Shown here: positions 1 to 64,000 of the stretch, in pieces | Position numbering within the stretch: position 1 is the stretch's first letter | Layout: the number at the start of each line of letters is the position of its first letter | Assembly (NCBI GenBank): GCA_023701205.1 | Contig: JAMPXJ010000007.1 | Coordinates: 261 to 64,260 of the forward strand | Direction: 5' to 3' | Length of the DNA stretch: 64,000 nt | Origin: Oligoflexia bacterium | GTDB taxonomy: Bacteria > Bdellovibrionota > UBA1018 | Notes under the pieces: generated by a model | Seen by the model: only the letters and a program-made list of their open reading frames with translations | What the model was told of the DNA's origin: nothing | The model's database searches: none | Program-made: the position numbers and the translations under genes

Positions 1-51
1 CTAGGAATGGCGGAATCAAAATCCGCTAGCTTACCGCTTGCCGACACCCCA
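1..51 (-). tRNA. tRNA-Gln (anticodon UUG), 5' half only; the gene continues past the left edge of the window
   Basis: The reverse complement of nt 1-51 reads TGGGGTGTCGGCAAGCGGTAAGCTAGCGGATTTTGATTCCGCCATTCCTAG. This aligns almost base-for-base with the 5' half of a canonical bacterial tRNA-Gln, as remembered from E. coli. The acceptor strand is TGGGGTG, the D-loop AGCGGTAAG, the anticodon stem GCGGA/TCCGC and the 7-nt loop TTTTGAT, with U33, anticodon TTG and A37. Confidence 0.75.
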
Positions 52-203
52 ACACACACTCAAAGAAGCTAGCAGACTGAAAATGATTGGTAGCACAGGT
101 CTTTGCCGCAGGCAAACCCTGGATTGAGCTCGCGCGAGAGCGCGCTTGCCGAAGGGTACGGCGGCCACGTGTCAGAAGATTCCGGCGGGAAGCGGGCCCG
201 GTT

Positions 204-509
204 TCAGGCGTCGGCTTCCTGCTCGGCGCATTCGGCCTGGACGACGGGGGAGCCCTTCTTGATCTCGGCGAGATAGGCATCCAGAATGGTTTTTTCCATC
301 GTGGCGCGCGTGCTCTGATTCAGCGGGTGGGCGATGTCCTTGAAGGTGCCGTCCTTGCGACGTTTGCTGGGCATAGCGACAAAGAGGCCGCCATTTCCGC
401 TGATGATCTTGAGGTCCCGGACGACAAAGCAGTTGTCGAGGACGATGGTGATGTAGGCTTTGAGCTTTTCCTCATCAACCGGGAATACTTTTACTTCGGT
501 GATTTCCAT
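204..509 (-). CDS. spoVG: SpoVG family protein
   Basis: The 101-aa ORF starts MEITEVKVFPV and contains VRDLKIISGNGGLFVAMPSKRRKDGTFKDIAHPLNQ, the characteristic SpoVG sequence. The overlapping 87..557 (+) ORF is read as antisense noise. Confidence 0.85.
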   Translation of the reverse strand: MEITEVKVFPVDEEKLKAYITIVLDNCFVVRDLKIISGNGGLFVAMPSKRRKDGTFKDIAHPLNQSTRATMEKTILDAYLAEIKKGSPVVQAECAEQEADA

Positions 510-670
510 GGCGCGCTCCTCTCAAGGTGTTCAGCTTCCGCTGTTTTCCTGTTGTGAATATCCTATTGAACCCGTTTGGAAATCTTGAATGAGAATCGAT
601 CTCACCCTTGATTTATTTATTCTAGAGGAGCGTGCCGGGGAATTCAAATTTTATAAACATCTGAATAAAA

Positions 671-3277
<2,607 letters not shown>

Positions 3278-3358
3278 CGATACGCTCCCGGCCCCACCAA
3301 GCGCGGGGCCTGCTGAAAAGATGGGAGCAAAAGCTACGCCGTCAAGTCCGGCCGGAGC

Positions 3359-4846
3359 TCACTTCAGATCGAGTATCACGACCGTGAAGGCTTCCCGTCC
3401 TTGCGGGTCGGATCGCCGCACTCGCAGCAGATAGCTCTTTTTCTCTTTCACGACGGAATAGAAGTCGTCGAGATTGCGGATGGGTTTGCGATCAACTTCG
3501 AGAATGACGTCGCCGCGGAGCAGCCCCGCCTGGTCGGCCGGGCCGCCGTAAGCCGTCGAAGCGACCACGGCGCCCTTGGTCTTTTCCGGCATTCCGAGCT
3601 CCCTGGCCATTTCCGAGGTCAGGGTCTCGAGCGTCATCCCGGTCTCGACCCTCGCAGGGGCCTTTTTGGGCTTGCGGGGAGCCTCCTTCTCGGCGAGCTG
3701 CTGAGTGCCCGGACGTTGGCCCACCTTGATGCTCAACGTCTTTTCCTCCTTGCCGCGGAGTATCTTGATCGAAGCCGCCTGGTCCGCTGGGATCGAGGTG
3801 ACGGCCGCGATCAGGTCCGAAGCGCCGTGCACGGTTTTTCCCCCGAATTCGAGGATGACGTCATACGGCTTGATGCCCGCCTTGTCGGCCGGCTCGCCCG
3901 GATAGACGTGCGCGACGAACGGTGATTTCACCGAGGGCGCGACCCCGATCTTGGCGGCGACCTCCGGGGTGAGCTCGTTGACGATGACGCCGATGTACCC
4001 GCGCGAGACCGTGCCTTTGGTGCGGAGCTGCGGGAGAACCTTCTTCACGACGTTGATCGGGATGGCGAAGCCGATTCCCTGCGCGCGCTGCTCGATGGCA
4101 TTGTTGATCCCGATGACCTCGCCCTTGAGGTTGACGAGCGGACCGCCGGAATTTCCCGGGTTGATCGGCGCGTCGGTCTGCAGGTAGCTTGCGAGCGGGA
4201 AATCCGGCGCCAGCCGTCCTTTCGCGGAGATGATCCCGTGGGTAACCGAATGTCCCTGCCCGAACGGATTGCCCACCGCGATGACGTACTCACCGACCTC
4301 CAGGCTGTCGGAGTCCCCGAAGGCGACCGGGGCGAGCTCACGCTTGGTCTTCACCCTGATGAGCGCCAGGTCGATCTCCGGATCGCGTCCGACCACCTCG
4401 CCATCGGTGGGCTTCTCGTCGGTCTCCTCGGTGAAGTAGATCTTGATCTCGTCGGCCTCGGCCACGACGTGATTGTTCGTGAGGATGAGGCCCGAGGCGT
4501 CGATGATGAAGCCCGTGCCGAGCGACATGACCTTGGGCGCGCGGCCCTGCGGCCCGTCAGGTCCCGGCAGGGGCGGGCCCTCGTCCTCCTCGCCGCCGCG
4601 GCCGCTCCCGCCGTGCCGACGGAAGAAATCCTCGAAGAACCGGCGGAAAAGCTCATCCGGCCCCCCGCGCCCATGAGGGCTCTTCACGGTCGTGACGGTG
4701 GAAATGTTCACCACCGAGGGCACGATTTTCTTCGAAAGATTGACGAGGACATTGGTATCGCCGCCGGGAAGCGACGCCGCCCGGGCGTTCGAAACGCACA
4801 GAGCGAGCAAGGTCGCCAGCGCAGCCGCGTGATTCCGGAATTTCAT
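3359..4846 (-). CDS. degP: DegP/HtrA-family periplasmic serine endoprotease with PDZ domains
   Basis: Catalytic motifs TNNHV, DLALI and GNSGGPLVN are present, followed by two PDZ-like regions. The ORF track begins at 4897, but MKFRNHAAALATLLALCVSNARA at 4846 is a clean signal peptide. That ATG lies 1 nt after the TAA of the upstream small ORF, so the start was moved to 4846. Confidence 0.85.
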   Translation of the reverse strand: MKFRNHAAALATLLALCVSNARAASLPGGDTNVLVNLSKKIVPSVVNISTVTTVKSPHGRGGPDELFRRFFEDFFRRHGGSGRGGEEDEGPPLPGPDGPQGRAPKVMSLGTGFIIDASGLILTNNHVVAEADEIKIYFTEETDEKPTDGEVVGRDPEIDLALIRVKTKRELAPVAFGDSDSLEVGEYVIAVGNPFGQGHSVTHGIISAKGRLAPDFPLASYLQTDAPINPGNSGGPLVNLKGEVIGINNAIEQRAQGIGFAIPINVVKKVLPQLRTKGTVSRGYIGVIVNELTPEVAAKIGVAPSVKSPFVAHVYPGEPADKAGIKPYDVILEFGGKTVHGASDLIAAVTSIPADQAASIKILRGKEEKTLSIKVGQRPGTQQLAEKEAPRKPKKAPARVETGMTLETLTSEMARELGMPEKTKGAVVASTAYGGPADQAGLLRGDVILEVDRKPIRNLDDFYSVVKEKKSYLLRVRRSDPQGREAFTVVILDLK

Positions 4847-4847
4847 C

Positions 4848-5132
4848 TTATTTGCCGACTTTCTTTTGCGTCTCCACGAAGCGGAGCCGGGTTTCAAAGA
4901 GCAGCTGTTCGAGCAGCCGGTCTTCCTCGGGAGTGCGGTTCCCTTTGGTCTTCTCGTACATGAGCTCGAGCAGGTCGATGTTCTGCCGAGCGAGCTCGAG
5001 ATCCACGGGGTGCTTCTCGGCGGCTTCGCCGTCGGGACCGATGCCCAGGCCCATGAACGCGGCCGCGGAGATGGAAAGGAAAAAAGTCGTGAGATCGATT
5101 CTTGGCAGGCTCATGGGCCCCATATTTCTCAC
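4848..5132 (-). CDS. hypothetical small protein (94 aa), translationally coupled to degP
   Basis: Complete ORF whose stop abuts the degP start, ...AAATAAgATGAAA. A hydrophobic N-terminal segment is present. No recognisable domain. Confidence 0.4.
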   Translation of the reverse strand: MRNMGPMSLPRIDLTTFFLSISAAAFMGLGIGPDGEAAEKHPVDLELARQNIDLLELMYEKTKGNRTPEEDRLLEQLLFETRLRFVETQKKVGK

Positions 5133-5156
5133 ACTGCCCCGCGCGCAGGCAAGGCT

Positions 5157-5963
5157 CTAGCGGAGAATGCGCGAGCGCGGGCCGGGATCGCTCATGGATA
5201 GGAGCTCGGCGCCCGGCAGCGGACGCCAGCCTCCCGAAGCATTGGCGCGCGTGATCTTATGCATTGCACTATCCCCGGCTTCGAGTGCCGAAAAAGCCGG
5301 GGGGGATTTGCCCGCGAGCGCGCGCAAAAGACCGAGCGCGGGAAGCAGGAGCGCGAAACGTGCCAGGCTGAAGGGTGATAACCCGTCACGAAGGCGCTGA
5401 GTGGAATGATCCCCGGAAAACAGCAGCTGTCCCCAGCTCGCCGGCGCGAGGCGCAGTACCTGAAGCGCAAGCGCGCTGCAGAGGCTTCTGAAGGGCCAGT
5501 CACGCCGATGATTTTTCAGGATGCATGCCGTCAATACCGCCCGCAGCTCCGCCTCATCGAGCTGTTCGAGAAGGCCGCTGCTCAAAAGGAGCCTGCCGGA
5601 ACCGGTGAAGCTTCGGACGACGAAAGCGTTCGGAAGCGGGTCGGGATAAACCAGGAGCAGGGGACGAAAGGGCGGTTCCTCGTGCGGAAACGCGGAAAGC
5701 AGGACCTGGCGAAGCGTGAATTCCAGCCCATCGCAAGCCGCGTCGCTCCGGGCCCCGACCCGGCTCGTCAGGATCCGCTCGGAGGAGATCGCGGTATAAA
5801 GCAGGAGAACATAGCCCGCGGCGGCGCCGGCAAGCGCGCCGGGAACGCCGGCGAAGAACCCGCCCAGGACAGCCGGTGGAAGCAAGGCGAGGAGAAGCAG
5901 GGCCGTGGCCCCGAGAAGCGCGGACATGACTCCAAGCTTAATCGCGCGGGCACGGCTTCGCAC
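5157..5963 (-). CDS. HtpX/M48-like integral membrane protein lacking the HExxH zinc motif (probable pseudo-protease)
   Basis: Two N-terminal TM helices are followed by VYPDPLPNAFVVRS...GSGRLLLSSGLLEQLDEAELRAVLTACILKNH. This parallels the HtpX segment PNAFATG...V.VSTGLL..M..DE.EAV.AHE.SH, but AHExxH is replaced by TACILKNH. Confidence 0.45.
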   Translation of the reverse strand: MRSRARAIKLGVMSALLGATALLLLALLPPAVLGGFFAGVPGALAGAAAGYVLLLYTAISSERILTSRVGARSDAACDGLEFTLRQVLLSAFPHEEPPFRPLLLVYPDPLPNAFVVRSFTGSGRLLLSSGLLEQLDEAELRAVLTACILKNHRRDWPFRSLCSALALQVLRLAPASWGQLLFSGDHSTQRLRDGLSPFSLARFALLLPALGLLRALAGKSPPAFSALEAGDSAMHKITRANASGGWRPLPGAELLSMSDPGPRSRILR

Positions 5964-5969
5964 CCGAAA

Positions 5970-7184
5970 TCAGCTTTGCGAGCTTTCCTTGGAATGGAAA
6001 CTGCCGGCCATCTCGTATCCCTGCTCACGGGTGAGGCCCGAAAGGCGGAGGCGGAGATCGTCCGGATTGCTCGTGGACTTGATCGCTTCCTCGGCTGTGA
6101 TGGCTCCGGCGTTCACCAGTCGCTCCAGCGCCTGGTTCATCGTCTGCATCTTGTAGTAGTTGTTCGAATTGCCGATGGCTTCGGGAATCTTCTGGACCTC
6201 GCTCTTGAGGATGTAGTTCTCGATAGCCGGAGACTTGACCATGATCTCGCAGGCAGGGACCCGCCCGGAGCCGTCCGCCCGGACCAGCAGCTGCTGCGAA
6301 ACGACGCCCACGAGCACCGACGCGAGCTGAATGCGCACCTGATTCTGCGCATTGGAAGGGAAAACCTCGAGAATGCGGTCGATCGATCCGGCCGCGTCCT
6401 TGGTGTGGAGGGTCGAGATCACCAGGTGTCCGGTTTCGGCCGCCGAAAGCGCGAGCTGGATCATGTCGCAGTCGCGCAGCTCGCCGATCATGATCACGTC
6501 GGGATCCTGCCGCAGTCCGGCGTAGAGGCCCTCCTTGAGCGAATGGGTATCGGAGCCGACCTCGCGCTGGGTGATGCTCGCCTTGAGATCCCGGTACACG
6601 TACTCGATCGGATCCTCGATGGTAAGGACGTGGACGTGATTATTCTCATTGATATATTGTATCATCGCGGCCATCGAGGTGGATTTCCCGCTGCCTGTGG
6701 CGCCGGTCACCAAAAGCAGGCCCCGCGGGCGCTGGCAGAGCTCCTTGACGACGGGCGGGAGCCCGAGCTCGTCGATCGTGGGGATCGTCATCGGGATGAT
6801 CCGCACGGCCGCGGAGATCCCGCCCCGCTGGAAGAAGACATGGCAGCGGAACCGGCCGAGCTCCTTCATGTGGAAAGAGAGATCGATCTGCCGCTTCTCC
6901 TCGAGCTCCACGCGCTGCTTGGCGGAGAGCACGCCATAGATGATCTGCTCGAGCTGCTCCTGTCCGAGCTCGTCCATCTTGGCGGGAATGAGCTTGCCGT
7001 TGATCCGGTAGAGCGGGGGGCGCCCCACCTTGAGATGCAGGTCGGAGGCGTTGTACTTGATCAGCGCGCGCACGAGATAACGCATGTCCACGCGTTGAAC
7101 GTTCCCCGCCGGGGTGCCGCCGCCCGCGGTTCCGGGTTCGCGTACCATGGCGAGATGGTTTTTCTGGGAGGTGTTCTGGCTCAT
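5970..7184 (-). CDS. pilT: type IV pilus retraction ATPase PilT
   Basis: Walker A GATGSGKST, the PilT signature region TIEDPIEYVY, the Asp box and the His box STLHTKDAAGSIDRIL are all present. The true start is probably MRYLVRAL at about 7088. Confidence 0.85.
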   Translation of the reverse strand: MSQNTSQKNHLAMVREPGTAGGGTPAGNVQRVDMRYLVRALIKYNASDLHLKVGRPPLYRINGKLIPAKMDELGQEQLEQIIYGVLSAKQRVELEEKRQIDLSFHMKELGRFRCHVFFQRGGISAAVRIIPMTIPTIDELGLPPVVKELCQRPRGLLLVTGATGSGKSTSMAAMIQYINENNHVHVLTIEDPIEYVYRDLKASITQREVGSDTHSLKEGLYAGLRQDPDVIMIGELRDCDMIQLALSAAETGHLVISTLHTKDAAGSIDRILEVFPSNAQNQVRIQLASVLVGVVSQQLLVRADGSGRVPACEIMVKSPAIENYILKSEVQKIPEAIGNSNNYYKMQTMNQALERLVNAGAITAEEAIKSTSNPDDLRLRLSGLTREQGYEMAGSFHSKESSQS

Positions 7185-7852
7185 GCCGCCTCCCCTTTTT
7201 TCGCGGAAAGGCTGGTCTTGGCCCAGGTGATCATGAGGCGGATCTCGATGGCGCGCGCGGCGGCTTCAGTGAGGTACGTGAGAAGCTCGATGTCGGCCGG
7301 GGTGTAGTCGTCCTCGCCCACGCGGTTCAGCACCTCCAGGACGCCGAAGATGCGGCCGCGGACGATCACGGGAAGCGCGACGAGGTTGCGGGTCTCGAAG
7401 CCCACGGCCTTCTCGATCGCCTTGAGATGCATCCGGTTTTCCTTCACGTCCGCGACGACCAGCGGCTGCAGCGACTCGGCGACGAAGCCCGCGATGCCCT
7501 GGCCGATCGGGACGGTGAAATTCCCGATGCTGTCGGAGCTCTGCCCCACGCTGGCGCGGAAAAACAGGACCTTCTCGTTATGGTTGACCTCCAGCAGGGA
7601 ACCCGCTTCGCTCTTGACGACGTTCATGATGATGAGCAGCAGCTCGCGCGCGAACTCGGTGAAACGGTAATCGCGCGTCAGCAGTTTGAGCATGGAGTCG
7701 AGCGCCACGTACTTGCCCGTGGCGAGAGCGAAAGAGTCCGCGCTGAAGAGCGGGTCCTTGAACATCGTGTCGGGCATGGGAAGCGATGACGCCTCTTCCA
7801 GCTCGATTTCCGGCACGGTGCTTTTCGGGGAATTCGAATCGTTCTCTTCCAC
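7181..7852 (-). CDS. GAF domain-containing protein
   Basis: 223 aa with a GAF-like core, GQGIAGFVAESLQPLVVADV...ALPVIVRGRIFGVLEVLN. Its stop overlaps the pilT ORF start by 4 nt, which suggests an operon. Confidence 0.6.
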   Translation of the reverse strand: MEENDSNSPKSTVPEIELEEASSLPMPDTMFKDPLFSADSFALATGKYVALDSMLKLLTRDYRFTEFARELLLIIMNVVKSEAGSLLEVNHNEKVLFFRASVGQSSDSIGNFTVPIGQGIAGFVAESLQPLVVADVKENRMHLKAIEKAVGFETRNLVALPVIVRGRIFGVLEVLNRVGEDDYTPADIELLTYLTEAAARAIEIRLMITWAKTSLSAKKGEAA

Positions 7853-7885
7853 CTGGAGGCGCTCCTTGATAAGGTTATCGTCAGG

Positions 7886-8299
7886 ATGTGGAAATTCTTT
7901 ATTTTATCCCTTTGCGCCCTGACGACGCTTTCGTGCGGAATCAAGGTGGGGGGCGGGAGTCTGCGGGATCCGGTTCCGAACGGCACTCTCGTCGCAAGTG
8001 GCGAGTTTCAGGGGCAAAATGGCAAGACCGTCTCGGGAAGCGCTTTGGTTTACCAGACCGGGCAGGTCTCGTATGTGCTGCGCCTTTCGGGCGTGAGCTT
8101 TCCGGCCGAGAGCGGTCAGCAGATCTTCGCGGTGGTTGGCGGCTCGACGCTCAGCGCAATCGAGCTGCGGGGCAATACCGGAGATCAGAATTATGACATC
8201 ACCCTGAGCGGTTTCACCTCGCCCGACTGGCAGCTGGTGAGGATTCATTCGACCGTTTACGCGACCGACTACGCGCAGGCGACGCTCATCAGCCGATGA
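7886..8299 (+). CDS. lipoprotein, DM13-like beta-sandwich (tentative)
   Basis: Signal peptide with lipobox LTTLSC|G. The mature part, SGEFQGQNGKTVSGSALVYQTGQVSYVLRLSGVSFPAESGQQIFAVVGG, resembles the DM13 domain pattern. Confidence 0.4.
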   Translation: MWKFFILSLCALTTLSCGIKVGGGSLRDPVPNGTLVASGEFQGQNGKTVSGSALVYQTGQVSYVLRLSGVSFPAESGQQIFAVVGGSTLSAIELRGNTGDQNYDITLSGFTSPDWQLVRIHSTVYATDYAQATLISR

Positions 8300-8323
8300 C
8301 CGGGGCGGCCGGCGCGAAACCGC

Positions 8324-8800
8324 TTACGGAAGCGACATCTCGTTCTTGTACTCCACCAGCTCCTTGATGTTGGTCACGTCGCGGATCAGCCAGTGGCCGT
8401 TCTCGTTGATCAGCTGGCCGAGCTTCTTCTGCGTGACCTTGGCGCCGCTCCCGCGGGACTGATCGATATAGGTGAGCTCGTAGGTGACATTCACCTCGTT
8501 TGGCGAGGCGGCCTTTACCTCGGTGAAGACCATCCGGACGAATTCCCGCTTGGAATCGATGAACGCCTGCCGGAACTGCTCGTCGCTCCATGCCGCGAGC
8601 CGGGCCTTCGCCTGCCCCGTGAGATAGGACAGGAGCTCGGCGCGTTCCTCCACGCGCTTCACCGCGAAGCTGCGGGAGATGTATTCGTTGAGGCGCTTCT
8701 TGGGATCTTCAGGACCCGAAGACCGCGGGCTGCAGGCGCTCGCGAACGCGCTGACGGCCAGGACGCAAAGCAAGACCCAATTCCGTAACTCAGCCCACAT
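8324..8800 (-). CDS. hypothetical lipoprotein
   Basis: Signal peptide with lipobox ASAC|S. 158 aa, no recognisable domain. Confidence 0.4.
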   Translation of the reverse strand: MWAELRNWVLLCVLAVSAFASACSPRSSGPEDPKKRLNEYISRSFAVKRVEERAELLSYLTGQAKARLAAWSDEQFRQAFIDSKREFVRMVFTEVKAASPNEVNVTYELTYIDQSRGSGAKVTQKKLGQLINENGHWLIRDVTNIKELVEYKNEMSLP

Positions 8801-9509
8801 ACCCTTCTCCTTCCAGCATTTCGATGAAATCGCCCAGCTCCTTGCGCGTATCGGGCACGAGCTTCCCGAACCGGAAACCTGCTCCCACCGCGCGGTCCAG
8901 CCGGCTCATGGGGCGAGCCGCGCACCGGAGCACGCGGGCGCGGAAACGAAAGACCAGTTCCGTGTTGCCTGAGGCGACCGCCGCATCCAGTGCCTGGCGC
9001 TCTGACGTCTTCCCGTCGGACGCGAAGATCAGCGTGCCCTCCCGATCCAGCCGGCAGACGCGGAAGGCCGTCGAGCCCAGCTCGCAGCTGACCTCCGGGA
9101 TCGCTTTGGGCAGTCCCTGGAACCATCTCAGCTCCGGATCAAGATACGAGCGGCCCATCTCGGCGCGAAGCCAGGCGAGGACAGCCGTCAGGTAAACTCC
9201 GAGAAAAATCGTGAAATAACCCAAAGAAGGCGAACGCATGCGCAGGGACATCCCGAGGGTCAGGAGGAGCCATAGCGCGCTGATGACCGCCGAAGCCGAC
9301 CAGGCCCAGTTTCGTCCCCGGCTCATCCACCACCCGAGCGGTCCAGTCACGGCGATCGCGGCCGCGGCCGAGACCAGCATGTCGCGATAAGGCATCCTCC
9401 ACCAGGGAGCGCGCGAGACGACCAGGGTCTCCGCCGCTGCCAGAAGCGCCGAAGCCCAAAACGCGACTCGGGCGGCACGAAGGGTGAAAGGCGCGGAGAG
9501 GACCTGCAT
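8790..9509 (-). CDS. integral membrane protein with a possible C-terminal PilZ-like domain
   Basis: Four or five predicted TM helices, then a soluble about 100-aa C-terminus, RVCRLDREGTLIFAS...ELVFRFRARVL. This is beta-barrel-like and compatible with, but not diagnostic of, PilZ. Confidence 0.3.
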   Translation of the reverse strand: MQVLSAPFTLRAARVAFWASALLAAAETLVVSRAPWWRMPYRDMLVSAAAAIAVTGPLGWWMSRGRNWAWSASAVISALWLLLTLGMSLRMRSPSLGYFTIFLGVYLTAVLAWLRAEMGRSYLDPELRWFQGLPKAIPEVSCELGSTAFRVCRLDREGTLIFASDGKTSERQALDAAVASGNTELVFRFRARVLRCAARPMSRLDRAVGAGFRFGKLVPDTRKELGDFIEMLEGEGYVG

Positions 9510-9579
9510 CCAATTAAAATCTCATGTTAATCAAGAACTTGTCAACGCCAGCCTCTTGGCCGTACTCTAGAGGACAGGA

Positions 9580-9798
9580 ATGCCTTATTTCATCAACTCA
9601 TCCTGCAATAAGTGCGGAGTCTGCCTGCCGGAATGCCCGACGGGCTCCATCATCGAGGGCAAGGACCGGTTCATCATCGATGCCGATACTTGCGCGGAGC
9701 ACAGGGCCTGCGTGAACGTCTGCCCGGTGGAAGCGATCGCGATCATCCCCGCCAAGATCAGGCCCGAACGCATCGACGGGGAAGAGGAAGAGGAGTAA
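9580..9798 (+). CDS. 4Fe-4S ferredoxin
   Basis: 72 aa with two cluster motifs, CNKCGVCLPECP and CAEHRACVNVCP. Confidence 0.8.
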   Translation: MPYFINSSCNKCGVCLPECPTGSIIEGKDRFIIDADTCAEHRACVNVCPVEAIAIIPAKIRPERIDGEEEEE

Positions 9799-9801
9799 CC
9801 C

Positions 9802-11007
9802 TTGAAATCCCCGGGTGCGCCCGCGCTCCGCGTGCTCGGCGTGATGACCGGCACCTCCTGCGACGCCCTCGATGCCGCCTGCATCGAAGCGGACGCGGCG
9901 GGCTGGCGCCTCCTCTGGTCGGATTCCTCTCCTTATCCGAGAAAGCTCCGCACGCAGGTGCTCGCGCTCCAACGCGCGCACGTCAAGGTTCCGCTGCGCG
10001 AATGGCTGGAGCTGCACGCGGAGCTCGGCGAATGGTATGCCAAGACGCTCGCGCAGCTCATCGCGCGCAACCGGCCCGCGCCGCACGTCATCGCCAATCA
10101 CGGCCAGACGGTCGGGCATTTTCCCGCGCCCACGCGCGCTCGCGGCCGCAAGGGCACGACCCTTCAGCTGGGCGATCCCACCCGGATCGCGCATGCGACT
10201 GGCCTTACGGTGGTCGCGGGCTTTCGCGACGGCGACATGGCCGCCGGCGGTCAGGGCGCGCCGCTCGTGCCTCTATTTCACCGGCTGCTGGCGCGCAAGC
10301 TCGACCCCGACGGCTGCGGCGTCGCGATCCACAATATCGGCGGCATCAGCAACCTCACCTACGTCCCGCCCGAAGGCTCGGGTCTCGAGCTCGTCGCGTT
10401 CGATACCGGGCCGGGAAATATCTGGATCGATGCCGCGGCCTCGGTCGCCAGCGGCGGCAAGCTCAAGATGGATCGCGGGGGGCGCCTGGCGCTGCGCGGC
10501 CGGCCCGATTACCGCGCGATCCGCAAGGCGCTCGAGCATCCTTTCTTCGCGAAGGCGGCGCCGAAATCCACGGGGCGCGATGACTTCCCGTTCGCGCTGC
10601 TCTCGCGCGCGACGCGGGCGCGGGACGAGTCGCTGGTCACGACCGCGACGTTGGTCACGGTCGAGTCGATCGCCGAAAGCTACGAGCGCTGGGTCCTGGG
10701 GCGACAGCTGCCGCTGGAGCGGATCTTCTTCTGCGGGGGGGGCGCGCACAATCCGGTGCTCCTGCGCGCGATCGCGGACCGCCTGCCTTCGGTCGAGGTT
10801 CGGACGGTGGAGTCGGCGGGCCTGGATTCCCAGCTCATCGAGTCGCAGGCCTTCGCCATGTACGGGTTTCTCGCGCTCCTGGGCGAGCCGCTCGGAGGCG
10901 CCTGGACGGGTGCGCGCGGCTTCGGTCCGCCCGCGCACGTGATACCGGGAGAGAACTGGGCGGGCGTCCTCGAGCTCGTGCGCGAGCTCGTCCGGGAGCC
11001 GCGCTGA
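9802..11007 (+). CDS. anmK: anhydro-N-acetylmuramic acid kinase
   Basis: N-terminal LGVMTGTSCDALDAACIE matches the AnmK GxMSGTSxDGxD signature. Length (401 aa) is also consistent. Confidence 0.8.
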   Translation: MKSPGAPALRVLGVMTGTSCDALDAACIEADAAGWRLLWSDSSPYPRKLRTQVLALQRAHVKVPLREWLELHAELGEWYAKTLAQLIARNRPAPHVIANHGQTVGHFPAPTRARGRKGTTLQLGDPTRIAHATGLTVVAGFRDGDMAAGGQGAPLVPLFHRLLARKLDPDGCGVAIHNIGGISNLTYVPPEGSGLELVAFDTGPGNIWIDAAASVASGGKLKMDRGGRLALRGRPDYRAIRKALEHPFFAKAAPKSTGRDDFPFALLSRATRARDESLVTTATLVTVESIAESYERWVLGRQLPLERIFFCGGGAHNPVLLRAIADRLPSVEVRTVESAGLDSQLIESQAFAMYGFLALLGEPLGGAWTGARGFGPPAHVIPGENWAGVLELVRELVREPR

Positions 11008-12018
11008 TCAGGACTGCTCGCAGCGCGCGAGATCCCCGCCCAGGGAAATTCCTCCGGAAAGCCGGGAGTTCTCGAGAGCGCCGTAGACGACCGCGCGCGG
11101 GCCGAGCTCGCGGGGAGCTTGGGCCTTCGGATCCCCCCAGGGATTCCAGTAAGCAGGGCCTGCCCAAAGCCCGCTGCCGGCCAGGCGCGCCGAGCGCGAG
11201 ACCCAGCTTTGAGGGCCGATGCGCCGATTCGCGCTTTCGACCCGCGCGCGCCAGCGGGGAGAGATCCGGCCGGTCTCCAGTCCCGCGAGGAGCGCGAGGT
11301 GCGTCTGAAGCCAGAGCTGCGGGCTACCGACGTCATGCCAGCTTCCGCTCGCGAGATGCGCTCCCACGCGGCCCTCGCGGAGCGCGGGCTCGAGGATCGT
11401 GGGCACGAACTCGGAAGGTCCTGAGCCCGGGACGTTCCGCAGGGCTTTGGGCTCCAGCACGGCGGCGCCCACGAAGAAAGGCCGGCTTTCGACCGGTTCG
11501 CCCAGACCGGTCACGAGCTCGCGCTCGGGGTCGAAGCGGATTTCCCGGTACTTCGCGCCCTTCGGCCCCGATTGAAAAAGCGTCAGCGTGAGCAGCACGT
11601 CCCAGCGCCGCCGCAGGCGCTGGTGCTGCCGTCCGAGCGCCGCCAGATCGATATCGCAAAGAGTGTCGGCGTTCACGAGATAGAAGGGTTCCGGCCCGAG
11701 AAGCGGCAGCGCGCGCCCGATCCCGCCGGCGCTTCCGAGCAGCTCCCGCGACTCATCGCTTATTTCCAGGCGAACCCCACCCCGATCGAGCGCCTGCAGT
11801 CCCGCGCGGGCCCGCTCGGGATGGTGATGGATGTTGGCGACGACCGTCCGAACACCGGCCTCGCGCAAGGCATCCAGCGCGAACTGCGCCATCGGCACGC
11901 CCAGCAGCGGCAGGAGCGCCTTGGGTTCGCGATCCGTGAAAGGCCGGAGCCGGGTGCCGAGCCCCGCGGCCATGAGCATCGCGCGCGTGATCGTCGGGCT
12001 GTCCCCGGGGGCGTTCAT
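11008..12018 (-). CDS. MurU-like N-acetylmuramate-1-phosphate uridylyltransferase (nucleotidyltransferase) with a C-terminal extension
   Basis: N-terminus AMLMAAGLGTRLRPFTDREPKALLPLLGVPM is the sugar-nucleotidyltransferase G-x-G-T-R-L motif. The ORF is directly downstream of the amgK-like kinase. Confidence 0.6.
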   Translation of the reverse strand: MNAPGDSPTITRAMLMAAGLGTRLRPFTDREPKALLPLLGVPMAQFALDALREAGVRTVVANIHHHPERARAGLQALDRGGVRLEISDESRELLGSAGGIGRALPLLGPEPFYLVNADTLCDIDLAALGRQHQRLRRRWDVLLTLTLFQSGPKGAKYREIRFDPERELVTGLGEPVESRPFFVGAAVLEPKALRNVPGSGPSEFVPTILEPALREGRVGAHLASGSWHDVGSPQLWLQTHLALLAGLETGRISPRWRARVESANRRIGPQSWVSRSARLAGSGLWAGPAYWNPWGDPKAQAPRELGPRAVVYGALENSRLSGGISLGGDLARCEQS

Positions 12019-12028
12019 GCGCGGGGCT

Positions 12029-13111
12029 TCAGAAATAATAATAGTGGAACAGCACCTCGCGCAGCTCCGCGTACTTCGGGTACTTCAGCAGCGTCCGGCG
12101 CACGTTTTCGAAGGTGTTGCCGATGTACTTGAGGTAGGTCGCGTTGCCGCGGCGATTGAGGAAGGAGGCGAAGCTCCCGATCGCCTTGAAGTTGCGCTGA
12201 ACCGACATCATGTCGAAGGCGTACTGGAAGCGCGCCTGGTCGAGCCGCTCGCCGGTAAGCGCTTCCCACCGCACGACGTAATAGCTCAGCAGGCGCTGGA
12301 TCTGGGATTCCTCGAGCTGGTAGTAGGAGTCCTTGAGCAGCGATACGAGATCATACTGCGCAGGACCCATCCGGGCGTCCTGGAAGTCGATCATCACCAG
12401 GCGATCGCCCTGGCCCGGCTCTTCCGAGGGGGTCACCATGATGTTGCGGCAATGGAAGTCGCGGTGGGTGAGCACCGTCGGCTGCTCCGCCAGGAAGGAA
12501 CAGATCTCGCCGAAGCCCCGCTGCATCAGCTTGAGATCGGAATCTCTGAGCTGGCGCTTGAGATAGAGCTTGTAGAAGTGGTCGATCGTGAAGCCGATCT
12601 CCCACATGAGTTTTTCCTGGTCGAAGCGCAGCTTGAACGCTTCGAGCTGGGGCCGGGTCTTTTTCTTGGGCGAGGCGTTGATCTGAAGATGGATGAGCGA
12701 GTCGATGACCCGCTCGTAGAGATGACGCTCGACGTCGGCGCTCGAGACGTCCTGCAGGTGCCGCAGCAAGGTGACGTCGCCGAGATCCTCAAGCAGCACG
12801 AACCCCTTGGCCGGATCGACGTCCAGGACCTCGGGCACGTCGACACCGGAGGCGGCGAGGTGCTTCTGGACGACGAGGAAGGGGAGATTCTCGCCCTGCT
12901 CGGAGAAAGGCTCCATCCGCATCAGGACATAGGAGCGGCGGCCCGCATCGATCCGGTAATACCGGCGCGTGCTCGCATCCCCGGGAAGCCGGTTTACCGA
13001 TCGGATGGTTTTCGATTTCCTGACCCAGCGGGTGACCTCTTCGTCACCCAGAACGAGTTGATCCGCCATCCGTCTTATCTCCTCTTTGAGAAGCCTGCTG
13101 CTGCTGTCCAT
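12029..13111 (-). CDS. AmgK-like anomeric MurNAc/GlcNAc kinase (aminoglycoside-phosphotransferase fold)
   Basis: APH-fold motifs are present: HRDFHCRNIMV (catalytic loop) and MIDFQDARMG (DFG-like). The arrangement with the murU-like gene is as in the Pseudomonas amgK-murU recycling pathway. Confidence 0.6.
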   Translation of the reverse strand: MDSSSRLLKEEIRRMADQLVLGDEEVTRWVRKSKTIRSVNRLPGDASTRRYYRIDAGRRSYVLMRMEPFSEQGENLPFLVVQKHLAASGVDVPEVLDVDPAKGFVLLEDLGDVTLLRHLQDVSSADVERHLYERVIDSLIHLQINASPKKKTRPQLEAFKLRFDQEKLMWEIGFTIDHFYKLYLKRQLRDSDLKLMQRGFGEICSFLAEQPTVLTHRDFHCRNIMVTPSEEPGQGDRLVMIDFQDARMGPAQYDLVSLLKDSYYQLEESQIQRLLSYYVVRWEALTGERLDQARFQYAFDMMSVQRNFKAIGSFASFLNRRGNATYLKYIGNTFENVRRTLLKYPKYAELREVLFHYYYF

Positions 13112-13115
13112 TTTC

Positions 13116-13847
13116 CTAAAGCTTCCGCATTCTTTTCTGTAGAGCCAGGAATTTTTCCGACCGTACTATAGGATTGCGCAAAGGAGCCTGAAGCGCAATG
13201 ATCCGGCGCGTATTTTCGAGAAGTTTCGCCGCGATGCCCGGGGGATAAGGCGAGCGGGTCGGGACGTCGCGGTAGCGGATCATCAGGGTGGCCATCCCGC
13301 GCGGGTCGAAGCCCGCCGCGTAAAGCATGTCCAGCGCCGGGGAGAGTGCTGCGATGAGCTGCTCCTCGGAGTAAGCGAAAATCCCGCTTGGGCCCAGGAA
13401 ATCCGGGGCGGTGGCGCCTTCGCCCTCGGGGAGGCGGCTGACCGCGCTCCTCTTGAGGATGTGTCCGAGCTCCAGCGCCAGGATCGCGGCGAGCTCGTTC
13501 TCGAAACGCACGTCGCGCAGGATGGAGGTCGAAAGATAGATGCGGTTGCCCGGGAGCGCGTAGTGAGTCCAACGCGCGGCGGGACCCTTGGCGGCAAGCA
13601 GCGCGACTTTCGCCGGGGTCTGTCCCAGCTCCGGTACGCTTCGACCGAGACTGGCCGACAGCTGCTCGAGATAGTGCGTGAGCACGGGCTCGGTCTTGAA
13701 CTGCTGCTGCGCCTCGAACGCTCGGGCCAGGTCGAGTCCCACCGCGTTGTCGCGTTGCCGACGTTCCACCGGCGAGATCTCGGGGGTCGGGGGGGTGGCG
13801 CAGCCGAAGATCAGAAACGGAATAAGAATGGAAATAGTTTTTCGCAC
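13116..13847 (-). CDS. M48-like periplasmic lipoprotein with a degenerate HExxH (LELGH)
   Basis: Lipobox IFGC|A. AAILALELGHILK parallels the BepA/M48 segment AHEISH, but the first His is Leu. Confidence 0.45.
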   Translation of the reverse strand: MRKTISILIPFLIFGCATPPTPEISPVERRQRDNAVGLDLARAFEAQQQFKTEPVLTHYLEQLSASLGRSVPELGQTPAKVALLAAKGPAARWTHYALPGNRIYLSTSILRDVRFENELAAILALELGHILKRSAVSRLPEGEGATAPDFLGPSGIFAYSEEQLIAALSPALDMLYAAGFDPRGMATLMIRYRDVPTRSPYPPGIAAKLLENTRRIIALQAPLRNPIVRSEKFLALQKRMRKL

Positions 13848-13944
13848 GTTGGCATTCTACCACCCTCGGCTTGCATTTTCATACCCGTTCGATACTCTAG
13901 CGAGCGGCATTTCAATGTAGTCAAGAGCAAATAAGGAGAATTCC

Positions 13945-14520
13945 ATGAAACGTTTCCTTGCCGTCCTGGGCATGGCTGTTTTTTCGATCAATGCTTCCGC
14001 CGACACGCTGATCCTTCCGACGATCACTCCCGAGATGATTTCGGCGATGAACACCGTCGCCCCCATGAATCTCATCAACTGGAAGGTCGGGGATCAGGCC
14101 ACTTTCGACGTCTCGGCGGGCGCCTTCGGGAAGCTCGGCAAGATGGTGAAGGAAGTGACCCGCGAGGAAGGCAACGCGATCTGGATTCACCAGAACATCG
14201 ATCTCGGTTTCCAGAAGGATGTTTCCGATATCCTGATGAGCCGCGCCGACGGCAAAATCCTGAAATTCATCCACAACGGCAAGGAAGAGGCGATTCCCAA
14301 CGATAAGGTCGAGATCATCTCCCAGGATGCGACGGAGATCACAGTCCCGGCCGGCACGTTCCAGGTCATTCACGTCGTCGCGAAGACCCAGAAGATCTCC
14401 AAGATCGAGGTCTGGGCGAATCCCCGCGACACCGTCATGGAAGGGACCGTCAAGCAGTTCGTCGCTACGGGCCTGCTCGACCTCACGATGGAGCTGCTGA
14501 ACTTCAAGCGCGGACAGTGA
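13945..14520 (+). CDS. hypothetical secreted protein
   Basis: Signal peptide MKRFLAVLGMAVFSINASA. 191 aa, no recognisable domain. G+C looks somewhat lower than the flanks. Confidence 0.45.
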   Translation: MKRFLAVLGMAVFSINASADTLILPTITPEMISAMNTVAPMNLINWKVGDQATFDVSAGAFGKLGKMVKEVTREEGNAIWIHQNIDLGFQKDVSDILMSRADGKILKFIHNGKEEAIPNDKVEIISQDATEITVPAGTFQVIHVVAKTQKISKIEVWANPRDTVMEGTVKQFVATGLLDLTMELLNFKRGQ

Positions 14521-14534
14521 TTCTTCCGAATCAC
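14517..14534. terminator. short inverted repeat between convergent genes (possible bidirectional terminator)
   Basis: GTGATTC-TTCC-GAATCAC, a 7-bp stem that spans both stop codons. There is no downstream U-tract. Confidence 0.25.
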
Positions 14535-15436
14535 TGAGACGCTTGCGTCACAGGGGGCGCTTGGAACGAGGGTGCGTTCGCGGGAACCGAAGCCGGACCG
14601 CGAGCCTCCTCGGCCGGCGCCCCTGTCGTTTGCTGCGCGAGCGGCGGCGTTTGGCTCTCGGGGTTGGACTTCAGCCGCTCGAGCTCCTGCTGATCTTCGG
14701 GCGTCATCGTGTAATACAAGTAGAAGCCCGCGAAGATCATGTTCGGGTCGCGAATGAGCTCGCGGTTGTTTTCCCAGATCCGTTTCCACTTGGTCTTGGT
14801 GCCGTAGACGTCCTCGGAGATGCTCCCCAGGGTATCGCCACGCTTGATGAGATAGCGCTCGCCATTGCGGGAGATCTGCACGGGTGAATCGGGCTTTTCG
14901 AGCATGAGCACGGTGCCCGGGGGTACCGAGTTGGGATCCTGGATCTTGTCGCGGTTGGCGTCATAGATCTGGCGCCATTTGAAGAGATCGCCGTAGGTCT
15001 CGAAGGCGATCCGCATCAGCGTGTCCCCTTGCTGAACCGTATAGGGCTCGCCGCCACCGCTGGCGGGAGTGGGCGCTTCGGCGACCGGAGCGGGCTCGGC
15101 CGCCGGCGCTTCGGCGGGTACGGGAGCCGCTTCGGGCGCGGGCGGGGGAGTGTCGTTCGATGCGGTGGTCGTTCCTTCTTCCAAAGGAGGTGGCGCGTCG
15201 CCTTCCATCGGAGGCGGCGGGACTGAATCCGGCGGAGGCGCCGCATTCTCGGCCGAATCCATGGGAACCGGGTCGGTTCCGGCGTCAACGACGGGTTGGT
15301 CTCCCTGCGCATCGCCTTCCGAGGAAGTCTGCGAAGAAGAGCAGGCGGCCATCAAGAGCGCCACTCCGCCGATCAGGATAAAATGATGTCGCTTTGCCAT
15401 CTTTCTGCCTCCACCCAAATGTGAGGAATCAGGCAC
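14531..15436 (-). CDS. LysM-domain peptidoglycan-binding protein (two LysM repeats, Pro/Ala-rich linker)
   Basis: Two LysM repeats: YTVQQGDTLMRIAFETYGD...WRQIYDANRD and YLIKRGDTLGSISEDVYGT...WKRIWENNRE. The N-terminus has a signal/TM segment. Confidence 0.8.
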   Translation of the reverse strand: MPDSSHLGGGRKMAKRHHFILIGGVALLMAACSSSQTSSEGDAQGDQPVVDAGTDPVPMDSAENAAPPPDSVPPPPMEGDAPPPLEEGTTTASNDTPPPAPEAAPVPAEAPAAEPAPVAEAPTPASGGGEPYTVQQGDTLMRIAFETYGDLFKWRQIYDANRDKIQDPNSVPPGTVLMLEKPDSPVQISRNGERYLIKRGDTLGSISEDVYGTKTKWKRIWENNRELIRDPNMIFAGFYLYYTMTPEDQQELERLKSNPESQTPPLAQQTTGAPAEEARGPASVPANAPSFQAPPVTQASQ

Positions 15437-15619
15437 ACACTTGGCTTCAAGAGGCTTCTCGGCAGGATTTGCCTAAAACTTGACCTTTTTCACAGATCAT
15501 TATTGGAGGGGCGCCGGGCGGGGGAGGTCAGTGTCGACACGGAAAAAGCGAAGGCACCCGAGGCTCGTCCTCGACGAGGTCCTCAGGTGCCGTGGAAGAA
15601 GCTGCCAGCCTGTCCGCTA

Positions 15620-16471
15620 TCAGCGGGGAGGCATGCAGCGATTGTAAAGATCGTCGTAACGGGCGCGAAGCTCTTCGTTCTGGCGATTCACCTCGCCATA
15701 GGACAAGCAGAGGTTGCGCGCATTGGTCGAGAGACGGAGATCCTGGATCTTCTCGTTCTTCAGATCCGCGGAGTTGAGGATCTTCTGCTCGACCTCACGC
15801 AGGGTTTCCTGAAGCTCGGTTGCCGAAGGGGGCGTGTTCAGGATCTCCTGCCGTTCCATATCCGACTGCTCGATCACCGCTTTGATCCGGGAGATCTCAG
15901 CGGTCGCCACGGCCGTATTTTTCCGGCGCGTATTGACGTTGGCCTGCAACTCGCGGACGCGTGCGCGCAGCTGGCGAGCCCGCTGGGGCTGCCCGGCGGC
16001 ATCAGCCGCGTTGGCTTCGTCGTTTTTCTGGACGATCAGCTGCTCCTCCTGCGCGATCAGCTGTTCGCGGCGGAGATTGTCCGACTCGAGTTCGGCGATC
16101 TTGCGGGCGCGCTCCCGGTTCTTCTGCTCGAGCTCCGCCGGGCGATTGATCTCGCGATTGAGATCACGGGCCAGGCGATCGCGCTCGGCGTTCATAGGAG
16201 CGAGGATCAGCCGGTCGAACTGATCGATCTCCCGCTGCTGGCGCTCGGCGATCATCGCGTAGCTATCGCAGCCGATGCCCGGATCCGGCTGGCTTTGGTA
16301 GCCTATCGAGACCTGGCCGGAATAACTCGCTTGGCCGTAGCCGCGGGTTTCATAGCGGCTGTCATAAGCGAGCGCCGCCACCCCGTTGAGGGCGACGACC
16401 GCGGCTACCCAGAGAGTCGGGCGGGCCAGGAAAAAGTTGGGTTTCACTTTCACATTCAAAATTTTCAACAT
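15620..16471 (-). CDS. secreted coiled-coil protein, hypothetical
   Basis: Signal/TM at the N-terminus, followed by long heptad-rich Q/E/R-rich sequence. Confidence 0.45.
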   Translation of the reverse strand: MLKILNVKVKPNFFLARPTLWVAAVVALNGVAALAYDSRYETRGYGQASYSGQVSIGYQSQPDPGIGCDSYAMIAERQQREIDQFDRLILAPMNAERDRLARDLNREINRPAELEQKNRERARKIAELESDNLRREQLIAQEEQLIVQKNDEANAADAAGQPQRARQLRARVRELQANVNTRRKNTAVATAEISRIKAVIEQSDMERQEILNTPPSATELQETLREVEQKILNSADLKNEKIQDLRLSTNARNLCLSYGEVNRQNEELRARYDDLYNRCMPPR

Positions 16472-16626
16472 ATCTGCCTCCGGGGCGGCAATCTAATGTT
16501 TATGACTAAATAAGTCAACTACTATTTAGACCTTGATAATGCTTGGGAATTTTAAATGTCCAAGATAGACGGGGCGGGTTGATTTACTTCAATGTCTCGT
16601 GATCTATATTCGCGAAAAACATTTAA

Positions 16627-18039
<1,413 letters not shown>

Positions 18040-18086
18040 GGGGAGCGAGCTAGAACTTGGGGGGCAGTTGCGCTACAGTGCCTTCC

Positions 18087-19451
18087 ATGGAAAAAAAGCA
18101 TCGCACGATCATCGAGCCCTTCAAGATCAAGGTCGTTGAGCCTCTTCCCCTGCCTTCGCGCGAGGAGCGCGAGGAGTACCTGCGGAAGGCGGGCTACAAT
18201 CTCTTCCTGGTGCCGTCGCGGGAGGTGACCTTCGACTTCCTGACGGACTCGGGCACGACGGCGATGAGCGCCGAACAGTGGGGCGCGATGATGGTGGGTG
18301 ACGAAAGCTACGCGGGCTCGCGGAGCTTCGAGAAATTCGAGAAGGTCGTGCGCGAGCTGACCGGCTACTCCCACGTGATCCCGACCCATCAGGGGCGCGC
18401 GGCGGAGAAGCTGGTTTTCTCGCTGCTCGCGAAGCCCGGGATGAAGATCCCTTCCAATAACCACTTCGACACGACCCGCGCGAACATCGAGCAGCTCGGA
18501 GCCGAGGCGGTGGATCTGGTGATCGCCGAGGGAAAGGACCCCCAGAGCCGCCATCCCTTCAAAGGAAATATCGATCTCGCGCGCCTCGAGGCCTTTTGCC
18601 AGGAGAACCAAGGCAAGATCCCCTGCGGGATGCTCACGATCACCAACAATACCGGCGGCGGGCAGCCCGTTTCGCTCGAGAACATCCGGGGCGCGGCGGC
18701 GATCTACCGCAAGCATGGAATCCCGTTCATCCTCGATGTCTGTCGGTTCGCCGAGAACAGCTACTTCATCAAGATGCGCGAGCCCGGACAGCAGGAGCGC
18801 CCCGTGCGCGACATCGCGCGCGAGACCTTCGCGCTCGCCGATGGATGCATGATGAGCGCAAAGAAAGACGCGCTCGTGAACATCGGCGGCTTCATCGCGC
18901 TGAAGGATCCGGCCTGGGTGGACCGGCTGCGGAGTCTCCTGATCCTGACCGAGGGCTTCCCGACCTACGGGGGGCTCGCCGCGAGGGATCTCGAAGCCAT
19001 GGCCGTGGGACTGATCGACGTGCTCGAAGAAAGTTACCTGGAATACCGCCTGGCCGTGACCCGATACATGGCCGAGAAGCTCAACCGCCTGGGAATCCCC
19101 ACGGTGCAGCCGCCCGGAGGCCACGCGGTTTACATCGACGCGAAGTCGTTCCTGCCGCATATCCCGCCGGCGCAGTTTCCCGGCCAGGCGCTCGTGGTGG
19201 AGCTTTTCCGTTCCGAGGGCATCCGTTCCTGCGAGATCGGCTCCGTGATGTTCGGAAAAGCGGCGACGATGGAGCTCGTGCGCTGGGCTTTTCCGCGGCG
19301 GGTGTATACGCAGAGCCATTTCGACTATATTTTGGAAGGAATGGAAGACCTGGTCGCGAACAAGGACCGCCTGCGCGGGATGCGCATGACCTATGAGCCG
19401 CCGTTTTTGCGCCATTTCACGGCGCGGTTTGAGCCGCTCTTGGATGGATAG
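18087..19451 (+). CDS. tnaA: tryptophanase-like beta-eliminating lyase (second paralogue)
   Basis: Same fold, but the signature regions are closer to TnaA: RFAENSYFIKMRE, MMSAKKDALVNIGG and EGFPTYGGLAARDLEAMAVGL. The start was moved to MEKKHRTIIEPF. Confidence 0.75.
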   Translation: MEKKHRTIIEPFKIKVVEPLPLPSREEREEYLRKAGYNLFLVPSREVTFDFLTDSGTTAMSAEQWGAMMVGDESYAGSRSFEKFEKVVRELTGYSHVIPTHQGRAAEKLVFSLLAKPGMKIPSNNHFDTTRANIEQLGAEAVDLVIAEGKDPQSRHPFKGNIDLARLEAFCQENQGKIPCGMLTITNNTGGGQPVSLENIRGAAAIYRKHGIPFILDVCRFAENSYFIKMREPGQQERPVRDIARETFALADGCMMSAKKDALVNIGGFIALKDPAWVDRLRSLLILTEGFPTYGGLAARDLEAMAVGLIDVLEESYLEYRLAVTRYMAEKLNRLGIPTVQPPGGHAVYIDAKSFLPHIPPAQFPGQALVVELFRSEGIRSCEIGSVMFGKAATMELVRWAFPRRVYTQSHFDYILEGMEDLVANKDRLRGMRMTYEPPFLRHFTARFEPLLDG

Positions 19452-19612
19452 AAGATGAGAGGCGATTCGATCATTAAACCGCAGGTGTCAAAGTTCTCTA
19501 CACCTCTCCAAAATTGGTTTTGATGTAATCTGCCGGAACATTTAGCTTAATTTTTTCAAATGGCTGGTGCGCCTCGTGCAAATCCATTCCTCAGGAAATG
19601 AGGAAAGGAATC

Positions 19613-20560
19613 ATGAGTCGTTTTAATATTCCAATCGTGACCACCGTCCTTGGAGCTATTTGGGCCGTGAATGCCACTGCAGTAACCCTTCCTGACACTG
19701 CGGCTCCTGGATCATCGGCCTGCGAAAACGCTCGGCACGCCGGGTTGCTGTTAATCAAGACTACGGATGAGGCGGTTCGATCGGAGATCGAGTCCCTTCG
19801 TGCAAAACTGAACTCTCCAGAGCTCGACGCGGTTCGCTCGGTCCTGCCGAAGATGAGAGAAGCAGTCATAGAGTTTAAAAAAGCGGAGATCGCGACAGAT
19901 TTTACTCATTACGGGTTGAACATTAAACAGGCTGCCAAAGCCGCCGAGATCTTCTGGAAGTCACCTTGGAACACCTCTCAGTATAGCCATTATGAAACCG
20001 AGGTCGGGCGGCGTGTAATTAGCGAGCTTTTCCACGATGATTTGACTTCCGAGGACATGAAGCGGATCAAAGAAAAGTTTGATTGGGGCACCTGGCGCGA
20101 TGCCAAATCAATCCAGAGCGACCGCTGGGAAAAGGTGATTGCCATCGATCGTGAGCTCCGTTCAAAATATCACCTGCTTAAAGAGTCGGAAAAATGGCGG
20201 CAACAATACAGACGGCTCCAGGATAAAGGTTTTTCGCTCTCCCTGAATGTCGCGGACTATTTACCGGGGCCTCACCCCATTTATCAGGATGTCGTGATCG
20301 GGCTTGAGTCCGAGGATGGTCCTTCGTCAACTCACCACTATTCCATTTCAAATCCTTCCGAGGTCGTACCTCCGAATTCGAGCCCAGAAGAGCGTGCAAT
20401 GGAGGCGATATCGGCTGAGTGTCGTCAAGCCTTGAGCCAAGGCCTTCCTCAAGTTACCGCAGTGTCCAATGCCACGGCGAAGGCGCAGATGCCACGTGCG
20501 GTGGCAAATGGCGAATTCGGGGTCTCGAAGAGCGAATCCACTGCTACTGCGGGAAAGTAA
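19613..20560 (+). CDS. hypothetical secreted protein in a locally low-G+C segment
   Basis: An AGGAAAGG RBS precedes ATG(MSRFNIP...), and the N-terminus is a signal peptide. No recognisable domain. The sequence from about 19450 to 20560 is visibly AT-richer than the flanks. Confidence 0.45.
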   Translation: MSRFNIPIVTTVLGAIWAVNATAVTLPDTAAPGSSACENARHAGLLLIKTTDEAVRSEIESLRAKLNSPELDAVRSVLPKMREAVIEFKKAEIATDFTHYGLNIKQAAKAAEIFWKSPWNTSQYSHYETEVGRRVISELFHDDLTSEDMKRIKEKFDWGTWRDAKSIQSDRWEKVIAIDRELRSKYHLLKESEKWRQQYRRLQDKGFSLSLNVADYLPGPHPIYQDVVIGLESEDGPSSTHHYSISNPSEVVPPNSSPEERAMEAISAECRQALSQGLPQVTAVSNATAKAQMPRAVANGEFGVSKSESTATAGK

Positions 20561-20580
20561 TCACTTCCTGCTGACTCAAG

Positions 20581-22113
20581 CTACCGGGCTATCAGGCTGC
20601 TCAGCCGCGCGCCCACGCGATCCGCGGCCGCGCGCGCCTGCGTGGCATTCGCGCGCGTGGTTCGCGCCAGCACGACGAAAGGGACGAGTCCCGAGACTGT
20701 GCCGTCAGCCTCGATGCGCGGAGCATACCCCGCGAGATTGTACGACCCGCTCAACGTTCCGGTCTTGGCGCGCAGCCGGCCTTGCGCGGGAGTTCCGCGC
20801 ATGCGGTTGGCGAGGGTCCCGTCCACGCCCGCGATCGGGAGGGAGTCCCAAAGCGCGGGGAAGCCGGGACTCAGGGCCAGGCCTTCGAGCAGGAGCAGGA
20901 GGGCGCGCGGCGTGACGCGGCTTTCGTGCGAGAGGCCCGAACCGTCGCGAAGCAGGAGCTCGTCCGCGGGGATGCCGAACCCGGCTGCGAAGCTCTCGAG
21001 CGCTTCGCGCCCGGCCACGAGTAGGTCAGGTTCGGCGACGGTGGCGCGCTCGCCGACCGCCTTGAGGAACGCATCGCCCATCATGTTCAAGCTCAGCTTC
21101 ATGAAGGGTTTGAGAAGCTCCGAGAGCTGCGCTGAATGAAATATCAACGGGTCGGCCTCAGGTTGGGCCAGGCTCCGTCTCGCGGTGATACTGGGAAGCA
21201 CCGCGATGCCCGCTTCGGTGAGCGCCCTGGTGAACAAGTTCTTTTGCCAGGTGACGACATCCGAAACCGGGAGATAAAGAGTGGCAGGAGCGGAGCCGCG
21301 CGCCCAGGTGCCGCGGATGACGAGTCCCGCTTCGTTCTGGGCTACGTCAAGCGCGGTGATGGAGCCTTTGCGAAGCTCGAGCGAGACGCGGGTCGGGACG
21401 CCGTACTCCACCCAGGCGCCCAGATTTTGGCCGCGCACCACGAACGTCGCGCAGTTGATCTGGTTGTTGAAGGCTTGCGCGAGCGCTCCGTAGCAGCGGG
21501 CGCGATCACCCAAGGTCCAACCTTCGGGATAGCGCAGCGTCTTCCAGCGATGGTCGCCGGCCACCAGCTCGATCGGCCCGTGGATGGCGCGCACGCCGCG
21601 CTCCTTCAGCTGGCGGGCGAAGGTCTCGAGGCGCGAAGACACGGTTTCGCCGAACTCCTCCATTCCCCAGCTTGGATCCCCCGAGCCGATGAGCCGCACA
21701 CCCGTGATCGCGCCCGGGGAGGTATCGGGGAGCCACTGCCATTCCAGCCGGGTTTCGAAGCGGAACTCGGGCCCGAGCCGATCCAGCGCCGCGCCGGCGG
21801 TGAATAGCTTGGAGTTCGAGGCCGGCTTGAAGGAAACATCGGAATTGCGCGTGTAGGGCTCGGGTCCCTCGAGTGCCACGCCAAAAAAAACGTCTCGGGT
21901 TCCGGGCCGGTCCAGCGCCTCGTCCCAGGTGCGGTCCGTGCGGATTCCCCCGAAATGCCGGTAAAGGTCGAGCTCAAGCGTTTCTGTCGAGGCCGGAATC
22001 GAATCGTTGGAGCCGGCGGAAAGATCCAACGCGGCTTGTGCGGCGGAGGGGGTAAGCAGGAAGAGTGGTCCTGCCGCGAATGCCGCGGCCAGAGCGCGTC
22101 CAAAGGTGTTCAC
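20581..22113 (-). CDS. dacB: D-alanyl-D-alanine carboxypeptidase/endopeptidase, PBP4 (S13) family
   Basis: Active-site motifs SNSKLFTAGAAL (SxxK), GSGDPS and KTGTLSGSYNLAGY (KTG). The start was set to GTG(VNTFGRALAAAF...), which gives a proper signal peptide; the 569-aa ORF has an implausible 59-aa leader. Confidence 0.75.
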   Translation of the reverse strand: MNTFGRALAAAFAAGPLFLLTPSAAQAALDLSAGSNDSIPASTETLELDLYRHFGGIRTDRTWDEALDRPGTRDVFFGVALEGPEPYTRNSDVSFKPASNSKLFTAGAALDRLGPEFRFETRLEWQWLPDTSPGAITGVRLIGSGDPSWGMEEFGETVSSRLETFARQLKERGVRAIHGPIELVAGDHRWKTLRYPEGWTLGDRARCYGALAQAFNNQINCATFVVRGQNLGAWVEYGVPTRVSLELRKGSITALDVAQNEAGLVIRGTWARGSAPATLYLPVSDVVTWQKNLFTRALTEAGIAVLPSITARRSLAQPEADPLIFHSAQLSELLKPFMKLSLNMMGDAFLKAVGERATVAEPDLLVAGREALESFAAGFGIPADELLLRDGSGLSHESRVTPRALLLLLEGLALSPGFPALWDSLPIAGVDGTLANRMRGTPAQGRLRAKTGTLSGSYNLAGYAPRIEADGTVSGLVPFVVLARTTRANATQARAAADRVGARLSSLIAR

Positions 22114-22192
22114 CCGATATCTATAAACGAGCGGCACCCTGCGGTCAAAGCCGCAGTTGACTCCGCTCAGTCGGGGCTGTAACGCCTTGACT

Positions 22193-23422
22193 ATGGTGCG
22201 CGCGATCATACATGCCAGCGAGCTTCTGACGGGTGCGGGTATCCGCAAAAAGGATGGACGCAAGGTTCTCGAAAAGGATCTGGGGCGCATTCCTGACGGC
22301 GCGCTGGTTTACAGCACGCGGAAGCAGGACGGCAAGGAGATCCCCGATCGAATCGAATGGGTCGGACCCACTGCAGAGCTGCCCAGGCGCTATGCCCGCG
22401 CGCGCAAGCAGGACCTGCGCGGGGTGCGCGCGCTGATTCCCGGAATGGTGGACTGCCATACGCATCTGGTGTTCGCCGGGGATCGTTCCGACGAGTTCGC
22501 GCTTCGGTGCGGCGGCGCGAGCTACGAGGAGATCGCGGCGCGGGGCGGAGGGATCGTCTCGACGATGCGGGCGACGCGCGAGGCTTCTCCCGCGCTCCTG
22601 GAGCGGCTCGGCCGGGAGCGCCTCAAGGAGATGGCGGCCTACGGCGTGCGCACGATCGAGATTAAGAGCGGGTATGGGCTTTCGGTCGAGTCGGAGCTCA
22701 AGCTCCTCGAAGTGATCCAGCGCCTGAAGCGCGCGGCACCCGGCGTGACGGTGAGTTCGACTTTTCTCGGGGCGCACGCGTTCCCGCCGGATCGCTCGCG
22801 CGAGGAGTATCTTCGCGACGTGATCGAAGTGATGCTTCCGGAGGTCGCGCGCAGGAAGCTCGCTGACAGCTGTGATGTCTTCATCGATCCCGGTTACTTC
22901 ACGGTCGAGGAGGGCCGCGCCATCCTGGCACGGGCGGCGAAGCTCGGGCTCAGGATCAAGCTGCATGCCGACGAGCTTGCGGATACCGGTTCGGCCGGGC
23001 TCGCGGCGGAGCTGGGCGCGCTTTCCGCCGACCATCTCCTGAAAATTTCGGACGCCGGGATCGCGGCGCTGGCCGCTTCCAGAACTGTCGCGGTCCTGCT
23101 TCCCGGCACTGCCTTTTACCTCAAAGCGGCCCAGGCTCCCGCGCGCAAGCTGCTTTCAGCCGGCGCGGCCGTGGCGCTCTCGACGGATTTCAACCCGGGC
23201 ACGAGCATGTGCCTTTCGCTCCCGGCGGTAATGACGATCGCCGCGCTTTATCTCGGGATGACCCGCGCGGAGATCTTCGCGGGCGTGACTTACAACGGCG
23301 CGAAGGCGCTCGGCCTCGAGAAGCGCAAGGGTACGCTCGAGGCGGGGCGGGACGCGGATTTCGCCGTGCTGCCCTTCAGCCGCTTCGAGGAAGCCTATTA
23401 CCGCTTCGCCTGGAGTCCCTGA
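22193..23422 (+). CDS. hutI: imidazolonepropionase
   Basis: Motifs PGMVDCHTHLVFAGDRSDEF and SYEEIAARGGGIVSTMRATREAS, in an amidohydrolase fold of consistent length. Confidence 0.8.
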   Translation: MVRAIIHASELLTGAGIRKKDGRKVLEKDLGRIPDGALVYSTRKQDGKEIPDRIEWVGPTAELPRRYARARKQDLRGVRALIPGMVDCHTHLVFAGDRSDEFALRCGGASYEEIAARGGGIVSTMRATREASPALLERLGRERLKEMAAYGVRTIEIKSGYGLSVESELKLLEVIQRLKRAAPGVTVSSTFLGAHAFPPDRSREEYLRDVIEVMLPEVARRKLADSCDVFIDPGYFTVEEGRAILARAAKLGLRIKLHADELADTGSAGLAAELGALSADHLLKISDAGIAALAASRTVAVLLPGTAFYLKAAQAPARKLLSAGAAVALSTDFNPGTSMCLSLPAVMTIAALYLGMTRAEIFAGVTYNGAKALGLEKRKGTLEAGRDADFAVLPFSRFEEAYYRFAWSP

Positions 23423-24111
23423 AGGAACCTGCGGGCGGCGCCGGAGCCGGGACGGAGCGAGACGAAGGTGTTGAAAAAGCCGTAAACGATCACCGCCATG
23501 AGGAAGCCGGTCACGACGTCGATGATGTAGTGCTGCTTGGTCGTGAGCGTGGTGAGCGCGATCGAGGTCGCCCAGACGAAGAAGAAGGGGAACTTGCCCC
23601 GCTGCTCGCGCAGGAACATGAACGACGAGAGATAGACGCTGCTCACATGAAGGCTAGGACAGCAGCTCGCCGGGGTGTCGGCGGCGCGGAGCGAGCTGAA
23701 GAGCTTGAAGGTCAGCGCATCGAGATCCGCCGGCAGCGGGAACTGGTCGCGCGGGAAGGTCGTGGGCCAGATCCAGAAAATCAGCACGCTGAGCGACTGC
23801 AGGGTGAGAAAGCTGTAGGCGTAGCGGTTGAGGTTCTCGATGTCCTTGCAGAGCAGGTACACGGTGAGAAAAAGGTAGTATTCGCTCGTGTAGATCCACA
23901 CCGTGCCGGGAACGAAAGGAATCGCCTGGTCCAGCGCCGTCATGGGCAGCAGCTGGGGCGGGAAGAGATGGATGTGGTTGGAAGTCATGTAAAGCACCGT
24001 CGCGACGAACGCGAGGGTGAGACCCATCCAGGTCTTGTTTTCCTGGGTGATCAGCATCGGTACCGACCAGCCGGTAAAGCCGCGGGCGGTCGATGTCGTC
24101 GTGGTGTTCAT
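23398..24111 (-). CDS. PAP2-superfamily integral membrane protein
   Basis: Six TM helices. PAP2-like motifs PSLHVSS and TKQHYIIDV are present. Confidence 0.5.
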   Translation of the reverse strand: MNTTTTSTARGFTGWSVPMLITQENKTWMGLTLAFVATVLYMTSNHIHLFPPQLLPMTALDQAIPFVPGTVWIYTSEYYLFLTVYLLCKDIENLNRYAYSFLTLQSLSVLIFWIWPTTFPRDQFPLPADLDALTFKLFSSLRAADTPASCCPSLHVSSVYLSSFMFLREQRGKFPFFFVWATSIALTTLTTKQHYIIDVVTGFLMAVIVYGFFNTFVSLRPGSGAARRFLQGLQAKR

Positions 24112-24130
24112 AAAACTGACTCCTTACCCC

Positions 24131-24697
24131 TTACCCCGAGATCCAGCGCTCGACCTTCGAGCGGATCTCTTCGCTGTTCCAGTCGCGCTCGCCGTTATGG
24201 ATCAGCAGCACCTTGCGGTTCGCGTCGATCAGGACCGTGAGCGGAATGGCGTGCACGTCGAAGAGCTCGGAAAGCGCGCCATCCTGGTCCACGTAAACCG
24301 GGAAATCGATCCCGAGCTGCTTGGTCATGCGCGGGACCACCGCTTCGGGCTTTTCATCCACATTGATCGCGAGCACCTCGAGGCCGCGGTCCTTGTAGGA
24401 TTTGCGCAGCTCGATGATCGAAGGCATCTCGACGATGCAGGCCTCGCACCACGAGGCCCAGAAGTTCACGAGGACGACTTTCGCCTTCAGCTCCGAAACG
24501 GTCATCTTGCCGCCACCGAAGACCGGGACGGTGAAATCCGGGAGCTGGGCGCCTTCCGAAAGATGAGCCGCCGAGGATTCGGGCGCGCCGCGCTTGAGCT
24601 GGGACTTGACCGCGAAAAGCCCGCCCAAAGCGAGGCTCAGGATGAATGCCACGGGGGCCAGGATCTTGATGAGACGGTTCGTCTGGGGCGTTGTCAT
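24131..24697 (-). CDS. TlpA/ResA-like periplasmic thiol:disulfide oxidoreductase
   Basis: Signal anchor followed by VVLVNFWASWCEACIVEMP, a thioredoxin-fold CxxC motif. Confidence 0.75.
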   Translation of the reverse strand: MTTPQTNRLIKILAPVAFILSLALGGLFAVKSQLKRGAPESSAAHLSEGAQLPDFTVPVFGGGKMTVSELKAKVVLVNFWASWCEACIVEMPSIIELRKSYKDRGLEVLAINVDEKPEAVVPRMTKQLGIDFPVYVDQDGALSELFDVHAIPLTVLIDANRKVLLIHNGERDWNSEEIRSKVERWISG

Positions 24698-24718
24698 GGG
24701 CTGGGATCATACATTAGA

Positions 24719-24940
24719 ATGAGAGGGATGAGAAAGGGCGTTATTACCGGCGCGCGCCGGTCAGAGAGCGGCCAGGCGGTGCTGGAGTACGTCCTGATGA
24801 TCGCGCTCGCCCTCTCCATCGTGGCGATCTTCGGGATCGGGATCCGCCGGAGCGTGATCACCGTCTGGGAGCGGATCGCGAGGGATATCGCGGCTCCGTG
24901 CCCGAGGTGCGAACCTCCGCCCCAGGTGCAGATCCGTTGA
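24719..24940 (+). CDS. Flp/Fap-like (type IVb class III) pilin-like small protein, 70-73 aa
   Basis: This is the C-terminal part of the 307-aa ORF 24017..24940. MR(G)MRKGVITGARRSESG|QAVLEYVLMIALALSIVAIFGI matches the Flp prepilin pattern G-x-x-x-[IL]-E-Y-x-L-[IM], followed by a hydrophobic helix. A GAGAGGG RBS lies upstream. Confidence 0.4.
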   Translation: MRGMRKGVITGARRSESGQAVLEYVLMIALALSIVAIFGIGIRRSVITVWERIARDIAAPCPRCEPPPQVQIR

Positions 24941-24941
24941 C

Positions 24942-25331
24942 ATGGCCGGCAAGACGCGCGCCCGTTTCGAGCGGGTCCTCGAGAGGGTCCTGGACGAGCT
25001 TCCTCCGGAAATCATGGAGCTTCTCGCGGATGTTCCCCTGATCGTCGAGGATGAGCCTTCAAAGGCCGTCCGGCGCGAGATGGGGCTGGAAGACCAGGCG
25101 GGGCCGTCGGATCTTTGCGGGGCTCACTGGGGGGTGCCCCTTTCGGCGCGCAGTGTATCGGAGCCGGTTTTCGAGCCCGAGCGCATCCTGTTATTCCGTG
25201 GCCCGATCCTGCGGCTGGCTGGGGAGAGCGAGGCGGAGCTCGAGGAGCAGATCCGAGTGACGCTGCTTCATGAGATCGGTCACCATTTCGGCCTCACCGA
25301 AGAGGACCTCGAGGACCTGGGCTACGGTTAG
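24942..25331 (+). CDS. small zincin-like metallopeptidase-family protein (HExxH)
   Basis: 129 aa ending VTLLHEIGHHFGLTEEDL. Its ATG begins 2 nt after the stop of the Flp-like ORF. Confidence 0.55.
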   Translation: MAGKTRARFERVLERVLDELPPEIMELLADVPLIVEDEPSKAVRREMGLEDQAGPSDLCGAHWGVPLSARSVSEPVFEPERILLFRGPILRLAGESEAELEEQIRVTLLHEIGHHFGLTEEDLEDLGYG

Positions 25332-25984
25332 CCGCGCTTGGAGGTCTTCGCGTAGACCAGGTAGAGCTCGTCGCCAAGCCTGCGACAGCTCTTGAGCCGC
25401 ACGTTCACCACTTCGGAGGGGCTGAAGCCTTCGCCGTCCACGAGGGTCGGGGCTTCCGTGCCGCCGATCAGGCGGGGAGTGAGGGTCAGGTGGTACTCGT
25501 CGATCAGGTTTTCCTTCACGAAATCCCACATGAGACCGCCGCCGCCTTCGACCAAGAGCCGCTTGATCTTGCGGGTGGCGAGCTCGGCCAGGATCGCCTG
25601 GGCGATCGAGCGCTTTAACGCCGCTCGAGGCAGCACCACGACTTCCGAGCTTCTCTCGAAGCGCCGGGCGCGCTCGGCCGGCAGCTTCCCGGTCACGAGT
25701 AGGATCCGGGGCGCGGCGGGATCCTTGAAGAATTCCCACTCCGGCGAGATGCCTGAAAGATCCCGGCTCAGGATCACGTTGGCCGGCTGAAGCTTCCTGC
25801 CCCGCGTGTAGCAGAATTTGCGATGGGCTCGAAGCGTCGAAGCTCCCATGAGGATCGCATCCGAGCGGCGGCGGAGCACCTGCATCTGCTGCCGGTCGGC
25901 GGGCGTTCCGAGATGAAAAACCGAGCGGTCGCTCGTGGCGATCTTTCCGTCAAGACTCGTGGCGAGGTTGGAAAAGACGAACAT
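25328..25984 (-). CDS. RibD C-terminal-domain (dihydrofolate-reductase-like) reductase family protein
   Basis: MFVFSNLATSLDGKIATSD...GGGGLMWDF...ELYLVY matches the RibD_C/DHFR-like fold. Confidence 0.65.
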   Translation of the reverse strand: MFVFSNLATSLDGKIATSDRSVFHLGTPADRQQMQVLRRRSDAILMGASTLRAHRKFCYTRGRKLQPANVILSRDLSGISPEWEFFKDPAAPRILLVTGKLPAERARRFERSSEVVVLPRAALKRSIAQAILAELATRKIKRLLVEGGGGLMWDFVKENLIDEYHLTLTPRLIGGTEAPTLVDGEGFSPSEVVNVRLKSCRRLGDELYLVYAKTSKRG

Positions 25985-26038
25985 TCCCGATGGATATCAC
26001 GGCTTCTGGCTTCCGCGCCCGAAATTCGATATGACGGG

Positions 26039-26893
26039 CCTGTGTCGGAAGTCCTGGATGTCCTCAAGCATGATCGGGCCAATGCCGGGCTGAAATACGT
26101 CTATCCCGTCGTCTCGCGCCGGGCGGGCGGCGTTTCGGTCGGCATCAACCTGAACACCAATGACGCTTGCAACTGGCGCTGCATCTACTGCCAGGTGCCG
26201 GAGCTGCAGCGCGGGTCCGCGCCGCCCGTGGACCTCGCGCTGCTGGAGAGCGAACTGCGGGGCTTTCTTCGGGAGGAATCGCTGCGGGCTTTTCTGCAGG
26301 CGCGCGTGCCGGAGCCTTTGCGCCGCCTCAATGACATCGCCTTTTCCGGTAACGGGGAAGCCACGACTTCGCCCGAGTTTCCCGAGGCGGTGGAGATCGT
26401 GATTCGCGTCCTGCGCGAGCTCGGCGTGGATCCGGCGGTGAAGCTCGTGCTAATTACGAACGGCAGCCTGGCTCGCCGTCCGTGGGCCCAGCGGGGTTTC
26501 GAGCTGATGGGACGGGCGAACGGGGAGATCTGGTTCAAGGTCGACAGCGCGCGCGCCCAGGGAATGCGCGAGCGCAACGGGACCTCGATGACGGCGGACG
26601 AGCTGCGCGAGAACCTGCGCTCGACCGCCACGCGCTGCCCGACCTGGCTGCAGACCTGCGTTTTCGCGCTCGACGGCGCGCCTCCTTCGGACGAGGAGCG
26701 CCGCGCGTACCTCGAGCTCCTGGACTGGGCCAAGCGCGAGGCGATCCCGCTGCGCGGGGTTTTCCTGTACGGGCCCGTGCGGCCGTCGCTGCGCGAAGAG
26801 GCGTCGCGGATCTCGCTGCTTCCGCGCGAGTGGGTGGAGGGCTTCGCAGCGGAGATGCGCGCGCGGGGGCTCGAGGTCAGGGTCACGGAGTAG
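26039..26893 (+). CDS. radical SAM domain protein
   Basis: GINLNTNDACNWRCIYCQ carries the CxxxCxxC radical-SAM cluster motif. The ORF track starts at 25823 and overlaps the divergent RibD_C gene by 160 nt, so GTG at 26039 is proposed as the start. This start is uncertain. Confidence 0.65.
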   Translation, partial: PVSEVLDVLKHDRANAGLKYVYPVVSRRAGGVSVGINLNTNDACNWRCIYCQVPELQRGSAPPVDLALLESELRGFLREESLRAFLQARVPEPLRRLNDIAFSGNGEATTSPEFPEAVEIVIRVLRELGVDPAVKLVLITNGSLARRPWAQRGFELMGRANGEIWFKVDSARAQGMRERNGTSMTADELRENLRSTATRCPTWLQTCVFALDGAPPSDEERRAYLELLDWAKREAIPLRGVFLYGPVRPSLREEASRISLLPREWVEGFAAEMRARGLEVRVTE

Positions 26894-26997
26894 GGGAGCA
26901 CTTGGAAAACTCAAAACGCCTTGCGGTCCGTCTCGAGAGCGGGGAATCCGTCCTGCCCGGAGAGCTTTGGCTGCGGGAATGGACGCGGCGCGAGCGG

Positions 26998-27276
26998 ATG
27001 CTGCGCGCCCTGAAGTTCGGTGGCGGCTCCTGGGGTCTCGCGCTCGTTTCGGTCTTTCTGCCGCTTCTGCATTTCGTTCTGGTGCCTGCATTTCTGATCG
27101 CCGGACCGCTCGTGGCGTTCTTCGTATTCAACCAGGAGTCGCTGGTTCTCGGAGGGAAGGGAAAGTGCCCGCATTGCGGCGGGGATTTTTCCATCCGCAG
27201 GGGCGCGCCGCGATTTCCGATCAGCGATCTTTGCACCCGATGTCAGCGGACGGTGCTGGTGAGGGCGGGCGATTAA
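26998..27276 (+). CDS. small membrane protein with a C-terminal zinc ribbon
   Basis: 92 aa (or 124 aa from TTG at 26904). Two TM helices, then CPHCGG...CTRCQ. Confidence 0.35.
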   Translation: MLRALKFGGGSWGLALVSVFLPLLHFVLVPAFLIAGPLVAFFVFNQESLVLGGKGKCPHCGGDFSIRRGAPRFPISDLCTRCQRTVLVRAGD

Positions 27277-28985
27277 CGCTGTTGCGCGCCCAAATCCTCG
27301 GAGCCGACTTCGGCTTCTTCCGCCGGACCTCCGAACTGATTGCGTCGCATCGCCTCCTCGTAAACAGAGCGCGGGCTTCGCTCCGCGAGCCAACGGGTCA
27401 TGCCGAGGACCGCCTGAACCAGGTCGGGGTCACGAAAAACGAGAATCTGCTCGTTGTTCGTCTGCGCCGCCTGACTGAAGTTGAATGATGTACCTAAGAT
27501 CACGTAGGGTCCGGTCGCCAGCACCTTGTGGTGAATTTTGGCCGTGATGGCGTGGCTGGTGCCGTCGATCTTCACGTGATGGTTATTGTATTCCGGCGGG
27601 GCGATCCGGATCTGCGGCCGGAGCGCATCGAGCTGGGCGGGGGAGAGCTCCTGATGCCAGGCGTTCTGGGCATCTTCCTCGTACGTCTTCTTCTTCTTTG
27701 AAAGTTTCACCTGCTTCATCCCGGACATGAGGAGGAACTGGCTCCACGGCTGCATGGCGAAGGGCGTGTCGCCCACCGAGAGGAAGTCGAAGCTCTTCTG
27801 GCGCGAATGTTCCCGCAGGGCGCGCTCGCGCAGAGCGGTGGCCACCTCTTCCGAGGAGTAGGCGAATTGCAGCAGCCGGACGGGTCCTTGCGAGCTCTTG
27901 ATGAAGTGCGCGATGAGGTTCTGGTTGATGTTGCGGTAACCACCTCCGGGCGCGAAGGTGATGATGAGCGAGTGCTCGGGATAGGCTTCGAGCGTCTCGG
28001 GTGGAACGCCAGGCCCCGTCACCTGGAAGGACCCGGTCGTCGGATAGCTCGCGCCGCGGAACAGGAAGGCGGGATCCAGGGTCTTCGTCAGCTCATGCTG
28101 GACGAGATTGGCCAGGAGCCAGGAGCGCATTGTCAGGACGTGGTTGGCGTTCGGGACGGATTCGGGGGGCCGCTTTTGCGGCGGCAGCGCCTTGAGATCC
28201 CCTTCGGGGCCGAGGCAGGATTGGGTGAGGTTTCCGGAGGAAAACAGCACGCGGGCCTTCTCGGGGTCTTCCCAGTCGATCGCGGCGAGCTTCTGATGGT
28301 TGAGGCTCACGCTGTTGACCGGAGTCACCGCCACCCCGCCGGACACCAGGCGGTCTCGCACGCGCGCGACCTCGGGACGCAGCGCGACCACGTTCTTGTC
28401 GATGCCGACGCGCACCGAGACGCCGGCGGCCGCTTTCCTGACGAGATCTTCAGCGACCTCTTCAAGATCGAAGTCGAAGACGTTGAGGATGATCTGGCGC
28501 TCGGCCTGCTCGAGGAAATCGCGCCAGACCTGCACGAGATCGGACTCACGGACCAGGGATTTACCGAGGTAATAAGGGTGCGAAGCGTGGAATTTGAGCT
28601 CCGAGTACCCCGGCTGGCCCCGGGGCGGAATGAGCCGAAGGTGCTTGGTCGGATCCGGGTTTTGCGCGGATTCGGCCGCCACGGCCTTGAGGAGTTCTTC
28701 GCGGGGGGAGTCGATTCGCGCGGGTTCGTTTTGCAGAAGCTCGATAAGTCGGGACTCGACATTGGCCTTGCTGAGACGCTTCTGCACCTTCGGATCGTCC
28801 GAGCGCAGCACCTCGCGGCTTCTCCTGAAGATTCTCGGATAGTCGGGTCCCTGGAGCTCGGCGGAGCGGTCCAGCGAACCGGGTTGCCGTTGCGCCCCCT
28901 TGTGCGAAGGGCTGGAGCAGCCCGCCGTCGCGAGCGCCAGGTTCAGAAACGCGATCAAGATCCAGCGCGGAGTGCTTGAGCTCAT
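27273..28985 (-). CDS. phospholipase D-superfamily lipoprotein (two HKD-type motifs)
   Basis: Lipobox LATAGC|SS. Motif 1 is NHQKLAAID...SSGN (HxKxxxxD...GSxN). Motif 2 is IHHKVLATG...GTSFNFS. Confidence 0.7.
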   Translation of the reverse strand: MSSSTPRWILIAFLNLALATAGCSSPSHKGAQRQPGSLDRSAELQGPDYPRIFRRSREVLRSDDPKVQKRLSKANVESRLIELLQNEPARIDSPREELLKAVAAESAQNPDPTKHLRLIPPRGQPGYSELKFHASHPYYLGKSLVRESDLVQVWRDFLEQAERQIILNVFDFDLEEVAEDLVRKAAAGVSVRVGIDKNVVALRPEVARVRDRLVSGGVAVTPVNSVSLNHQKLAAIDWEDPEKARVLFSSGNLTQSCLGPEGDLKALPPQKRPPESVPNANHVLTMRSWLLANLVQHELTKTLDPAFLFRGASYPTTGSFQVTGPGVPPETLEAYPEHSLIITFAPGGGYRNINQNLIAHFIKSSQGPVRLLQFAYSSEEVATALRERALREHSRQKSFDFLSVGDTPFAMQPWSQFLLMSGMKQVKLSKKKKTYEEDAQNAWHQELSPAQLDALRPQIRIAPPEYNNHHVKIDGTSHAITAKIHHKVLATGPYVILGTSFNFSQAAQTNNEQILVFRDPDLVQAVLGMTRWLAERSPRSVYEEAMRRNQFGGPAEEAEVGSEDLGAQQR

Positions 28986-29038
28986 GGAGGTCCCCCGGGC
29001 TCTTTTCGGAATTCCGGCGGGAAACTGGAATTTGTCTA

Positions 29039-31570
29039 ATGGTTTTGGCGGGTTTTCCCGAAACGAGAACAGTGAGAGGCCTGATTCCCGAGTTCAGGAT
29101 ATTTTCCGGCTTGGTTCCGATTCTCTTTTCGCTGCCGGCACACGCCTGGCCGCCGACTTTCGGGCCGGAGTTCACGTTCACGAATCCCGAGATCCTCGAG
29201 GTCGGTAACCGCAATCCCACGAACGCGAAATCGGAGATCAACTCCGCGAAGCTCGAGCAGTGGCGCGGGGTCCTGGTCGAGCGCTGCAAGCAGCTCGGCT
29301 GCGAGGTTCGAAGGACGAGTGACAAGCACGGCGCAGCGCACCGAGTTTCATTTCCGGATGGCTGGTATTTCAACATCTCCCTCGACGCCGCCGTGCTCGA
29401 GGTTCAGACGAAGCCCGGAACGCTCGAGGATTTCCGCGCGCGGAAGGAACTCATTCAGAAGGAGATCTTCGAGACAGCGCGCTCCATCGGCATCGAGCCG
29501 CACAAGCGCGCCGGCCAAGGTCATATCCACATCGATGTGGATGAGGCTTTCGGCCAGGACAGCCGGCTGCTGCGCAATTTCTTCGTCGACTACTCGAACC
29601 ATCCGGAGCTGGCCTGGGGCGCGCTCGGCAACCATCTCGGCAACAGCCCGCCCGTCGCCGCGCTCAAGCCGGAGCAGCGCAAAGCGCTGATCCATGCGCT
29701 TCAGGAGTTTGACGCCCACCCGGGCACGCATCGGGAGTTCGGCGATCTGATCGACCGAAACGTCTATACGCACGGAACGGTCGCGGAATGGGGCTTCCCG
29801 CGGCATTATCAGGCCCTGCGCTTCGCCTGGAATCTCAACACGATCGAGATGCGCGGGTTCCGTCCCCAGCGTTCCGCGGATGAGTTCGTGAAGGAGCTCG
29901 AGCTGATCCAGGGTCGGATCGAGCATCTCAAGAAGGTTGAAGGAGCGATTCCGTTCGTCAATCCTCCCACGCACGAGCTTCCGCTCAAGGAAGTCGTCAC
30001 GCGCTTCTACGGCTATGTGACCGAGTCGGGGCTCGACTGGGAGACGTATAAGACCCTGCTGCCGCCGGAACTCGTCGGGATCCAGCCGGACACGAAGCGG
30101 TTTCCGAAACCCAAGCTGCGCAACGAGGCTTTTGACGAGGTTCGCGATGCGAGCGGGGGCCTTCGCGAACGCTATCGCGGCGTCCATGAGGTTTACGCCG
30201 GAATGTCTGTGATAGAGCGGCGGGCCTTCGAGGCGGCCACGTTCAAGGAGTCCGCCGGGAACCGGAGCCTCCTTCCCTTGCCACGCCTCCTGAGCGTGGA
30301 GGAGCGCGACGAGATCAAGAAGGGCGTGCAGCAGCGCGCTCGGGCGCTTCAGCTTCTCGCCGAGGATGTCGCGAAGGGGAATTACGAACGCATTGAGGCA
30401 TTCGGGCTTCCGCGGTCCATCGTGAAGGCAGCGCTGGCGCGGAGCGGGGAGACCGAAGCGGTGAAGGCGCTCATGCCCGAAGCGATCGCATTTCCTTACG
30501 GGCCGGACCTGATCCGTGGCCCGGACGGAAGATACCTCGTGATCGAGGACAATACGGGCTTCGTCGGTGGCATCGGCGACTCGTCCTACTCGCGGGAGCA
30601 GCTCCTGCGTCATCAGCCGGCGTACCGGCAGTTTCTCGAGCAGGATCGCGGCAAATCGGCGGTCGAGATCCTTGTGGAACATCTCCGGAAGCTGGCCGTG
30701 CCGCCGGACGGAGAGCTGGTCATGGCAGTGCACCCCGATATGAAGGTGAACAATGCGACCCTGTCTTCACAGCTGGAGAAGCTGGGTGTCCGGGTGATCT
30801 ATGGTGCCAAGAGTGAGCTGAAAGTCGATGCCGGGGGCGTGTTCCTGAACATTGATGGTGTTAAGCGCCGCGTGGGCCTGGTTCTCCCGAAAAACTATGC
30901 CATCGGTGGTTTTGCAACCCAAACCGTTCCCGGTCTGGAAGAAGCTGCAAGAGCGGGCAAAGTGGCGCTCGGATATCAGGCGGGCCTGGAGTTCCTCGGA
31001 GACAAGGAGATCTCTCCTTATGTGGAGAAGCTGATCCGCGGCTATCTTGGGGAAGCGCCGATCCTGGGCACTCCCGAAACCCATTCGCTCAAGCTGGGGC
31101 AGGGAGCCGATCCGGCGCTCGTCGAGGCGCTCACCGAGAATCGCGAGGCATACGTGCTCAAGCAAGCCGATGGAAGGGGCGGGAGCGAAGTCTGGATCGG
31201 CAAAAAAACCTCCAGCTCCGAGTGGCGCTCGTTGCTCAAGAAGGCGGTGAAGGAGCCGGACAGCTTCATCGTCCAGAAGTTCACGCCCCTCTCGGAACTC
31301 GAGGGGCATATCGTGGACATGCGGCCGGTGACCTACGTGAGCCGGTTCGGCGCCGACGTCGCGGATCATTTCTGGGCGCGCGCGCTCCCGGTGGATGGCA
31401 ACGGCAAGGTGAACGTCTCCATCGATGGCAAGGTCACGGCGGTCTTCGTGACGGACCCGAAGAAATACCCGGCGCAGCCGGAGCTGGACGTGCCTGCGGC
31501 CGCGCGCCCGGGAGGGTTCCCGGGCTCCTCTTTTTGCGCGCGGCTTTTTGAAAAGCTGTTCCGTCGTTGA
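29039..31570 (+). CDS. two-domain ligase: N-terminal glutamine-synthetase/GCS2-like amidoligase domain fused to a C-terminal circularly permuted ATP-grasp domain
   Basis: The N-terminal half contains WYFNISLDAAVLEVQTKP, AGQGHIHIDV and NTIEMRGFRP. These parallel the GS/GCS2 motifs of YbdK (LGIELEMQ, GQHVHVG, TVEVRVMD). The C-terminal half contains LVIEDNTGFVGGIGDSSYS and YVLKQADGRGGSEVWIG...IVQKF, an ATP-grasp nucleotide-binding segment placed C-terminally as in CP-ATP-grasp proteins. The ORF track starts at 28976 and would overlap the PLD gene start, so M22 (29039) is more plausible. Confidence 0.55.
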   Translation: MVLAGFPETRTVRGLIPEFRIFSGLVPILFSLPAHAWPPTFGPEFTFTNPEILEVGNRNPTNAKSEINSAKLEQWRGVLVERCKQLGCEVRRTSDKHGAAHRVSFPDGWYFNISLDAAVLEVQTKPGTLEDFRARKELIQKEIFETARSIGIEPHKRAGQGHIHIDVDEAFGQDSRLLRNFFVDYSNHPELAWGALGNHLGNSPPVAALKPEQRKALIHALQEFDAHPGTHREFGDLIDRNVYTHGTVAEWGFPRHYQALRFAWNLNTIEMRGFRPQRSADEFVKELELIQGRIEHLKKVEGAIPFVNPPTHELPLKEVVTRFYGYVTESGLDWETYKTLLPPELVGIQPDTKRFPKPKLRNEAFDEVRDASGGLRERYRGVHEVYAGMSVIERRAFEAATFKESAGNRSLLPLPRLLSVEERDEIKKGVQQRARALQLLAEDVAKGNYERIEAFGLPRSIVKAALARSGETEAVKALMPEAIAFPYGPDLIRGPDGRYLVIEDNTGFVGGIGDSSYSREQLLRHQPAYRQFLEQDRGKSAVEILVEHLRKLAVPPDGELVMAVHPDMKVNNATLSSQLEKLGVRVIYGAKSELKVDAGGVFLNIDGVKRRVGLVLPKNYAIGGFATQTVPGLEEAARAGKVALGYQAGLEFLGDKEISPYVEKLIRGYLGEAPILGTPETHSLKLGQGADPALVEALTENREAYVLKQADGRGGSEVWIGKKTSSSEWRSLLKKAVKEPDSFIVQKFTPLSELEGHIVDMRPVTYVSRFGADVADHFWARALPVDGNGKVNVSIDGKVTAVFVTDPKKYPAQPELDVPAAARPGGFPGSSFCARLFEKLFRR

Positions 31571-31840
31571 CGGTTACGCCGCCGCGAAGAGCCCTCCCTC
31601 AGCGCTTCGAATATACGCTCGAGCTCGCCTGGAAAGTCGCGAAAAGGCGATCTCGACCTGCTCATCGAAGGCACTCCGCCACTTCCCGGCGCCCGGATCG
31701 AGGCCCTGAGGGATGCGCTCGAGGAAAGCGACTTTCCGTTCAAAGTCGATCTGGTGAGGATGGAAGAGCTGGTCCCGTCCTACCGTGACCAGATTCTTTC
31801 GGAACGAAAGCTTTTTTGGGAGAGCCAGTCCGGCGGCTGA
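31571..31840 (+). pseudogene. MNT/MntA-type minimal nucleotidyltransferase (HepT-MntA antitoxin family) remnant, no start codon
   Basis: The open frame begins immediately after the TGA of the ligase gene, in the same frame: RLRRREELSPSASNIRSSSPGKSRKGDLDLLIEG...FKVDLV...LSERKLFWE. It has the GS...D[LI]DLL[IV]E and KVDLV signatures but no Met or plausible start. No HEPN partner follows. Confidence 0.45.
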
Positions 31841-31862
31841 GGGCCAAGCCCACCGGCACGGA

Positions 31863-33056
31863 TTAATGCTTATTCCAATCGTTTTCGGGCATGACCCGTT
31901 TCATGAATTCATCGAAGAGGGGCACGGTGAAGGCCGTATCGCCATGATTCGGGCTCCAAATCATCCCCTTACCGATCAGGCTGCTCCGAGTCGGACCTAA
32001 TGAGCTGACGATCCGGTTAAGCTTCTCCGCAATATCTCCCGAACGGTGAGGTCCCGCCCCGAGTGCGGCCATCGCGCGGAGGTATTTCTTCTCTGAAGGG
32101 GTAAGTCGGTCAAAACGAACGCGAAAAAAGCTCTCGTCAAGAGCTGCGACAGCCTGGGTGGAAGCCGCGTGGACGTCAGCAACGGTGATCGGGCTTCTGG
32201 TCGCAACACTCCAGGAATGCTTTCCCCACTCCTGCAAGAAATAAGGATAGCCGCGAGTCTGCTCTACGATGGCCGCCACTGCTGCAGGCTCAAATTCCAC
32301 ACCTAGGTCAGACGCCGGCTTTTCAAGCGCCAGACGCGCGGCGGCGATGGGGAGAGGGCCTATTTCCGGATAGTCAAAGAGTCGTTCGGCATAGGACTTA
32401 GCATTACCAGCGCGGCCGCGAAGTTGTGGCAGCCCGGCTCCGACAATGCAAACCGGTAGTTTTTGCTGAGCACATCGATGAAGTGCAGTAATGAGAGCAG
32501 CAAGCTCCGGCTCCGCTACATACTGAAGTTCATCGATGAATATCACGAGAGCTGTCCCGGCCGCTTTCGCGGCGCGACCGACCTCCTCAAGGAGCATAGC
32601 TAGATCGAGTTCAAGGTCGCCGTTATCGGCAAATCCTGGTTCAGGATCGTAGTCGAGTCCAACTTCGATATCTTGGAATTTTACCTTGAGAGCCCTGACA
32701 AAACCGGCGAGACCGCGAAGCGCTCTTACCGCGACATCCTTGGCCTTATCGATCCTGCTAAGCCGCAAGAGCGCCAACCGCAACTGCGGCGCCAATATAG
32801 CGGGAAGCGAGCGACCCTCGGGAGCCTCAATTCGAACCGTATGTATTCCCGCGGCCTCTGCATCATTCCGCATCTGATCGAGTAAAACCGTCTTACCTAC
32901 ACCTCGTAGTCCAACCATGACGACGCTTTTCGCCGGATTGCCCAAGCGAATACGTTCGAGCGCGATCCGAACCGAACCGCGCAGCTGATCGCGACCAGCC
33001 AGTTCAGGAGGAGGGGTGCCCGCGCCAGGTGAATAGGGGTTTTGTATTGGATCCAT
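31863..33056 (-). CDS. archaeal-type AAA ATPase (Arch_ATPase/DUF234-like P-loop NTPase)
   Basis: Walker A GLRGVGKTVLLDQ and Walker B ALVIFIDELQYV, with a C-terminal winged-helix-like tail. The gene sits in a lower-G+C stretch. Confidence 0.6.
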   Translation of the reverse strand: MDPIQNPYSPGAGTPPPELAGRDQLRGSVRIALERIRLGNPAKSVVMVGLRGVGKTVLLDQMRNDAEAAGIHTVRIEAPEGRSLPAILAPQLRLALLRLSRIDKAKDVAVRALRGLAGFVRALKVKFQDIEVGLDYDPEPGFADNGDLELDLAMLLEEVGRAAKAAGTALVIFIDELQYVAEPELAALITALHRCAQQKLPVCIVGAGLPQLRGRAGNAKSYAERLFDYPEIGPLPIAAARLALEKPASDLGVEFEPAAVAAIVEQTRGYPYFLQEWGKHSWSVATRSPITVADVHAASTQAVAALDESFFRVRFDRLTPSEKKYLRAMAALGAGPHRSGDIAEKLNRIVSSLGPTRSSLIGKGMIWSPNHGDTAFTVPLFDEFMKRVMPENDWNKH

Positions 33057-33253
33057 TTGATGAACTATATAGCGATATTAGGCAGATTACAACATATAGA
33101 TAAGTTTTGTAATTTAACTATAAATGAACATTTAAATAGGCAAGACATGGAAACTACTAAAGTAAATCAACAGCAGCACTTTGAGTGCTCGCAGTGTGAG
33201 CCACAGTAGCGGGCGGCCTTACTCTCTCCTGGAAAAAGCCCGATAAGCAATCG
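33057..33253. promoter_or_regulatory. AT-rich divergent intergenic region (probable promoters for the AAA ATPase and the secreted 792-aa protein)
   Basis: About 200 nt of strikingly AT-rich sequence, ttgtaatttaactataaatgaacatttaaatagg, between two divergent starts. Confidence 0.35.
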
Positions 33254-35632
33254 ATGAGATCAAGCATGCGGGCCCTCCTACTCGCAGGGATGTTGACGTT
33301 TCCCGGCGTGCACCGCGCGCAAGCCGGGCTGCCGGTCCCTCCAGCCCCGGGCATTCCCGTCCTCAACCGGTGCAAAACAAGCTTCGAGGAGCTTCTCAAG
33401 GCGCCCGTATTTCAAAGATTCGGCCTGGGAGAGAATTTTTCCGCTGCTCAGGACAAAATCCTGATCGCCCGGGGAGAGGTACTTGCGCTCACGGAGAGAA
33501 GACTGGAACGCAATCCTACGCATTCCAGGCTCCAAATCCATGAGCATCGCGTGAGTCCATTGGTCCTGCTGGATGCCAAAACAGAGGCGCGGATCTCTGA
33601 CTGGCATTCGATCCTGGAAAAGGTGGACCAAAAGCTGGGCGAGCTCGGCGACAGCCTCGTGGATAAGAAGGCGAACTTTCCTAACTTCGGGCTCTCATCG
33701 GACTCGAAAACAGTCGCTCTGCAGGTCCTCACCGGGTCGGGCCCTCGCGTGGTCCTTTTTGATTATGGAAAAGGCGAAGTCCGACAGGTCTTCAGGCCGC
33801 TTCTGAATCGGCAGACGCCCGCAGTCCGCTTACAGCATGATCGTTATATCCTGCTGACTGACCGAGCCGAAGGTGGAAGCGTCAATCTGATCCTGGATAC
33901 CCAGACCGGAAGCCAAAAAATCCTGGAGGGCTCGCGATACGCGGACATTTCAGTTTCACCCGATGGAGAAAGACTCCTCGCGCTGATTGGAGATACGCTC
34001 TGGTATGGCAGATTGGACCAGCTCGGAAGCAGGGAAGTCATCGAAGATGCCGCTTCGCTTAAGTCCCTGAAAGGGAAGCTCGTCTCTCAATCGCCTGACC
34101 TGAGCCAACTCGTGGTGAATCATGGAGAGCAGACCTGGGACCCGGCAACCCAGACCTCGTTCCACCTGCCTGTCCTGAAGGTGGCCACTTGGAAGGGGAA
34201 CTCCTATCGGGAACAATTCCTTCCCGGTCTCGAAAATTTGTCCCTGAAATTCAAGGAGGCCAAAAACGCGGGCATGGAGCTCCTGCGGGCGGACGTTCAG
34301 GGAAAGCAGACACCGGATGGCCATTACCTGGCGGTGCGCTTCCCGATGCGAGCCAAAACAGAAACCCTCCCTAAGAGGGGTTTTCGCCAAGAGGTCGTGG
34401 CAGAGTATGACATTGTGGGCCTTTGGGACCTCCGAAAGCCGGGAAGCCCACCTGCTTTCACGGCCTCCCGGGATCTCAACTCACCAGGAAACTACGAGCC
34501 CACTCTGGACTCCGCCATTGCCTCGGCTCAGGCGGGCGAGACAGTGCTGCGAAAGGTCGCTTTTGAGCTTTCAGACGATGGCAAGCTCACTCTGGTTCGC
34601 GTCACTTCTGCTGATTCAAATCCAGCGTCCCCGCAGCGAGCTTTTCCGAAGCTGGATTTTGCGGTCTCAGAAATTCGCCTCGTCGGTAACGGGCAGGTCG
34701 AGCGGTCGCTCGATGCGCAAAGCTTTCCGCTCAAAACACTCGGTGAGGGGGATAATCCGGGAGCGCCTCTGCTTTGGGGATCTATCGACGTCAGTGCCGA
34801 CGGCAAGCGTGTGGTTGCTCATACTCGCAACGAAGGGATTCTTTACTTCGAGCGGGAGCGAGGCGGCCTTTCCACGGCGGGCCCTGATCCGATCCATCCG
34901 GCTTCCGGTGTAACAGAAAAAACCGGGAAAGGTCAGTTCGCGGAGATCCTGAAGAAGGTTCCCGCCTCTTTCAAGCAAACACACCTGACTCATGAGGATC
35001 GCGAAAAGATCCAGGCGATATTTTCGATGGGTAATCTCTCTCGCAGCGATCAGCTTCGCAATGCGTTCGAAGCCTACCGTGAGGCGAGATTGCGGGGCCT
35101 TGGGCGCAAGGAACGGGAGCAGGTGCTCAAGATGCTCAAGGAGCTCCGGGTCAAGAAAAGTCCCTCTGGCTCGGGCTACATGAGGGCCAATGCTTCGGGA
35201 ATCGTCATGCCCGAGGAGCTTCATGGCACCGCCGCGCACTACGGTGTGCTGTCCCATGAGCTGGAGCACCTGATTCAGATCGTGGAAGCAACCCCTTCGG
35301 CCAGTCCGGCTGAATTACGGCGGCTCTACGGGCACCTCACGCAGGAGCACGCGCAGGTCAATCTCTGGGAGATCGGCGCCTCGAAAGGCGAATGGGAGTT
35401 CCTGAGCGTGGTCCCCGCGTCGATCAGGAGCGAGGCGGAACAGTCCGCGCAGCAAAACCTCGGTGATCATGGGCTTCGCCTGGCCGTCACCGAGATTCTC
35501 CAGTCAGCGGGTGGCTCCCTGCAGGATCATATCGCCCGGAAGATCAATCTCGGGATCCTGCGGATGCCCTTGGACCGGGATCTTACTTCTTTAGAGTCGA
35601 GTGTTCCGTCGGGGCGGGTGATTTCGCAATAA
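33254..35632 (+). CDS. large secreted protein with PD40/TolB-like beta-propeller repeats and a C-terminal HExxH motif
   Basis: Signal peptide MRSSMRALLLAGMLTFPGVHRAQA. PD40-like repeats: ISVSPDGERLLAL and DVSADGKRVVAHT. The C-terminal segment YGVLSHELEHLIQIVE follows. Confidence 0.5.
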   Translation: MRSSMRALLLAGMLTFPGVHRAQAGLPVPPAPGIPVLNRCKTSFEELLKAPVFQRFGLGENFSAAQDKILIARGEVLALTERRLERNPTHSRLQIHEHRVSPLVLLDAKTEARISDWHSILEKVDQKLGELGDSLVDKKANFPNFGLSSDSKTVALQVLTGSGPRVVLFDYGKGEVRQVFRPLLNRQTPAVRLQHDRYILLTDRAEGGSVNLILDTQTGSQKILEGSRYADISVSPDGERLLALIGDTLWYGRLDQLGSREVIEDAASLKSLKGKLVSQSPDLSQLVVNHGEQTWDPATQTSFHLPVLKVATWKGNSYREQFLPGLENLSLKFKEAKNAGMELLRADVQGKQTPDGHYLAVRFPMRAKTETLPKRGFRQEVVAEYDIVGLWDLRKPGSPPAFTASRDLNSPGNYEPTLDSAIASAQAGETVLRKVAFELSDDGKLTLVRVTSADSNPASPQRAFPKLDFAVSEIRLVGNGQVERSLDAQSFPLKTLGEGDNPGAPLLWGSIDVSADGKRVVAHTRNEGILYFERERGGLSTAGPDPIHPASGVTEKTGKGQFAEILKKVPASFKQTHLTHEDREKIQAIFSMGNLSRSDQLRNAFEAYREARLRGLGRKEREQVLKMLKELRVKKSPSGSGYMRANASGIVMPEELHGTAAHYGVLSHELEHLIQIVEATPSASPAELRRLYGHLTQEHAQVNLWEIGASKGEWEFLSVVPASIRSEAEQSAQQNLGDHGLRLAVTEILQSAGGSLQDHIARKINLGILRMPLDRDLTSLESSVPSGRVISQ

Positions 35633-35658
35633 CCCGCAAGCTCAACGTCGGTCTGCCG

Positions 35659-36651
35659 CTACGGCGCCCACCCATGCAGGATCTTCATGTAGTTCCCGCG
35701 CGTGAACGCATCCGGATCCGGGCAGCGCCGCAGGCTCATGCTCCCGCGCAGCTGCTCGAGCGACTCGTACTCATGGCTGGTAAGCCACTGCGCGATCTCG
35801 GCAGCGAGCTTGGTGAAGACCGAAGGCCCCTGCTGCAGGAGCGCCGAGACGACCTGCACGCCCGTCGCGCCGGTCATGAGCGCCTTGATCGCGTCCTGCG
35901 AGGTGTGCACGCCGCCTGAGACGGCGAGCGAACCACGGAAGTGCGGCTCCAGGATCGCCAGGCAGCGCAGGCGCAGCGGCAGCTCCGAGGAATCCGAGAG
36001 CTTGAGCGTCGGCGCGGCCTGCAGCGCCTCGGTGTCGATGTCCGGCTGGTAGAGCCGGTTGAAGAGCACGAGCCCGTCGGCGCCCGCGGCGGCGAGCTGC
36101 TGGGCGAAATTCGGGAGAGACGAGAAGAACGGCGAGAGCTTCACGGCGATCGGGATCCTCACCATCGCGCGGATCGCCTTGAGGATCTCGAGGTAGCGCC
36201 CCTCGACCTGCGCGGCGGTTTCGTTCGGATGGGTGGGGAGCTCGTAGAAGTTGAGCTCGAGCGCATCCGCGCCGGCTTCCTCGATGAGCTTCGAGTAGCG
36301 TTCCCAGCCGCCGTGGGTGATGCCGTTGAGCGAGCCGATGACGGGAATGCCCGTGGCCTTTTTCGCCTGGCGCAGGTGCTCGAGATAGCGTTCCGTATCG
36401 AAAGCGAAATCCTGGAACGGGAAGAGCCCTTCGGACGCTTCGGCATACGCACCCGCGTGCGCCGTCGCGTGACGGAAGTAGGCATTTTCCTCCATCGCGA
36501 TCTGCTCTTCGAAAAGCGAGCGCAGCACGATCGCGGAGGCGCCGGCGTCCTCGAGTCGGCGGATGCCATCGATCCGGTCCGTGAAGGGCGAGGCGCCGGA
36601 GAGGAGCGGGTTTTTCAGTTCCAGGCCGAGATAGCGCGTGGTGAGCTTCAC
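35659..36651 (-). CDS. dihydroorotate-dehydrogenase-like (class 1 TIM-barrel flavoprotein) protein
   Basis: PyrD-like segments GIPVIGSLNGITHGGWERY, GADALELNF and GADGLVLFNR. It overlaps the PFOR stop by 4 nt. Confidence 0.65.
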   Translation of the reverse strand: MKLTTRYLGLELKNPLLSGASPFTDRIDGIRRLEDAGASAIVLRSLFEEQIAMEENAYFRHATAHAGAYAEASEGLFPFQDFAFDTERYLEHLRQAKKATGIPVIGSLNGITHGGWERYSKLIEEAGADALELNFYELPTHPNETAAQVEGRYLEILKAIRAMVRIPIAVKLSPFFSSLPNFAQQLAAAGADGLVLFNRLYQPDIDTEALQAAPTLKLSDSSELPLRLRCLAILEPHFRGSLAVSGGVHTSQDAIKALMTGATGVQVVSALLQQGPSVFTKLAAEIAQWLTSHEYESLEQLRGSMSLRRCPDPDAFTRGNYMKILHGWAP

Positions 36652-39600
36652 TTGGTTTCCCCTTCGGACGAGGTGCCGCCGTGCAGCTTGGCCAGGTGCT
36701 GGTAGAACTCGTAACGCTGGTTCACGAGCTGCTGCGCGGAAGCCTGCAGTTTCTGAGCCTGCTCCGGTGCCGAGGATTCCAGCATCCGGTAGCGGATCTC
36801 GTTCTCGATGTAACGCTTGAGGGGGACCTTCGGGGCCGTGGAGTCGAGCCGGAGCGCCGGTTCCGAAGTGCCCACGCGCCGGGGGTCGAAGCGGAAGAGC
36901 GGCCAGTGGCCCGAGTCAACCGCGAGCTTCTGCTGCTCCAGACCCTTCTGTAACCCGTAACCGTGGGCGATGCAGTGGGAGTAGGCGATGATAATCGAGG
37001 TGCCCGGGAAGCTCTCGGCTTCGGTGAACGCCTTGACCGTCTGGATATCCTTGGCGCCGAAGGCCACGCGCGCGACATAGGCATTGCCATAGCTCATGGC
37101 AATGAGGCCCAGGTCCTTCTTCGGCGTGACCTTGCCGGCGACCGCGAACTTGGCCGAGGCCCCCATCGGGGTCGACTTCGAGGCCTGGCCGCCGGTGTTG
37201 GAATAAACCTCGGTGTCCATGACCAGGATGTTGACCTTGCGGCCCATCGCCAGCACGTGGTCCAGGCCGCCGTAGCCGATGTCGTAGGCCCAGCCGTCGC
37301 CGCCCACGATCCAGACGCTCTTCTGGACGAGGTAATCCGCCAGGAGCTCGAGCCGCCGCGCGGCCGGATCCCGGTGGGAGACGAGCTTCTTGCGCAGCTC
37401 GAGCACGCGCTCGCGCTGCTGCTGAATCCCGGTCTCGGTCGACTGATCGGCCGAAAGGAGCTGGGTCACGAGCGTATCGCCGAGCGCACCCGAGAGCTTC
37501 TTGACGAGCTCCTGAGCCTGCTCGACGTGCTTGTCGAGCGCCACGCGCATTCCGAAGCCGTACTCGGCGTTGTCCTCGAAGAGCGAGTTCGACCAGGCCG
37601 GGCCGCGGCCCTGCGAGTTGCAGGTGTAAGGCGTCGTCGGCAGGTTCCCGCCATAGATCGAGGAGCAGCCCGTGGCGTTCGCGATGTAGAGGCGATCGCC
37701 GTAGAGCTGGGTGAGCAGCTTGATATAGGGCGTTTCGCCGCAACCCGCGCACGCGCCCGAGTATTCGAAGAGGGGCTCGAGGAACTGCGTGGTCTTGGTG
37801 TCGCCCGTCATGACCGAGCGGTCGCGATAAGGCAGCTTGAGGAAGAACTCGTAGTTCTCGCGTTCCACCTCGCGGATCGGCTCCTGGGGCGCGAGGTTGA
37901 TGGCCTTGTCCTTGGGATTGGCCTTGTCCTTCACCGGGCAGACCTGGATGCAGACGCCGCAGCCGGTGCAGTCCTCGGGCGCGACCTGGAGCGAGTACTT
38001 CAGGCCGGGATGCTCGTTGGACTTGAAATCCACGGCTTTGAAGGACGCCGGCGCTTCGGAAAGGTGCGCAGGCTCGTAGATGGCGGGACGGATCGCCGCG
38101 TGCGGGCAGACAAACGCGCATTTATTGCACTGGATGCAGATCTTCTCGTTCCAGACCGGGATCTCCAGACCGACGTTGCGCTTCTCCCAGCGGGTCGTGC
38201 CCATGGGCCAGGTGCCGTCGACGGGGAAGGCGCTGACCGGCAGCAGATCGCCCTGGCCGGCCATCATGACTGAGGTGACGCGCTTGACGAATTCGGGCGC
38301 GTGCTCGGAGACGATCGGGGGCTTGGTGCGGGTGGAATCGGCTTTCGCGGGGACGCGCACCTCATGCAGCGCCGCGAGCGTCTGGTCGACCGCTTCGAAG
38401 TTGCGTGCGATCACGTCGGCGCCCTTCTTGGCGTAGGTTTTCTCGATGGCCTTCTTGATCTGCTTGATGGCGTCCTCGCGCGGGAGGACGCCCGAGATGG
38501 CGAAGAAGCAGGTCTGCATGATCGTGTTGATCCGGCCGCCCATTCCCGTCGCGCGCGCGACGGAGTAGGCGTCGATGACGTAGACCTTGAGCTTTTTCGC
38601 GATGATCTGCTGCTGGTTCTCCCGCGAGAGCCGGTCCCAGACCTGATCTTTGGCGTAGGCGGAGTTCAGCAGCAGGACCGCGCCCTCGGCGGCGGGGCCG
38701 AGCACGTCATATTTGTCGAGGAAGTCCCATTGATGGCAGGCGACGAAGTTCGCCCGGGTCACGAGATAGGAGGACTGGATGGGGTTCGGGCCGAAGCGCA
38801 GGTGCGAGATCGTGATCGCGCCGGATTTCTTCGAGTCGTAAACGAAGTAGCCTTGCGCGAAGTTCTCCGTCTCCTCGCCGATGATCTTGATGGAGTTCTT
38901 GTTGGCGCCCACCGTGCCGTCGGCGCCCAGGCCGAAGAACACGCAGCGGGCGACCTCGCGCGGCTCGATGTCGAAGTTCGTGTCAAACGGCAGCGAAGTG
39001 CCCGAGACGTCGTCGTGGATGCCCACGGTGAAATGGTTCTTGGGATGCTCCTTGCGGAGCTCGTCAAAGACCGCCTTGACCATGGCCGGGGTGAATTCCT
39101 TGGAGGACAGGCCGTAGCGCCCGCCGATGACCCGCGGGAATTTCGCGAGAGACCCTTCGGCCTGCGCTTCGCTGAGCCCCGTGATCACATCCTGATAGAG
39201 CGGCTCGCCCAGGGCGCCGGGCTCTTTGGTGCGATCCAGCACCGCGAGCGCGCGGACGCTCTTCGGGAGCGCGGCGAGCAGGTGCCGCGTGGAGAACGGG
39301 CGGAAAAGGCGAACCTTGAGCACGCCGACTTTCTCGCCTTTCGCGGTGAGCGCATTCACCGTCTCGTGCGCGGTCTCGGCGCCCGAGCCCATGAGCACGA
39401 CCACGCGCTCGGCTTCGGGATGACCGGCGTAATCGAACGGCCGGTACTTACGGCCGGTGAGCTTCGCGAGCTTTTCGAAGGCTTCCTCCACCCGCGCCGG
39501 GATCGAATCGTAATACGGGTTGCACGCCTCGCGCGCCTGGAAGAACACGTCCGGATTCTGGGCCGTGCCCCGGATCCGGGGCTGGTCGGGCGTGAGGGCG

Positions 39601-40235
39601 AGCTGACGGAAACGCTCGATGTCCTCGGCGGGCACGAGTTCCGCCAAAGCGGCGTCTTCGAGCATCTGGATCTTCGCCACCTCATGCGAGGTGCGGAAGC
39701 CGTCGAAGAAATGAAGGAAGGGCACGCGGGACTTGAGCGTGACAGAGTGGGACACGGCCGCGAAGTCATGGGCCTCCTGGACGGAGCCCGAGCAGAGCAT
39801 GGCGAAGCCGATCTGCCGGCAGGCCATCACGTCGGAGTGATCGCCGAAGATCGAGAGCGCGTGGGTCGCGAGCGTGCGCGCGGAAACGTGCATGCAGAAC
39901 GGCGTGAGCTCGCCCGCGATCTTGTACATGTTGGGAATCATGAGCAGCAGGCCCTGCGAGGCCGTGAAGGTCGTCGAAAGCGACCCGGCCTGGAGCATGC
40001 CATGGATCGCGCCGGCGACGCCGCCTTCGGATTGCATCTCGACCAGGTGGGGAACGGTTCCCCAGAGGTTCGGCAGCTCGCGCGAGGACCACTCGTCGGC
40101 GAACTCGGCCATCGTCGAGGAGGGGGTGATCGGGTAGATCGCGATCGTTTCGGAGAGGCGATAGGCAACGGAGGCGGCCGCCTCATTGCCATCCAGGGTG
40201 GAGGCTCGAGAGGAAATCGTGTTGTGGTGGGTCAT
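36648..40235 (-). CDS. nifJ: pyruvate:ferredoxin (flavodoxin) oxidoreductase, single-chain PFOR
   Basis: 1195 aa. The N-terminus AASVAYRLSETIAIYPITPSS is the pyruvate-flavodoxin oxidoreductase start. An internal ferredoxin domain carries two CxxCxxCxxxCP motifs, and a C-terminal TPP-binding domain is present. Confidence 0.95.
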   Translation of the reverse strand: MTHHNTISSRASTLDGNEAAASVAYRLSETIAIYPITPSSTMAEFADEWSSRELPNLWGTVPHLVEMQSEGGVAGAIHGMLQAGSLSTTFTASQGLLLMIPNMYKIAGELTPFCMHVSARTLATHALSIFGDHSDVMACRQIGFAMLCSGSVQEAHDFAAVSHSVTLKSRVPFLHFFDGFRTSHEVAKIQMLEDAALAELVPAEDIERFRQLALTPDQPRIRGTAQNPDVFFQAREACNPYYDSIPARVEEAFEKLAKLTGRKYRPFDYAGHPEAERVVVLMGSGAETAHETVNALTAKGEKVGVLKVRLFRPFSTRHLLAALPKSVRALAVLDRTKEPGALGEPLYQDVITGLSEAQAEGSLAKFPRVIGGRYGLSSKEFTPAMVKAVFDELRKEHPKNHFTVGIHDDVSGTSLPFDTNFDIEPREVARCVFFGLGADGTVGANKNSIKIIGEETENFAQGYFVYDSKKSGAITISHLRFGPNPIQSSYLVTRANFVACHQWDFLDKYDVLGPAAEGAVLLLNSAYAKDQVWDRLSRENQQQIIAKKLKVYVIDAYSVARATGMGGRINTIMQTCFFAISGVLPREDAIKQIKKAIEKTYAKKGADVIARNFEAVDQTLAALHEVRVPAKADSTRTKPPIVSEHAPEFVKRVTSVMMAGQGDLLPVSAFPVDGTWPMGTTRWEKRNVGLEIPVWNEKICIQCNKCAFVCPHAAIRPAIYEPAHLSEAPASFKAVDFKSNEHPGLKYSLQVAPEDCTGCGVCIQVCPVKDKANPKDKAINLAPQEPIREVERENYEFFLKLPYRDRSVMTGDTKTTQFLEPLFEYSGACAGCGETPYIKLLTQLYGDRLYIANATGCSSIYGGNLPTTPYTCNSQGRGPAWSNSLFEDNAEYGFGMRVALDKHVEQAQELVKKLSGALGDTLVTQLLSADQSTETGIQQQRERVLELRKKLVSHRDPAARRLELLADYLVQKSVWIVGGDGWAYDIGYGGLDHVLAMGRKVNILVMDTEVYSNTGGQASKSTPMGASAKFAVAGKVTPKKDLGLIAMSYGNAYVARVAFGAKDIQTVKAFTEAESFPGTSIIIAYSHCIAHGYGLQKGLEQQKLAVDSGHWPLFRFDPRRVGTSEPALRLDSTAPKVPLKRYIENEIRYRMLESSAPEQAQKLQASAQQLVNQRYEFYQHLAKLHGGTSSEGETK

Positions 40236-40278
40236 CCGTCTTTCTTATCTCAGAACGCTTGAATTTGAAACCCGCAGG

Positions 40279-40884
40279 TCAGGTCCCCGCCGGGCCCTTC
40301 CAGCCGATCGCGATGAAGAAAATCTCTTTGCTCTCCTTGCGGGTGCTCTCCGGGCGAAGCGCCTCGACTCGCTGGAAGCGCGCGCGGAGCTGGTCCCGGA
40401 ACGGCTCGAAGCCCTCGCTATGAAAGAGCTTGCAGACGAAATGGCCCCGCGGTCGCAGAAACCGCTCGGCCGTGGAGAGCGCCAGCTCGCAGAGCTCCAG
40501 CGAGCGGGCCTGGTCGGTGACCCGGATTCCCGTGGTTTTTGGGGCCATATCCGAGAGCACAACATCGAAGGGAGGGGCGATCCCGTTTTCCTCCATCACC
40601 TTGCCCACATCGAGATCGCGCATGTCGGCGGCGATGAAAAGGGCATTGGGCATCGTGAGTTTCACGGTCTGAAGGTCAATGCCAAGGACTCGGCCCCGAG
40701 GGCCTACTTTCTGGGAGCAGTACTGAGACCAGGAGCCCGGCGCCGCGCCGAGGTCAAGCACCTTGTAGCCGCTCTTCAGAAGGTGGAAGCGCTCGTCGAT
40801 CTCCTGGAGCTTGAAGATCGAGCGCGCGGCGTAGTTCTCCTTTTTGGCTTTCTTGAAGAAGTAGTCTTTCTGGTTATAAGCCAT
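40279..40884 (-). CDS. rlmE: 23S rRNA (uridine2552-2'-O)-methyltransferase RlmE/FtsJ
   Basis: SIFKLQEIDERFHLLKSGYKVLDLGAAPGSWSQY matches the FtsJ SAM-MTase signature. Length is 201 aa. Confidence 0.9.
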   Translation of the reverse strand: MAYNQKDYFFKKAKKENYAARSIFKLQEIDERFHLLKSGYKVLDLGAAPGSWSQYCSQKVGPRGRVLGIDLQTVKLTMPNALFIAADMRDLDVGKVMEENGIAPPFDVVLSDMAPKTTGIRVTDQARSLELCELALSTAERFLRPRGHFVCKLFHSEGFEPFRDQLRARFQRVEALRPESTRKESKEIFFIAIGWKGPAGT

Positions 40885-41803
40885 CGCGATAAACCTCGGA
40901 GTAATCCAGCACGGGCTCGACGCAGCAGTCGGCTCGCTCGAAAAGCGGCGCCCACGCCGGCCAAGGGCGGGAGGCGAACGCGGCCTGGACCCGCGCGATC
41001 ACCTGTCGCCCTCTTTCACCCGTGGCATATCCTTCTCCGCTCAAATCCGAAAGACCCAAGATCCCGCAGACGGTTCGCCAGTATTTTTCCTCAAGCGCGC
41101 CGACGGCGACCCTTCGGCCGTCGGCCGCGGCGTACAGCCGATAGCAGGGATAGAGCCCCGAAAATAGCGTGCGTCCCGGCAGCGGCGGCTCGCCCGTCGC
41201 GCGGTACTCGCGCGCCAGGCGGCTCTGGATCGCGCGAAGCGTGTCGTAGAAGCTCATCACCACTCGCGAAGGCTCCCCGCCGCGGGCGACCCGATCGAGG
41301 GCGGCCAGAAGCGAGAACGCCCCGTCGTAAGCGCCGAAGAGCTCCGCGAGCGGCAGGCCCGGCATCTCATCGAAGAGCGAGAGCATCCCCGTGAGGGCTT
41401 CGAAGTTCAGATCGTGCCCAGCGCGGCCCGCGCGCGCGTCGCCTTCGGGGAATCCCACGAGGCTCAGGATGCAGAGGCGCGGGTTCACCGCGCGCAGGCT
41501 GGCCTCGTCCAGCCCGAGCTTGAGCCGCGTGGCGGGACGGAAGCCCTCGATCAACGCGTCGGCCCTGCCGAGGAGCCCGTGAAAGCGCGCGCGGTCGGCT
41601 TCGCGAGTGAGGTTGAGCGGCACGAGCTCCTTCAGCTCGTTGAGATCGTCGTACAGGGTGCGGCCGAGCTGGCGCGCCGGGTCCGGCCGGTCGGGGCTTT
41701 CGACCTTGAGCACGCGCGCGCCCTTGAGCGCGAGCAGCTTGCCGATGAAGGGGCCCGGCAGCAGGGTCGAACAATCCAGGATGGTGCGGCCGCTGAGAGG
41801 CAT
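40874..41803 (-). CDS. CoA-transferase family III (CaiB/BaiF) protein
   Basis: RTILDCSTLLPGPFIGKLLALKGARVLKVESP and GHDLNFEALTG match the family III signatures. Confidence 0.7.
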   Translation of the reverse strand: MPLSGRTILDCSTLLPGPFIGKLLALKGARVLKVESPDRPDPARQLGRTLYDDLNELKELVPLNLTREADRARFHGLLGRADALIEGFRPATRLKLGLDEASLRAVNPRLCILSLVGFPEGDARAGRAGHDLNFEALTGMLSLFDEMPGLPLAELFGAYDGAFSLLAALDRVARGGEPSRVVMSFYDTLRAIQSRLAREYRATGEPPLPGRTLFSGLYPCYRLYAAADGRRVAVGALEEKYWRTVCGILGLSDLSGEGYATGERGRQVIARVQAAFASRPWPAWAPLFERADCCVEPVLDYSEVYRDGL

Positions 41804-41812
41804 CGGGACGCC

Positions 41813-43580
<1,768 letters not shown>

Positions 43581-44471
43581 TCACCACCGGTAGTGCCGGA
43601 TATGCTCGCCCCTTTCGGCGATCTCACTCATGGCTTTGATCCCGATATCCAGGTGCAGGTCGGTGAACTGGCGGAACACCGACTTCGCCGATTTCTTGGT
43701 CTTGATGCCGCCGCGCTTGAGCGGCAGGTCCGAGACCAGGAGCAGGGCGCCGATCGGCACCTTGCTGGCGAAGCCCGCGACGAACAACGTCGCGGTCTCC
43801 ATCTCGATCGCGAGAGCTCTTTCCTCGTACAACTGGGCCTTGAATCGGTTGTCGAATTCCCAGAAGCGATAATCGGTAGTATGGACGACTCCGGTTCGGT
43901 AATCCAAGCCCTTTTCGACGATGATCTGCGAAACGAATTTCTGGACCTTGAACGTCGGGAGCGCCGGCACCTGCGGCGGCATGAAGTGGCGCGAGGCGCC
44001 CTCGTCCCGGATCGCGGCCGTCGGCAGGATGAAATCGCCCTTCTTGAGCGAGCGATGGAGCCCGCCGCACATGCCGAGCAGGAGCACGGCCGTCGGGTCC
44101 ACCGTCGAAAGCGTCTCGATGATCAGCGCGGCGGTGGGCGAGCCGATCGAGAAATTCACGATGGAGACATTGGCCGTCTCGCTGTGGACGACGCTCATCG
44201 CGGAGCCCTGCGTGCGGCTGGTTCCGCAAAGGTCATTGAAGCGATCGAGATAATACTGGAAGTTGGTGAGGATGATCTGCTTGCGGAAGGTCTCGGGCGC
44301 GCTTCCGGTATAGCGCTCCAGGATATCGCGCGCTATCTTCTGTTTTTTCTCGTTGGCGTAAACGCGATTGTCGTTGGGTATAATGTAAGGATTGTCCTGA
44401 AAGGGGCTGGCAAAAGGGCTGGTCGGGCTGGGGGCCGGGTTGGATTTCCGTTTCGTTTTATTGTCTTGCAC
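43581..44471 (-). CDS. nucleoside phosphorylase-family (PNP_UDP_1 fold) protein, specificity unknown
   Basis: AVLLLGMCGGL...ERALAIEMETATLF resembles the MTAN/AMP-nucleosidase catalytic domain. A low-complexity N-terminal tail is present. Confidence 0.5.
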   Translation of the reverse strand: MQDNKTKRKSNPAPSPTSPFASPFQDNPYIIPNDNRVYANEKKQKIARDILERYTGSAPETFRKQIILTNFQYYLDRFNDLCGTSRTQGSAMSVVHSETANVSIVNFSIGSPTAALIIETLSTVDPTAVLLLGMCGGLHRSLKKGDFILPTAAIRDEGASRHFMPPQVPALPTFKVQKFVSQIIVEKGLDYRTGVVHTTDYRFWEFDNRFKAQLYEERALAIEMETATLFVAGFASKVPIGALLLVSDLPLKRGGIKTKKSAKSVFRQFTDLHLDIGIKAMSEIAERGEHIRHYRW

Positions 44472-44570
44472 CCGATTAGCTTACAGTTTGGAGTGCCCTG
44501 AAACAAGAGATAGTATGCTGAACTGCGGGGTCTTTGCGGGTTGTTACTCGCTGTGTTATAGGCGTCGACC

Positions 44571-45365
44571 ATGCTACGTTTCGTCTTCATCCTGAGCCTC
44601 CTGACCGTGGCTGCCGCCGCTGGGGCGGTTTGGACGGGGTACGGCTATCTCCGGACCGAGTTTCCGGACGTCACCCTTCTCGCCACCCGCTTTCCCGTGG
44701 TGACTTATCAGGGAAAGAATCGGTCGCCGCTCGTGCGACTCCAGAAGGGCAAGCCCGAAAGCTGGGTTTCGCTCGGCGAGGTTTCCCGGGTAGCCGTCGG
44801 GGCGATCATCGTGAGCGAGGATTGGGCATTCTACCGGCATAAGGGTTTCGACGCGAATCAGATCAAGGAAGCCGTTAAAGAGGACCTGGAGGAAGGGCGC
44901 TTCGCCCGCGGCGCCAGCACCATCACGCAGCAGGTGGTCAAGAACGTCTTTCTGGAAAAGGACAAGACCCTCTGGCGCAAGCTCAAGGAGCTGCTCCTGG
45001 CCGTCCGGCTCGAAAGCGCGGTCGGCAAGCGGAAGATCCTGGAGGCCTATCTGAATATCGCGGAGTGGGGCGAAGGCATCTACGGCCTGCGGGCGGCCGC
45101 GCGCCATTATTTCGGGAAGGAGCCCTCGGAGCTCAACGCCAAGGAAGGCGCGTTCCTCGCCATGCTTCTGCCGAGCCCGATCCGGTACGGGCAGTCCTTC
45201 CGCGCCAAGAAATTGACCGCCTATGCGGATCAGACCATCGACGCGATCATCGAGAAAATGACCCAGGCTCGCTACCTTTCGGATGAGGAACGGGTCGTGG
45301 AGCTCAACCGGCGGCTTCCCTTCGAGGAGGAGCCGCTCGAGGAACCGCAGGGCGCGACGCTTTGA
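44571..45365 (+). CDS. mtgA: monofunctional peptidoglycan glycosyltransferase (GT51)
   Basis: Signal anchor followed by IIVSEDWAFYRHKGFD, RGASTITQQVVKN and RKILEAYLN, the GT51 motifs. Confidence 0.85.
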   Translation: MLRFVFILSLLTVAAAAGAVWTGYGYLRTEFPDVTLLATRFPVVTYQGKNRSPLVRLQKGKPESWVSLGEVSRVAVGAIIVSEDWAFYRHKGFDANQIKEAVKEDLEEGRFARGASTITQQVVKNVFLEKDKTLWRKLKELLLAVRLESAVGKRKILEAYLNIAEWGEGIYGLRAAARHYFGKEPSELNAKEGAFLAMLLPSPIRYGQSFRAKKLTAYADQTIDAIIEKMTQARYLSDEERVVELNRRLPFEEEPLEEPQGATL

Positions 45366-45439
45366 AGCAGGAGGACAAGCTTGACTGCTTCGCGCGGATT
45401 GATGGACACTAGGGCACGAGGGAAAGGAAGCCCCAGAAG

Positions 45440-46723
45440 GTGTTGAGGACATTGAGGTTCGGAATGCTATTCGCCGCGATCGCGGCGGTTTCGTTCACGT
45501 CGTTCAGGCTTTTCGAGCCGGATACCGCTCCGTCCACGGCGGGAGTCACGCGCCCGGACACGACGAATGCGATCACCAAGGAACAAGTGGCCGAGGCGCT
45601 CGCCGATTCGGCGGTTTTTCACGAGTTCCCGAGCGAGATGGATTTCCAGATCGACTGGGACCGCACCGGAAGCCCGCATGAGCCCGCGCCAGGCAAGGGT
45701 ACGGTGCGCGGCGTGATCGATTACGCGTTCGATCCGCGGCTGCAGCACGAGATCGAAGGGCTCTTCCGGCTGTATCGTCCGGATTACGGCGCGTTTGTCG
45801 CCATGGACGCCGCCACGGGACAGGTCCTCGCGCTGGTGAGTTTCACCAGCCGGGGGGCAGAGCTGGGTCACCTCGCGCTCCGCTCGACTTTCCCCTCGGC
45901 TTCGGTCTTCAAGCTGGTCACGGCGGCGGCAGCGATCGAGGGCGGGAAATACACCGCCGAGACGGTCATTCCGTTCAACGGAGCCAATCATACGCTTTAT
46001 CGCAGCAATATCCTGCGGCCCCGGCATACGCGCTGGACCCGTTACACCACACTGAAGGACGCGTTCGGGAAATCGATCAACACCGTTTTCGGCCGGATCG
46101 GGGCTTTCTCCATCGAGCCCGAGGAGCTGCGCAACTATGCCGATCGCTTCGGCTTCAATCGCCGCATCGCCGCGGATCTGCCGATGGAGCCGGGCCGGGC
46201 GCCCATCGACTCCGACCCGTGGAAGCGCGCCGAGGCCGCTTCGGGTTACACCCGTGACAACACGATGAGCCCGCTGCAAGGCGCCCTGATGGCGGCCGCC
46301 GTGGTGAACGACGGCGCGATGATGGAGCCTTTCATCGTGCGCAACATCTATACCGAGGACGGCACGGAGCTCTACTCGGCCAAGCCGCGGCTGGCCACCC
46401 AGTCGGTCGACCCGCGCACGGCGGCCGAGATCCGCGCGTTGATGCGCGAAACCGTGACGCGCGGGACCTCGCGGAGAAGCTTTCAGAATTTTTTCCGGGG
46501 TCGGTTCTCGAGCCTGGACGTGGGTGGCAAGACGGGCTCGCTGACCGGCGCGGATCCCCGCGGCAAATATGACTGGTTCGTGGGCTATGCCGACGATGGC
46601 ACGCGCAAGATCGCGCTGGCGTCGCTGACGATCCACGAGAAGCTTTGGCGCGTCAAGTCCTCTTATCTCGCGCGTCGCGCGATCGAGACTTATTTCAGGA
46701 GCCATGAAGTCGCCGCGCAGTAG
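45440..46723 (+). CDS. transpeptidase-only penicillin-binding protein (class-A-like TP domain without GT51)
   Basis: SASVFK (SxxK), KSINTVF (SxN) and GKTGSLTG (KTG). An N-terminal signal/TM is present. Confidence 0.7.
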   Translation: MLRTLRFGMLFAAIAAVSFTSFRLFEPDTAPSTAGVTRPDTTNAITKEQVAEALADSAVFHEFPSEMDFQIDWDRTGSPHEPAPGKGTVRGVIDYAFDPRLQHEIEGLFRLYRPDYGAFVAMDAATGQVLALVSFTSRGAELGHLALRSTFPSASVFKLVTAAAAIEGGKYTAETVIPFNGANHTLYRSNILRPRHTRWTRYTTLKDAFGKSINTVFGRIGAFSIEPEELRNYADRFGFNRRIAADLPMEPGRAPIDSDPWKRAEAASGYTRDNTMSPLQGALMAAAVVNDGAMMEPFIVRNIYTEDGTELYSAKPRLATQSVDPRTAAEIRALMRETVTRGTSRRSFQNFFRGRFSSLDVGGKTGSLTGADPRGKYDWFVGYADDGTRKIALASLTIHEKLWRVKSSYLARRAIETYFRSHEVAAQ

Positions 46724-46753
46724 CAGGGTTCCCGTTATGCTATAGGCGATGGC

Positions 46754-48493
46754 GTGAGCCCGCCGATCCCGAAAGACAGCGATGAACATTTCGGATTCCG
46801 CCGATGGCGAGCCTTCGCGGAGGCGCTCCCGATCGCCTTGCTGATCGGGGTTTTTTACTGGTTCTTCGATGCCTGGATCCATTCGGCGCTGACCGGACGC
46901 GATTTCCGCGCGCTGGCTTTCGCTCCGGTTCCCGTGGACCTGACCCCCCGGATCCTCGTGCTCCTCGGGGCGCTCGTCGTGACGGTGCTCAATCGGGTGC
47001 TGCGCAACGAGCGGCGGCGGTCGCTGCTGATGCGCTTCGCGGTCGATCATGCCGGGGACGCGGTCCTGATCGTCAGGGAGGACGCGAGGATCCTCTACGC
47101 CAATGAAGCGGCGGCCGCGCACTTCGGCTATCCGCGCGAGGAACTTCTGGAGATGGGCGTCACGGATCTCGATCCGGGGTACGGCACCGCGGTCTGGCCC
47201 CGGCACTGGCGCGAGCTACGCGAGCGGAGGGTGATGCGTCTGGAGACGTTCCACCGGAAGCGAGGAGGCGAGCTTCGAGCCGTCGAGGTCACCGCGCGTT
47301 TCCTGCGCTTCCGCGATCTCGAGCTGAACTGCGCGTTCATCCGCGACATCAGCGAGCGCAAGAAGGCGGAGCAGGATCTCAGGAAGGAAGAGGAGCGGGT
47401 ACGATCGCTGCTGGAATCCACGGGCGAGGGGATCATCGGGGTCGATGCCGGCGGGCTTTGCACCTTCGTGAACCCGACGGCCCTGGCCATTCTCGGCTAC
47501 TCCAAGGCGGAGGAGATGCTGGGCAAGGACGCGCACGCGCTGGTCCACCACTCCCGCCCGGACGGATCGCCCCTTCCCAGATCGGAGTGCCGCGCGCTCG
47601 CGGCCCTCGAGCGCAAGGCGGGGATCCACGTCGACGGCGACGTGTTCTGGCGCCAGGATGGGCGGAGCTTCGAGGTCGAATACCGCCTTCATCCGATCCT
47701 GCGCGAGGGCAAGACGGTCGGGGGAGTCTATGCGTTCTCCGACGTCTCGGAGCGCAAGAAGTCCGAACGCGAGCTTCGGGAGACGGCCGCGAAGCTCCGG
47801 GAGGCGAACCGGCTCAAGGATCTGTTCACCGATATTCTGCGCCACGACCTCATGAATCCGGCCGCGGCGGTGCGATCCTCGGCCCAGCTGCTTTCCCGGA
47901 TCGAGGACGATCCCCGCAAGTCCAAGCTCGTGGCCAACATCCTCCGCAGCAGCGACAACCTGATCGAGCTTTGCGAGAACGCGGCGAGGTACGCCAGAGG
48001 GGCGGGTCCGCAGGCCCTCGACTTCGTGGAGCGGGACCTTTGCGCGCTGATCGAACGGTCGATCCGGGATCTCGAGCCCCAGATGCGCGAGCGGGAGGTC
48101 CGGATCCGCTTCGATCGCCCCGCGACCTGCGGCGCCGAGCTCAATCCCGTGATCGTCGACGTCTTCTCGAACCTCATCTCGAACGCCGTCAAATACGGAC
48201 CCAAGGGCGGCGAGATCGGGATCGCGCTCGAGGACGAAGGCGAAGCCTGGGTAGTCTCGGTGAGCGACCAGGGGGAGGGAATTCCCGACGAGCACAAGAC
48301 GCGGATCTTCTCGCGCTTCGAGCGCCTCGAAAAGCAAGGAGTGAAAGGTTCCGGCCTCGGCCTCGCCATCGCCAAGCAGCTGGTGGATCTGCACTCGGGA
48401 GCGATCTGGGTGGAGGACGGTCCCGGAGGGGGCAGTATCTTCCGGGTCCGCCTTCCGAAGAGGATTCCGACGCCGTTGCGCGCGGCGGGCTGA
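46754..48493 (+). CDS. sensor histidine kinase with two PAS domains (orphan, no adjacent response regulator)
   Basis: TM N-terminus, then PAS-like repeats. The HisKA H-box is ILRHDLMNP and the HATPase G-boxes are GEGIPDE and GSGLGLAI. Confidence 0.8.
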   Translation: MSPPIPKDSDEHFGFRRWRAFAEALPIALLIGVFYWFFDAWIHSALTGRDFRALAFAPVPVDLTPRILVLLGALVVTVLNRVLRNERRRSLLMRFAVDHAGDAVLIVREDARILYANEAAAAHFGYPREELLEMGVTDLDPGYGTAVWPRHWRELRERRVMRLETFHRKRGGELRAVEVTARFLRFRDLELNCAFIRDISERKKAEQDLRKEEERVRSLLESTGEGIIGVDAGGLCTFVNPTALAILGYSKAEEMLGKDAHALVHHSRPDGSPLPRSECRALAALERKAGIHVDGDVFWRQDGRSFEVEYRLHPILREGKTVGGVYAFSDVSERKKSERELRETAAKLREANRLKDLFTDILRHDLMNPAAAVRSSAQLLSRIEDDPRKSKLVANILRSSDNLIELCENAARYARGAGPQALDFVERDLCALIERSIRDLEPQMREREVRIRFDRPATCGAELNPVIVDVFSNLISNAVKYGPKGGEIGIALEDEGEAWVVSVSDQGEGIPDEHKTRIFSRFERLEKQGVKGSGLGLAIAKQLVDLHSGAIWVEDGPGGGSIFRVRLPKRIPTPLRAAG

Positions 48494-48536
48494 ACGGCGC
48501 GGGCGTATCCGCCCGTTGCTGTGCTAAGAACGAGAC

Positions 48537-49775
48537 ATGGATTCCCGCAGACCTTCCGCTTTCGCGATTCCCGACTTCCGGGTACTCGCCCAGGCTCGCT
48601 TCCTTTTCACCTTTTCCGTCCAGATCCAGGCGGTCGTGATGGGCTGGCAGATGTACGCGATCAGGAAGGACCCGCTGTATCTGGGCCTGATCGGCCTGTC
48701 CGAGGCGGTGCCGGCGCTGGCCTTGGCGCTGGTGTCCGGCTACATCGTGGACCGGAGCAGCCCTTTGAAGGTTTATCGCTGGGTCATGGCGCTGAGCCTG
48801 CTCTCCGCGGCGCTGCTGCTCGTGGTCTCGAGCGGCCTCCTGGGCAACGACCCCGGAGTCGCGGTGCAGGCCATCTTCGCGGCGGCGATCATCACGGGAA
48901 CGGCGCGCGGCTTCGCGGGACCGTCGATGACGGCGCTGGTCCCGCAGCTCGTGCCGCGCGAGATCCTGCACGTGAGCGCGGCGTGGATCACCTCGACCTT
49001 CCAGATCGCGGCCGTAACCGGCCCCGCGGCGGGCGGCCTGCTCTACTCCTGGAAAGGCGCCACCGCCCCCTACCTTCTCGAATGCTTCATGCTGCTTGCG
49101 GGCCAGCTCTGCCTTCTCCGCATCCGGCACCGGTGCCCGGTCAATCCCGCTCCCGCGACGGAGCCCGTCTGGGAGCGCCTGACCTCGGGGATCCGCTTCG
49201 TCTTCCGGCACGAGCTGCTGCTCGCCGCGCTCAGCCTCGACATGTTCGCGGTGCTCTTCGGCGGCGTCACCGCGCTGCTGCCGATCTTCGCGAGCGAGGT
49301 GCTGCGCATCGGTCCCGAGGGGCTGGGGCTGCTGCGCGCGTCGCCTTCGGCGGGGGCGCTCGTCATGAGCGCGGTGCTGATCCGCTTCCCCGTGTCGCGC
49401 GGCGCTGGGCGGCTGCTCCTGGGCGTGGTCACGGGCTTCGGGTTCTGCATGATCGGCTTCGCGCTGTCGCGATCGCTAGGGCTCTCGGTGTTCTTTCTGG
49501 CGTTGAGCGGCGCGCTCGACAGCGTGAGCATGGTGATCCGCGGGACGATCGTGCAGCTCTGCTCGCCCGCGGAGATGCGCGGGAGGATCGGGGCGGTGAA
49601 CTCGTTCTTCATCGGCTCCTCCAACGAGATCGGCGCGTTCGAATCGGGCGTCGCGGCGAAGCTTCTGGGAACGGTGCCCTCGGTGATCTTCGGGGGCTGC
49701 ATGACGCTGCTCACGGTGGCGATCGTGGCCTGGCGCGCGCCGCGGCTTCGGCGGGTGGATCTGGCGAAGCTTTGA
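48537..49775 (+). CDS. MFS transporter
   Basis: 12 TM helices; 412 aa. Confidence 0.75.
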
Positions 49776-49803
49776 GCTGGAAATTGTGGTAGAAATACCT
49801 CTC

Positions 49804-50739
49804 ATGAAGATCGCCCGAAGCATCACGGACCTGATTGGCAACACTCCCCTTGTCCGGATCAACCGCCTGGCCCGGGGTTGTCCCGCGGAGTTGGTCGCGA
49901 AGCTCGAGTTTTTCAATCCCGCGCATAGCGTGAAGGACCGCATCGCGGTGGCGATGGTCGACGCGGCCGAGAAGGCGGGGCGCCTGGACCCCGAGTCGGT
50001 GATCGTCGAGCCCACGAGCGGGAACACGGGCATCGCGCTCGCCATGGTGTGCGCCGCGCGCGGCTACAAGTGCGTTTTCACGATGCCCGAGACGATGAGC
50101 AAGGAGCGTCGGATGCTGCTTCGCGCTTACGGCGCCGAGCTCGTGCTCACGCCCGGGTCCGAAGGAATGGCCGGCGCGATCAAGAGGGCCGAGGAGCTCG
50201 TGGCCTCGGATCCGAAGCATTATCTCATGCCTCAGCAGTTTGCCAATCCCGCGAATCCGGAGATCCATCGGCGGACGACGGCCGAGGAGATCTGGCGCGA
50301 TACGGAGGGCCGCGCCGACATCCTCGTTTCGGGAATCGGGACGGGGGGAACGATCACGGGCGTGGGCGAGGCGCTCAAAGAGCGCAAGCCTTCGTTCCGC
50401 TGCGTCGCGGTGGAGCCCGATGCTTCGCCCGTGCTTTCGGGCGGAGCCAAGGGGCCGCACCCGATCCAAGGGATCGGCGCCGGGTTCGTTCCGGCGGTTC
50501 TCAACACGAAAATCTATGACGAGATCATCCGCGTGAAGAGTGAGGATGCCTTCGTCACCGCGCGGCGGCTCGCGCGCGAGGAGGGGATTCTGGGCGGAAT
50601 CTCCTCGGGCGCGGCGATGTGGGCAGCGCTCGAGGTGGCCGGACGGCCCGAGAGCGTGGGGAAGCTGATCGTGGTCGTCATCCCTTCGTTCGGGGAGCGG
50701 TACCTTTCGACGGCGCTATTTGCTGATTTGGACGGGTGA
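49804..50739 (+). CDS. cysK: cysteine synthase A (O-acetylserine sulfhydrylase)
   Basis: [19 protein letters not shown]-lysine region NPAHSVKDR and [10 protein letters not shown]. The start was moved to MKIAR (the ORF track uses an upstream GTG). Confidence 0.9.
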
Positions 50740-50799
50740 GCGTTCCTCGGATCTCAGGATTTGCCTGGAGATTCGGAAGCAAGTAATATCTTTGGATAT

Positions 50800-51096
50800 A
50801 TGAACTTCGGCCGCTTCTTCCTGTGCTGGCTTGTGCTCTTGAATTCTCATTTCAGCTTGGGTGCCGATAACGGGTGCGCCCGAGAAGGCGAGAGTGCGGG
50901 AGGCAGCACCTTGTCGGCCTTGAAATGCTGTCCCGGTCTGCAAGCGACAAACCGATGGACCCAGGCGCACGCGAAGGAAGGTTGTGACATCCCGCCGCCA
51001 CCCGGTTCGGGAGGATCTTGCGTCAAGTGCGGGGATGGTAAATGTGACGTCAAGAATTTTGAGAATAGGTGTGATTGCCCGAAGGATTGCCGGTGA
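50800..51096 (+). CDS. small cysteine-rich secreted protein (10 Cys in about 77 mature residues)
   Basis: Signal peptide MNFGRFFLCWLVLLNSHFSLGA. The mature part has the Cys pattern C...CC...C...C..C...C...C.C...C. Its TGA overlaps the GTG of the next gene. Confidence 0.5.
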   Translation: MNFGRFFLCWLVLLNSHFSLGADNGCAREGESAGGSTLSALKCCPGLQATNRWTQAHAKEGCDIPPPPGSGGSCVKCGDGKCDVKNFENRCDCPKDCR

Positions 51097-52040
51097 AGAC
51101 GCGGTACGGGCTTCCTTTGATTATTTTCCTGGCCGCCACTGCGTTCGCCGCCGAGCAGCCTTATCAGGACCAGCGCGATGATTATCCGGACGTCGTTTCG
51201 GGCCATCCCCTCATCCAGCTTGATCTCAAAGCCGGAGCTCCCAAGGTGAGCTATCTGCGCTACGAGGAGGGCGGGGGATACACGCGCGACCGCTTCGAGG
51301 CGCGAACCGTGCCCGCCGGAAAAGAGCTCGGGATCCGGGGCTACTGGATTTCGAAAAGCCTGATCGACGCGTATCGGAAGAAGTTCGGAAAGGAAAAAGA
51401 CACCTTCTTCAAAGGCGTGGATGCGCCCGGCTACGAGGAGATCTTCCAGGTCTTCCGGCAGGGATCGGACGCGGCCTTCTCCGAAATGCTGGGACGGCTC
51501 ACGGAGCTTCGCAGAGCGCCCGAGTCGGAAGCCGAGGCGGCGCAGGTGCAAAGAATCCTGGATCCCAAGGGAAAGAAGGACATTTCCGAGTTTTTCGGGC
51601 AGCTCGCCTTCGGCACCGGGATGATCGAGGTCGAGGATCCTCACGCGACCGGAAAGGACGCTCGGCTTCGGCGCTTCATTCCGCTCTCGCTGCTCAAGTC
51701 CGGCCAGGTCTCGCTCGATCCGGCCCGTGCCCGGATTCAGATCCTGCAGTCCATCGTCGTGACGGTCTTGTCGGACTCGACGCAGTTTCTTCAGGATGCT
51801 TCTCCGATCGAGTCCCAGGCGGTCCGCCTGCTTTCGGATTTGGGCTGCCGATCCACTCCCTGCGGCACGAATGGAAGGGCGTTCGCGGAGGCCGCCGAGA
51901 TGGTGCTGAAGGTCGGCCTGGTCGATCACGCGACCCGTTTCGACATCCTGGATCCCAAATACGAGCAGAAGCTCGATCGGGCGGAGAGCGAGAAGCTCCG
52001 GCGAATCGTTTCGGAGCTGAAGCGGATCTGTTTTCCCTAG
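51093..52040 (+). CDS. hypothetical secreted protein co-transcribed with the Cys-rich peptide
   Basis: GTG(VKTRYGLPLIIFLAATAFA) gives a signal peptide. 316 aa, two late Cys, no recognisable domain. Confidence 0.45.
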   Translation: MKTRYGLPLIIFLAATAFAAEQPYQDQRDDYPDVVSGHPLIQLDLKAGAPKVSYLRYEEGGGYTRDRFEARTVPAGKELGIRGYWISKSLIDAYRKKFGKEKDTFFKGVDAPGYEEIFQVFRQGSDAAFSEMLGRLTELRRAPESEAEAAQVQRILDPKGKKDISEFFGQLAFGTGMIEVEDPHATGKDARLRRFIPLSLLKSGQVSLDPARARIQILQSIVVTVLSDSTQFLQDASPIESQAVRLLSDLGCRSTPCGTNGRAFAEAAEMVLKVGLVDHATRFDILDPKYEQKLDRAESEKLRRIVSELKRICFP

Positions 52041-52042
52041 CC

Positions 52043-53083
52043 TCAATCGGCGGAGATGAGCACCTTGAGCGCGCCTTCCCGCGCGGCGTTCTCGAACACG
52101 TCATAAGCCTTCATCACCTCATCGAGACGGAAGCGATGGGTGATGAGCTTTTCGGGATGCAGCTTTCCCGAGGCGATCGTCTTGAGGAGCAGCGGCGTCG
52201 TCTCGGTATCGACGAGCCTCGTCGTGATCGTGATGTTGCGGTCCCAGAGCTTCTCCAGGCGCAGCTCGGCGCTCTTGCCGTGCACGCCCACGTTGGCCAG
52301 GTGCCCGCCCGGCGCGAGGATGTTCTGGCAGAGGTCGAAGGTGGCGGGGATGCCCACGGCCTCGATCGCCACCTCGACCCCGCGATTGCCGGTAAGCTCC
52401 AGGACCTGCTTCGCGGCGTCATCCCGGCGGCTGTTCAGGATGTGCGTGGCGCCGAACTGCTTCGAGCGCTCCAGCCGCTTGTCGTCGACATCGATCATGA
52501 TGAGCTCCGCCGGAGCGTAGAACTGAGCCGTGAGAAGCGAAGCGAGCCCGATGGGACCGGCGCCGACGATCGCCACGGTGTCGCCGGGCTTGACCTTGCC
52601 GTTGAGTACGCCGCATTCGTAGCCCGTCGGAAGGATGTCGCTCAGCAGGACCAGGGCTTCCTCATCGACGCCCGCGGGCGCGCGGTAGAGACTCGTGTCG
52701 GCGAACGGGATCCGCACGAACTCCGCTTGGGTGCCGTCGATCCGGTTGCCCAGAATCCAGCCGCCGCGCTCGCAATGCGAATACATGGCCTTGCGGCATG
52801 CCTCGCAGCGCCCGTCCGAAGTGATGCAGGAGATCAGGACGCGATCGCCGGGCTTGAAGCTCGTGACGGCGTCGCCTACGGAGTCGATGACGCCGACACC
52901 CTCGTGGCCGAGGATCCGGCCCGGCGTGACGGTCGGGACGTCGCCCTTGAGGATGTGGAGGTCGGTCCCGCAGATCGTCGTTTTCGTGATCCGGACGACC
53001 GCATCGGTCGCCTCCTGGACGACAGGCTTGGGCTTCTCGATGAAAGCCCTCTTTCCGGGGCCCTCGAATGCGAGTGCGCGCAT
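52043..53083 (-). CDS. zinc-dependent alcohol dehydrogenase (MDR family)
   Basis: Catalytic-zinc region ICGTDLHI...GHEGVG, structural zinc CxxCxxC...C, and Rossmann motif GAGPIGL. The start is probably MRALAFEG. Confidence 0.85.
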   Translation of the reverse strand: MRALAFEGPGKRAFIEKPKPVVQEATDAVVRITKTTICGTDLHILKGDVPTVTPGRILGHEGVGVIDSVGDAVTSFKPGDRVLISCITSDGRCEACRKAMYSHCERGGWILGNRIDGTQAEFVRIPFADTSLYRAPAGVDEEALVLLSDILPTGYECGVLNGKVKPGDTVAIVGAGPIGLASLLTAQFYAPAELIMIDVDDKRLERSKQFGATHILNSRRDDAAKQVLELTGNRGVEVAIEAVGIPATFDLCQNILAPGGHLANVGVHGKSAELRLEKLWDRNITITTRLVDTETTPLLLKTIASGKLHPEKLITHRFRLDEVMKAYDVFENAAREGALKVLISAD

Positions 53084-53237
53084 GGTTTCGGCCGCCTGGG
53101 ATACGTCTCGCAGCTTTCTGGCTTGGGTGTTCATCCCCGCTTATCAAGCAAGAATCGGGCGCGAAGCGTCTGTTTCGCGCCGCTCCCACGGAATCAAGCT
53201 GCCCGGAGGCCGAAACTGAGGTAAGCATCTTTCAGCT

Positions 53238-53465
53238 ATGAAGAAACTCGCTACCGTCTTCTGGGGCCTCGTTGCCGTGATCGCGCTGGCGTTCGTCATG
53301 ACGATCGTCACGGCTGTCCAAAAGCGCAATGCCGAGAAGGCGATCGATGTCTCGGCGATCCCGACGCCGGCGATGCCCCAGGAACCCGGTCCTGGCGGCG
53401 TTCCCGCGCCGAAAGAGCCGCCTTCGATTCCGGTTCCGGCCGAGCCGGCGAAACCCGCGAAGTAA
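53238..53465 (+). CDS. small membrane-anchored Pro-rich protein, hypothetical
   Basis: 75 aa with a TM helix followed by a PxP-rich tail. It lies upstream of rsmH, where mraZ would normally sit. Confidence 0.35.
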   Translation: MKKLATVFWGLVAVIALAFVMTIVTAVQKRNAEKAIDVSAIPTPAMPQEPGPGGVPAPKEPPSIPVPAEPAKPAK

Positions 53466-53514
53466 TTTTCCCGGCGCCATTCAAAGACCGGAGATACCGG
53501 GTTAAACTTCCCGA

Positions 53515-54447
53515 ATGAGCTCCGTGCCGAGTTCCACCGTTCACGTGCCCATCCTGGTCGAGCCGATCGTGCGCGCGCTCGTCGAGCCGTATCAGCTTCT
53601 TCCCGAGGATGCGCCCGTGCATTGGCTCGTGGATTTCACCTTGGGCGGGGGAGGTCACACCGCGGCGCTGCTCGAGGCGCTTGCGAGTGCCCCGCGTACG
53701 GCGCGCCACAAGGTGCTGTCGCTGGATCAGGATCCCGAGGCGCTCGAGCGGGCGCGGATGCGCTTCGCGCGGGAGCTTGAGCAGGGGCGGCTGGAAATCG
53801 CGCGCCGGCGTTTTTCGGAGGCCGAGGATCTTCTCGAAGGCAGGCCCGTTCTCGGCATGATGGCCGACCTGGGTTTCTCGAGCGACCAGATGGATTCGGC
53901 GGAGCGCGGCCTGAGCTTTCAGTCCGAAGGCCCCTTGGACATGCGCCTGGATCCCACGCGCGGGCGGAGCTGCCGGGAATTTCTATCACAGGTGAGCGAG
54001 GACGAGCTTGGGCGGATTCTCCAGGACTACGGTGAAGAGCGGTTTGCGCGCCGCATTGCTTCGGCGATCATCCAGCGCCGGAGGGAGAAAAAGCTTCCGA
54101 CGACGACCCGGGAGCTCGCGGAGCTGATCGTGCGCGCGATCCCGGCCGGCGCGCGGCACGGCAGGATCCATGCGGCGACCCGGACCTTTCAGGCGCTGCG
54201 AATCGCGGTGAACGAGGAAATGAACGAGCTCGATTGCCTGCTCGGGCGTGCTATACTTTTCCTGAAGCCGGGGGGGAGAGCGGCGATCCTGAGCTTTCAT
54301 TCGCTGGAGGACCGGAAGGTGAAGCACGCTTTCCGGCAGGAGCCGTTCGAGCCCCTGACCAGGAAGCCCCTCGAGGCGGATGAGGCAGAAACGAGCCGGA
54401 ACCCCCGGGCCAGAAGCGCCAAGCTACGCATCGCGGAAAGACTATGA
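53515..54447 (+). CDS. rsmH: 16S rRNA (cytosine1402-N4)-methyltransferase
   Basis: VDFTLGGGGHT matches the MraW signature. This is the first gene of the dcw cluster. Confidence 0.9.
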   Translation: MSSVPSSTVHVPILVEPIVRALVEPYQLLPEDAPVHWLVDFTLGGGGHTAALLEALASAPRTARHKVLSLDQDPEALERARMRFARELEQGRLEIARRRFSEAEDLLEGRPVLGMMADLGFSSDQMDSAERGLSFQSEGPLDMRLDPTRGRSCREFLSQVSEDELGRILQDYGEERFARRIASAIIQRRREKKLPTTTRELAELIVRAIPAGARHGRIHAATRTFQALRIAVNEEMNELDCLLGRAILFLKPGGRAAILSFHSLEDRKVKHAFRQEPFEPLTRKPLEADEAETSRNPRARSAKLRIAERL

Positions 54448-54830
54448 AACGTTGGCTCCCTATCTGGACGATTCCCGTTTTGATCGTGATGGCGATCGGC
54501 ACCGTATGGCTTCGGCTCTCGATCGTGGGCACCACCTATTCGATCGCGCAGGCGGATCGGAAGATCCGGGAGCTTCAGCAGGAGCGTGAGCAGCTGGAGC
54601 TGAAAGTGACGGGCCTGCGCTCGCCGCGGAGACTCGAGCTTCTGGCCAAGACGCGCTTCGGGCTTTCGCAGCCCAGGTCCGAGCAGCTGATCCATATGCC
54701 GCAGGACGCGGCCACGCGCGCCGAACCCGCGCCGAAAGCCGCGACCCGGAGAACGGCGAAGCCGACAGCGTCGAAGACTCTGGTGAAATTCCCCGCGAAA
54801 TCCGCGCGCGGAGGCCGTAATGAGCGCTGA
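54444..54830 (+). CDS. ftsL: cell division protein FtsL-like
   Basis: Single TM helix followed by a coiled coil, REL-QQEREQLELKV, positioned between rsmH and ftsI. Confidence 0.55.
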   Translation: MKRWLPIWTIPVLIVMAIGTVWLRLSIVGTTYSIAQADRKIRELQQEREQLELKVTGLRSPRRLELLAKTRFGLSQPRSEQLIHMPQDAATRAEPAPKAATRRTAKPTASKTLVKFPAKSARGGRNER

Positions 54831-56967
54831 CGGCGCGAAGAGGCGGATCACCGCCGCGATGCTCCTGTGCCTGGGTCTCGGCGTTCTGGTGGCCACGCGC
54901 GCCGCCTTCCTCCAGCTCGGGCCCAATCCACGTCTCGAGCAGATGGCCAAGCGGCAGTTTCAGTCCAAGGTCCTCGTGCGCCCGCGCCGGGGCCCCATCC
55001 TGGATCGCAACGGCGAACCCCTGGTGGCCAACCGCGAGATCAGCAGCCTGGCCGCGAATCCCTCGAAGATCCGCAACCGGCGCACGCTCGCGCGCCTTCT
55101 GTCGAAGGCCACCGATTTGCCCTATTCCAAGCTCTTCCAGCGGCTGGGCGGCGGGCGCGAGAAGGAGAAGAAGGAACAGGCGCATTTCGTCTGGATCAAG
55201 CGCCACCTCGGCGAAAACGACCTCGGCCGCCTCAAACGCTGGGGGATCATCGACGCCGCGGGGGATATCGCCGACGGGCTGCTCCTGGTCAAGGAGAGCA
55301 AGCGGGTTTTCCCCCACAATGAGCTGGCGTCGCATGTCCTAGGCGACGTGAACATCGACTCCGAAGGCCTGGAGGGCGTGGAGCTCTGGATGAACGAGCG
55401 CCTCAAGGGCAAGGTGGTCTCCGTCGCCGCCATCAAGGACGCGCTCGGACGTCCCGCCTTCATCGATACGGTCGCCGCGCGCAACGTGCAGGAGGGGCGC
55501 GACGGCGAGCCGGTGACCCTCACGATCGATGCCTCGCTGCAGTTCGTGGTCGAAGAGGAGCTCCGCAACTCCGTGCGCAAGTCGAATGCGCGCGGAGGGA
55601 GCGTGATCGTCATGAACGCCGTGACGGGCGAGATCCTCGCGATGGCCAATCAGCCGGCCTATAACCCGAACGAGAAGGGTGCTTCGCCCGATCAGAAGCG
55701 CAATCGCGCGATCACCGACGGCTTCGAGCCGGGATCCACGATGAAAGCGATCCTGCTCGCCGGGGGCCTGGCGCACGGCATGAAGCTCTCCGACACGGTC
55801 TTCGGCGAGAACGGTCAGATGATCGTGCAGGGCAAGAGGATCTCCGAGGCCGAGGCGCACGAGAAGTTCAAGTGGATCAGCCTGAAGAAGATGATCCAGG
55901 TTTCGAGCAACGTGGGCGCCGCGAAGCTCGCGCTCAAGCTCGGGGCGGATCGTTACTACGCCACGCTTCAGAGCTTCGGCTTCGGCGCGAAGACCAATAC
56001 CGGCTTCCCTGGCGAGATCTCCGGCAAGGTGCCCCCGCGCAAGAGCTGGCAGCCGCTGAGCCTCGCCAACATCGGTTTCGGCCACGGCCTCCTGGTCACC
56101 CCGATCCAGATGGTCCGCGCCTACGCGGCTTTCCTCAATGGCGGCTGGCTCGTACAGCCCTCCCTGATCAAGGCGCCGCAGGGGAGCGTGTCCCCCGGCG
56201 CGCAAGCCGCCGGGCCCGTGCCCGAGAAGCCGCGCCGGATTCTGCCGGAGAAGGTCGCGCGGCAGGTGGTCGAGGCGCTCGAAAGCGTCACGCAGGAAGG
56301 CGGAACCGGGCTCAAGGCCGTGCTGCCCGGGTACCGTGTCGCGGGCAAGACCGGGACGGCGCAGAAGGTGGATCCCGCTACCGGCGGCTATTCCCGCGCG
56401 AAGTACGTCGCTTCCTTCATCGGCTTTCCTCTGGAAGTGGAGCCCAGGATCGTGATTTTCGCCTCGATCGACGAGCCTCATGGCCTCTACTACGCTTCCG
56501 AGACGGCGGCGCCGCTATTCCGCGAGGTGCTCAGCGCCGTGGCTAACCGCTTCAGTCTTCCGGCACGCAATGCGCCCCCACGCGTCCTCGCCGGGGCGGA
56601 CTCCATCGGGAAAGAGAAGCCTCTGGCCGCCCCCGTGGTCATGCCCGCCGAGATGCAGGTCGAGGATTCCGATTCGCTCTCGGTCGTCCAGGCCGCGCCC
56701 GAGCCCGCGGCCGCGGGGATCGACAAGCCGCCAGCGGACGAGGACGCCGGCGAGCTGCACTGGCAGGGTTCGGGACCGAACGGCCGCTTCCTCTGGAAGA
56801 TGCCATCGCTCCTGGGGCTCGCCCCGCGCGAGGCGATCCAGGTCCTGCAAGGGCACCACTTCCAGGTCGAGATCCAGGGCGTGGGGGTCGTGCGCTCGCA
56901 GTCTCCGGATGAGGGCAAGGTCGTTGCGGACGGGGACACCATTCGGCTAGTGTTGAACGAGCCATGA
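54820..56967 (+). CDS. ftsI: peptidoglycan D,D-transpeptidase FtsI (class B PBP) with a C-terminal PASTA domain
   Basis: The TP domain has the KTGT motif. The C-terminal about 65 aa, MPSLLGLAPREAIQVL...VVRSQSPDEGKVVADGDTIRLVL, fits the PASTA pattern. Confidence 0.85.
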   Translation: MSADGAKRRITAAMLLCLGLGVLVATRAAFLQLGPNPRLEQMAKRQFQSKVLVRPRRGPILDRNGEPLVANREISSLAANPSKIRNRRTLARLLSKATDLPYSKLFQRLGGGREKEKKEQAHFVWIKRHLGENDLGRLKRWGIIDAAGDIADGLLLVKESKRVFPHNELASHVLGDVNIDSEGLEGVELWMNERLKGKVVSVAAIKDALGRPAFIDTVAARNVQEGRDGEPVTLTIDASLQFVVEEELRNSVRKSNARGGSVIVMNAVTGEILAMANQPAYNPNEKGASPDQKRNRAITDGFEPGSTMKAILLAGGLAHGMKLSDTVFGENGQMIVQGKRISEAEAHEKFKWISLKKMIQVSSNVGAAKLALKLGADRYYATLQSFGFGAKTNTGFPGEISGKVPPRKSWQPLSLANIGFGHGLLVTPIQMVRAYAAFLNGGWLVQPSLIKAPQGSVSPGAQAAGPVPEKPRRILPEKVARQVVEALESVTQEGGTGLKAVLPGYRVAGKTGTAQKVDPATGGYSRAKYVASFIGFPLEVEPRIVIFASIDEPHGLYYASETAAPLFREVLSAVANRFSLPARNAPPRVLAGADSIGKEKPLAAPVVMPAEMQVEDSDSLSVVQAAPEPAAAGIDKPPADEDAGELHWQGSGPNGRFLWKMPSLLGLAPREAIQVLQGHHFQVEIQGVGVVRSQSPDEGKVVADGDTIRLVLNEP

Positions 56968-58496
56968 AAACGCTTCTGGAGCTGCTGGAAGGATTTCCCC
57001 CCGAAAACCAGGCCGCGGCGGGTGATCACCCGCGCGTCCGCCATCTCACGTCAGACTCGCGCGAGGTGCGGGCGGGGACGGTCTTCGTCGCGATCCGCGG
57101 CGGGAGCCGGGATGGCCATCTCTTCATCGAGGCCGCCCGCGACGCCGGCGCGGTTGCCGTCGTCGGGGAGCTGGCGCTGCCGGAGGAGCGCCTTCGAGCG
57201 CTCGGCCTTCCTTATGTCCAGGTGCGTGACGGGCGCGAGGCCCTGGCCCGCTTGGCCGCGAACTTTTACGGCCATCCTTCGCGCTCGATGCTCGTGATCG
57301 GCGTCACCGGAACGAGCGGGAAGACGACCACCACCTATCTTCTCGAGTCGATCTTGAGGAGCGCGGGACATCGCGTGGGCGTCATCGGCACGGTGAACTT
57401 CCGTTACGACGACCGGATCCTCGAGTCGACCCACACGACACCGGGCTCGGTCGAGCTGCAGCGGCTGCTGGCGGAAATGAAGGAAGGCCTTTGCACCGCG
57501 GTCGTGATGGAGGTCTCCTCCCATGCCCTCAAGCAGCACCGGACGGCCTGCATCGCTTTTGACGGGATGGTCTTCACCAATCTCACGCCCGAGCACCTCG
57601 ATTACCATCCCGACATGGAAGACTACTACCGCTCGAAGGCCCTGCTTTTCACGGACATGGTTGAGTCGTCCATCGCCGCGGGCAAGCGCCCCTTCGCCGC
57701 CATCAATGCCGACGACGAGTATGGCCGGAGACTCCTGGGCGAGCTTCGGCAGGCACGGCGGCCGGAGCTCGGCTTCGCCTCGTTCGGGCTCGCTCCCGGC
57801 TTGCACGAGGTGCCGGCCCTGGATGTCTCGGGCGAGGGCCTGTGCATCGGCCTGGACGGGATTCGGGGCCGGGTGGCGGGCTCTTTTCTAAATACGGAAC
57901 TCAGCTCGAAGCTCACGGGACGCTTCAACGCCTCCAATCTGCTGGGTGCGCTCACGGTGGCGGGCGGCCTGAAGGTGGACCCTGCGATGATCGCCGGGGG
58001 GATCTCCTCGCTGGAGCTCGTGCCCGGGCGCCTGCAGCGGGTTCCCAACGCACGCGGAATCCATGTGCTCGTCGACTATGCGCATAAGCCCGATGCATTG
58101 GAGAAGGTCCTGAGGACTCTCGGGGAGGTGCGGGGGTCGCAGCGCCTGATCACGGTGTTTGGCTGTGGCGGCGATCGTGATCGCAAGAAGCGACCGGTCA
58201 TGGGCCGGCTGGCGACCGAGCTTTCAGACTGCGTGATCGTCACCTCGGACAATCCCAGGACCGAAGACCCCCTTTCGATTATCGAGGAGATCCGGCTAGG
58301 AATCGCTTCGGATTGTTCCAACTGCCAGGTGGAACCGGACCGGAGAAAGGCGATCCATGCCGCCATCGCGCTGGCGCGCCCGGGCGACGTGGTCCTGATC
58401 GCTGGCAAGGGCCATGAGGACTACCAGATCATCGGAACCCGGAAAATCCACTTCGATGACCGTGAAGTCGCCTTGGAAGCTCTCCAAGCGCCTTGA
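56964..58496 (+). CDS. murE: UDP-N-acetylmuramoyl-L-alanyl-D-glutamate--2,6-diaminopimelate ligase
   Basis: Mur ligase motifs GVTGTSGKTTTT and a DNPR-type segment VTSDNPRTEDP. 510 aa. Confidence 0.9.
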   Translation: MKTLLELLEGFPPENQAAAGDHPRVRHLTSDSREVRAGTVFVAIRGGSRDGHLFIEAARDAGAVAVVGELALPEERLRALGLPYVQVRDGREALARLAANFYGHPSRSMLVIGVTGTSGKTTTTYLLESILRSAGHRVGVIGTVNFRYDDRILESTHTTPGSVELQRLLAEMKEGLCTAVVMEVSSHALKQHRTACIAFDGMVFTNLTPEHLDYHPDMEDYYRSKALLFTDMVESSIAAGKRPFAAINADDEYGRRLLGELRQARRPELGFASFGLAPGLHEVPALDVSGEGLCIGLDGIRGRVAGSFLNTELSSKLTGRFNASNLLGALTVAGGLKVDPAMIAGGISSLELVPGRLQRVPNARGIHVLVDYAHKPDALEKVLRTLGEVRGSQRLITVFGCGGDRDRKKRPVMGRLATELSDCVIVTSDNPRTEDPLSIIEEIRLGIASDCSNCQVEPDRRKAIHAAIALARPGDVVLIAGKGHEDYQIIGTRKIHFDDREVALEALQAP

Positions 58497-58528
58497 CACG
58501 GGGTTTTGAAAATTTGTAGCATCCCGTC

Positions 58529-59605
58529 ATGCTCCTTTATTTCCTGTATCCGCTGCACGTGGAGTACTCGTTCTTCAACGTGTTCAAATACATCACGTTC
58601 CGGACCTTCGGCGCAGCGATTACCAGCGTCTTTTTGTGCATGCTGGCGGGCCCGAGCTTCATCCGGTGGCTCCAGCGCAAGCAGATGGGGCAGTCCATCC
58701 GGGACGACGGCCCCAAGAGCCATCTCTCGAAAAAAGGCACGCCCACCATGGGGGGCGCCCTCATCCTTTTCGCGATGACGGTATCGACCCTGCTCTGGTC
58801 GGATCTCACCAACAAGAACATCTGGATCGTTCTGATCACGACCCTGCTCTTCGGGATCGTGGGTTACGTCGATGACTACAAGAAGGTCGTGAAGAAGAAC
58901 TCCAAAGGCATTTCCGCCCGGCAGAAGCTGATCGGGCAGACCCTCATCGCGGTGGGCGCGGCGTACCTGATCTATCTTTTCCGCGAGGTCCCGCCCGACC
59001 TGAAGTTTCCTTTCTTCAAGGAATTCTCCCTGAATCTCGGCTGGTTCTTCGTCGTGTTCGCCACCTTCGTCATCGTCGGCGCGTCCAACGCGGTCAATCT
59101 GACCGACGGGTTGGATGGCCTGGCAGTCGGCCCCACGATCACGACGGCGGTGACGTTCCTGATCCTGGCCTACTGCGCCGGGCACGTGAAGATCGCCGAA
59201 TACCTCCAGATCCCCTATATTCCCGGCGCCGGCGAGCTCGCGATCTTCCTGGCCAGCGTTGCCGCGGCGTGTTTGGGATTTCTCTGGTTCAATACCTATC
59301 CGGCCCAGGTCTTTATGGGCGACGTCGGCTCCCTCTCCCTGGGGGCTGCCCTCGCGGTCTCCGCGGTCATCACCAAGAATGAAATCCTGCTTGCCCTTTG
59401 CGGCGGTATTTTTGTACTGGAAGCGCTATCGGTGATGGCTCAGGTCGCCTCTTTCAAGATGACCGGAAAACGGGTTCTGAAGATGGCTCCGATCCATCAC
59501 CACTTCGAGCTGAAGGGGTGGGCGGAGCCCAAGGTGATCGTCAGGTTCTGGATCATTTCGATCTTGTTGGCTCTATTCACTCTCTCGACCCTGAAGCTGC
59601 GGTAA
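58529..59605 (+). CDS. mraY: phospho-N-acetylmuramoyl-pentapeptide transferase
   Basis: Ten TM helices. [13 protein letters not shown] and MGDVGSL are MraY signatures. Confidence 0.95.
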
Positions 59606-59629
59606 AGCGGTATAAAAGGAAGTTTCGGC

Positions 59630-61012
59630 ATGAGCAAGTTCAAAGGCAAGAAGGTTCTGGTGGTCGGATTCGGACTGTCGGGCGTCGCGGTGGCGAAGTA
59701 CATGGCACGGCAGGGCGCCAAGGTCACGGTGACGGATCTGAAACAGAAGAGCGAGCTCATGGAATCCGTGAATGCCTGCGCCGAGCTGAAGCTCGAGTAC
59801 GAGCTGGGGCGGCACAACAACAAGACCTTCCACTCCGTGGATCTCATCGTCGTGAGCCCCGGCGTCCCGCTCAACATCAAGCCCCTCGAGGAGGCGCGCG
59901 AGAAGAACATCCCGATCACGAGCGAGGTGGAGCTCGCCGCGCAGGCGCTCGAGGAGCCCCTGATCGCGATCACCGGCACCAACGGCAAGACGACCACGAC
60001 CACGATCCTGGGCGAGATGTTCAAGGCAGACGAGAAGCCCGTTTACGTCGGCGGCAACATCGGCAAGCCCTTGCTCGACCATATCGGCTCGGGCGCGACG
60101 GCGCAGGCGGTGGTGGCGGAGCTTTCGAGCTTCCAGCTGGATCTCACCGAAAGGCTCGTCCCCGCCGTGGCGCTTTTCACGAATCTCGAGGAGGACCACC
60201 TCGATCGCTATCCCGACATGCAGGCGTACGTGAGCTCCAAGAAGCGCCTGCTCAAGGCTTGCGACAAGAACTCCTACGTCGTGCTGAATTACGACGATCC
60301 GATCGTCTCGAAGTTCTCGGAGGAGACGCCGGCCAAGGTGCTCTGGTTCACCAAGCGCAACCCCATCGAGATCGGCGGCGACTTCGCCGAGCGTTTCAGC
60401 GGCTGCTATTATCAGGCGAGTCCTCGTGCGATCGTCTGCCGCCTCAACGGCAAGGAAGAGGTCTATCCGCTCGCGCAGTTCCGCCTTTTCGGGGAGCATA
60501 ATCGCGAGAACCTCATGGGTGCCATCTGCACGGCGCGGCTGATGGGTGTCGGCCAGAAGGCGGTCCAGTCCGTGATCGACGGCTTCAAGGGCGTTCCGCA
60601 TCGCCTGGAGTTCGTGCGCAAGAAGGACGGCGTCTTCATCTTCAACGACTCCAAGGCCACGAACGTGATGAGCCTCAAGAGGAGCCTGGCTTCCTTCGTC
60701 AACAACCCGATCATCCTGATCGCGGGAGGCAAGGACAAGAACATGGAGTTCGCGCCGCTCGTCGACCTGGTGCGGACCAAGTGCAAGATCCTGATTCTCC
60801 TGGGCGAGGCCAAGGAGAAGATCAACCGGGCCATCGGCGACCATGCGGAGACCTATCTGGTAGGGACCTTCGAAGAGGCCGTGCTGCTGGCGTTCCAGAA
60901 ATCGCGCAGCGGCGACATCATCCTGCTCTCTCCGGGCTGCTCGAGCTACGACATGTTCCGCAACTTCGAGGAAAGAGGCGACTACTTCAAGAAGCTGGTC
61001 AACCAGCTCTGA
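59630..61012 (+). CDS. murD: UDP-N-acetylmuramoylalanine--D-glutamate ligase
   Basis: KVLVVGFGLSGVA and ITGTNGKTTTT; 460 aa. Confidence 0.9.
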   Translation: MSKFKGKKVLVVGFGLSGVAVAKYMARQGAKVTVTDLKQKSELMESVNACAELKLEYELGRHNNKTFHSVDLIVVSPGVPLNIKPLEEAREKNIPITSEVELAAQALEEPLIAITGTNGKTTTTTILGEMFKADEKPVYVGGNIGKPLLDHIGSGATAQAVVAELSSFQLDLTERLVPAVALFTNLEEDHLDRYPDMQAYVSSKKRLLKACDKNSYVVLNYDDPIVSKFSEETPAKVLWFTKRNPIEIGGDFAERFSGCYYQASPRAIVCRLNGKEEVYPLAQFRLFGEHNRENLMGAICTARLMGVGQKAVQSVIDGFKGVPHRLEFVRKKDGVFIFNDSKATNVMSLKRSLASFVNNPIILIAGGKDKNMEFAPLVDLVRTKCKILILLGEAKEKINRAIGDHAETYLVGTFEEAVLLAFQKSRSGDIILLSPGCSSYDMFRNFEERGDYFKKLVNQL

Positions 61013-61014
61013 TC

Positions 61015-62208
61015 ATGGATCAACCCAAGCCGGCTTCCGACTCCCCCGCGCTTTCGTGCCCCTGGCCGCTGCCGGCGCAGGGGATCGACGTCATGCTGCT
61101 GCTGGCCGTGGTCGGCATGGTGCTTTTCGGCCTGATCATGGTCTACAGCTCGTCTTTCATCTACGCGCAGGAGCGCACGGGCGATGGGTTCGGCTTCATC
61201 AAGAAGCAGCTTCTATTCGCGGGTCTGGGCTTCGGCGCGCTGGTCGCGGCCTGCCGGATGAATTATCGCCGCTGGGCGCAATGGGCCTATCCCGTCCTGG
61301 GCCTTTCGGTGCTTCTTCTGATCGCGGTGATGATTCCGGGCGTGGGCGCGCGCGTGGGCGGCGCCCAGCGCTGGATCCGCCTGGCGGGACTCAACTTCCA
61401 GCCCGGGGAGATCGCGAAGTTCGCGGTCATCTTCTTCGTGGCGGCCCAGCTCGAGCGCAAGCGCGACCGCCTGAACCGGCTCGTGCCGGGCTTCCTTTCG
61501 CATTTCATCGTGCCTTTGCCCGCGCTGCTGTTGCTGCTACTGCAACCGGACTTCGGCACGACGGTGATGATCTGCCTGGTCGTCTTCGCGCTGCTCTTCC
61601 TCGCGGGGGTTCCGAAGCGTTATCTCGCGGCGGGCGCGATCCTCGCCGGGGGCGTCGGGCTCTGGCTCGCGATGGGGACTCCTTATCGCCGGATGCGCCT
61701 GATGACCTTTCTCGATCCCTGGCAGGATCCGATGGGCAGCGGGTTTCAGATCCTCCAATCGCTCGTGGGCCTGCATCATGGCGGGCTCTTCGGCGTGGGC
61801 TTGGGCAACGGGAAGGAGAAGCTCTTTTTCCTGCCCGAGGCGCACAATGATTTCATCTTCGCGGTGATCGGCGAGGAGCTCGGGTTCCTGGGCGTGGGCG
61901 CGGTGATCCTGGGCTATCTCTACTTCATCTTCCGCGGCCTGCGGATCGCTTTCGACTGCCACAAGAAGTACCAGGACCTCTTCGGAATGCTGCTCGCCGC
62001 GGGCATCACGCTCGCACTGGGCTTCCAGGGCTTCGTCAATATGGCGGTGGTGATGGGGCTGCTCCCGACCAAAGGCCTCACGCTTCCGTTCATCAGCTAT
62101 GGCGGCTCGGCCCTGGTCGTGGATCTTTTCGCCGTGGGCGTGCTCCTGAGCGTGGCGCGCGGCCCGCAGCCGCTGAAGGACGGAATCGCCAACGGAGTCG
62201 CGAAATGA
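61015..62208 (+). CDS. ftsW: peptidoglycan glycosyltransferase FtsW (SEDS)
   Basis: Ten TM helices and the SEDS segment PEAHNDFIFAVIGEELG. The ORF track starts at 60781 inside murD, so the start was moved to MDQPKPA. Confidence 0.9.
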   Translation: MDQPKPASDSPALSCPWPLPAQGIDVMLLLAVVGMVLFGLIMVYSSSFIYAQERTGDGFGFIKKQLLFAGLGFGALVAACRMNYRRWAQWAYPVLGLSVLLLIAVMIPGVGARVGGAQRWIRLAGLNFQPGEIAKFAVIFFVAAQLERKRDRLNRLVPGFLSHFIVPLPALLLLLLQPDFGTTVMICLVVFALLFLAGVPKRYLAAGAILAGGVGLWLAMGTPYRRMRLMTFLDPWQDPMGSGFQILQSLVGLHHGGLFGVGLGNGKEKLFFLPEAHNDFIFAVIGEELGFLGVGAVILGYLYFIFRGLRIAFDCHKKYQDLFGMLLAAGITLALGFQGFVNMAVVMGLLPTKGLTLPFISYGGSALVVDLFAVGVLLSVARGPQPLKDGIANGVAK

Positions 62209-63302
62209 GCGGCGGCCTGATCATCGCGGGCGGCGGGACCGGAGGCCACGTGCTCGCGGGCGTCGCGGTCGCGGATGCCTGGCGCGCGCGTGCCGGCGGC
62301 ACCGCACCGGAGGCGGACGGAATCGTTTTCGTCGGGGCGCGCGGCGGTATCGAGGAGAAGCTCGTCCCGCGCGCCGGATATCCTTTGCAGCTTCTGAGGC
62401 TGGGCTCGCTCAACCGCGTGGGCCTGCTCACGCGATTGCGCACGCTTTTTCTCCTTCCGTTCTCGCTCCTGAAGTCGGCGCTGGTCCTGCTCCGGCTGCG
62501 TCCCCGCGCCGTCCTGGGCGTGGGCGGTTACGCTTCGGGCCCGCTGCTCTTGATGGCGCGCGTGCTGACGGCGCTCGGACTTTTGCGCGCCCGCACGGCG
62601 ATCCTGGAGCAGAACTCCGTTCCGGGCATGACCAACCGGATCCTGGGCAAGCTCGTCGACGAGGTTTACTGCGCGTTTCCGGGAATGGAGAGCCAGTTTC
62701 CCGGCAAGAAGGTCATCGTCACGGGAAACCCAACGCGCTCGGCGATCCGGCCGCTCGGGTCCGCGCGGAGGGATCCTTTCACGATCTTCATCTTCGGTGG
62801 GAGCCAGGGGGCGCTCGGGATCAATACGCTCGTGCTGGAGGCGCTGCCGCTTTTCGAGGATCTTCGTGACAAGTTGAAATTCATTCATCAGACCGGCGAG
62901 AAGGATTACGAGCGCGTGGCCGAAGGCTATCGCAAGGCCGGCATCGCCGCGCGCGTCGAGAAATTCATCCATGACATGCCTTCGGCTTATGCCGAGGCTT
63001 CGCTCCTGATCTGCCGCGCGGGCTCTTCGACGCTTTCGGAGATCGCGGCGGTGGGGCGCGCGGCGCTGCTGATCCCGTTCCCTTTCGCTTCGGATAATCA
63101 TCAGGAGAGAAACGCGCGCATCCTGGCCGAGCGCGGGGCGGCGCTGCTCCTCGTGCAGGCGAAGGCGACGGGCGTGGATCTCGCCCGGATCGTCCGCAGG
63201 CTGCAGCAGCACCCCGCGGAGCTGGATCGCATGGAGGCGGCCGTGCGGCAGTTTTACCGTCCTGAGGCCGCGCGCGATGTGGTGAGCGGGTTTCTCGCAT
63301 GA
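62205..63302 (+). CDS. murG: UDP-GlcNAc--undecaprenyl-PP-MurNAc-pentapeptide GlcNAc transferase
   Basis: [12 protein letters not shown] matches the MurG G-loop. 365 aa. Confidence 0.9.
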
Positions 63303-64000
63303 TCGCGCGGCGTTCGAAAAAAAAGGAAGAGACCCAGCTTCACTTCGTCGGCATCGGCGGGATCGGGATGAGCGGGATCGCCGAGGTCTTCCTCAATCAG
63401 GGTTACCCCGTGAGCGGGTCGGACCTGAGCGGCTCGGAGCTCACGGCGAGACTCGAGCGCATGGGCGCGCGGATCGCGATCGGCCATCGCGCGGAGAACA
63501 TCTCCGGCGCGCAGGTCGTGGTGATCTCCTCGGCCGTCCGGCCCGAGAATCCCGAAGTTCAGGAGGCGCGCCGCCTGCGCATCCCGATCATCCCGCGCGC
63601 GGAGATGCTCGGCGAGCTCATGCGCGGCAAGACGGGCGTGGCCGTGGCCGGGACTCATGGCAAAACGACAACGACCTCGATGGTCGCCACGGTCCTCACC
63701 GAGGCGGGACTCGATCCGACGCTCGTGATCGGCGGCAAGGTCGATTCGTTGGGCGGCAACGCGAAGCTCGGCCAAGGTCCCCTGGTCGTGGCCGAAGCCG
63801 ACGAGAGCGACGGTTCGTTCCTGCATCTGCCGGCGACCTACGGCATCGTCACGAACATCGACAACGATCATCTGGATTATTACGGCGACATGGAGCGCGT
63901 CGAGGAGGCGTTCGTTCACTTCGTGAACAAGCTTCCGTTTTACGGCCTGGCTGCCGTCTGCGCGGAGGACCCGCGCGTGCGCGCCTGCCTCACGAGGTTC
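63299..64000 (+). CDS. murC: UDP-N-acetylmuramate--L-alanine ligase (5' part; the gene runs off the right edge of the window)
   Basis: Read directly: [36 protein letters not shown]...[11 protein letters not shown]. No stop before position 64000. Confidence 0.85.

Follow-up and report, generated by a model that had tools for sequence, protein, structure and literature searches.

The small gene on the plus strand at positions 24728–24940 of the window (the whole 64-kb stretch of DNA analyzed here) encodes a 70-residue protein, which is probably an orphan prepilin of the Flp/Tad type (type IVc). The protein is a member of an as yet unnamed family from Bdellovibrionota, referred to below as the CPxC family after its C-terminal motif. 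The first-pass annotation had offered two readings of this gene, an orphan Flp pilin or a different kind of small membrane peptide. The former fits the evidence best, while the ribosome-binding site described with it is not borne out, and the pairing with the downstream zincin gene has no evident function (see below).

As had been read earlier, the in-frame end of the open reading frame at 24017..24940 codes for MRKGVITGARRSESG↓QAVLEYVLMIALALSIVAIFGI... (the arrow marks the predicted cleavage site). The full-length frame is an artefact, lying antisense to the redoxin gene. The start codon had been placed at 24719, and is moved here to the ATG at 24728, as the ATG upstream of it shares bases with the −10 box of the promoter and is missing from the ortholog. 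The stop codon is at 24938–24940, and the gene is annotated in GenBank as NDJ89_06030 (70 residues). Its GC3 of 0.86 is similar to that of the true genes in the window, and of its codon differences to the ortholog at locus L001, 17 are synonymous and 13 non-synonymous. The gene is genuine and under purifying selection; a chance open reading frame is ruled out by the codon bias, the synonymous excess and the 194 homolog clusters (see below). The positions of the features are listed in the table.

Features of the small gene and its surroundings, in window positions.
Feature	Position	Strand	Description
PilT/PilU ATPase, type IVa pilus gene	5970-7184	-	TIGR01420, 447 bits (cut-off 319)
Membrane-anchored TlpA/ResA-like thiol:disulfide oxidoreductase (redoxin)	24131..24697	-	WCEAC active site; Redoxin 80.9 bits
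Sigma-70-type promoter of small gene	24691..24720	+	TTGTCA (24691-24696), 18-nt spacer, TAGAAT (24715-24720)
Promoter-like site of redoxin gene	24706..24734	-	TTCTCA-17-TATGAT; promoter scan, 9/12 matches
Predicted class III (prepilin) leader	24728..24772	+	MRKGVITGARRSESG; last residue Gly15 (24770-24772)
Predicted mature pilin, 55 aa	24773..24937	+	Gln1, Glu5 (24785-24787), Tyr6, hydrophobic helix, C-terminal tail
Trp32 of predicted mature pilin	24866-24868	+	Conserved Trp of the family
CPRC motif, Cys58-Pro-Arg-Cys61	24899..24910	+	C-terminal signature of the family
Zincin_1 (PF06262), small cytoplasmic metallopeptidase-like protein	24942..25331	+	91 bits (cut-off 22.4), E 4.9e-26

Whatever the genomic context, the small gene comes with a promoter of its own. 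In the window, the promoter scan gives 10/12 matches for this site, with 0.0 expected in shuffled sequences, and the −10 box ends 7 nt ahead of the ATG. This spacing should leave the mRNA with little or no leader. A TAnnnT box is found 4–7 nt 5′ of an in-frame start in 26 of 28 family loci, and its conservation suggests that the small gene is read from a leaderless mRNA. The ribosome-binding site claimed earlier is incorrect: GAGAGGG (24721–24727) directly abuts the ATG, and the conserved element here is the promoter, TTGTCA-18-TAGAAT. A gap of 30 nt separates the small gene from the divergently transcribed redoxin gene, and the −35 box of the small gene overlaps the redoxin start codon (CAT, 24695–24697). 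The promoter-like site of the redoxin gene, with its −10 box 8 nt ahead of the redoxin ATG, is interleaved with that of the small gene. The window and loci L001 and L035 share the conserved block ATCATACATTAGAAT.

An exhaustive HMMER search finds 194 relatives of the small protein with E values of 1e-3 or below, counted as clusters at 50% identity and with lengths of 46–127 residues. They are seen only in Bdellovibrionota MAGs. Related loci were searched with an alignment of 19 family sequences, and conservation was scored on 143 aligned members. Members of the family begin with a basic leader, continue with G↓Q-A-x-V-E-Y and a hydrophobic helix, and also have a conserved Trp and, at the C-terminus, CPxC. 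The Gln residue at +1 (Gln16) is conserved in 100% of the 143 members, and Gly at −1 (Gly15), Glu at +5, the Trp, Cys58, Pro59 and Cys61 are conserved in at least 90%. In a set of 159 members, residue 5 is Glu in 157, and residue 6 is Tyr in 142 and Phe in 17. Only 5 of the 159 have a Pro within mature residues 1–40, leaving 154 without. The leaders are 3 to 70 residues long (median 15), and the mature proteins have a median of 55 residues. The number of cysteines per member is nearly always even (2 in 116 members, 4 in 36, 0 in 2, and 3 in 1), and at loci L012 and L014 both cysteines have been lost together. Judged from this pattern, CPxC probably forms a disulfide or a metal site, located on an exposed tail of the small protein.

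The window protein stays below the cut-off of every Pfam and NCBIfam model, and no such model captures the family as a whole. A search of the PDB sequences with the family profile gives nothing significant, with CPxC zinc-knuckle look-alikes as the only matches (E > 0.3), and among the Flp pilins described, none was found to have a CPxC tail. The CPxC family would be a second, phylum-wide orphan family of the Flp type. It has three consistent traits, the invariant (predicted) G↓Q cleavage site, the conserved Trp...CPxC tail and the leaderless-mRNA signature.

The N-terminal region of the window protein, ESG↓QAVLEYVLMIALALSIVAIFG, carries the Flp motif, with a Gly-ended leader, xxxx-Glu-Tyr and a hydrophobic stretch. 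Based on this motif, cleavage would occur after Gly15. The mature protein would have the size and shape of a Tad pilin, with 55 residues, a predicted continuous helix and Ile at mature residue 22. Tad pilins have 40–60 residues and continuous helices, with no C-terminal domain, no Pro22 and a conserved Tyr6 (PMC10710030). AlphaFold2 predicts one continuous helix for residues 16–55, with a pLDDT of 84.7. A Foldseek search with this model against the PDB gives 0 matches, as a lone helix carries too little information.

The first-pass annotation had proposed a search with PF04964 (Flp_Fap). This model has no match to the window protein at E ≤ 1 (cut-off 32.2 bits). The control for this search, Flp1 (Bd0119) of B. 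bacteriovorus, is a proven pilin that is encoded in the Tad locus and has been detected by mass spectrometry (PMC5430801), and at 15.1 bits it is likewise below the cut-off. PF04964 is therefore non-discriminating for Flp pilins in this phylum, and is unusable for ruling them in or out. The window protein is also below the cut-offs of PF16982 (Flp1_like; 17.1 bits, E 0.0038, cut-off 33.5) and PF04021 (Class_IIIsignal; 15.8 bits, E 0.013, cut-off 23.7), the Q+1/E+5 pattern of the latter being conserved. Among the 143 family members, 25 match PF16982 at E ≤ 0.01 (best E 1.3e-6) and one matches PF04964 (2e-5). Other weak matches to pilin models are to PF04021 (17 members), TadE (2) and DUF4244 (2). 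Profile comparisons with hhalign are consistent with the same assignment, with a probability of 96% (E 3.4e-9, 36 columns) to B. bacteriovorus Flp1, and 97.4% (E 1.3e-11, 51 columns, including the Trp helix) to a Flp4-like family, A4.

A comparison can be made with the Tad pilins of PF04964, such as Caulobacter crescentus PilA (PDB 8U1K). The short basic leader ending in Gly, Glu5-Tyr6 and the hydrophobic stretch are similar, as is the continuous helix (predicted for the window protein) with no Pro22 and no globular domain. However, PF04964 pilins have Ala or Val at +1, where the CPxC family has Gln, and the conserved Trp, the C-terminal CPxC and the apparent leaderless mRNA also set the family apart. 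Flp1, of PF16982, has a start like that of the window protein, '...ESG↓Q..EY[IV]L[LM]L'. In comparison, it scores 39.5 bits with PF16982, well above the window protein, and the C-terminal halves of the two proteins are unrelated, Flp1 having no Trp...CPxC. Moreover, Flp1 is located in the TAD operon, whereas the CPxC-family genes (~36 loci) are outside. The archaeal class III signal peptides of the EppA-dependent pilins (PF04021, QxSxExxxL) have the same two residues behind the cleaved Gly, Gln at +1 and Glu at +5, but the window protein is below the PF04021 cut-off and its host is a bacterium. In Methanococcus pilins, Gln1 cyclises to pyroglutamate, a change that Gln1 of the small protein might also undergo. 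Tad pili are thought to be derived from archaeal pili (PMC10710030).

Orphan flp genes have been documented in every Bdellovibrio-like predator examined, and Flp pilin genes are unusually many in these organisms (PMC5430801). One of them, flp4 ('bd4000') of B. bacteriovorus HD100, is like the small gene in being an orphan Flp-type gene outside the tad locus; it is expressed in attack phase, and predation and prey invasion require it (Avidan et al. 2017, PMC5430801). It adjoins an RHS gene (PMC3818213), in comparison to the redoxin gene next to many CPxC-family members. A first degenerate DNA scan for flp4 found nothing, and a second one recovered the separate, cysteine-free Flp4-like family A4 (RGQIVVEY...SRD..PG..KW..IL..IG.D), to which flp4 was assigned from primer-encoded fragments only (MNKRGQIVVE, RKWQNI and ...KK-stop). 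A4 has a 7-residue insertion and an acidic tail; the CPxC family is without this insertion and ends in the CPxC tail. As judged from the hhalign comparison, the two are homologous, but they are distinct families. Membership of flp4 in the CPxC family is probably to be rejected, as a chimeric query found just P0145, which is in the redoxin context and not beside an RHS gene, and flp4 probably represents a sister family.

The earlier statement that the window has no tad/cpa gene holds, with none among the ~57 open reading frames scanned with Pfam. No Tad ATPase or other tad gene is located within 10 kb of the related loci either (0/~36), and the small gene is encoded outside a tad locus both in the window and at these ~36 loci. 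In a relative, L031, the tad locus has rcpC, a secretin gene and a TadZ-TadA fusion, with five prepilin-like open reading frames (G↓Q...E-Y/F) immediately upstream of them. Among the five, one starts with GQAVLEYVLML, a sequence 78% identical to the N-terminus of the window protein.

The next gene downstream encodes a zincin with the HEIGHH motif (residues 110–115, 25269–25286), as described earlier, although the spacing to it is 1 nt and not 2 nt. It is probably co-transcribed with the small gene here. Among solved structures, it is closest to PDB 3E11 (E 3.2e-16), a 'predicted zincin-like metalloprotease', the two being alike in the full-length match and the HExxH motif. Prepilin peptidases, which the first-pass annotation would have expected at this position, are polytopic membrane aspartyl proteases of the A24 family. 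A Pfam search of the downstream protein gives no match to Peptidase_A24, with Zincin_1 and weak metzincin motifs as the only matches, and the protein has no signal peptide or membrane segment. The pairing of the two genes is without evident function; among the ~36 loci, the zincin adjoins the small gene just in the window and on one contig (L001/L002). In other genomes the small gene is followed by RibD_C, RlmE, S41 peptidase or VWA genes. With this lineage-specific adjacency, the soluble character of the protein and its resemblance to PDB 3E11, the zincin is rejected as a partner or prepilin peptidase. The zincin gene is a lineage-specific chance neighbor and not the processing enzyme of the small protein, which removes a false lead to an alternative prepilin peptidase.

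On the other side, the product of the divergent gene has the thioredoxin fold, WCxxC and N-terminal membrane anchor of TlpA/ResA proteins. It scores 80.5 bits with AhpC-TSA and 108.6 bits with the NCBIfam ResA subfamily; the latter is below the cut-off of 170, indicating a generic TlpA-like protein and not the named equivalog. The redoxin adjoins the small gene (context A) in the window, at 18 loci, at L036 and on a 385-kb JGI contig. The 18 loci represent 17 distinct contigs, as L001 and L002 are the same contig. WCxxC is kept in 19 of 19 orthologous redoxin matches. The other arrangement (context B) consists of 12 family loci with no nearby redoxin.

Three other explanations of the small gene were weighed. 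A role of the product in a type IVa pilus, as a pseudopilin or pilin-like minor subunit that PilD processes and a PilB/PilT machine handles, seems unlikely. The PilT/PilU ATPase is the one type IVa pilus gene found in the window, which also encodes a PilZ-domain protein, and a PilT-like gene is located 4 kb from the family member at L010. In addition, TadV is reportedly absent from every Bdellovibrio genome examined, so that PilD may process Flp-type proteins there in its place (PMC5430801). However, the PilT gene of the window is 18 kb away with unrelated genes around it, and the N-terminus of the small protein is of the Flp type (G↓QAxVEY, with Tyr6) and not G↓F/M-T-L-I-E. The same N-terminal module is found inside the Tad locus at L031, and a 55-residue mature protein with no globular domain is a Tad trait (PMC10710030). 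The second explanation is an uncleaved, single-pass inner-membrane protein, the periplasmic CPxC of which is a thiol-redox or metal partner of the TlpA/ResA-like redoxin. The back-to-back genes with interleaved promoters in the short gap are consistent with it, as are the high conservation of CPxC, the zinc-knuckle character of the weak PDB similarities, and the retention of the adjacency throughout context A at redoxin identities of 33–62%. We nevertheless consider it improbable. Context B shows the family with no redoxin nearby, and hutI and a PAP2 gene are conserved alongside the pair, so that the adjacency may be inherited gene order. Moreover, the redoxin is intact, with its WCxxC, at L012 and L014, where both cysteines of the small protein are lost, which weakens the idea that it is dedicated to them. 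As a conserved neighbor, the TlpA-like redoxin may influence these cysteines, but it is no dedicated partner of theirs. In principle, the shared N-terminal module could be a membrane anchor and nothing else, but this role leaves unexplained the invariant G↓Q and the E+5/Y+6 residues, as found in Tad-locus prepilins.

It is very improbable that the small protein is instead processed by neighboring proteases, and possibly acted on by a radical-SAM enzyme, to yield a secreted or modified peptide of the bacteriocin or RiPP kind. The architecture, a leader followed by a cysteine-containing core, would suit such a precursor, and protease genes adjoin the small gene in two different contexts, these being the zincin gene here and, elsewhere, genes for a CPBP/Rce1-like protease and for an S41 peptidase. 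A weak radical-SAM gene is also nearby (25823–26893), and is present at L001 as well. However, its match (27.1 bits) is below the cut-off of 29.5, no neighbor gene is conserved across the whole family, and the zincin, as noted, has neither signal peptide nor membrane segment. The part of the small protein that is conserved, a hydrophobic/amphipathic helix of 40 residues carrying a pilin motif, is unlike a RiPP core, and the gene keeps its own promoter whatever its neighbors.

For the preferred explanation, an orphan Flp/Tad-type prepilin, the following pathway can be envisaged. The small gene would be transcribed from its own sigma-70-type promoter, giving a leaderless mRNA if the conserved −10 box is a guide, and the hydrophobic helix would insert the 70-residue product into the inner membrane. 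A prepilin peptidase would then cut after Gly15, as the motif predicts, to produce a 55-residue, all-helical subunit that starts with Gln and has Glu5 and Tyr6. Polymerisation of this subunit, or its addition as a minor or tip subunit, would be the work of a Tad machine with its genes at another place in the genome. In Tad-type filaments, the subunit rise is ~5 Å and the C-termini are on the surface. The hydrophobic N-terminal half would lie in the filament core, and the polar C-terminal tail on its surface, where the CPxC pair would most likely form a disulfide.

A more speculative extension, which we regard as distinctly unlikely, is that the protein is a redox-active pilin. CPxC would form inter-subunit disulfides that covalently lock the fibre, or would be a reversible thiol/disulfide or metal site; in the reversible form, the divergent TlpA-like reductase could set the site in the periplasm before assembly. 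If true, this would imply that predatory bacteria gate the assembly of pili, or adhesion, by redox state.

For experimenters, the family offers a candidate specialised pilus subunit, and for annotators a recognisable motif. Word-indexed protein searches returned 2 and 19 matches, mostly named 'hypothetical protein', and two JGI entries among them carry the name 'Flp pilus assembly pilin Flp'.

The small gene at 24728–24940 (+) is a real, conserved gene. The G+C content of the window is 63%, and long spurious ORFs are therefore abundant. One of these is ORF 24017–24940, which lies mostly antisense to the well-supported redoxin gene; only its last 70 codons are genic. From the ATG at 24728 to the stop at 24940, GC3 is 0.86, on par with the true genes of the window. 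The GenBank entry NDJ89_06030 (an Oligoflexia MAG, "hypothetical protein") is exactly the same 70-residue product. Compared with its L001 ortholog (a locus of a second Oligoflexia MAG), there are 17 synonymous and 13 non-synonymous codon differences, and the replacements are mostly in the final ten residues.

The first-pass annotation had started the gene at ATG 24719 and given it a ribosome-binding site. That ATG is absent in the ortholog and falls within a −10 box, and the start is ATG 24728. The supposed ribosome-binding site, GAGAGGG, abuts the ATG, and the conserved element is the −10 box instead. A TAnnnT hexamer (TAGAAT, TAAAAT, TATAAT or TACAAT) is located 4–7 nt, mostly 6–7 nt, before an in-frame ATG or GTG in 26 of 28 loci. 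A promoter scan finds a candidate on each strand here and none in shuffled sequence. The two are interleaved within the 30 nt that separate the small gene from the redoxin gene, with the −35 box of the small gene overlapping the redoxin start codon. The small gene has its own predicted promoter. From the spacing of the −10 boxes to the starts, its mRNA is predicted to be leaderless, and that of the redoxin is probably leaderless too. A similar but less canonical arrangement, with a −10-like box just 5′ of the ATG, is found in several Flp4-like loci.

Features of the window and of related loci
Feature	Position	Strand	Description
Redoxin	24131-24697	-	Membrane-anchored TlpA/ResA-like thioredoxin-fold protein; Redoxin 80.9 bits, AhpC-TSA 80.5 bits
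Small-gene promoter (predicted)	24691-24720	+	TTGTCA-18-TAGAAT
Redoxin-side promoter (predicted)	24734-24706	-	TTCTCA-17-TATGAT
Zincin_1 gene	24942-25331	+	PF06262, 91 bits; HEIGHH at 25269-25286
L031 Tad locus (Bdellovibrionales MAG)	3299-16010		Three FHA-domain proteins and a PP2C phosphatase upstream of prepilin ORFs
L031 five G|Q prepilin/pseudopilin ORFs	Gly codons 9061, 9329, 10016, 10312, 10853		Followed by RcpC, secretin, TadZ-TadA fusion
Flp4-like family (alignment A4)	L037-L047, metagenome contigs		RGQIVVEY-LLL...SRD..PG..KW..IL..IG.D; tight, without cysteines

When 1.84 billion cluster representatives are searched exhaustively with HMMER, 194 relatives have E ≤ 1e-3, and 48 of them E ≤ 1e-10. 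The 150 matches listed are 46–127 residues long, and most alignments span nearly the full query. Members of this family, referred to here as the CPxC family, have a variable, mostly basic leader, followed by G|Q-A-(I/V/L)-V-E-Y-(I/V)-L-M-L and about 20 hydrophobic residues. G-F-R-(R/K) then leads into an amphipathic segment containing a conserved Trp, and the sequence ends in (E/D)-I-A-A-(P/A)-C-P-x-C plus a short tail rich in Pro. In an alignment of 143 sequences Gln16 is invariant, and Gly15, Glu20, Trp47, Cys58, Pro59 and Cys61 are each at least 90% conserved. Among 159 members, the median length is 15 residues for the leader (range 3–70) and 55 for the mature part (48–78). Mature position 5 is Glu in 157 of these, 142 have Tyr and 17 have Phe at position 6, and only 5 have a Pro among the first 40 mature residues.

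Members nearly always have an even number of cysteines: two are present in 116, four in 36 (with the fixed pattern C-x5-C-P-x-C...C, the final Cys 1–2 residues before the end), three in one and none in two. This pairing fits disulfides or a shared metal site. Both CPxC cysteines are replaced in two members in the redoxin context, L012 9923–10183 (...VGGSPLQP...) and L014 9962–10204 (...VGASPNGP...). With each GTDB species represented by one genome, a scan finds 32 loci, all from Bdellovibrionota MAGs except for one weak Elusimicrobia match, and the family is restricted to one phylum. Two other proteins, L029 722–1099 (~100 residues) and L033 466–1329 (~288 residues), have an N-terminal ...GQAVVEY[IV]LM... 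module with unrelated C-terminal regions, which suggests that the module acts as a portable prepilin-type signal.

The Flp_Fap search (PF04964) proposed in the first-pass annotation gives no match for the window protein, and neither does NCBIfam. Its best Pfam matches are below the cut-offs: Flp1_like (PF16982), 17 bits against 33.5, and Class_IIIsignal (PF04021), 15.8 bits against 23.7. Across the 143 members, the weak matches (PF16982 in 25, PF04021 in 17, TadE in 2, DUF4244 in 2 and Flp_Fap in 1) all point toward pilin models. As a control, Flp1 (Bd0119) of B. bacteriovorus was used, a TAD-operon product that mass spectrometry has detected (sequence from Avidan et al., Table S3, PMC5430801). 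PF16982 gives Flp1 39.5 bits and PF04964 only 15.1, so the PF04964 result says little about the window protein. The start of Flp1 (...NESG|QGATEYILLL...) shares G|Q, Glu5 and Tyr6 with it, and the family profile matches Flp1 over 36 columns (96% probability, E 3.4e-9).

The strongest link to Tad pilins is locus L031, where an ORF beginning GQAVLEYVLML is 78% identical to residues 10–27 of the window protein. It belongs to an uninterrupted run of five prepilin-like ORFs: two Flp-sized, one of 92 residues, and two TadE-like with E-F replacing E-Y. RcpC/CpaB (PF16976), a secretin with a pilus N-terminal domain and a TadZ-TadA fusion (CbiA + T2SSE) are located directly downstream. As all five ORFs beside these tad genes have G|Q followed by Glu at +5, G|Q...E-Y/F seems to serve as the prepilin signal for Tad substrates in Bdellovibrionota, and the window protein carries it. 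By sequence, its prepilin-type cleavage motif is identical to that of Tad-locus prepilins, in a phylum-restricted family. The FHA-domain proteins of this locus are reminiscent of the Myxococcus Kil system.

AlphaFold2, run with the family alignment, predicts a single uninterrupted helix that begins at Gln16 and ends at residue 55, with a mean pLDDT of 84.7 (over 95 in the core), and an unstructured CPxC tail. Tad pilins studied by cryo-EM have 40–60 residues in continuous helices, without a C-terminal domain or Pro22, and Tyr6 is conserved (PMC10710030). The predicted structure agrees with a Tad pilin in size and helix. Fold and sequence searches of the PDB gave nothing useful for this question.

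Every Bdellovibrio-like predator genome examined by Avidan et al. has flp genes outside the tad locus, and in strain HD100 flp4 ("bd4000"), whose attack-phase expression does not depend on FliA, is needed for predation (PMC5430801). Three fragments of flp4 (MNKRGQIVVE..., RKWQNI and ...KK*) can be read from the primers used for its deletion and for RT-PCR. A degenerate DNA scan (RGQIVVEY plus hydrophobic codons) finds 11 metagenome ORFs compatible with all three, and they probably represent the flp4 family. The CPxC family aligns with them over 51 columns, including the Trp helix (97.4% probability, E 1.3e-11), with a 7-residue gap. The window protein is probably not flp4 itself, given this gap and the absence of cysteines in A4. 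On these alignments it is homologous to Flp1 and the Flp4-like proteins, in a sister family to the latter orphan Flp-type pilins. The C-terminus of flp3 (...NSNQTAN) places it outside the CPxC family.

The window protein is rather likely an orphan Flp/Tad-type pilin. Translated from a leaderless mRNA, it would be cut after Gly15 and assembled by a distant Tad machine, with the CPxC tail exposed on the surface and holding a disulfide. The family would then be a previously unnamed subfamily of orphan Flp-type pilins with a CPxC tail. No tad gene is found among ~57 window ORFs scanned. A tblastn search with the window PilT as query finds no secretion-type ATPase within 10 kb of family members other than a PilT-like gene in L010, which suggests that the family is always orphan. 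The sole pilus-related genes among the scanned ORFs encode a PilT/PilU ATPase (5970–7184) and a PilZ-domain protein (41813–42550). A role as a type IVa minor pilin is unlikely.

It is about equally doubtful that the protein is an uncleaved membrane partner of the redoxin. Context A has the order hutI (+), PAP2 (−), redoxin (−) and the divergent small gene (+); it is shared by the window with 17 distinct fetched contigs, with L036 and with a 385-kb JGI contig known from its listing without DNA. The link to the redoxin is suggestive without being exclusive: the redoxin is absent in context B, and its WCxxC site is intact beside the cysteine-less L012 and L014 members. Context B (12 loci: L011, L015, L016, L018–L024, L026 and L028; ~9200–12100 of 20-kb loci) comprises a heptosyltransferase (−), an Rce1-like CPBP intramembrane protease (+) directly 5′ of the small gene (+), and S41 (C-terminal processing) peptidase or VWA genes 3′ of it. 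The small gene retains its own −10 box there. That it encodes a processed peptide precursor is very improbable.

The zincin noted in the first-pass annotation is indeed close behind the small gene and has the HEIGHH motif, but the gap is 1 nt rather than 2. Because of this gap the two are probably co-transcribed; they overlap by 4 nt in L001. The PDB holds a relative of the zincin, 3E11 ("predicted zincin-like metalloprotease"). What follows the small gene in context A varies: the window and L001/L002 (one contig) have the zincin, L003, L012, L013 and L014 have RibD_C, and L035 and the JGI contig have RlmE. The zincin is best regarded as a recent neighbor, its association with the small gene incidental.

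Relative to L035, and partly also to the JGI contig, the window has ~15 kb extra between the small gene and RlmE (40279–40884), from the zincin (24942) through PFOR (40235). This block encodes the zincin, RibD_C, a weak radical-SAM protein, a PLD-like protein, a circularly permuted ATP-grasp protein, an AAA_16 ATPase, a 792-residue ORF, a DHODH-like protein and PFOR, and looks like a lineage-specific insertion or rearrangement. Within it, G+C dips to 0.535–0.576 at 32000–35000 (~0.63 elsewhere), spanning the ATPase (31863–33056, −) and the 792-residue ORF (33254–35632, +; no Pfam match, low GC3 of 0.66). This segment may be acquired DNA.

The type IVa pilus ATPase of the PilT/PilU family (447 bits on TIGR01420, which exceeds the cut-off) lies in 5970–7852 (−), between a GAF-domain protein (7181–7852) before it and a 268-residue protein with a weak HtpX-like match after it; no further pilus genes are nearby. 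At 16651–19451 (+) are tandem paralogous beta-eliminating lyase genes (PF01212, tryptophanase/tyrosine phenol-lyase type), encoding 462 and 464 residues.

Follow-up and report, generated by a model that had tools for sequence, protein, structure and literature searches.

Composition and gene content of the region

A preliminary description of the window (the whole 64-kb stretch of Oligoflexia DNA analysed here) had set apart the segment from 31.6 to 35.6 kb as an AT-richer island, acquired horizontally and bounded by core genes, which raises the question of whether its genes were imported as one coherent unit and what they might do. Our analysis points to a different picture, in which the low-G+C stretch is probably a mosaic of three independent pieces lodged between an ATP-grasp gene and a PFOR/DHOD-like pair. 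Its contents are as follows:

31571..31860, plus strand: pseudogene of an MNT-type (Pol-beta fold) nucleotidyltransferase antitoxin, detected by profile matches, with the recognizable part at ~31600-31840
31861..33124, minus strand: self-contained ATPase cassette of 1,264 bp (ORF with 67-68 nt of control DNA at its 5' end), G+C 0.546, delimited as the common unit in blastn
33125..33253, no strand: spacer of G+C 0.465 between the cassette and the following gene
33254..35632, plus strand: ORF of a 792-aa secreted protein with a signal peptide, a low-confidence linker, a beta-propeller and an HExxH domain

The AT-richer stretch is real: the G+C content of 1-kb windows drops to 0.535-0.58 over 31.5-35 kb, compared to 0.61-0.66 on either side, and sliding-window analysis singles out 31501-35500 as the part of the 64 kb that deviates most in composition. 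Among all 4-kb windows this segment comes first in three respects: its G+C is the lowest (0.570, z=-2.8), its tetranucleotide profile lies farthest from the window mean (z=4.1), and its G+C-normalised tetranucleotide usage shows the weakest correlation (r=0.83, z=-3.8). Its onset, however, lies at about 31861 rather than at 31.6 kb, since 31571-31860 has a host-like G+C of 0.617. The intergenic region of about 200 nt described as AT-rich is also present (197 nt, G+C 0.386). Codon usage deviates in both large genes when compared to 26 window genes with a GC3 of 0.82+-0.04, a reference that is partly circular, having been picked by GC3>=0.735: GC3 is 0.548 for the ATPase gene (z=-7.0) and 0.660 for the 792-aa gene (z=-4.1), and with a window-trained CAI the respective z values are -4.6 and -3.1. 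Shorter G+C dips are seen elsewhere in the window, at 1-1500, 16-17.5 kb, 19-20.5 kb, 43.5-45 kb and 58-60 kb, of which that at 19-20.5 kb corresponds to one gene with a GC3 of 0.56.

As had been reported, integrase and tRNA genes are lacking (the tRNA count is zero across the whole window), and the direct repeats that were suggested as a check of the borders yielded no meaningful examples. On the right, the flanking genes are indeed conserved, with PFOR and the DHOD-like gene forming a two-gene module in ~35 distant relatives. Their best metagenome relatives show at most 69% and 68% identity, respectively, and for the DHOD-like protein the nearest relatives found reach no more than 68% and 58% identity. 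The core status assigned to the left flank is unproven: a pattern scan of 185,579 species genomes recovered zero relatives of the 864-aa ATP-grasp protein encoded there. A close relative without the 31.6-35.6 kb block, which would reveal an insertion at this locus directly, did not turn up in these searches.

The nucleotidyltransferase remnant

The frame-1 translation of the remnant aligns to only the C-terminal two thirds of nucleotidyltransferase profiles (e.g. positions 36-94 of 97 in PADLOC PDC-S09, E=1.8e-6). It scores 16 bits against the MntA profile NF047752 (cut-off 60 bits) and 16.5 bits against Pfam Polbeta, rising to 19.4 bits when frames 2 and 1 are joined (cut-off 26.9). Thus, while ~31600-31840 resembles the MntA/Polbeta C-terminal two thirds of the MNT-HEPN (MntA/HepT) type VII toxin-antitoxin systems, it differs from them in requiring a frameshift near 31640, in having lost the catalytic GS motif, in scoring below every curated cut-off and in being without a HEPN partner, of which no remnant was found in 33100-33270 either. 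Taken together, these features indicate a pseudogene rather than a working module, in agreement with its earlier description as a decayed toxin-antitoxin gene.

The 792-aa protein as a candidate secreted metallopeptidase

The 792-aa protein is identical to NDJ89_06070 of an Oligoflexia bacterium MAG, for which the database call is 788 aa with the start at 33266. Its promoter is presumably held in the spacer, which is not shared with the other Oligoflexia copy of the ATPase locus discussed below. The following features were identified:

33254..33325, plus strand: predicted Sec signal peptide MRSSMRALLLAGMLTFPGVHRAQA/G, read from the sequence, with a helix at residues 2-14 in the model
33560..34858, plus strand: beta-propeller domain, residues ~103-535
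34925..35551, plus strand: C-terminal helical HExxH domain, residues ~558-766, defined from a 26-sequence alignment and the model
35255-35269, plus strand: HELEH motif (H668, E669, H672), coordinates checked by translation

It had been described as a large secreted protein without obvious homologues; the signal peptide and the lack of any Pfam or NCBIfam family at threshold bear this out in part, but the statement is too strong, since an exhaustive HMMER search of 1.84 billion representatives recovered 66 remote relatives and reveals a protein of two domains. The sub-threshold Pfam matches are to putative zinc peptidase families. In the alignment of 26 sequences the H, E and H of the motif are invariant, as are E706 and E713, and in the AF2 model (pLDDT 71 overall) the HExxH domain reaches 90-98, with the motif placed on a helix spanning residues 660-679. 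These features are reminiscent of the gluzincin-type HExxH zinc metallopeptidases, given the invariant HExxH, the glutamates 34 and 41 positions past the second histidine and, in the predicted structure, a motif-bearing long helix following a small beta-sheet. The likeness is one of motif and model, as the domain matches no family at threshold and no solved structure by sequence. The N-terminal propeller resembles those that gate the active site in DPP-IV, prolyl oligopeptidase and tricorn, which offer an architectural analogue, though these known propeller-gated peptidases are serine enzymes and not zincins. A zinc metallopeptidase is the most likely identity of the protein, and the propeller might gate or select its substrates. 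Predatory Bdellovibrionota are expected to possess a repertoire of secreted hydrolases, which a putative zinc peptidase would suit.

It is codon usage alone that would suggest a foreign origin for this gene. An alternative is that it is native, fast-evolving and lineage-specific, its lower GC3 reflecting weak codon selection or local mutation bias, with the ATPase unit alone being foreign. Its lower GC3 is not matched by GC1 and GC2 (0.65 and 0.43), both of which are host-like; a further secreted-looking orphan at 19598-20560 likewise has a low GC3; plasmid copies were not found; and the only named relatives of the HExxH domain come from a Bdellovibrionia MAG and a 'Deltaproteobacteria' MAG, favouring a lineage-typical gene over a foreign one. 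Nevertheless, the GC3 and CAI deviations from the 26 window genes are considerable, GC3 is low over the entire gene (0.58-0.75 per 100 codons), and the only full-length relative is in a genome of 48% G+C in a different context. On balance, we regard a native origin as possible but rather unlikely.

A mobile ATPase cassette

Comparison of the whole window by blastn with the locus that holds the only other Oligoflexia copy of the ATPase (MAG contig JAMPXZ010000084.1) revealed a match confined to 31861-33124 (89.3% nucleotide identity), with unrelated flanks. The same unit emerged from all-vs-all blastn of 83 loci, in which independent pairs match 64-69 nt upstream of the gene and stop 0-4 nt past the stop codon. 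Homologues of the ATPase form >8000 clusters (76-86% identity among the 120 listed), and relatives with >=71% identity occur in at least 573 species genomes from many phyla, the carriers including Oligoflexia, Bacteriovoracaceae, Burkholderiales, Pseudomonas, Acidobacteriota, Verrucomicrobiota, Gemmatimonadota, Planctomycetota, Nitrospirales, Chloroflexota, Rickettsiales and Myxococcota. Median pairwise identity across the 83 loci is 72%, and nearest neighbours cross phyla at 86-92% identity (e.g. 88% between Planctomycetota and Burkholderiales), so that the ATPase is better conserved between phyla than PFOR is among the best relatives of this organism. Copies are found on 121 plasmids and 8 viral contigs, in a Pseudomonas island with an integrase, inserted between ftsW and murD of a dcw cluster and, as a 64%-identical version, between two VCR attC sites of the Vibrio sp. 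HDW18 superintegron in opposite orientation to its neighbours. The ORF is lower in G+C than its flanks in 65 of 77 loci, and a conserved neighbour or partner gene was not seen among the 83 loci.

Being one small unit equipped with a promoter, the cassette recalls those cassettes of sedentary chromosomal integrons that bear a promoter and are reversed in orientation, toxin-antitoxin cassettes being the typical case. However, neither an attC-like site nor an integron context is present in the window, the majority of copies reside in ordinary chromosomal or plasmid DNA, and the 5' dyad, as read from the 58-locus alignment, departs from the RYYYAAC...GTTRRRY layout of attC. Nor did a recombinase or border repeats turn up that would account for its movement. 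The window ATPase clusters with further Bdellovibrionota-type copies (96% and 84%), so that, instead of a recent import, it may be a long-standing resident of the lineage that was later relocated. Judging from these sequence comparisons, the unit probably arrived at this locus by horizontal transfer or relocation, its closest copies being in other Bdellovibrionota-type MAGs.

What survives of the proposed horizontal acquisition is thus a foreign and mobile ATPase in an atypical setting, but not a single coherent import. One event bringing in the nucleotidyltransferase, ATPase and 792-aa genes would account for the contiguity of the outlying block, its position exactly between two host-like units, the deviant codon usage of both large genes and their divergent arrangement around one AT-rich intergenic region. 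We nonetheless consider it improbable because the second Oligoflexia locus has only the ATPase unit in common, GC3 is not the same in the ATPase gene (0.55) and the 792-aa gene (0.66), and the G+C of the nucleotidyltransferase remnant is host-like. Further, none of the 83 ATPase loci contains a relative of the 792-aa gene, and integrase, tRNA, repeat and attC site are all absent.

The ATPase and its 5' element

The minus-strand features of the cassette are:

31863..33056: intact ORF of a 397-aa AAA+ ATPase (Pfam AAA_16, 64.1 bits, cut-off 32.6; AAA_22, 38.9 bits)
32889..32912: Walker A, GLRGVGKT (residues 49-56), from translation, invariant in 26 homologues
32529..32549: Walker B, LVIFIDE (residues 170-176), from translation, with F173, D175 and E176 invariant in the 26 homologues
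33057..33124: AT-rich dyad-symmetric 5' element, G+C 0.235, from promoter scan, 58-locus alignment and sequence model
33087-33092: -35-like TTGTAA, from promoter scan
33064-33069: -10-like TATAGT, ending 7 nt before the ATG, from promoter scan

In the protein, the AAA_16 domain is accompanied by a helical lid and, at the C terminus, by a winged-helix-like domain. Foldseek searches with its AF2 model (pLDDT 77) placed PABY2304 (2qen) and SSO1545 (2fna), both archaeal ATPases, at the top, ahead of RuvB and Cdc6/Orc1, so the fold as modelled agrees with the earlier label of an archaeal-type AAA ATPase. With the archaeal proteins of Pfam ATPase_2/Arch_ATPase type and, beyond them, Orc1/Cdc6 and RuvB it shares the P-loop AAA+ core, lid and winged-helix-like domain within ~350-400 aa; the Foldseek matches have a probability of 1.0, and its Walker motifs are intact. 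It differs from them in that no more than 14-17% of the sequence is identical, the global TM-scores amount to just 0.2-0.35, PF01637 yields 21.7 bits (cut-off 33.2), and its family is bacterial, extremely conserved and horizontally promiscuous.

In the alignment of 58 ATPase loci TTA/TTA/TAA/TAA is invariant in the 5' element, 72% of cells are paired across the dyad (32-45% with the register slid), and 149 cells are doubly changed, as against 93+-9 in shuffles. The lack of any preference for G:T over A:C mismatches argues that the site is double-stranded DNA and not an RNA hairpin. A sequence model of the element finds one site in the window, 33062-33128, on both strands (44.8 and 24.7 bits), matches upstream of the ATPase in loci left out of model building, and has no match in 26 other loci searched (~0.4 Mb). 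The -10 box lies a median of 7 nt from the ATG and an SD-like motif occurs in 1 of 58 loci, with no Shine-Dalgarno sequence upstream of the window ATPase. The short gap and the missing SD suggest a leaderless or SD-less mRNA, which might be expressible in almost any host. Against the promoter reading counts the consensus -35 to -10 spacing of only ~15 nt; the -10-like box of some distant homologues directly adjoins the ATG, a layout that the same promoter with a leaderless start could hardly accommodate.

The adjacency of the AT-rich dyad to the ATPase gene in every locus examined also evokes a minimal initiator-origin pair, comparable to archaeal orc1/cdc6 genes by ORB-flanked origins, that would let an excised circle or carrier replicon replicate. 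The fold matches to origin-DNA-bound Cdc6/Orc1 (2qby, E=1.9e-5), a weak TIGR02928 orc1/cdc6 match and the frequent plasmid carriage are in line with this, but the NCBIfam orc1/cdc6 score is 22 bits (cut-off 181), the copies are mostly chromosomal and single, and neither a circular form nor a helicase partner was seen among the ATPase loci. As the dyad is only ~60 nt and overlaps promoter-like boxes right before the ATG, an operator fits better, and we deem an origin very unlikely. That the ATPase has long resided in the genome by vertical inheritance, as a slowly evolving gene of housekeeping type whose low G+C is functional, is scarcely credible: very strong purifying selection (dN/dS 0.049 relative to the other Oligoflexia copy), Bdellovibrionota-type nearest relatives and a G+C partly following that of the host (r=0.70) would be compatible with it, but stand against flanks that differ even between two Oligoflexia MAGs, the cross-phylum neighbours exceeding PFOR in conservation, and the copies on plasmids, viral contigs, an integron and inside a dcw cluster.

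Implications

Returning to the mosaic, the region is ordinary as an island, and the point of interest is the ATPase cassette. The protein is probably a self-regulating DNA-binding ATPase, which would attach via its C-terminal winged helix to the dyad overlapping its own promoter, in dependence on ATP, and thereby control its own expression. A solitary, promoter-bearing and promiscuous ATPase of this kind matches best a gene of biological conflict, with a possible role in defence, or a selfish gene.

Mosaic nature of the lower-G+C region

The lower-G+C stretch at 31571-35640, described in the preliminary description as a single horizontally acquired island, comprises three pieces:

31571-31860, remnant of a nucleotidyltransferase gene
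31861-33124, minus strand, ATPase cassette, with a 397-aa AAA+ ORF (31863-33056) and its 5' element (33057-33124)
33254-35632, plus strand, gene for a 792-aa secreted protein

The atypical composition is well founded: in 1-kb windows the G+C content falls to 0.535-0.58 between 31.5 and 35 kb, versus 0.61-0.66 in the flanks, and 31501-35500 is the most extreme of all 4-kb windows of the 64 kb in three respects, namely low G+C content (z=-2.8), large tetranucleotide distance (z=4.1) and low correlation of G+C-normalised tetranucleotide usage (z=-3.8). Codon usage agrees with this, the ATPase gene (GC3 0.548, z=-7.0) and the 792-aa gene (GC3 0.660, z=-4.1) departing from 26 reference genes of the window (0.82+-0.04), with the z-scores somewhat inflated because this reference set was picked partly by GC3; the codon adaptation index trained on the window gives z=-4.6 and z=-3.1, respectively. 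The onset of low G+C lies at about 31861. The 290 nt to the left have a G+C content of 0.617, and the remnant, being host-like in this respect, therefore falls outside the compositional anomaly. Thus, the AT-richness stands and the notion of a single island is partly supported: the region is a mosaic, of which the ATPase cassette is the sole demonstrably mobile piece. As genomic islands go it is unremarkable, a little accessory DNA within the genome of an uncultured member of the Oligoflexia.

The region shares deviant composition with classical integrase-mediated genomic islands, but lacks their integrase, tRNA site and flanking repeats. The absence of an integrase or tRNA at the borders had been correctly noted from the outset: a scan of all ORFs in 27273-36651 (PLD-like, ATP-grasp, nucleotidyltransferase remnant, ATPase, 792-aa protein and DHOD-like) recovered no recombinase or integrase, and no tRNA or tmRNA was detected across the 64 kb. 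The suggested search of the borders for direct repeats recovered direct and inverted repeats of 12-30 nt at chance level only. No attC-like site (RYYYAAC...GTTRRRY imperfect palindrome) was found on either strand of 31300-35800, and no Rfam family was matched.

Further, shorter G+C dips occur elsewhere in the window. A second outlier gene at 19598-20560 on the plus strand (G+C 0.52, GC3 0.56, z=-6.7) encodes a 320-aa product with a signal-like N-terminus and no Pfam match, and is flanked by genes for a beta-eliminating lyase (16651-18039) and a peptidase S13 (20581-22290). Possibly it is a further example of a small gene, acquired or orphan, for a secreted protein.

An uncharacterised and very widespread AAA+ ATPase family

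The ATPase recovers the Pfam AAA_16 profile (PF13191) with 64.1 bits, against a gathering threshold of 32.6; its Walker A motif (GLRGVGKT) and Walker B motif (LVIFIDE) are both intact, and invariant among its homologues. Its AlphaFold model (pLDDT 77) is that of an AAA+ core followed by a lid and a predicted C-terminal winged-helix-like domain. The best Foldseek matches of the model are the archaeal proteins PABY2304 (2qen) and SSO1545 (2fna), with E ~1e-6 and TM 0.3, followed by RuvB and Cdc6/Orc1. Its designation as an archaeal-type AAA ATPase therefore holds as a structural likeness and fails as membership of ATPase_2 (PF01637), to which the protein scores 21.7 bits, below the threshold of 33.2. 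The match to orc1/cdc6 TIGR02928 is confined to residues 16-69 and reaches 22.3 bits (cut-off 181.3). The best match in PADLOC-DB v2, to mad8 (E=2.5e-5, 22 bits), is weak. Members of the family are annotated everywhere just as 'ATP-binding protein', and no description of the family was found in the literature; it is uncharacterised yet very widespread.

Searches recovered over 8000 homologue clusters, with 76-86% identity among the 120 matches listed, and at least 573 GTDB species genomes encode relatives at 71% identity or more. These span Oligoflexia, Bacteriovoracaceae, Burkholderiales, Pseudomonas, Acidobacteriota, Verrucomicrobiota, Gemmatimonadota, Planctomycetota, Nitrospirales, Chloroflexota, Rickettsiales and Myxococcota. 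Across 83 loci the median pairwise identity is 72%, and nearest neighbours from different phyla are frequent (e.g. 88% between Planctomycetota and Burkholderiales copies); the Asaia copy is 92% identical to one from a gammaproteobacterium. For comparison, identity to the best relative in metagenomes does not exceed 69% for the host PFOR and 68% for the host DHOD-like protein. The ATPase gene is also found on 121 plasmids, including conjugative ones, and on 8 IMG/VR contigs; the phage GenBank set gave a single weak match, and the cassette has no DNA match in E. coli. Its contexts are correspondingly diverse:

Pseudomonas, an island with integrase, HNH and methylase genes
Azoarcus, a plasmid, among metabolic genes
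Legionella, a conjugative plasmid
GCA_021733565.1 (JAKFZD010000169.1), 5774-8298 of the compared locus L009, between ftsW and murD of the dcw cluster
Vibrio sp. HDW18 (NZ_CP049914.1), 3764-5384 of the compared locus L094, between two 129-nt VCR attC repeats

The insert in the otherwise canonical dcw cluster consists of an 83% identical ATPase copy and a 191-aa ORF without a Pfam match, and is a striking example of the freedom with which the unit lands. The Vibrio copy (64% identical) resides in a superintegron-like array in the opposite orientation to most of its neighbours, and has an AT-rich upstream region of its own. Thus, the bounding attC of an integron gene cassette is present for this homologue but absent in the window.

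Clustering of neighbouring ORFs revealed no conserved partner gene at the 83 ATPase loci; the clusters obtained were antisense shadow ORFs of the ATPase, paralogous histidine kinases, ABC ATPases and a UvrD-like helicase. At three loci from unrelated MAGs (L022, L023 at 6115-8298, and L065) the gene for the UvrD-like helicase (N-terminus M(D/N)F(R/L)I(S/A)DTF) starts about 40 nt or less from the ATPase stop codon. This helicase has a defence-island flavour, and was rejected as a partner as it is too rare (3 of the 83 loci).

Boundaries and history of the ATPase cassette

Comparison of the window with the ATPase locus of another Oligoflexia MAG (L012, JAMPXZ010000084.1) defines the extent of the cassette: the two sequences match in 31861-33124 only and differ in the rest. 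All-against-all comparison of independent locus pairs showed the same limits, with 64-69 nt in common upstream of the ATG and similarity ceasing 0-4 nt past the stop codon. The ATPase cassette is a demonstrably mobile, promoter-bearing unit without a partner.

The ATPases of the window and L012 are 96% identical in amino acid sequence and 89.3% in nucleotide sequence. As judged from their dS of 0.45 and dN/dS of 0.049, strong purifying selection acts on both, and neither is a very recent duplicate of the other. The G+C content of the ATPase ORF partly follows that of the host (r=0.70, slope 0.56), and is lower than that of the flanks in 65 of 77 loci. The window copy clusters with those of Bdellovibrionota type; probably it was donated by a related lineage, or else the gene has been in this lineage for longer and was relocated.

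Look-ups of exact proteins recovered as the only match a 4.3-kb contig from run SRR23907158 of the same organism, with the 792-aa and DHOD-like genes arranged as in the window. This contig (Logan SRR23907158_29750; L001/L002) corresponds to about 32973-37290 and breaks off 83 nt inside the ATPase ORF. A break of the assembly graph at the ATPase is expected if the unit has more than one context in that sample.

A dyad-symmetric 5' element

The strongly AT-rich promoter region recognised earlier is indeed present, and belongs to the ATPase cassette: the 5' element spans about 67 nt with a G+C content of 0.235. An alignment of the element from 58 loci (A4) yields the consensus TTTATAG.GA.ATTAG..A..TTAT-(loop with TTG)-TAAA.T..CTAAT.T.G.TATAA, followed after a few nt by the ATG, with four invariant TTA/TAA triplets. 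The two halves are dyad-symmetric: 72% of cells pair, versus 32-45% in slid register, and 149 cells are altered on both sides, versus 93+-9 after shuffling, with none of 500 shuffles reaching 149, a control that leaves the effect of sequence relatedness in place.

An attC/dif-like reading of the dyad was rejected on the motif layout as read in the alignment. An RNA hairpin was likewise rejected: G:T mismatches (108) are not favoured over A:C mismatches (70), column composition predicting 116 and 80, and in a sequence-only model the element matches its own reverse complement. The lack of preference for G:T mismatches points to a double-stranded DNA site. The sequence-only model detects the element at one place in the window, with 44.8 and 24.7 bits for the two strands, and locates it immediately upstream of the ATPase in an Azoarcus plasmid and five viral contigs, all outside the set from which the model was built; it gave no match in 26 other loci searched (~0.4 Mb).

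The distance from the end of the -10-like box to the ATG has a median of 7 nt (range 2-16) in the 58 loci, and a Shine-Dalgarno (SD)-like motif is present in just one of them. The window sequence has TTGTAA and TATAGT 17 nt apart, and a further 7 nt before the ATG. We read the 5' element as a self-contained promoter that would give a leaderless or SD-less mRNA, and a putative operator for the winged helix of the ATPase itself would overlap this promoter. Two caveats apply to this reading: the -35 to -10 spacing of the consensus is only about 15 nt, and in some homologues of 61-62% identity the TATAA box abuts the ATG.

The nucleotidyltransferase remnant and the flanks

The stop codon of the nucleotidyltransferase remnant lies 22 nt before the start of the ATPase unit. 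In one frame it reads ...GDLDLLIEGTPPLPGARIEALRDALEESDFPFKVDLVRMEELVPSYRDQILSERKLFWESQSGG*, and its similarity to Pol-beta-type nucleotidyltransferase profiles is confined to their C-terminal two thirds: positions 36-94 of 97 of PADLOC PDC-S09 (E=1.8e-6), NCBIfam MntA NF047752 with 16 bits (cut-off 60) and Pfam Polbeta with 16.5 bits (cut-off 26.9). The N-terminal third lies in a different frame; with the frames joined, the Polbeta score improves to 19.4 bits and so remains under the cut-off. The translation shows no in-frame start codon, the need for a frameshift and the loss of the catalytic GS motif. Neither a HEPN partner nor a remnant of one follows it or lies beyond the far side of the cassette. 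Hence, it differs from MntA-type antitoxins, which have an intact ORF, a catalytic G-S...D-x-D core, an above-cut-off score and an adjacent HEPN toxin gene, and is rightly termed a decayed gene of a toxin-antitoxin module.

The proposal that core genes resume on both sides holds for the right flank. There, the PFOR gene followed by the DHOD-like gene forms a pair that is kept in about 35 distant loci, in none of which anything of the window is found downstream of the DHOD-like gene; the right border accordingly marks where a conserved module ends. Even the best relatives of the DHOD-like protein are distant (68% and at most 58% identity) and come from metagenome contigs, and in all of them synteny with the window ceases at the DHOD-like gene. 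On the left, core status is unproven because a genome scan of species-genome contigs gave no relative of the 864-aa protein, whose C-terminal half is a circularly permuted ATP-grasp domain and whose gene is host-like in GC3.

With its listed TTG start, the 864-aa ORF runs 10 nt (28976-28985) into the beginning of the divergent PLD-like gene, and the true start is probably further downstream. At its other end, the final 20 codons contain a terminator-like hairpin, GCCCGGGAGGGTTCCCGGGC with a T-run behind it (31506-31535, plus strand), and the C-terminal tail may represent read-through into the terminator. The PLD-like gene (27273-28985, minus strand) shows weak matches to DISARM DrmC (NF038319, 26.7 bits, cut-off 133; PADLOC DrmC, E ~1e-4), and membership of DrmC is ruled out by score; the left flank may nevertheless be accessory itself.

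The 792-aa protein and its metallopeptidase-like domain

A MAG named 'Oligoflexia bacterium' encodes the identical 792-aa protein as NDJ89_06070 on a 148.5-kb contig, and a word-indexed search gave no other match. In line with its earlier description as secreted, the protein carries a predicted Sec-type signal peptide (...VHRAQA|G); it matches no family in Pfam, NCBIfam or PADLOC. The apparent lack of homologues did not survive an exhaustive HMMER search of 1.84 billion representatives, which recovered 66 relatives. The sole full-length one (P0122) is 27% identical, four of 545-572 aa cover the N-domain only, and about 60, nearly all of 230-350 aa and many with hydrophobic, signal-like N-termini, cover residues 568-767 only.

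The AlphaFold model (pLDDT 71) comprises a beta-rich part (103-535), a beta-propeller by its fold match to solved propellers, and a helical domain (558-766) at pLDDT 90-98. In the latter, H668, E669, H672, E706 and E713 are invariant in 26 sequences, forming an HExxH motif, on a helix at 660-679 in the model, followed by E.GAM.AEWEF. These correspond to the HExxH and a downstream candidate for the third ligand of zincin metallopeptidases; either E706 or E713 would be the zinc ligand. Profile searches with this domain gave only sub-threshold matches (Zn_peptidase_2, DUF6782 and DUF2268) and none among PDB sequences, and fold searches with the whole model were dominated by the propeller. Most likely, therefore, the protein is a zinc metallopeptidase that is secreted and whose propeller would gate substrates or serve in targeting. 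Among the relatives of 34925-35551 (P0123-P0186), mostly of ~230-350 aa, apparently secreted and without a Pfam model, the HExxH and the following two glutamates (AEWEF) are invariant, and an N-terminal Cys and a Cys-containing C-terminal tail are frequent. The 792-aa protein defines a domain family with HExxH...E...E that is so far unclassified and comprises about 60 representative clusters, mostly small secreted proteins.

The sole indication that the 792-aa gene is foreign comes from its codon usage. The gene has no homologue on plasmids, its two named relatives come from a Bdellovibrionia MAG and a 'Deltaproteobacteria' MAG, both of Bdellovibrionota type, and the P0122 locus lies in housekeeping-gene surroundings of a genome with 48% G+C. 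It may alternatively be lineage-typical and fast-evolving.

Functional implications

The HExxH...E...E family is a possible addition to peptidase classifications. The ATPase is among the most widely and recently exchanged single genes met in this analysis, being found in hundreds of species, on plasmids and prophage-like contigs, and in an integron. As it always occurs with the same 67-nt dyad-symmetric control region and without a partner gene, it is a candidate one-gene conflict or defence system, or a selfish DNA-binding module. A bolder proposal, which we regard as rather unlikely, is that the 1.26-kb unit is an undescribed autonomous single-gene element, in which a winged-helix AAA+ ATPase resembling Orc1/Cdc6 is paired with a promoter and a putative dyad-symmetric binding site of its own, expressed without a ribosome-binding site, spreading with base-precise ends across at least 10 phyla with no recombinase, repeat or attC of its own, and maintained either through defence or addiction conferred by its one gene or through an action on DNA at the dyad. 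The cassette moreover offers a naturally occurring case of host-independent expression.

Follow-up and report, generated by a model that had tools for sequence, protein, structure and literature searches.

What does a DNA-binding ATPase do when its gene stands alone? The question is posed by an ORF of 397 aa at 31863..33056, on the minus strand of a 64-kb window, the window being the whole stretch of 64,000 nucleotides from an Oligoflexia MAG analyzed here. An earlier, sequence-only reading of this DNA had described the product as an orphan, archaeal-type AAA+ ATPase in a defense or mobile-element island, and had left its function unclear. That interpretation as a whole is partly supported, and the most informative feature of the locus is one absent from it: the palindromic, putative operator with its promoter at 33057-33124, next to the start codon.

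Domain architecture of the ATPase

The ORF, running from an ATG start to a TAA stop, was confirmed at this position, and it encodes, as had been claimed, a P-loop AAA+ ATPase with a C-terminal wHTH. Pfam model AAA_16 (PF13191) matches residues 18-205 at 64.1 bits, against a gathering threshold of 32.6 (E = 3e-17), and AAA_22 is matched as well (1.3e-9). Walker A is GLRGVGKT (residues 49-56, 32889..32912, minus strand) and Walker B is VIFIDE (residues 171-176, 32529..32546, minus strand), the latter on a strand that spans 170-175 in the structural model. A family alignment of 103 sequences, with identity down to 37%, shows G49, G52, G54 and K55 of Walker A and D175 of Walker B to be invariant and E176 nearly so; both Walker B residues are invariant in a second comparison. 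R225 of the motif SYAERLF (codon at 32382..32384, minus strand), nearly invariant in the alignment and invariant in the second comparison, precedes a short strand at ~227-232, strand 5, and is a candidate arginine finger. The wHTH, at residues ~318-380 (31917..32105, minus strand), is placed by the AlphaFold2 model and by fold matches, and a weak match to MarR_2 covers the equivalent region of one homolog.

The AlphaFold2 model, built from a diverse alignment (mean pLDDT 97, pTM 0.93), has an AAA+ base in which strand 2 is followed by a helical insert (helices 84-99 and 103-123, flanked by strands 72-77 and 170-175), a helical lid that bears an invariant GYPYFLQ motif, helices across 237-284, and then the wHTH at 320-376 (helices 320-331, 339-346 and 350-362, with a wing strand at 373-376), an arrangement that aligns to Orc/Cdc6 structures. 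NTPase, lid and wHTH account for all 397 aa of the model. Sequence-profile search of the PDB gave ORC/Cdc6 proteins as the best matches, with ORC4 at 1e-8, and the top Foldseek matches include Orc/Cdc6. Published descriptions (PMC12839542) define the ORC/Cdc6 clade by an insertion that follows strand 2, by an arginine at the strand-5 base, and by a wHTH that comes after a helical bundle. In the model the insert, bundle and wHTH are recognizable, Walker A and B are in place and R225 is a candidate for the arginine, so that the protein resembles Orc1/Cdc6 and ORC in insert, bundle and wHTH and the earlier structural call was right at the level of fold.

The label of Arch_ATPase/DUF234-like holds at that level and no further. 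The three-domain fold is common to the model and to the solved Arch_ATPases PABY2304 (PDB 2qen) and SSO1545 (PDB 2fna), members of PF01637 that have only 17-18% identity to the ATPase. The PF01637 model (Arch_ATPase, or ATPase_2) scores 21.7 bits, below its gathering threshold of 33.2, and nSTAND1 also falls below threshold; DUF234 gave no match at E <= 0.01 in the Pfam profile search of the ATPase, and the C-terminus is modeled as a plain wHTH.

A large and strongly conserved family

The term orphan, as applied earlier to the gene, is misleading: standing alone is invariant in its family, which numbers at least 1116 clusters at 50% identity, and does not reflect an effector partner lost. Protein searches returned at least 8000 candidates, the best 120 of them 76-100% identical to the ATPase. 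Exhaustive search of 50%-identity representatives yielded 7675 clusters at E <= 1e-3, of which 1116 reach E <= 1e-30, and nearly all members are 380-420 aa long and align end to end. Rare long members proved to be read-through fusions, to LeuA_dimer for example, and informative domain fusions were accordingly rejected. The ATPase is a typical member of this very large, unnamed family of predicted DNA-binding ATPases, of which no description was found in the literature searched.

A collection with one genome per species contains at least 573 loci from about ten phyla. The best 80 of these, with 71-96% identity and lengths of 392-399 aa, come from Oligoflexia, Bacteriovoracaceae, Myxococcota, Alpha-, Beta- and Gammaproteobacteria, Acidobacteriota, Verrucomicrobiota, Gemmatimonadota, Planctomycetota, Nitrospirales and Chloroflexota. 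Carriers in culture include Pseudomonas oryzihabitans, Paraburkholderia phenazinium LMG 2247, Herbaspirillum sp. AP02 and Massilia haematophila. Homologs also occur on 121 plasmids, of Rhodococcus, Arthrobacter, Clavibacter, Sphingobium, Legionella, Protochlamydia and others; loci and plasmid homologs together are 38-96% identical and of the same length. Only one of 50,697 phage records contains a homolog, and a phage origin was rejected, with one PHROG (of unknown function) and generic AAA+ folds only in BFVD.

Purifying selection on the protein is very strong. Nine close pairs have dN/dS of 0.024-0.053, synonymous sites are saturated between phyla, and 115 of the 397 residues are invariant. 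A scan of synonymous-site entropy is flat (0.81-1.01), by which an element embedded inside the ORF was rejected. Family-level clusters in a neighbor-joining tree (Acidobacteriaceae, Verrucomicrobiota, Oxalobacteraceae, and Bdellovibrionota with Myxococcota) are intermixed with clear cross-phylum placements, a pattern that points to vertical inheritance across short spans, with horizontal transfer accounting for the long ones. GC content of the gene tracks that of the host (r = 0.69, with GC3 from 0.46 to 0.96), which points to copies that are long resident rather than recently spread.

Extent of the conserved unit

Comparison with the nearest relative, locus L010 from another Oligoflexia MAG, delimits the unit. 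The two proteins are 96% identical and the genes 89% identical in nucleotides, and homology begins 67-68 nt before the ATG and stops 2 nt after the stop codon; the flanks compared, 6 kb on the upstream and 0.7 kb on the downstream side, are unrelated. The only DNA shared is therefore a segment of 1264 bp (31861..33124, minus strand). Other pairs, at 81-89% nucleotide identity, have left limits from -56 to -72 (-15 in one pair) and right limits from -7 to +8 (+27 in one pair), and no further matching segment was found between members of a pair even with 6 kb on both sides included. Across differing genomic contexts, then, the conserved unit is the ORF plus ~68 nt upstream only. A housekeeping ATPase kept in conserved synteny, the finding named in advance as refuting the sequence-only reading, is excluded, since the two Oligoflexia MAGs and five further pairs share no flanks.

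Limits as sharp as these bring a transposon to mind. Terminal direct or inverted repeats and target duplications in 77 loci were no longer than in shuffled controls, which gives no sign of transposon ends, and at one locus (L007) the inserted DNA exceeds the module in size. Most likely, because of both observations, the limits mark what selection retains rather than precise cut-and-paste, and searches for terminal repeats and target duplications above chance revealed no mechanism of mobility. The gene might instead be the orphaned helper ATPase of a decayed transposon, a target selector like TnsC, MuB or TniB, in keeping with the AAA_22 match and with the TnsA- and TnsB-like genes that adjoin it on Rhodococcus pROB01. 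That origin is extremely unlikely. On pROB01, the gene diverges from tnsAB rather than following it, transposases or integrases adjoin the gene in only 2 of 132 cases and do not recur, and a solitary gene with its own putative operator is here under strong purifying selection. The module thus differs from a transposon or insertion sequence in having no terminal inverted repeats, target-site duplication or linked transposase above chance.

A palindrome and a promoter upstream of the gene

The noncoding part of the unit is an AT-rich, cis-regulatory region (33057..33124, minus strand) that travels with the gene. Column information is raised from -70 to -1, and is near zero just past the stop codon and beyond about -70. 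Alignment of 74 loci reveals an AT-rich palindrome with four invariant TTA/TAA triplets; its core, TTA-N6-TTA-N11-TAA-N6-TAA, a putative operator of 2+2 half-sites, lies at 33078..33112 (minus strand). The core has a single match in the 64-kb window, where none is expected, and in 51 of 89 loci it is found exactly once per locus, always just upstream of the gene. Opposite arm positions pair in 75% of cells, as against 31-46% with slid partners, and covariation (0.215) is higher than in all 500 shuffles (mean 0.128). Four variable arm pairs are unpaired in 33-40 of the 74 sequences. Because of these unpaired positions and the failure of RNAalifold to find a consensus structure, a symmetric protein-binding site fits better than a hairpin, and an RNA hairpin or riboswitch, for which Rfam had no match in the window, was rejected. 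Judged from the alignments, our preferred interpretation of the palindrome is a putative DNA operator. A host factor, rather than the encoded protein, could be what binds it.

The sole sigma-70-like promoter in 31700-33350 overlaps the palindrome. Its -35-like hexamer, TTGTAA (33087..33092, minus strand), is inside the right arm, and its -10-like hexamer, TATAGT (33064..33069, minus strand), follows after a spacer of 17 nt, its end 7 nt away from the A of the ATG (33056). The ATPase gene in the window lacks a Shine-Dalgarno motif. Among 86 loci the gap from TAnnnT to the start peaks sharply at 6-7 nt (41 loci), TATAAA occupies the equivalent place in most of the rest, and Shine-Dalgarno-like motifs occur in just seven. 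With the -10 box typically 6-8 nt from the start and Shine-Dalgarno motifs so rare, leaderless mRNA is predicted as the norm. It is not universal, because a subgroup from Acidobacteriaceae and Oxalobacteraceae has a TATAA box that abuts the ATG, several of its members with a Shine-Dalgarno-like AAGAGG, and the Clavibacter homolog has AAGGAG.

An inverted repeat beside a gene of this fold could alternatively be an origin. Archaeal orc1/cdc6 genes adjoin origins flanked by inverted repeats, and the ATPase would likewise be an Orc1/Cdc6-like initiator placed beside its own origin, an ORB-like inverted repeat with an AT-rich spacer, on a plasmid or integrated element. Orc/Cdc6 proteins are among its best sequence and fold matches, its gene too stands beside an inverted-repeat site, and parA/parB adjoin the gene on Clavibacter pCI3. 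Even so, we hold this to be very improbable. The conserved noncoding DNA, at only ~68 bp, is the size of a promoter and coincides with one, and the NCBIfam orc1/cdc6 model TIGR02928 reaches 22.3 bits, far below its cut-off of 181.3, over the N-terminal 54 residues only. Most copies are chromosomal and solitary, one of them inside a mur/ftsW operon. On the Legionella plasmid the gene lies in the accessory region, 17 kb from a separate, RepABC-type module, and the Dietzia plasmid likewise has a separate replication module with the gene in accessory DNA; given the separate Rep of the Legionella plasmid, the role of plasmid replication initiator was rejected.

Divergence of site and protein in plasmid homologs

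Among plasmid homologs of 38-53% identity, the equivalent position holds palindromes that differ in sequence; the homologs from Clavibacter, Rhodococcus and Arthrobacter plasmids, 38-42% identical, have them in a 2+2 form. The palindrome of Clavibacter pCI3 is GTCTC...GTCTC.TGTCA / TGACA.GAGAC...GAGAC, its arms 28 nt long and its end 16 nt from the ATG; the palindrome of Rhodococcus pROB01 has 25-nt arms that abut the ATG; Arthrobacter pYA7-1a has 2+2 half-sites of TTTATT/AATAAA; and Protochlamydia has a TTA-N7-TTA variant. Two other distant homologs (L094 and L095) have AT-rich repeats with no clear inverted repeat. In the proteins, the wing motif G-x3-F-T-V-P is invariant and the recognition helix (~350-362) differs between subfamilies. 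Divergence of the site together with the recognition helix is what would be expected if the encoded protein recognizes its own operator, with which it is consistent, although it does not prove it.

A proposed single-gene module

We think it slightly better than an even bet that the locus is a self-contained, horizontally spreading module of ~1.26 kb and one gene, autoregulated and leaderless, that encodes an ATP-dependent DNA-binding switch. Such a module would spread horizontally among bacteria and then be inherited vertically for a while. Its promoter would give rise to leaderless mRNA, so that expression would not depend on the ribosome-binding signals of a given host and hence would be portable between phyla. 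With its wHTH the protein, either a dimer of dimers or a higher, ATP-dependent oligomer, would occupy the 2+2 half-sites of its own operator and, by covering the -35 box and spacer, would repress its own transcription. ATP-gated DNA binding and oligomerization may be its working activity elsewhere in the cell too.

The same features might belong to an ordinary transcription factor that depends on ATP, a pared-down relative of MalT, IniR and other STAND-type regulators, and one that controls distant host genes in addition to itself. The pairing of a wHTH with an AAA_16 NTPase and the overlap of the putative operator with the gene's own promoter would suit this role, and IniR, whose ATPase domain was modeled on SSO1545 and which binds and activates a promoter, offers a precedent (PMC5760070). 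MalT and mycobacterial IniR, however, are proteins of 800-900 aa with ligand-sensing helical repeats and a LuxR-type HTH, and they regulate linked host operons, whereas the ATPase has 397 aa, no ligand-sensing domain and no linked target. A regulator of host genes would be expected to keep linked targets or synteny, and none is kept; a second copy of the operator core is absent from all ~10-kb loci, and the gene moves between phyla alone. Control of distant host genes is therefore unlikely.

Relative to the profile libraries and literature searched, the combination of solitary gene, putative palindromic operator that travels with it, probable leaderless promoter, cross-phylum spread and strong constraint is new. 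Unlike the archaeal proteins of PF01637, the family is bacterial and plasmid-borne, with a strictly single-copy architecture, extreme conservation and a putative cognate palindromic operator. If the proposal of a single-gene module holds, promoter, operator and gene within 1.26 kb would be among the most compact portable regulatory units described, one that crosses at least ten phyla with its protein kept at 71-96% identity, and would indicate that the Orc/Cdc6 and Arch_ATPase lineage has a bacterial branch that is widespread and as yet without a name. Because binding, structure and phenotype could all be tested with a single gene and a 68-bp site, the module is a tractable entry point, and could therefore help to answer what Arch_ATPase-type proteins do.

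Gene neighborhoods and biological role

All-versus-all clustering of ORFs within 4 kb on either side, at 84 loci, found no recurrent partner: no family occurs in more than seven loci, and families that reach seven stand at varying positions relative to the ATPase gene. A Pfam census of the 132 nearest credible neighbors found no family more than twice. These neighbors include FtsW, ribosome recycling factor, a tRNA synthetase and dehydrogenases, many of them housekeeping proteins, together with a few integrases, PIN proteins and AAA_21 proteins. One MAG, GCA_021733565.1, has the ATPase gene and an ORF of 191 aa splitting the canonical murD-ftsW junction of a cell-wall operon. The stand-alone character noted in the sequence-only reading is thus general to the family, and the nuclease or other effector that usually accompanies such ATPases is not linked recurrently in the neighborhoods of the homologs.

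That reading's framing of the locus as part of a defense island fares less well. In a PADLOC census of the 132 nearest neighbors, which likewise gave no recurrent partner, some 8-11 match defense models (AriA, mad3, DpdC, HEC-01A, TIR-pAgo, PDC-S01/S02), a small minority that is probably above background, and toxin-antitoxin (TA) modules, HNH nucleases and recombinases are found near the ATPase gene in several loci. PADLOC-DB v2 returned no significant full-length component match for the ATPase and nothing above P-loop-level matches, the best being a partial one to mad8 (2.5e-5, 22 bits).

The ATPase may still be a defense NTPase that acts alone against phages or plasmids, in effect an ORC/STAND-like sensor at its simplest, with no fused effector, which we regard as possible, if doubtful. 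Its output would be ATP-driven oligomerization on DNA, for instance to block replication or transcription of an invader, and this would be compatible with an autoregulated module. The patchy distribution dominated by horizontal transfer, the 121 plasmids, the near absence from phages, the neighbors that match defense models, among them AriA, mad3, DpdC, TIR-pAgo and the PDC candidates, and the TA, HNH nuclease and recombinase genes at some loci all agree with it. Very low dN/dS is unusual for arms-race defense genes, and a range of 0.02-0.05 with 115 invariant residues is atypical of defense proteins; most neighbors are nondefense genes, the PADLOC match is at the level of the P-loop, and the architecture, which is invariant, has neither sensor repeats nor an effector domain. 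In this last respect the ATPase differs from STAND sensors of the Avs or NLR type, which have C-terminal sensor repeats and an effector domain, and its conservation far exceeds that of known Avs families. The ORC/Cdc6-like ATPases of BREX-type defense (BrxC, BrxD and DUF499 proteins) and mad8 of MADS always belong to multigene systems with methyltransferase, PglZ, helicase or nuclease partners, whereas no linked partner stands beside the homologs of the ATPase.

For the proposed module, a role related to conflict or to mobile elements is the most plausible, though weakly supported. It is favored by the distribution on plasmids, in variable regions, sometimes in defense islands and almost never in phages, and weakened by the extreme conservation and the mostly nondefense neighbors. 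More specifically, the module might be a conflict element of a new kind, autonomous and made of a single gene: an Orc-like "minimal NLR" that has no effector and whose sole output is ATP-gated assembly on DNA, but this is improbable. Were it so, the protein could block replication or transcription of incoming plasmids or phages, for example, or silence DNA; thanks to a host-independent, leaderless promoter and an operator that co-evolves with it, it would work in any bacterial phylum as soon as it arrived, and its extreme conservation would reflect contact with a universal target such as DNA, the replicative helicase or RNA polymerase. The module in any case bears on whether NTPase-plus-wHTH proteins that lack an effector act in defense or in mobile-element biology.

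The immediate surroundings of the gene in the window agree with their earlier description. Downstream, fragments at 31567-31840 (plus strand) match an HEPN-type NTase-binding domain (E = 3e-4) and a nucleotidyltransferase (E ~0.02) weakly, which is consistent with the TA remnant that had been proposed. Neither this neighbor nor the one upstream recurs beside homologs in the 84 loci, and a tRNA-linked island was rejected, no tRNA being encoded within the 64-kb window. The upstream neighbor, transcribed divergently, is a secreted-looking protein of 792 aa with no family match, as the description of a divergently transcribed secreted protein had it. A trough in GC content, 0.535-0.576 within surroundings of ~0.62-0.65, covers both the ATPase gene and the gene for this protein.

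Genomic neighborhood of the ATPase gene

The ATPase gene (31863-33056, minus strand) shares a low-GC trough (0.535-0.576) with an ORF of 792 residues encoded upstream of it on the plus strand (33254-35632), so together they may make up a small acquired island, roughly 3.8 kb long. The N-terminus of the 792-residue product resembles a signal peptide (MRSSMRALLLAGMLTFPGVHRAQA), and searches of Pfam, NCBIfam, and PADLOC returned no match to it. When ORFs within 4 kb on either side of the ATPase gene were clustered for 84 loci, this ORF was absent from the neighborhoods of the ATPase homologs.

A degraded MNT/HEPN-type toxin-antitoxin remnant, recognized by weak Pfam matches, occupies 31567-31840 on the plus strand. 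One fragment, containing FEYTLELAWKVAKRR, matches NTase_sub_bind (E = 3e-4), and another frame encodes a 64-residue fragment of a nucleotidyltransferase C-terminus (E of about 0.02), both matches falling below the Pfam threshold. Next to the remnant is a divergent gene pair. The product of the plus-strand member (28976-31570) has 864 residues: the N-terminal 430 or so match no family, and the C-terminal half is an ATP-grasp domain of the circularly permuted type (CP_ATPgrasp_2, 1.9e-34). This gene starts at a TTG codon and shares its first 10 nt with the beginning of the minus-strand member. That gene (27273-28985) encodes a 570-residue PLD-like protein (PLDc_2, 8.9e-13) with weak matches to DrmC of the DISARM system. 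The PLD-like protein bears a lipoprotein-type signal (...LATAGCSSP) and looks secreted, and for this reason it is probably not a DrmC-type defense nuclease.

Module insertions and flanking repeats at other loci

In Pseudomonas oryzihabitans and relatives (loci L001-L006, positions 5727-11015), and also on plasmid NZ_CP044073.1, the ATPase gene is part of a more extensive block, about 5.3 kb long, that these loci share and that includes an S49 peptidase, an HNH protein, a 53-residue ORF, and three convergent ORFs of 113, 58, and 379 residues. Locus L008 likewise has a 379-residue ORF downstream; in the clustering of ORFs within 4 kb on either side, across 84 loci, it did not group with the one from Pseudomonas. 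At locus L007 (GCA_021733565.1, JAKFZD010000169.1; 7774-10298), the ATPase gene and a 191-residue ORF are inserted between ftsW and murD, with the ATPase gene on the strand opposite to the mur operon, in an otherwise canonical cluster, murE-murF-mraY-murD-ftsW-murG-murC-murB.

Across 77 loci, direct repeats flanking the module do not rise above chance level. The perfect 14-nt repeat (TGGGGTTCGGCGCT) of one Rhodobiaceae metagenome-assembled genome (L066), whose copies lie some 96 nt before the ATG and some 31 nt past the stop codon, and an 11-nt repeat at L081 may therefore be fortuitous, or each the scar of a single recombination event.

Directly upstream of the homolog on Rhodococcus opacus B4 pROB01 (L096, 1-2749), and divergent from it, are Tn7-like genes for a TnsA-like protein and a DDE transposase, an arrangement seen at none of the other loci. 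On Clavibacter michiganensis pCI3 (L093, 1-965), the homolog directly follows the plasmid's parA/parB-like pair at the start of the record. There, a clear Shine-Dalgarno motif (AAGGAG), which most members of the family lack, comes after a GC-rich palindrome.

A variant start region

The 399-residue proteins of an Acidobacteriaceae and Oxalobacteraceae subgroup (L028, L034, L054, L057, L062, L068, L070, and L081) are encoded by genes in which, within the final 20 nt upstream, a TATAA box abuts the ATG. An AAGAGG-like motif lies 7-10 nt upstream in L070, a feature shared by two related loci from Acidobacteriaceae, L048 and L085. Judged from this spacing and from the motif in L070, the predicted promoter of the subgroup must be located at a greater distance upstream of the start codon. 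The left, TATAGT-like box of the palindrome is a possible site, and these modules would then be a leadered variant.

Follow-up and report, generated by a model that had tools for sequence, protein, structure and literature searches.

The 64,000-nucleotide stretch of DNA that was analysed (hereafter the window) contained a complete open reading frame of 792 codons plus stop at 33254..35632 on the + strand, running from ATG to stop exactly as given in the initial annotation, and the same gene was called by NCBI. The NCBI call started at Met5 (nucleotide 33266) and described a 788-aa hypothetical protein from an Oligoflexia MAG, with no Pfam annotation on the entry and a single member in its 90%-identity cluster. 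The G+C contents at the three codon positions were 0.65, 0.43, and 0.66, and the frame was taken as a real coding gene because these values are typical of coding sequence. An analysis of third-position G+C (GC3) revealed that this target gene is a compositional outlier within the window, with a value of 0.66, whereas nearly all other genes lay at about 0.77-0.94 (median about 0.82). The divergent neighbour at 31863..33056 on the - strand had a GC3 of 0.55, lower than that of any other gene in the window, and formed with the target a two-gene, low-G+C island of about 3.8 kb. This neighbour encoded a 396-aa AAA_16/STAND-like ATPase (Pfam AAA_16, 3e-17), in which a weak match to PADLOC mad8 (2.5e-05) and a weak Orc1/Cdc6 N-terminal match were also seen; no functional link between the ATPase gene and the target was found. 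The two genes were separated by an AT-rich intergenic region of 197 bp (33057..33253; 39% G+C overall, 25% in the first 114 bp). A simple sigma-70 scan of this spacer showed no promoter-like site on the + strand and one site on the - strand, no more than shuffled sequence yields. The earlier description of a low-G+C island behind an AT-rich promoter region was correct for the island and the AT-rich spacer, as judged from GC3 and G+C, but the scan did not bear out a + strand sigma-70 promoter. The contigs L001, L002, and L003, which come from three independent assemblies and carry the target or its homologue P0002, all ended with no more than about 100-300 bp of sequence ahead of the gene, and the AT-rich or atypical upstream region may break the assemblies at these points. 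A second compositional outlier (GC3 0.56) was located at 19598-20560(+); its 320-aa product began with a hydrophobic leader, matched nothing in Pfam, and may likewise be an exported orphan.

The neighbours of the target are housekeeping genes. The convergent genes near it encoded a DHOD-like protein and a 1,194-aa pyruvate:ferredoxin oxidoreductase (PFOR), and the other flanking genes encoded a circularly permuted ATP-grasp protein, a PLD-like protein, RlmE/FtsJ, a CoA-transferase, a PilZ protein, MreB, an S13 DD-carboxypeptidase, and two beta-eliminating lyases. The 864-aa protein at 28976-31570(+) matched CP_ATPgrasp_2 (1.9e-34) in its C-terminal half, while its N-terminal region of about 430 aa was without a match and no NCBIfam match was found; its reading frame overlapped the end of the PLD-like gene on the opposite strand. 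No secretion-system, immunity, chaperone, or toxin-associated genes were found near the target in the window. The loci of five homologues (P0002, P0059, P0004, P0024, and P0039) had no neighbours in common with the window or with one another, and neither a tandem paralogue nor a second copy of either module described below was present at any locus or in the window. A split-gene arrangement, with a propeller-only gene beside a zincin-only gene, was considered and rejected, as the neighbours of P0024 and P0039 were unrelated proteins. About 5 kb from P0002 lay the gene of an unrelated propeller protein of 383 aa (L002 7646-8797(-) and L003 7566-8717(-)), which matched Tricorn_N and, weakly, PD40.

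The N-terminus of the target contained a basic n-region (MRSSMR), a hydrophobic core of 10 residues (ALLLAGMLTF), within the 7-15 residues of a Sec h-region, and a C-terminal region with an AxA site (PGVHRAQA|G). These features, judged by eye and hydropathy, are those of a Sec (SPase I type) signal peptide covering residues 1-24 (33254..33325, + strand), with the predicted cleavage at AQA|G. Neither a lipobox nor further hydrophobic segments were found by sequence and hydropathy over the whole protein, in agreement with the clean Sec signal peptide that had been proposed. Hydrophobic leaders also opened the homologues of both modules. The target is thus predicted from its leader to be exported by Sec, with the periplasm or the outside of the cell as the probable final location. 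The signal peptide was followed by a Pro-rich segment of low confidence (residues 25-70; 33326..33463, + strand; pLDDT 25-31), which contained the sole cysteine, C40. In alignment A2, a cysteine was located 1-3 columns from C40 in four of five homologues, and the C40 column itself was not invariant.

To describe the relatives of the target, an exhaustive phmmer (HMMER) search was run against 1.84 billion cluster representatives of 50%-identity clusters at E<=0.001. The search returned 66 homologous cluster representatives, which fell into distinct architectures. P0002 (785 aa, 27% identity) was collinear with the target over residues 78-766. Four proteins of 545-572 aa (P0004, P0024, P0039, and P0054) matched only the N-terminal 460-530 or so residues and ended there, and all of the remaining homologues matched only residues from about 565 to 770. 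The C-terminal module could be aligned to 62 of the 66 representatives. The architectures suggest that the target is a fusion of two orphan modules, an N-terminal propeller and a C-terminal zincin-like module, and the fusion is rare, being found in 2 of the 62 zincin-module clusters. Most of the proteins matching only the C-terminal module were 230-350 aa in length with their own hydrophobic leader; a cysteine was found a few residues past the leader, often together with a C-terminal hydrophobic segment and a Cys pair, which suggests that the standalone forms may be membrane-anchored or disulfide-stapled. Among the standalone homologues within P0003-P0040 and at loci L007-L010 and L014, the cysteine after the leader was shared and many also had the C-terminal tail, and both fusions (the target and P0002) were without this tail. 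Two further proteins, P0042 (598 aa) and P0066 (504 aa), were extended at the N-terminus by other sequences of about 270-330 aa that matched nothing in Pfam; therefore, three or more different partner domains, all unrecognised, occur with the zincin module.

All sampled cluster members bearing a name were called "hypothetical protein". A narrow, back-translated motif pattern located four loci in GTDB species-representative genomes and two metagenome loci, with G+C contents of 35-60%, every one of which held the standalone form only. The four GTDB loci all came from Bdellovibrionota MAGs (Bdellovibrionales, Bdellovibrionota, Oligoflexia, and Bacteriovoracaceae), and all of the organism-labelled genome matches belonged to Bdellovibrionota. 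A word-indexed protein search returned the target alone, or three family members when the alignment was used as the query, and a search of genome contigs with the single C-terminal sequence returned no relatives. The zincin-module family is undescribed in the libraries searched and so far has been found only in Bdellovibrionota.

The C-terminal module spans residues 566-770 or so (about 205 residues; 34949..35563, + strand) and contained the single HExxH of the target, HELEH at residues 668-672 (35255..35269, + strand), in which H668 and H672 are predicted zinc ligands and E669 the predicted catalytic base. A single HExxH would turn up by chance in about 4% of proteins with the size and composition of the target, so the motif alone proves little; it is significant because it was invariant in all 62 homologous clusters. 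The single C-terminal HELEH that had been pointed out from the letters was confirmed in this way. The pairwise identity within the 62-sequence alignment of the module was only 20-29%, and H668, E669, H672, and E706 were invariant in 62 of 62 sequences, with R612 (58/62), E671 (58/62), Q675 (53/62), A709 (57/62), E713 (60/62), and P721 (57/62) nearly so. The signature of the module was roughly AHExEHxIQ, then 21-46 residues, then ExGAMxAEWEF. The second part corresponded in the target to E706-I-G-A709-S-K-G-E713 (35369..35392, + strand), comprising the predicted third zinc ligand E706, the alanine of a predicted Ser/Gly-turn at +3, and a second conserved glutamate, E713.

An AlphaFold2 model of the C-terminal module was built from a 34-sequence alignment; a combined full-length alignment (A3) misaligned the N-terminal homologues and was left out of the modelling. 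The mean pLDDT of the model was 89.3 and the pTM was 0.88. From the N-terminus, the model consisted of three helices, a three-strand sheet, the HExxH helix, a short helix, the helix with E706 and E713, and four further helices. In the numbering of the fragment, a helix at 59-71 was followed by strands at 73-77, 85-87, and 90-94, by the helix at 101-120 with HExxH at 109-113, and by the helix at 141-159 with E147 (=E706) and E154 (=E713). Gluzincins contain a backing helix, a beta-sheet, an active-site helix, and a glutamate helix in that order, and the glutamate ligand is followed three positions later by a small "Ser/Gly-turn" residue, which is mostly Ala (PMC6414381). The module of the target showed each of these elements: a conserved HExxH, its location in a helix after a backing helix and a sheet of at least three strands in the prediction, and a downstream glutamate with a small residue at +3 (E706 and A709, both in a predicted helix). 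The motif in which the initial annotation had seen a possible zincin is therefore located in a predicted zincin-type helix, with E706 as the candidate third ligand on a later helix. From the topology of the model, H668, H672, and E706 would converge on one metal point.

The N-terminal module spans residues 71-535 or so (33464..34858, + strand) and is connected to the zincin-like module by a linker of residues 536-565 or so (34859..34948, + strand), which is not conserved and was modelled with low pLDDT where the N-terminal model ends. That model was built from only six sequences and reached a pTM of 0.69 and a mean pLDDT of 68; the core (residues 110-450 or so) had values of about 80-92, and residues 1-70 and 542-569 were unstructured. 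The model contained only beta structure, arranged as about eight sets of four antiparallel strands. A beta-propeller is recognised by repeated four-stranded antiparallel blades in a closed ring and by structural likeness to other propellers, and on these grounds the N-terminal module was assigned a predicted propeller fold, as the first reading of this protein had proposed. PD40-like motifs were located at residues 231-243 or so (ISVSPDGERLLAL) and 512-524 or so (DVSADGKRVVAHT), and with four more blade starts of the S/TxDG type, six were visible in all. The Pfam PD40 model (PF07676) gave no match to the target even at E<=10, and its gathering score of 20.9 bits was not reached. Among the homologues, P0039 matched PD40 at 23.8 bits, above the gathering score, in the segment aligned to SPDGERLL / ISVSPDGERLLAL of the target, and P0024 matched at 18.3 bits in the segment aligned to SADGKRVV (VSADGKRVVAH). 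Of the PD40/TolB-like repeats that had been reported, the motifs and the propeller fold were upheld by the model and by the homologues' PD40 matches at aligned positions, but a PD40 match of the target itself was not obtained. "PD40-like propeller" is a fair description of this module, and formal PD40 membership was not reached.

Searches against known families agreed with the initial statement that no characterised family could be recognised. Pfam, NCBIfam, and PADLOC gave no match to the whole target at E<=10 or E<=1 and nothing significant with the two halves; single-sequence and profile searches of PDB sequences gave nothing relevant; and a Foldseek search of the C-terminal domain against the PDB gave nothing significant. 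The C-terminal 254 aa matched in Pfam only DUF6782 ("putative metallopeptidase"), faintly, at E=0.13. When the 34 aligned members were scanned against Pfam, all matches were below threshold, with Zn_peptidase_2 in four, DUF6782 in three, and DUF2268 in two, and all Pfam families matched by more than one member were zincins. An NCBIfam scan of the members of the C-terminal module gave nothing, and a literature search on Bdellovibrio, HExxH, and secretion brought up nothing relevant to the zincin-module family.

Taken together, the conserved residues and the predicted folds favour a reading of the target as a zinc metallopeptidase that is exported and belongs to a new gluzincin-like family, and its N-terminal propeller would select or tether the substrate; we put the probability of the catalytic assignment at roughly two in three. 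In the proposed reaction, H668 and H672 of the active-site helix and E706 of the next, "glutamate" helix would bind one Zn2+, and E669 would act as the general base that activates the zinc-bound water for attack on the peptide bond, with the substrate placed alongside the edge strand of the small sheet of three strands. We infer these steps because His-His-Glu on zinc with the motif glutamate as the base is established zincin chemistry. Propellers recruit or filter substrates in prolyl oligopeptidase, DPP-IV, and tricorn, and by analogy the propeller of about eight blades, on its flexible linker of about 30 residues, would most likely do the same; alternatively, it may serve to anchor the enzyme on a surface ligand. 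Plausible substrates in Bdellovibrionota would be proteins of the prey or components of the envelope, although this is speculation.

The initial annotation had gone further and proposed a secreted effector or toxin, a reading that gives the zincin the role of a toxic protease and the propeller a role in targeting or translocation; such a protein, dedicated to prey or competitor cells, appears improbable. Polymorphic toxins and effectors are marked by linked immunity, chaperone, or secretion genes or by a delivery domain, and the target had none of these. The neighbours were housekeeping genes, no secretion-system, chaperone, immunity, PAAR/VgrG/Rhs gene lay near the target or at the homologous loci, and no conserved partners were found at those loci. 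PADLOC had no match for the target, and the leader was an ordinary Sec signal. Most family members were small standalone proteins with a C-terminal hydrophobic and Cys tail, more like envelope-anchored enzymes, and the likeness to toxin zincins was no better than that to housekeeping zincins. The architecture of a propeller with a possible zincin was retained, by the AlphaFold2 prediction and the invariant HExxH...E, but the label of a secreted effector or toxin was not supported.

Two other readings concern the chemistry. The protein might be a zinc-dependent hydrolase or another HExxH enzyme acting on a non-protein substrate, for example as a peptidoglycan stem-peptide or lipid-linked amidase in envelope remodelling, or its reaction might be non-hydrolytic; we consider this unlikely. 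A non-catalytic binding or scaffold protein, in which the propeller would serve as a periplasmic adaptor like TolB and the motif in a helical HExxH domain would be purely structural or metal-sensing, would agree with the resemblance of the PD40-like blades to TolB-type periplasmic propellers and with the lack of a significant match to any peptidase family. However, pseudo-enzymes usually lose their catalytic residues, whereas the catalytic glutamate and the three predicted ligands were invariant across 62 clusters with only about 20-30% identity overall. The zincin module occurred mostly without the propeller, and there was no TolB/Pal/Tol context. The scaffold is strongly disfavoured because all of the catalytic residues are invariant, and we regard it as very improbable.

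If the preferred reading as an exported zinc metallopeptidase is true, the zincin module would define a family of small exported zinc peptidases that is new and restricted to one lineage, Bdellovibrionota. This family comprises about 60 clusters at 50% identity, and it is covered by neither a Pfam nor an NCBIfam model and has no relative among solved structures. A second orphan module was also identified, the propeller of about eight blades, which can be fused to a predicted peptidase. Such enzymes might degrade prey or remodel the envelope in predatory bacteria, and they would be a possible source of new protease specificities. More tentatively, the C-terminal module could be a new gluzincin-like family at the level of MEROPS families (HExEHxxQ ... 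ExGAxxxEW), confined to Bdellovibrionota as part of an exported or envelope-anchored arsenal for prey digestion, and the propeller fusion could be its substrate-selecting variant, with an arrangement of folds unseen in any solved peptidase; we hold this wider proposal to be possible but doubtful. Zincin chemistry and propeller-plus-peptidase fusions are already well known, and no new principle is involved. The libraries searched contain no description of the family, of its signature (HExEHxxQ...ExGA), of its restriction to Bdellovibrionota, or of the propeller-zincin fusion. The family would be useful for annotation and for the biology of predatory bacteria, and a specialist would be unlikely to be surprised by it.

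Among known systems, the predicted catalytic module is closest to the gluzincins of MEROPS clan MA(E), which include thermolysin/LasB (M4), aminopeptidase N (M1), lugdulysin (M30), and the M32 carboxypeptidases. The only recurrent Pfam matches of the module were to the small predicted zincins Zn_peptidase_2 (PF04298, YugP-like), DUF6782 (PF20573), and DUF2268 (PF10026), which carry an AHExxHxxQ-like motif. All of these matches fell well short of the gathering scores (best E 0.00096; E 0.11-0.13 for the target itself), covered little beyond the HExxH region, and do not amount to membership. The propeller shares with the TolB/PD40 propellers (PF07676) the S-x-D-G-K/E-x-hydrophobic blade starts, and the target is predicted to be exported, like TolB. 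The TolB propeller has six blades, whereas that of the target is predicted to have about eight and is without the TolB N-terminal domain and without a tol-pal neighbourhood. As a combination of a propeller with a predicted peptidase, the target resembles the propeller-gated peptidases prolyl oligopeptidase, oligopeptidase B, and DPP-IV (S9), tricorn, and the trilobed protease. The catalytic domains of the S9 and tricorn peptidases are serine alpha/beta-hydrolases or of the tricorn type, whereas that of the target is a predicted zincin, and their propellers are inserted in or packed on the catalytic domain, whereas the propeller of the target is N-terminal and connected through a flexible linker. 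Gating by the propeller of the target would be an analogy with the S9 and tricorn peptidases.
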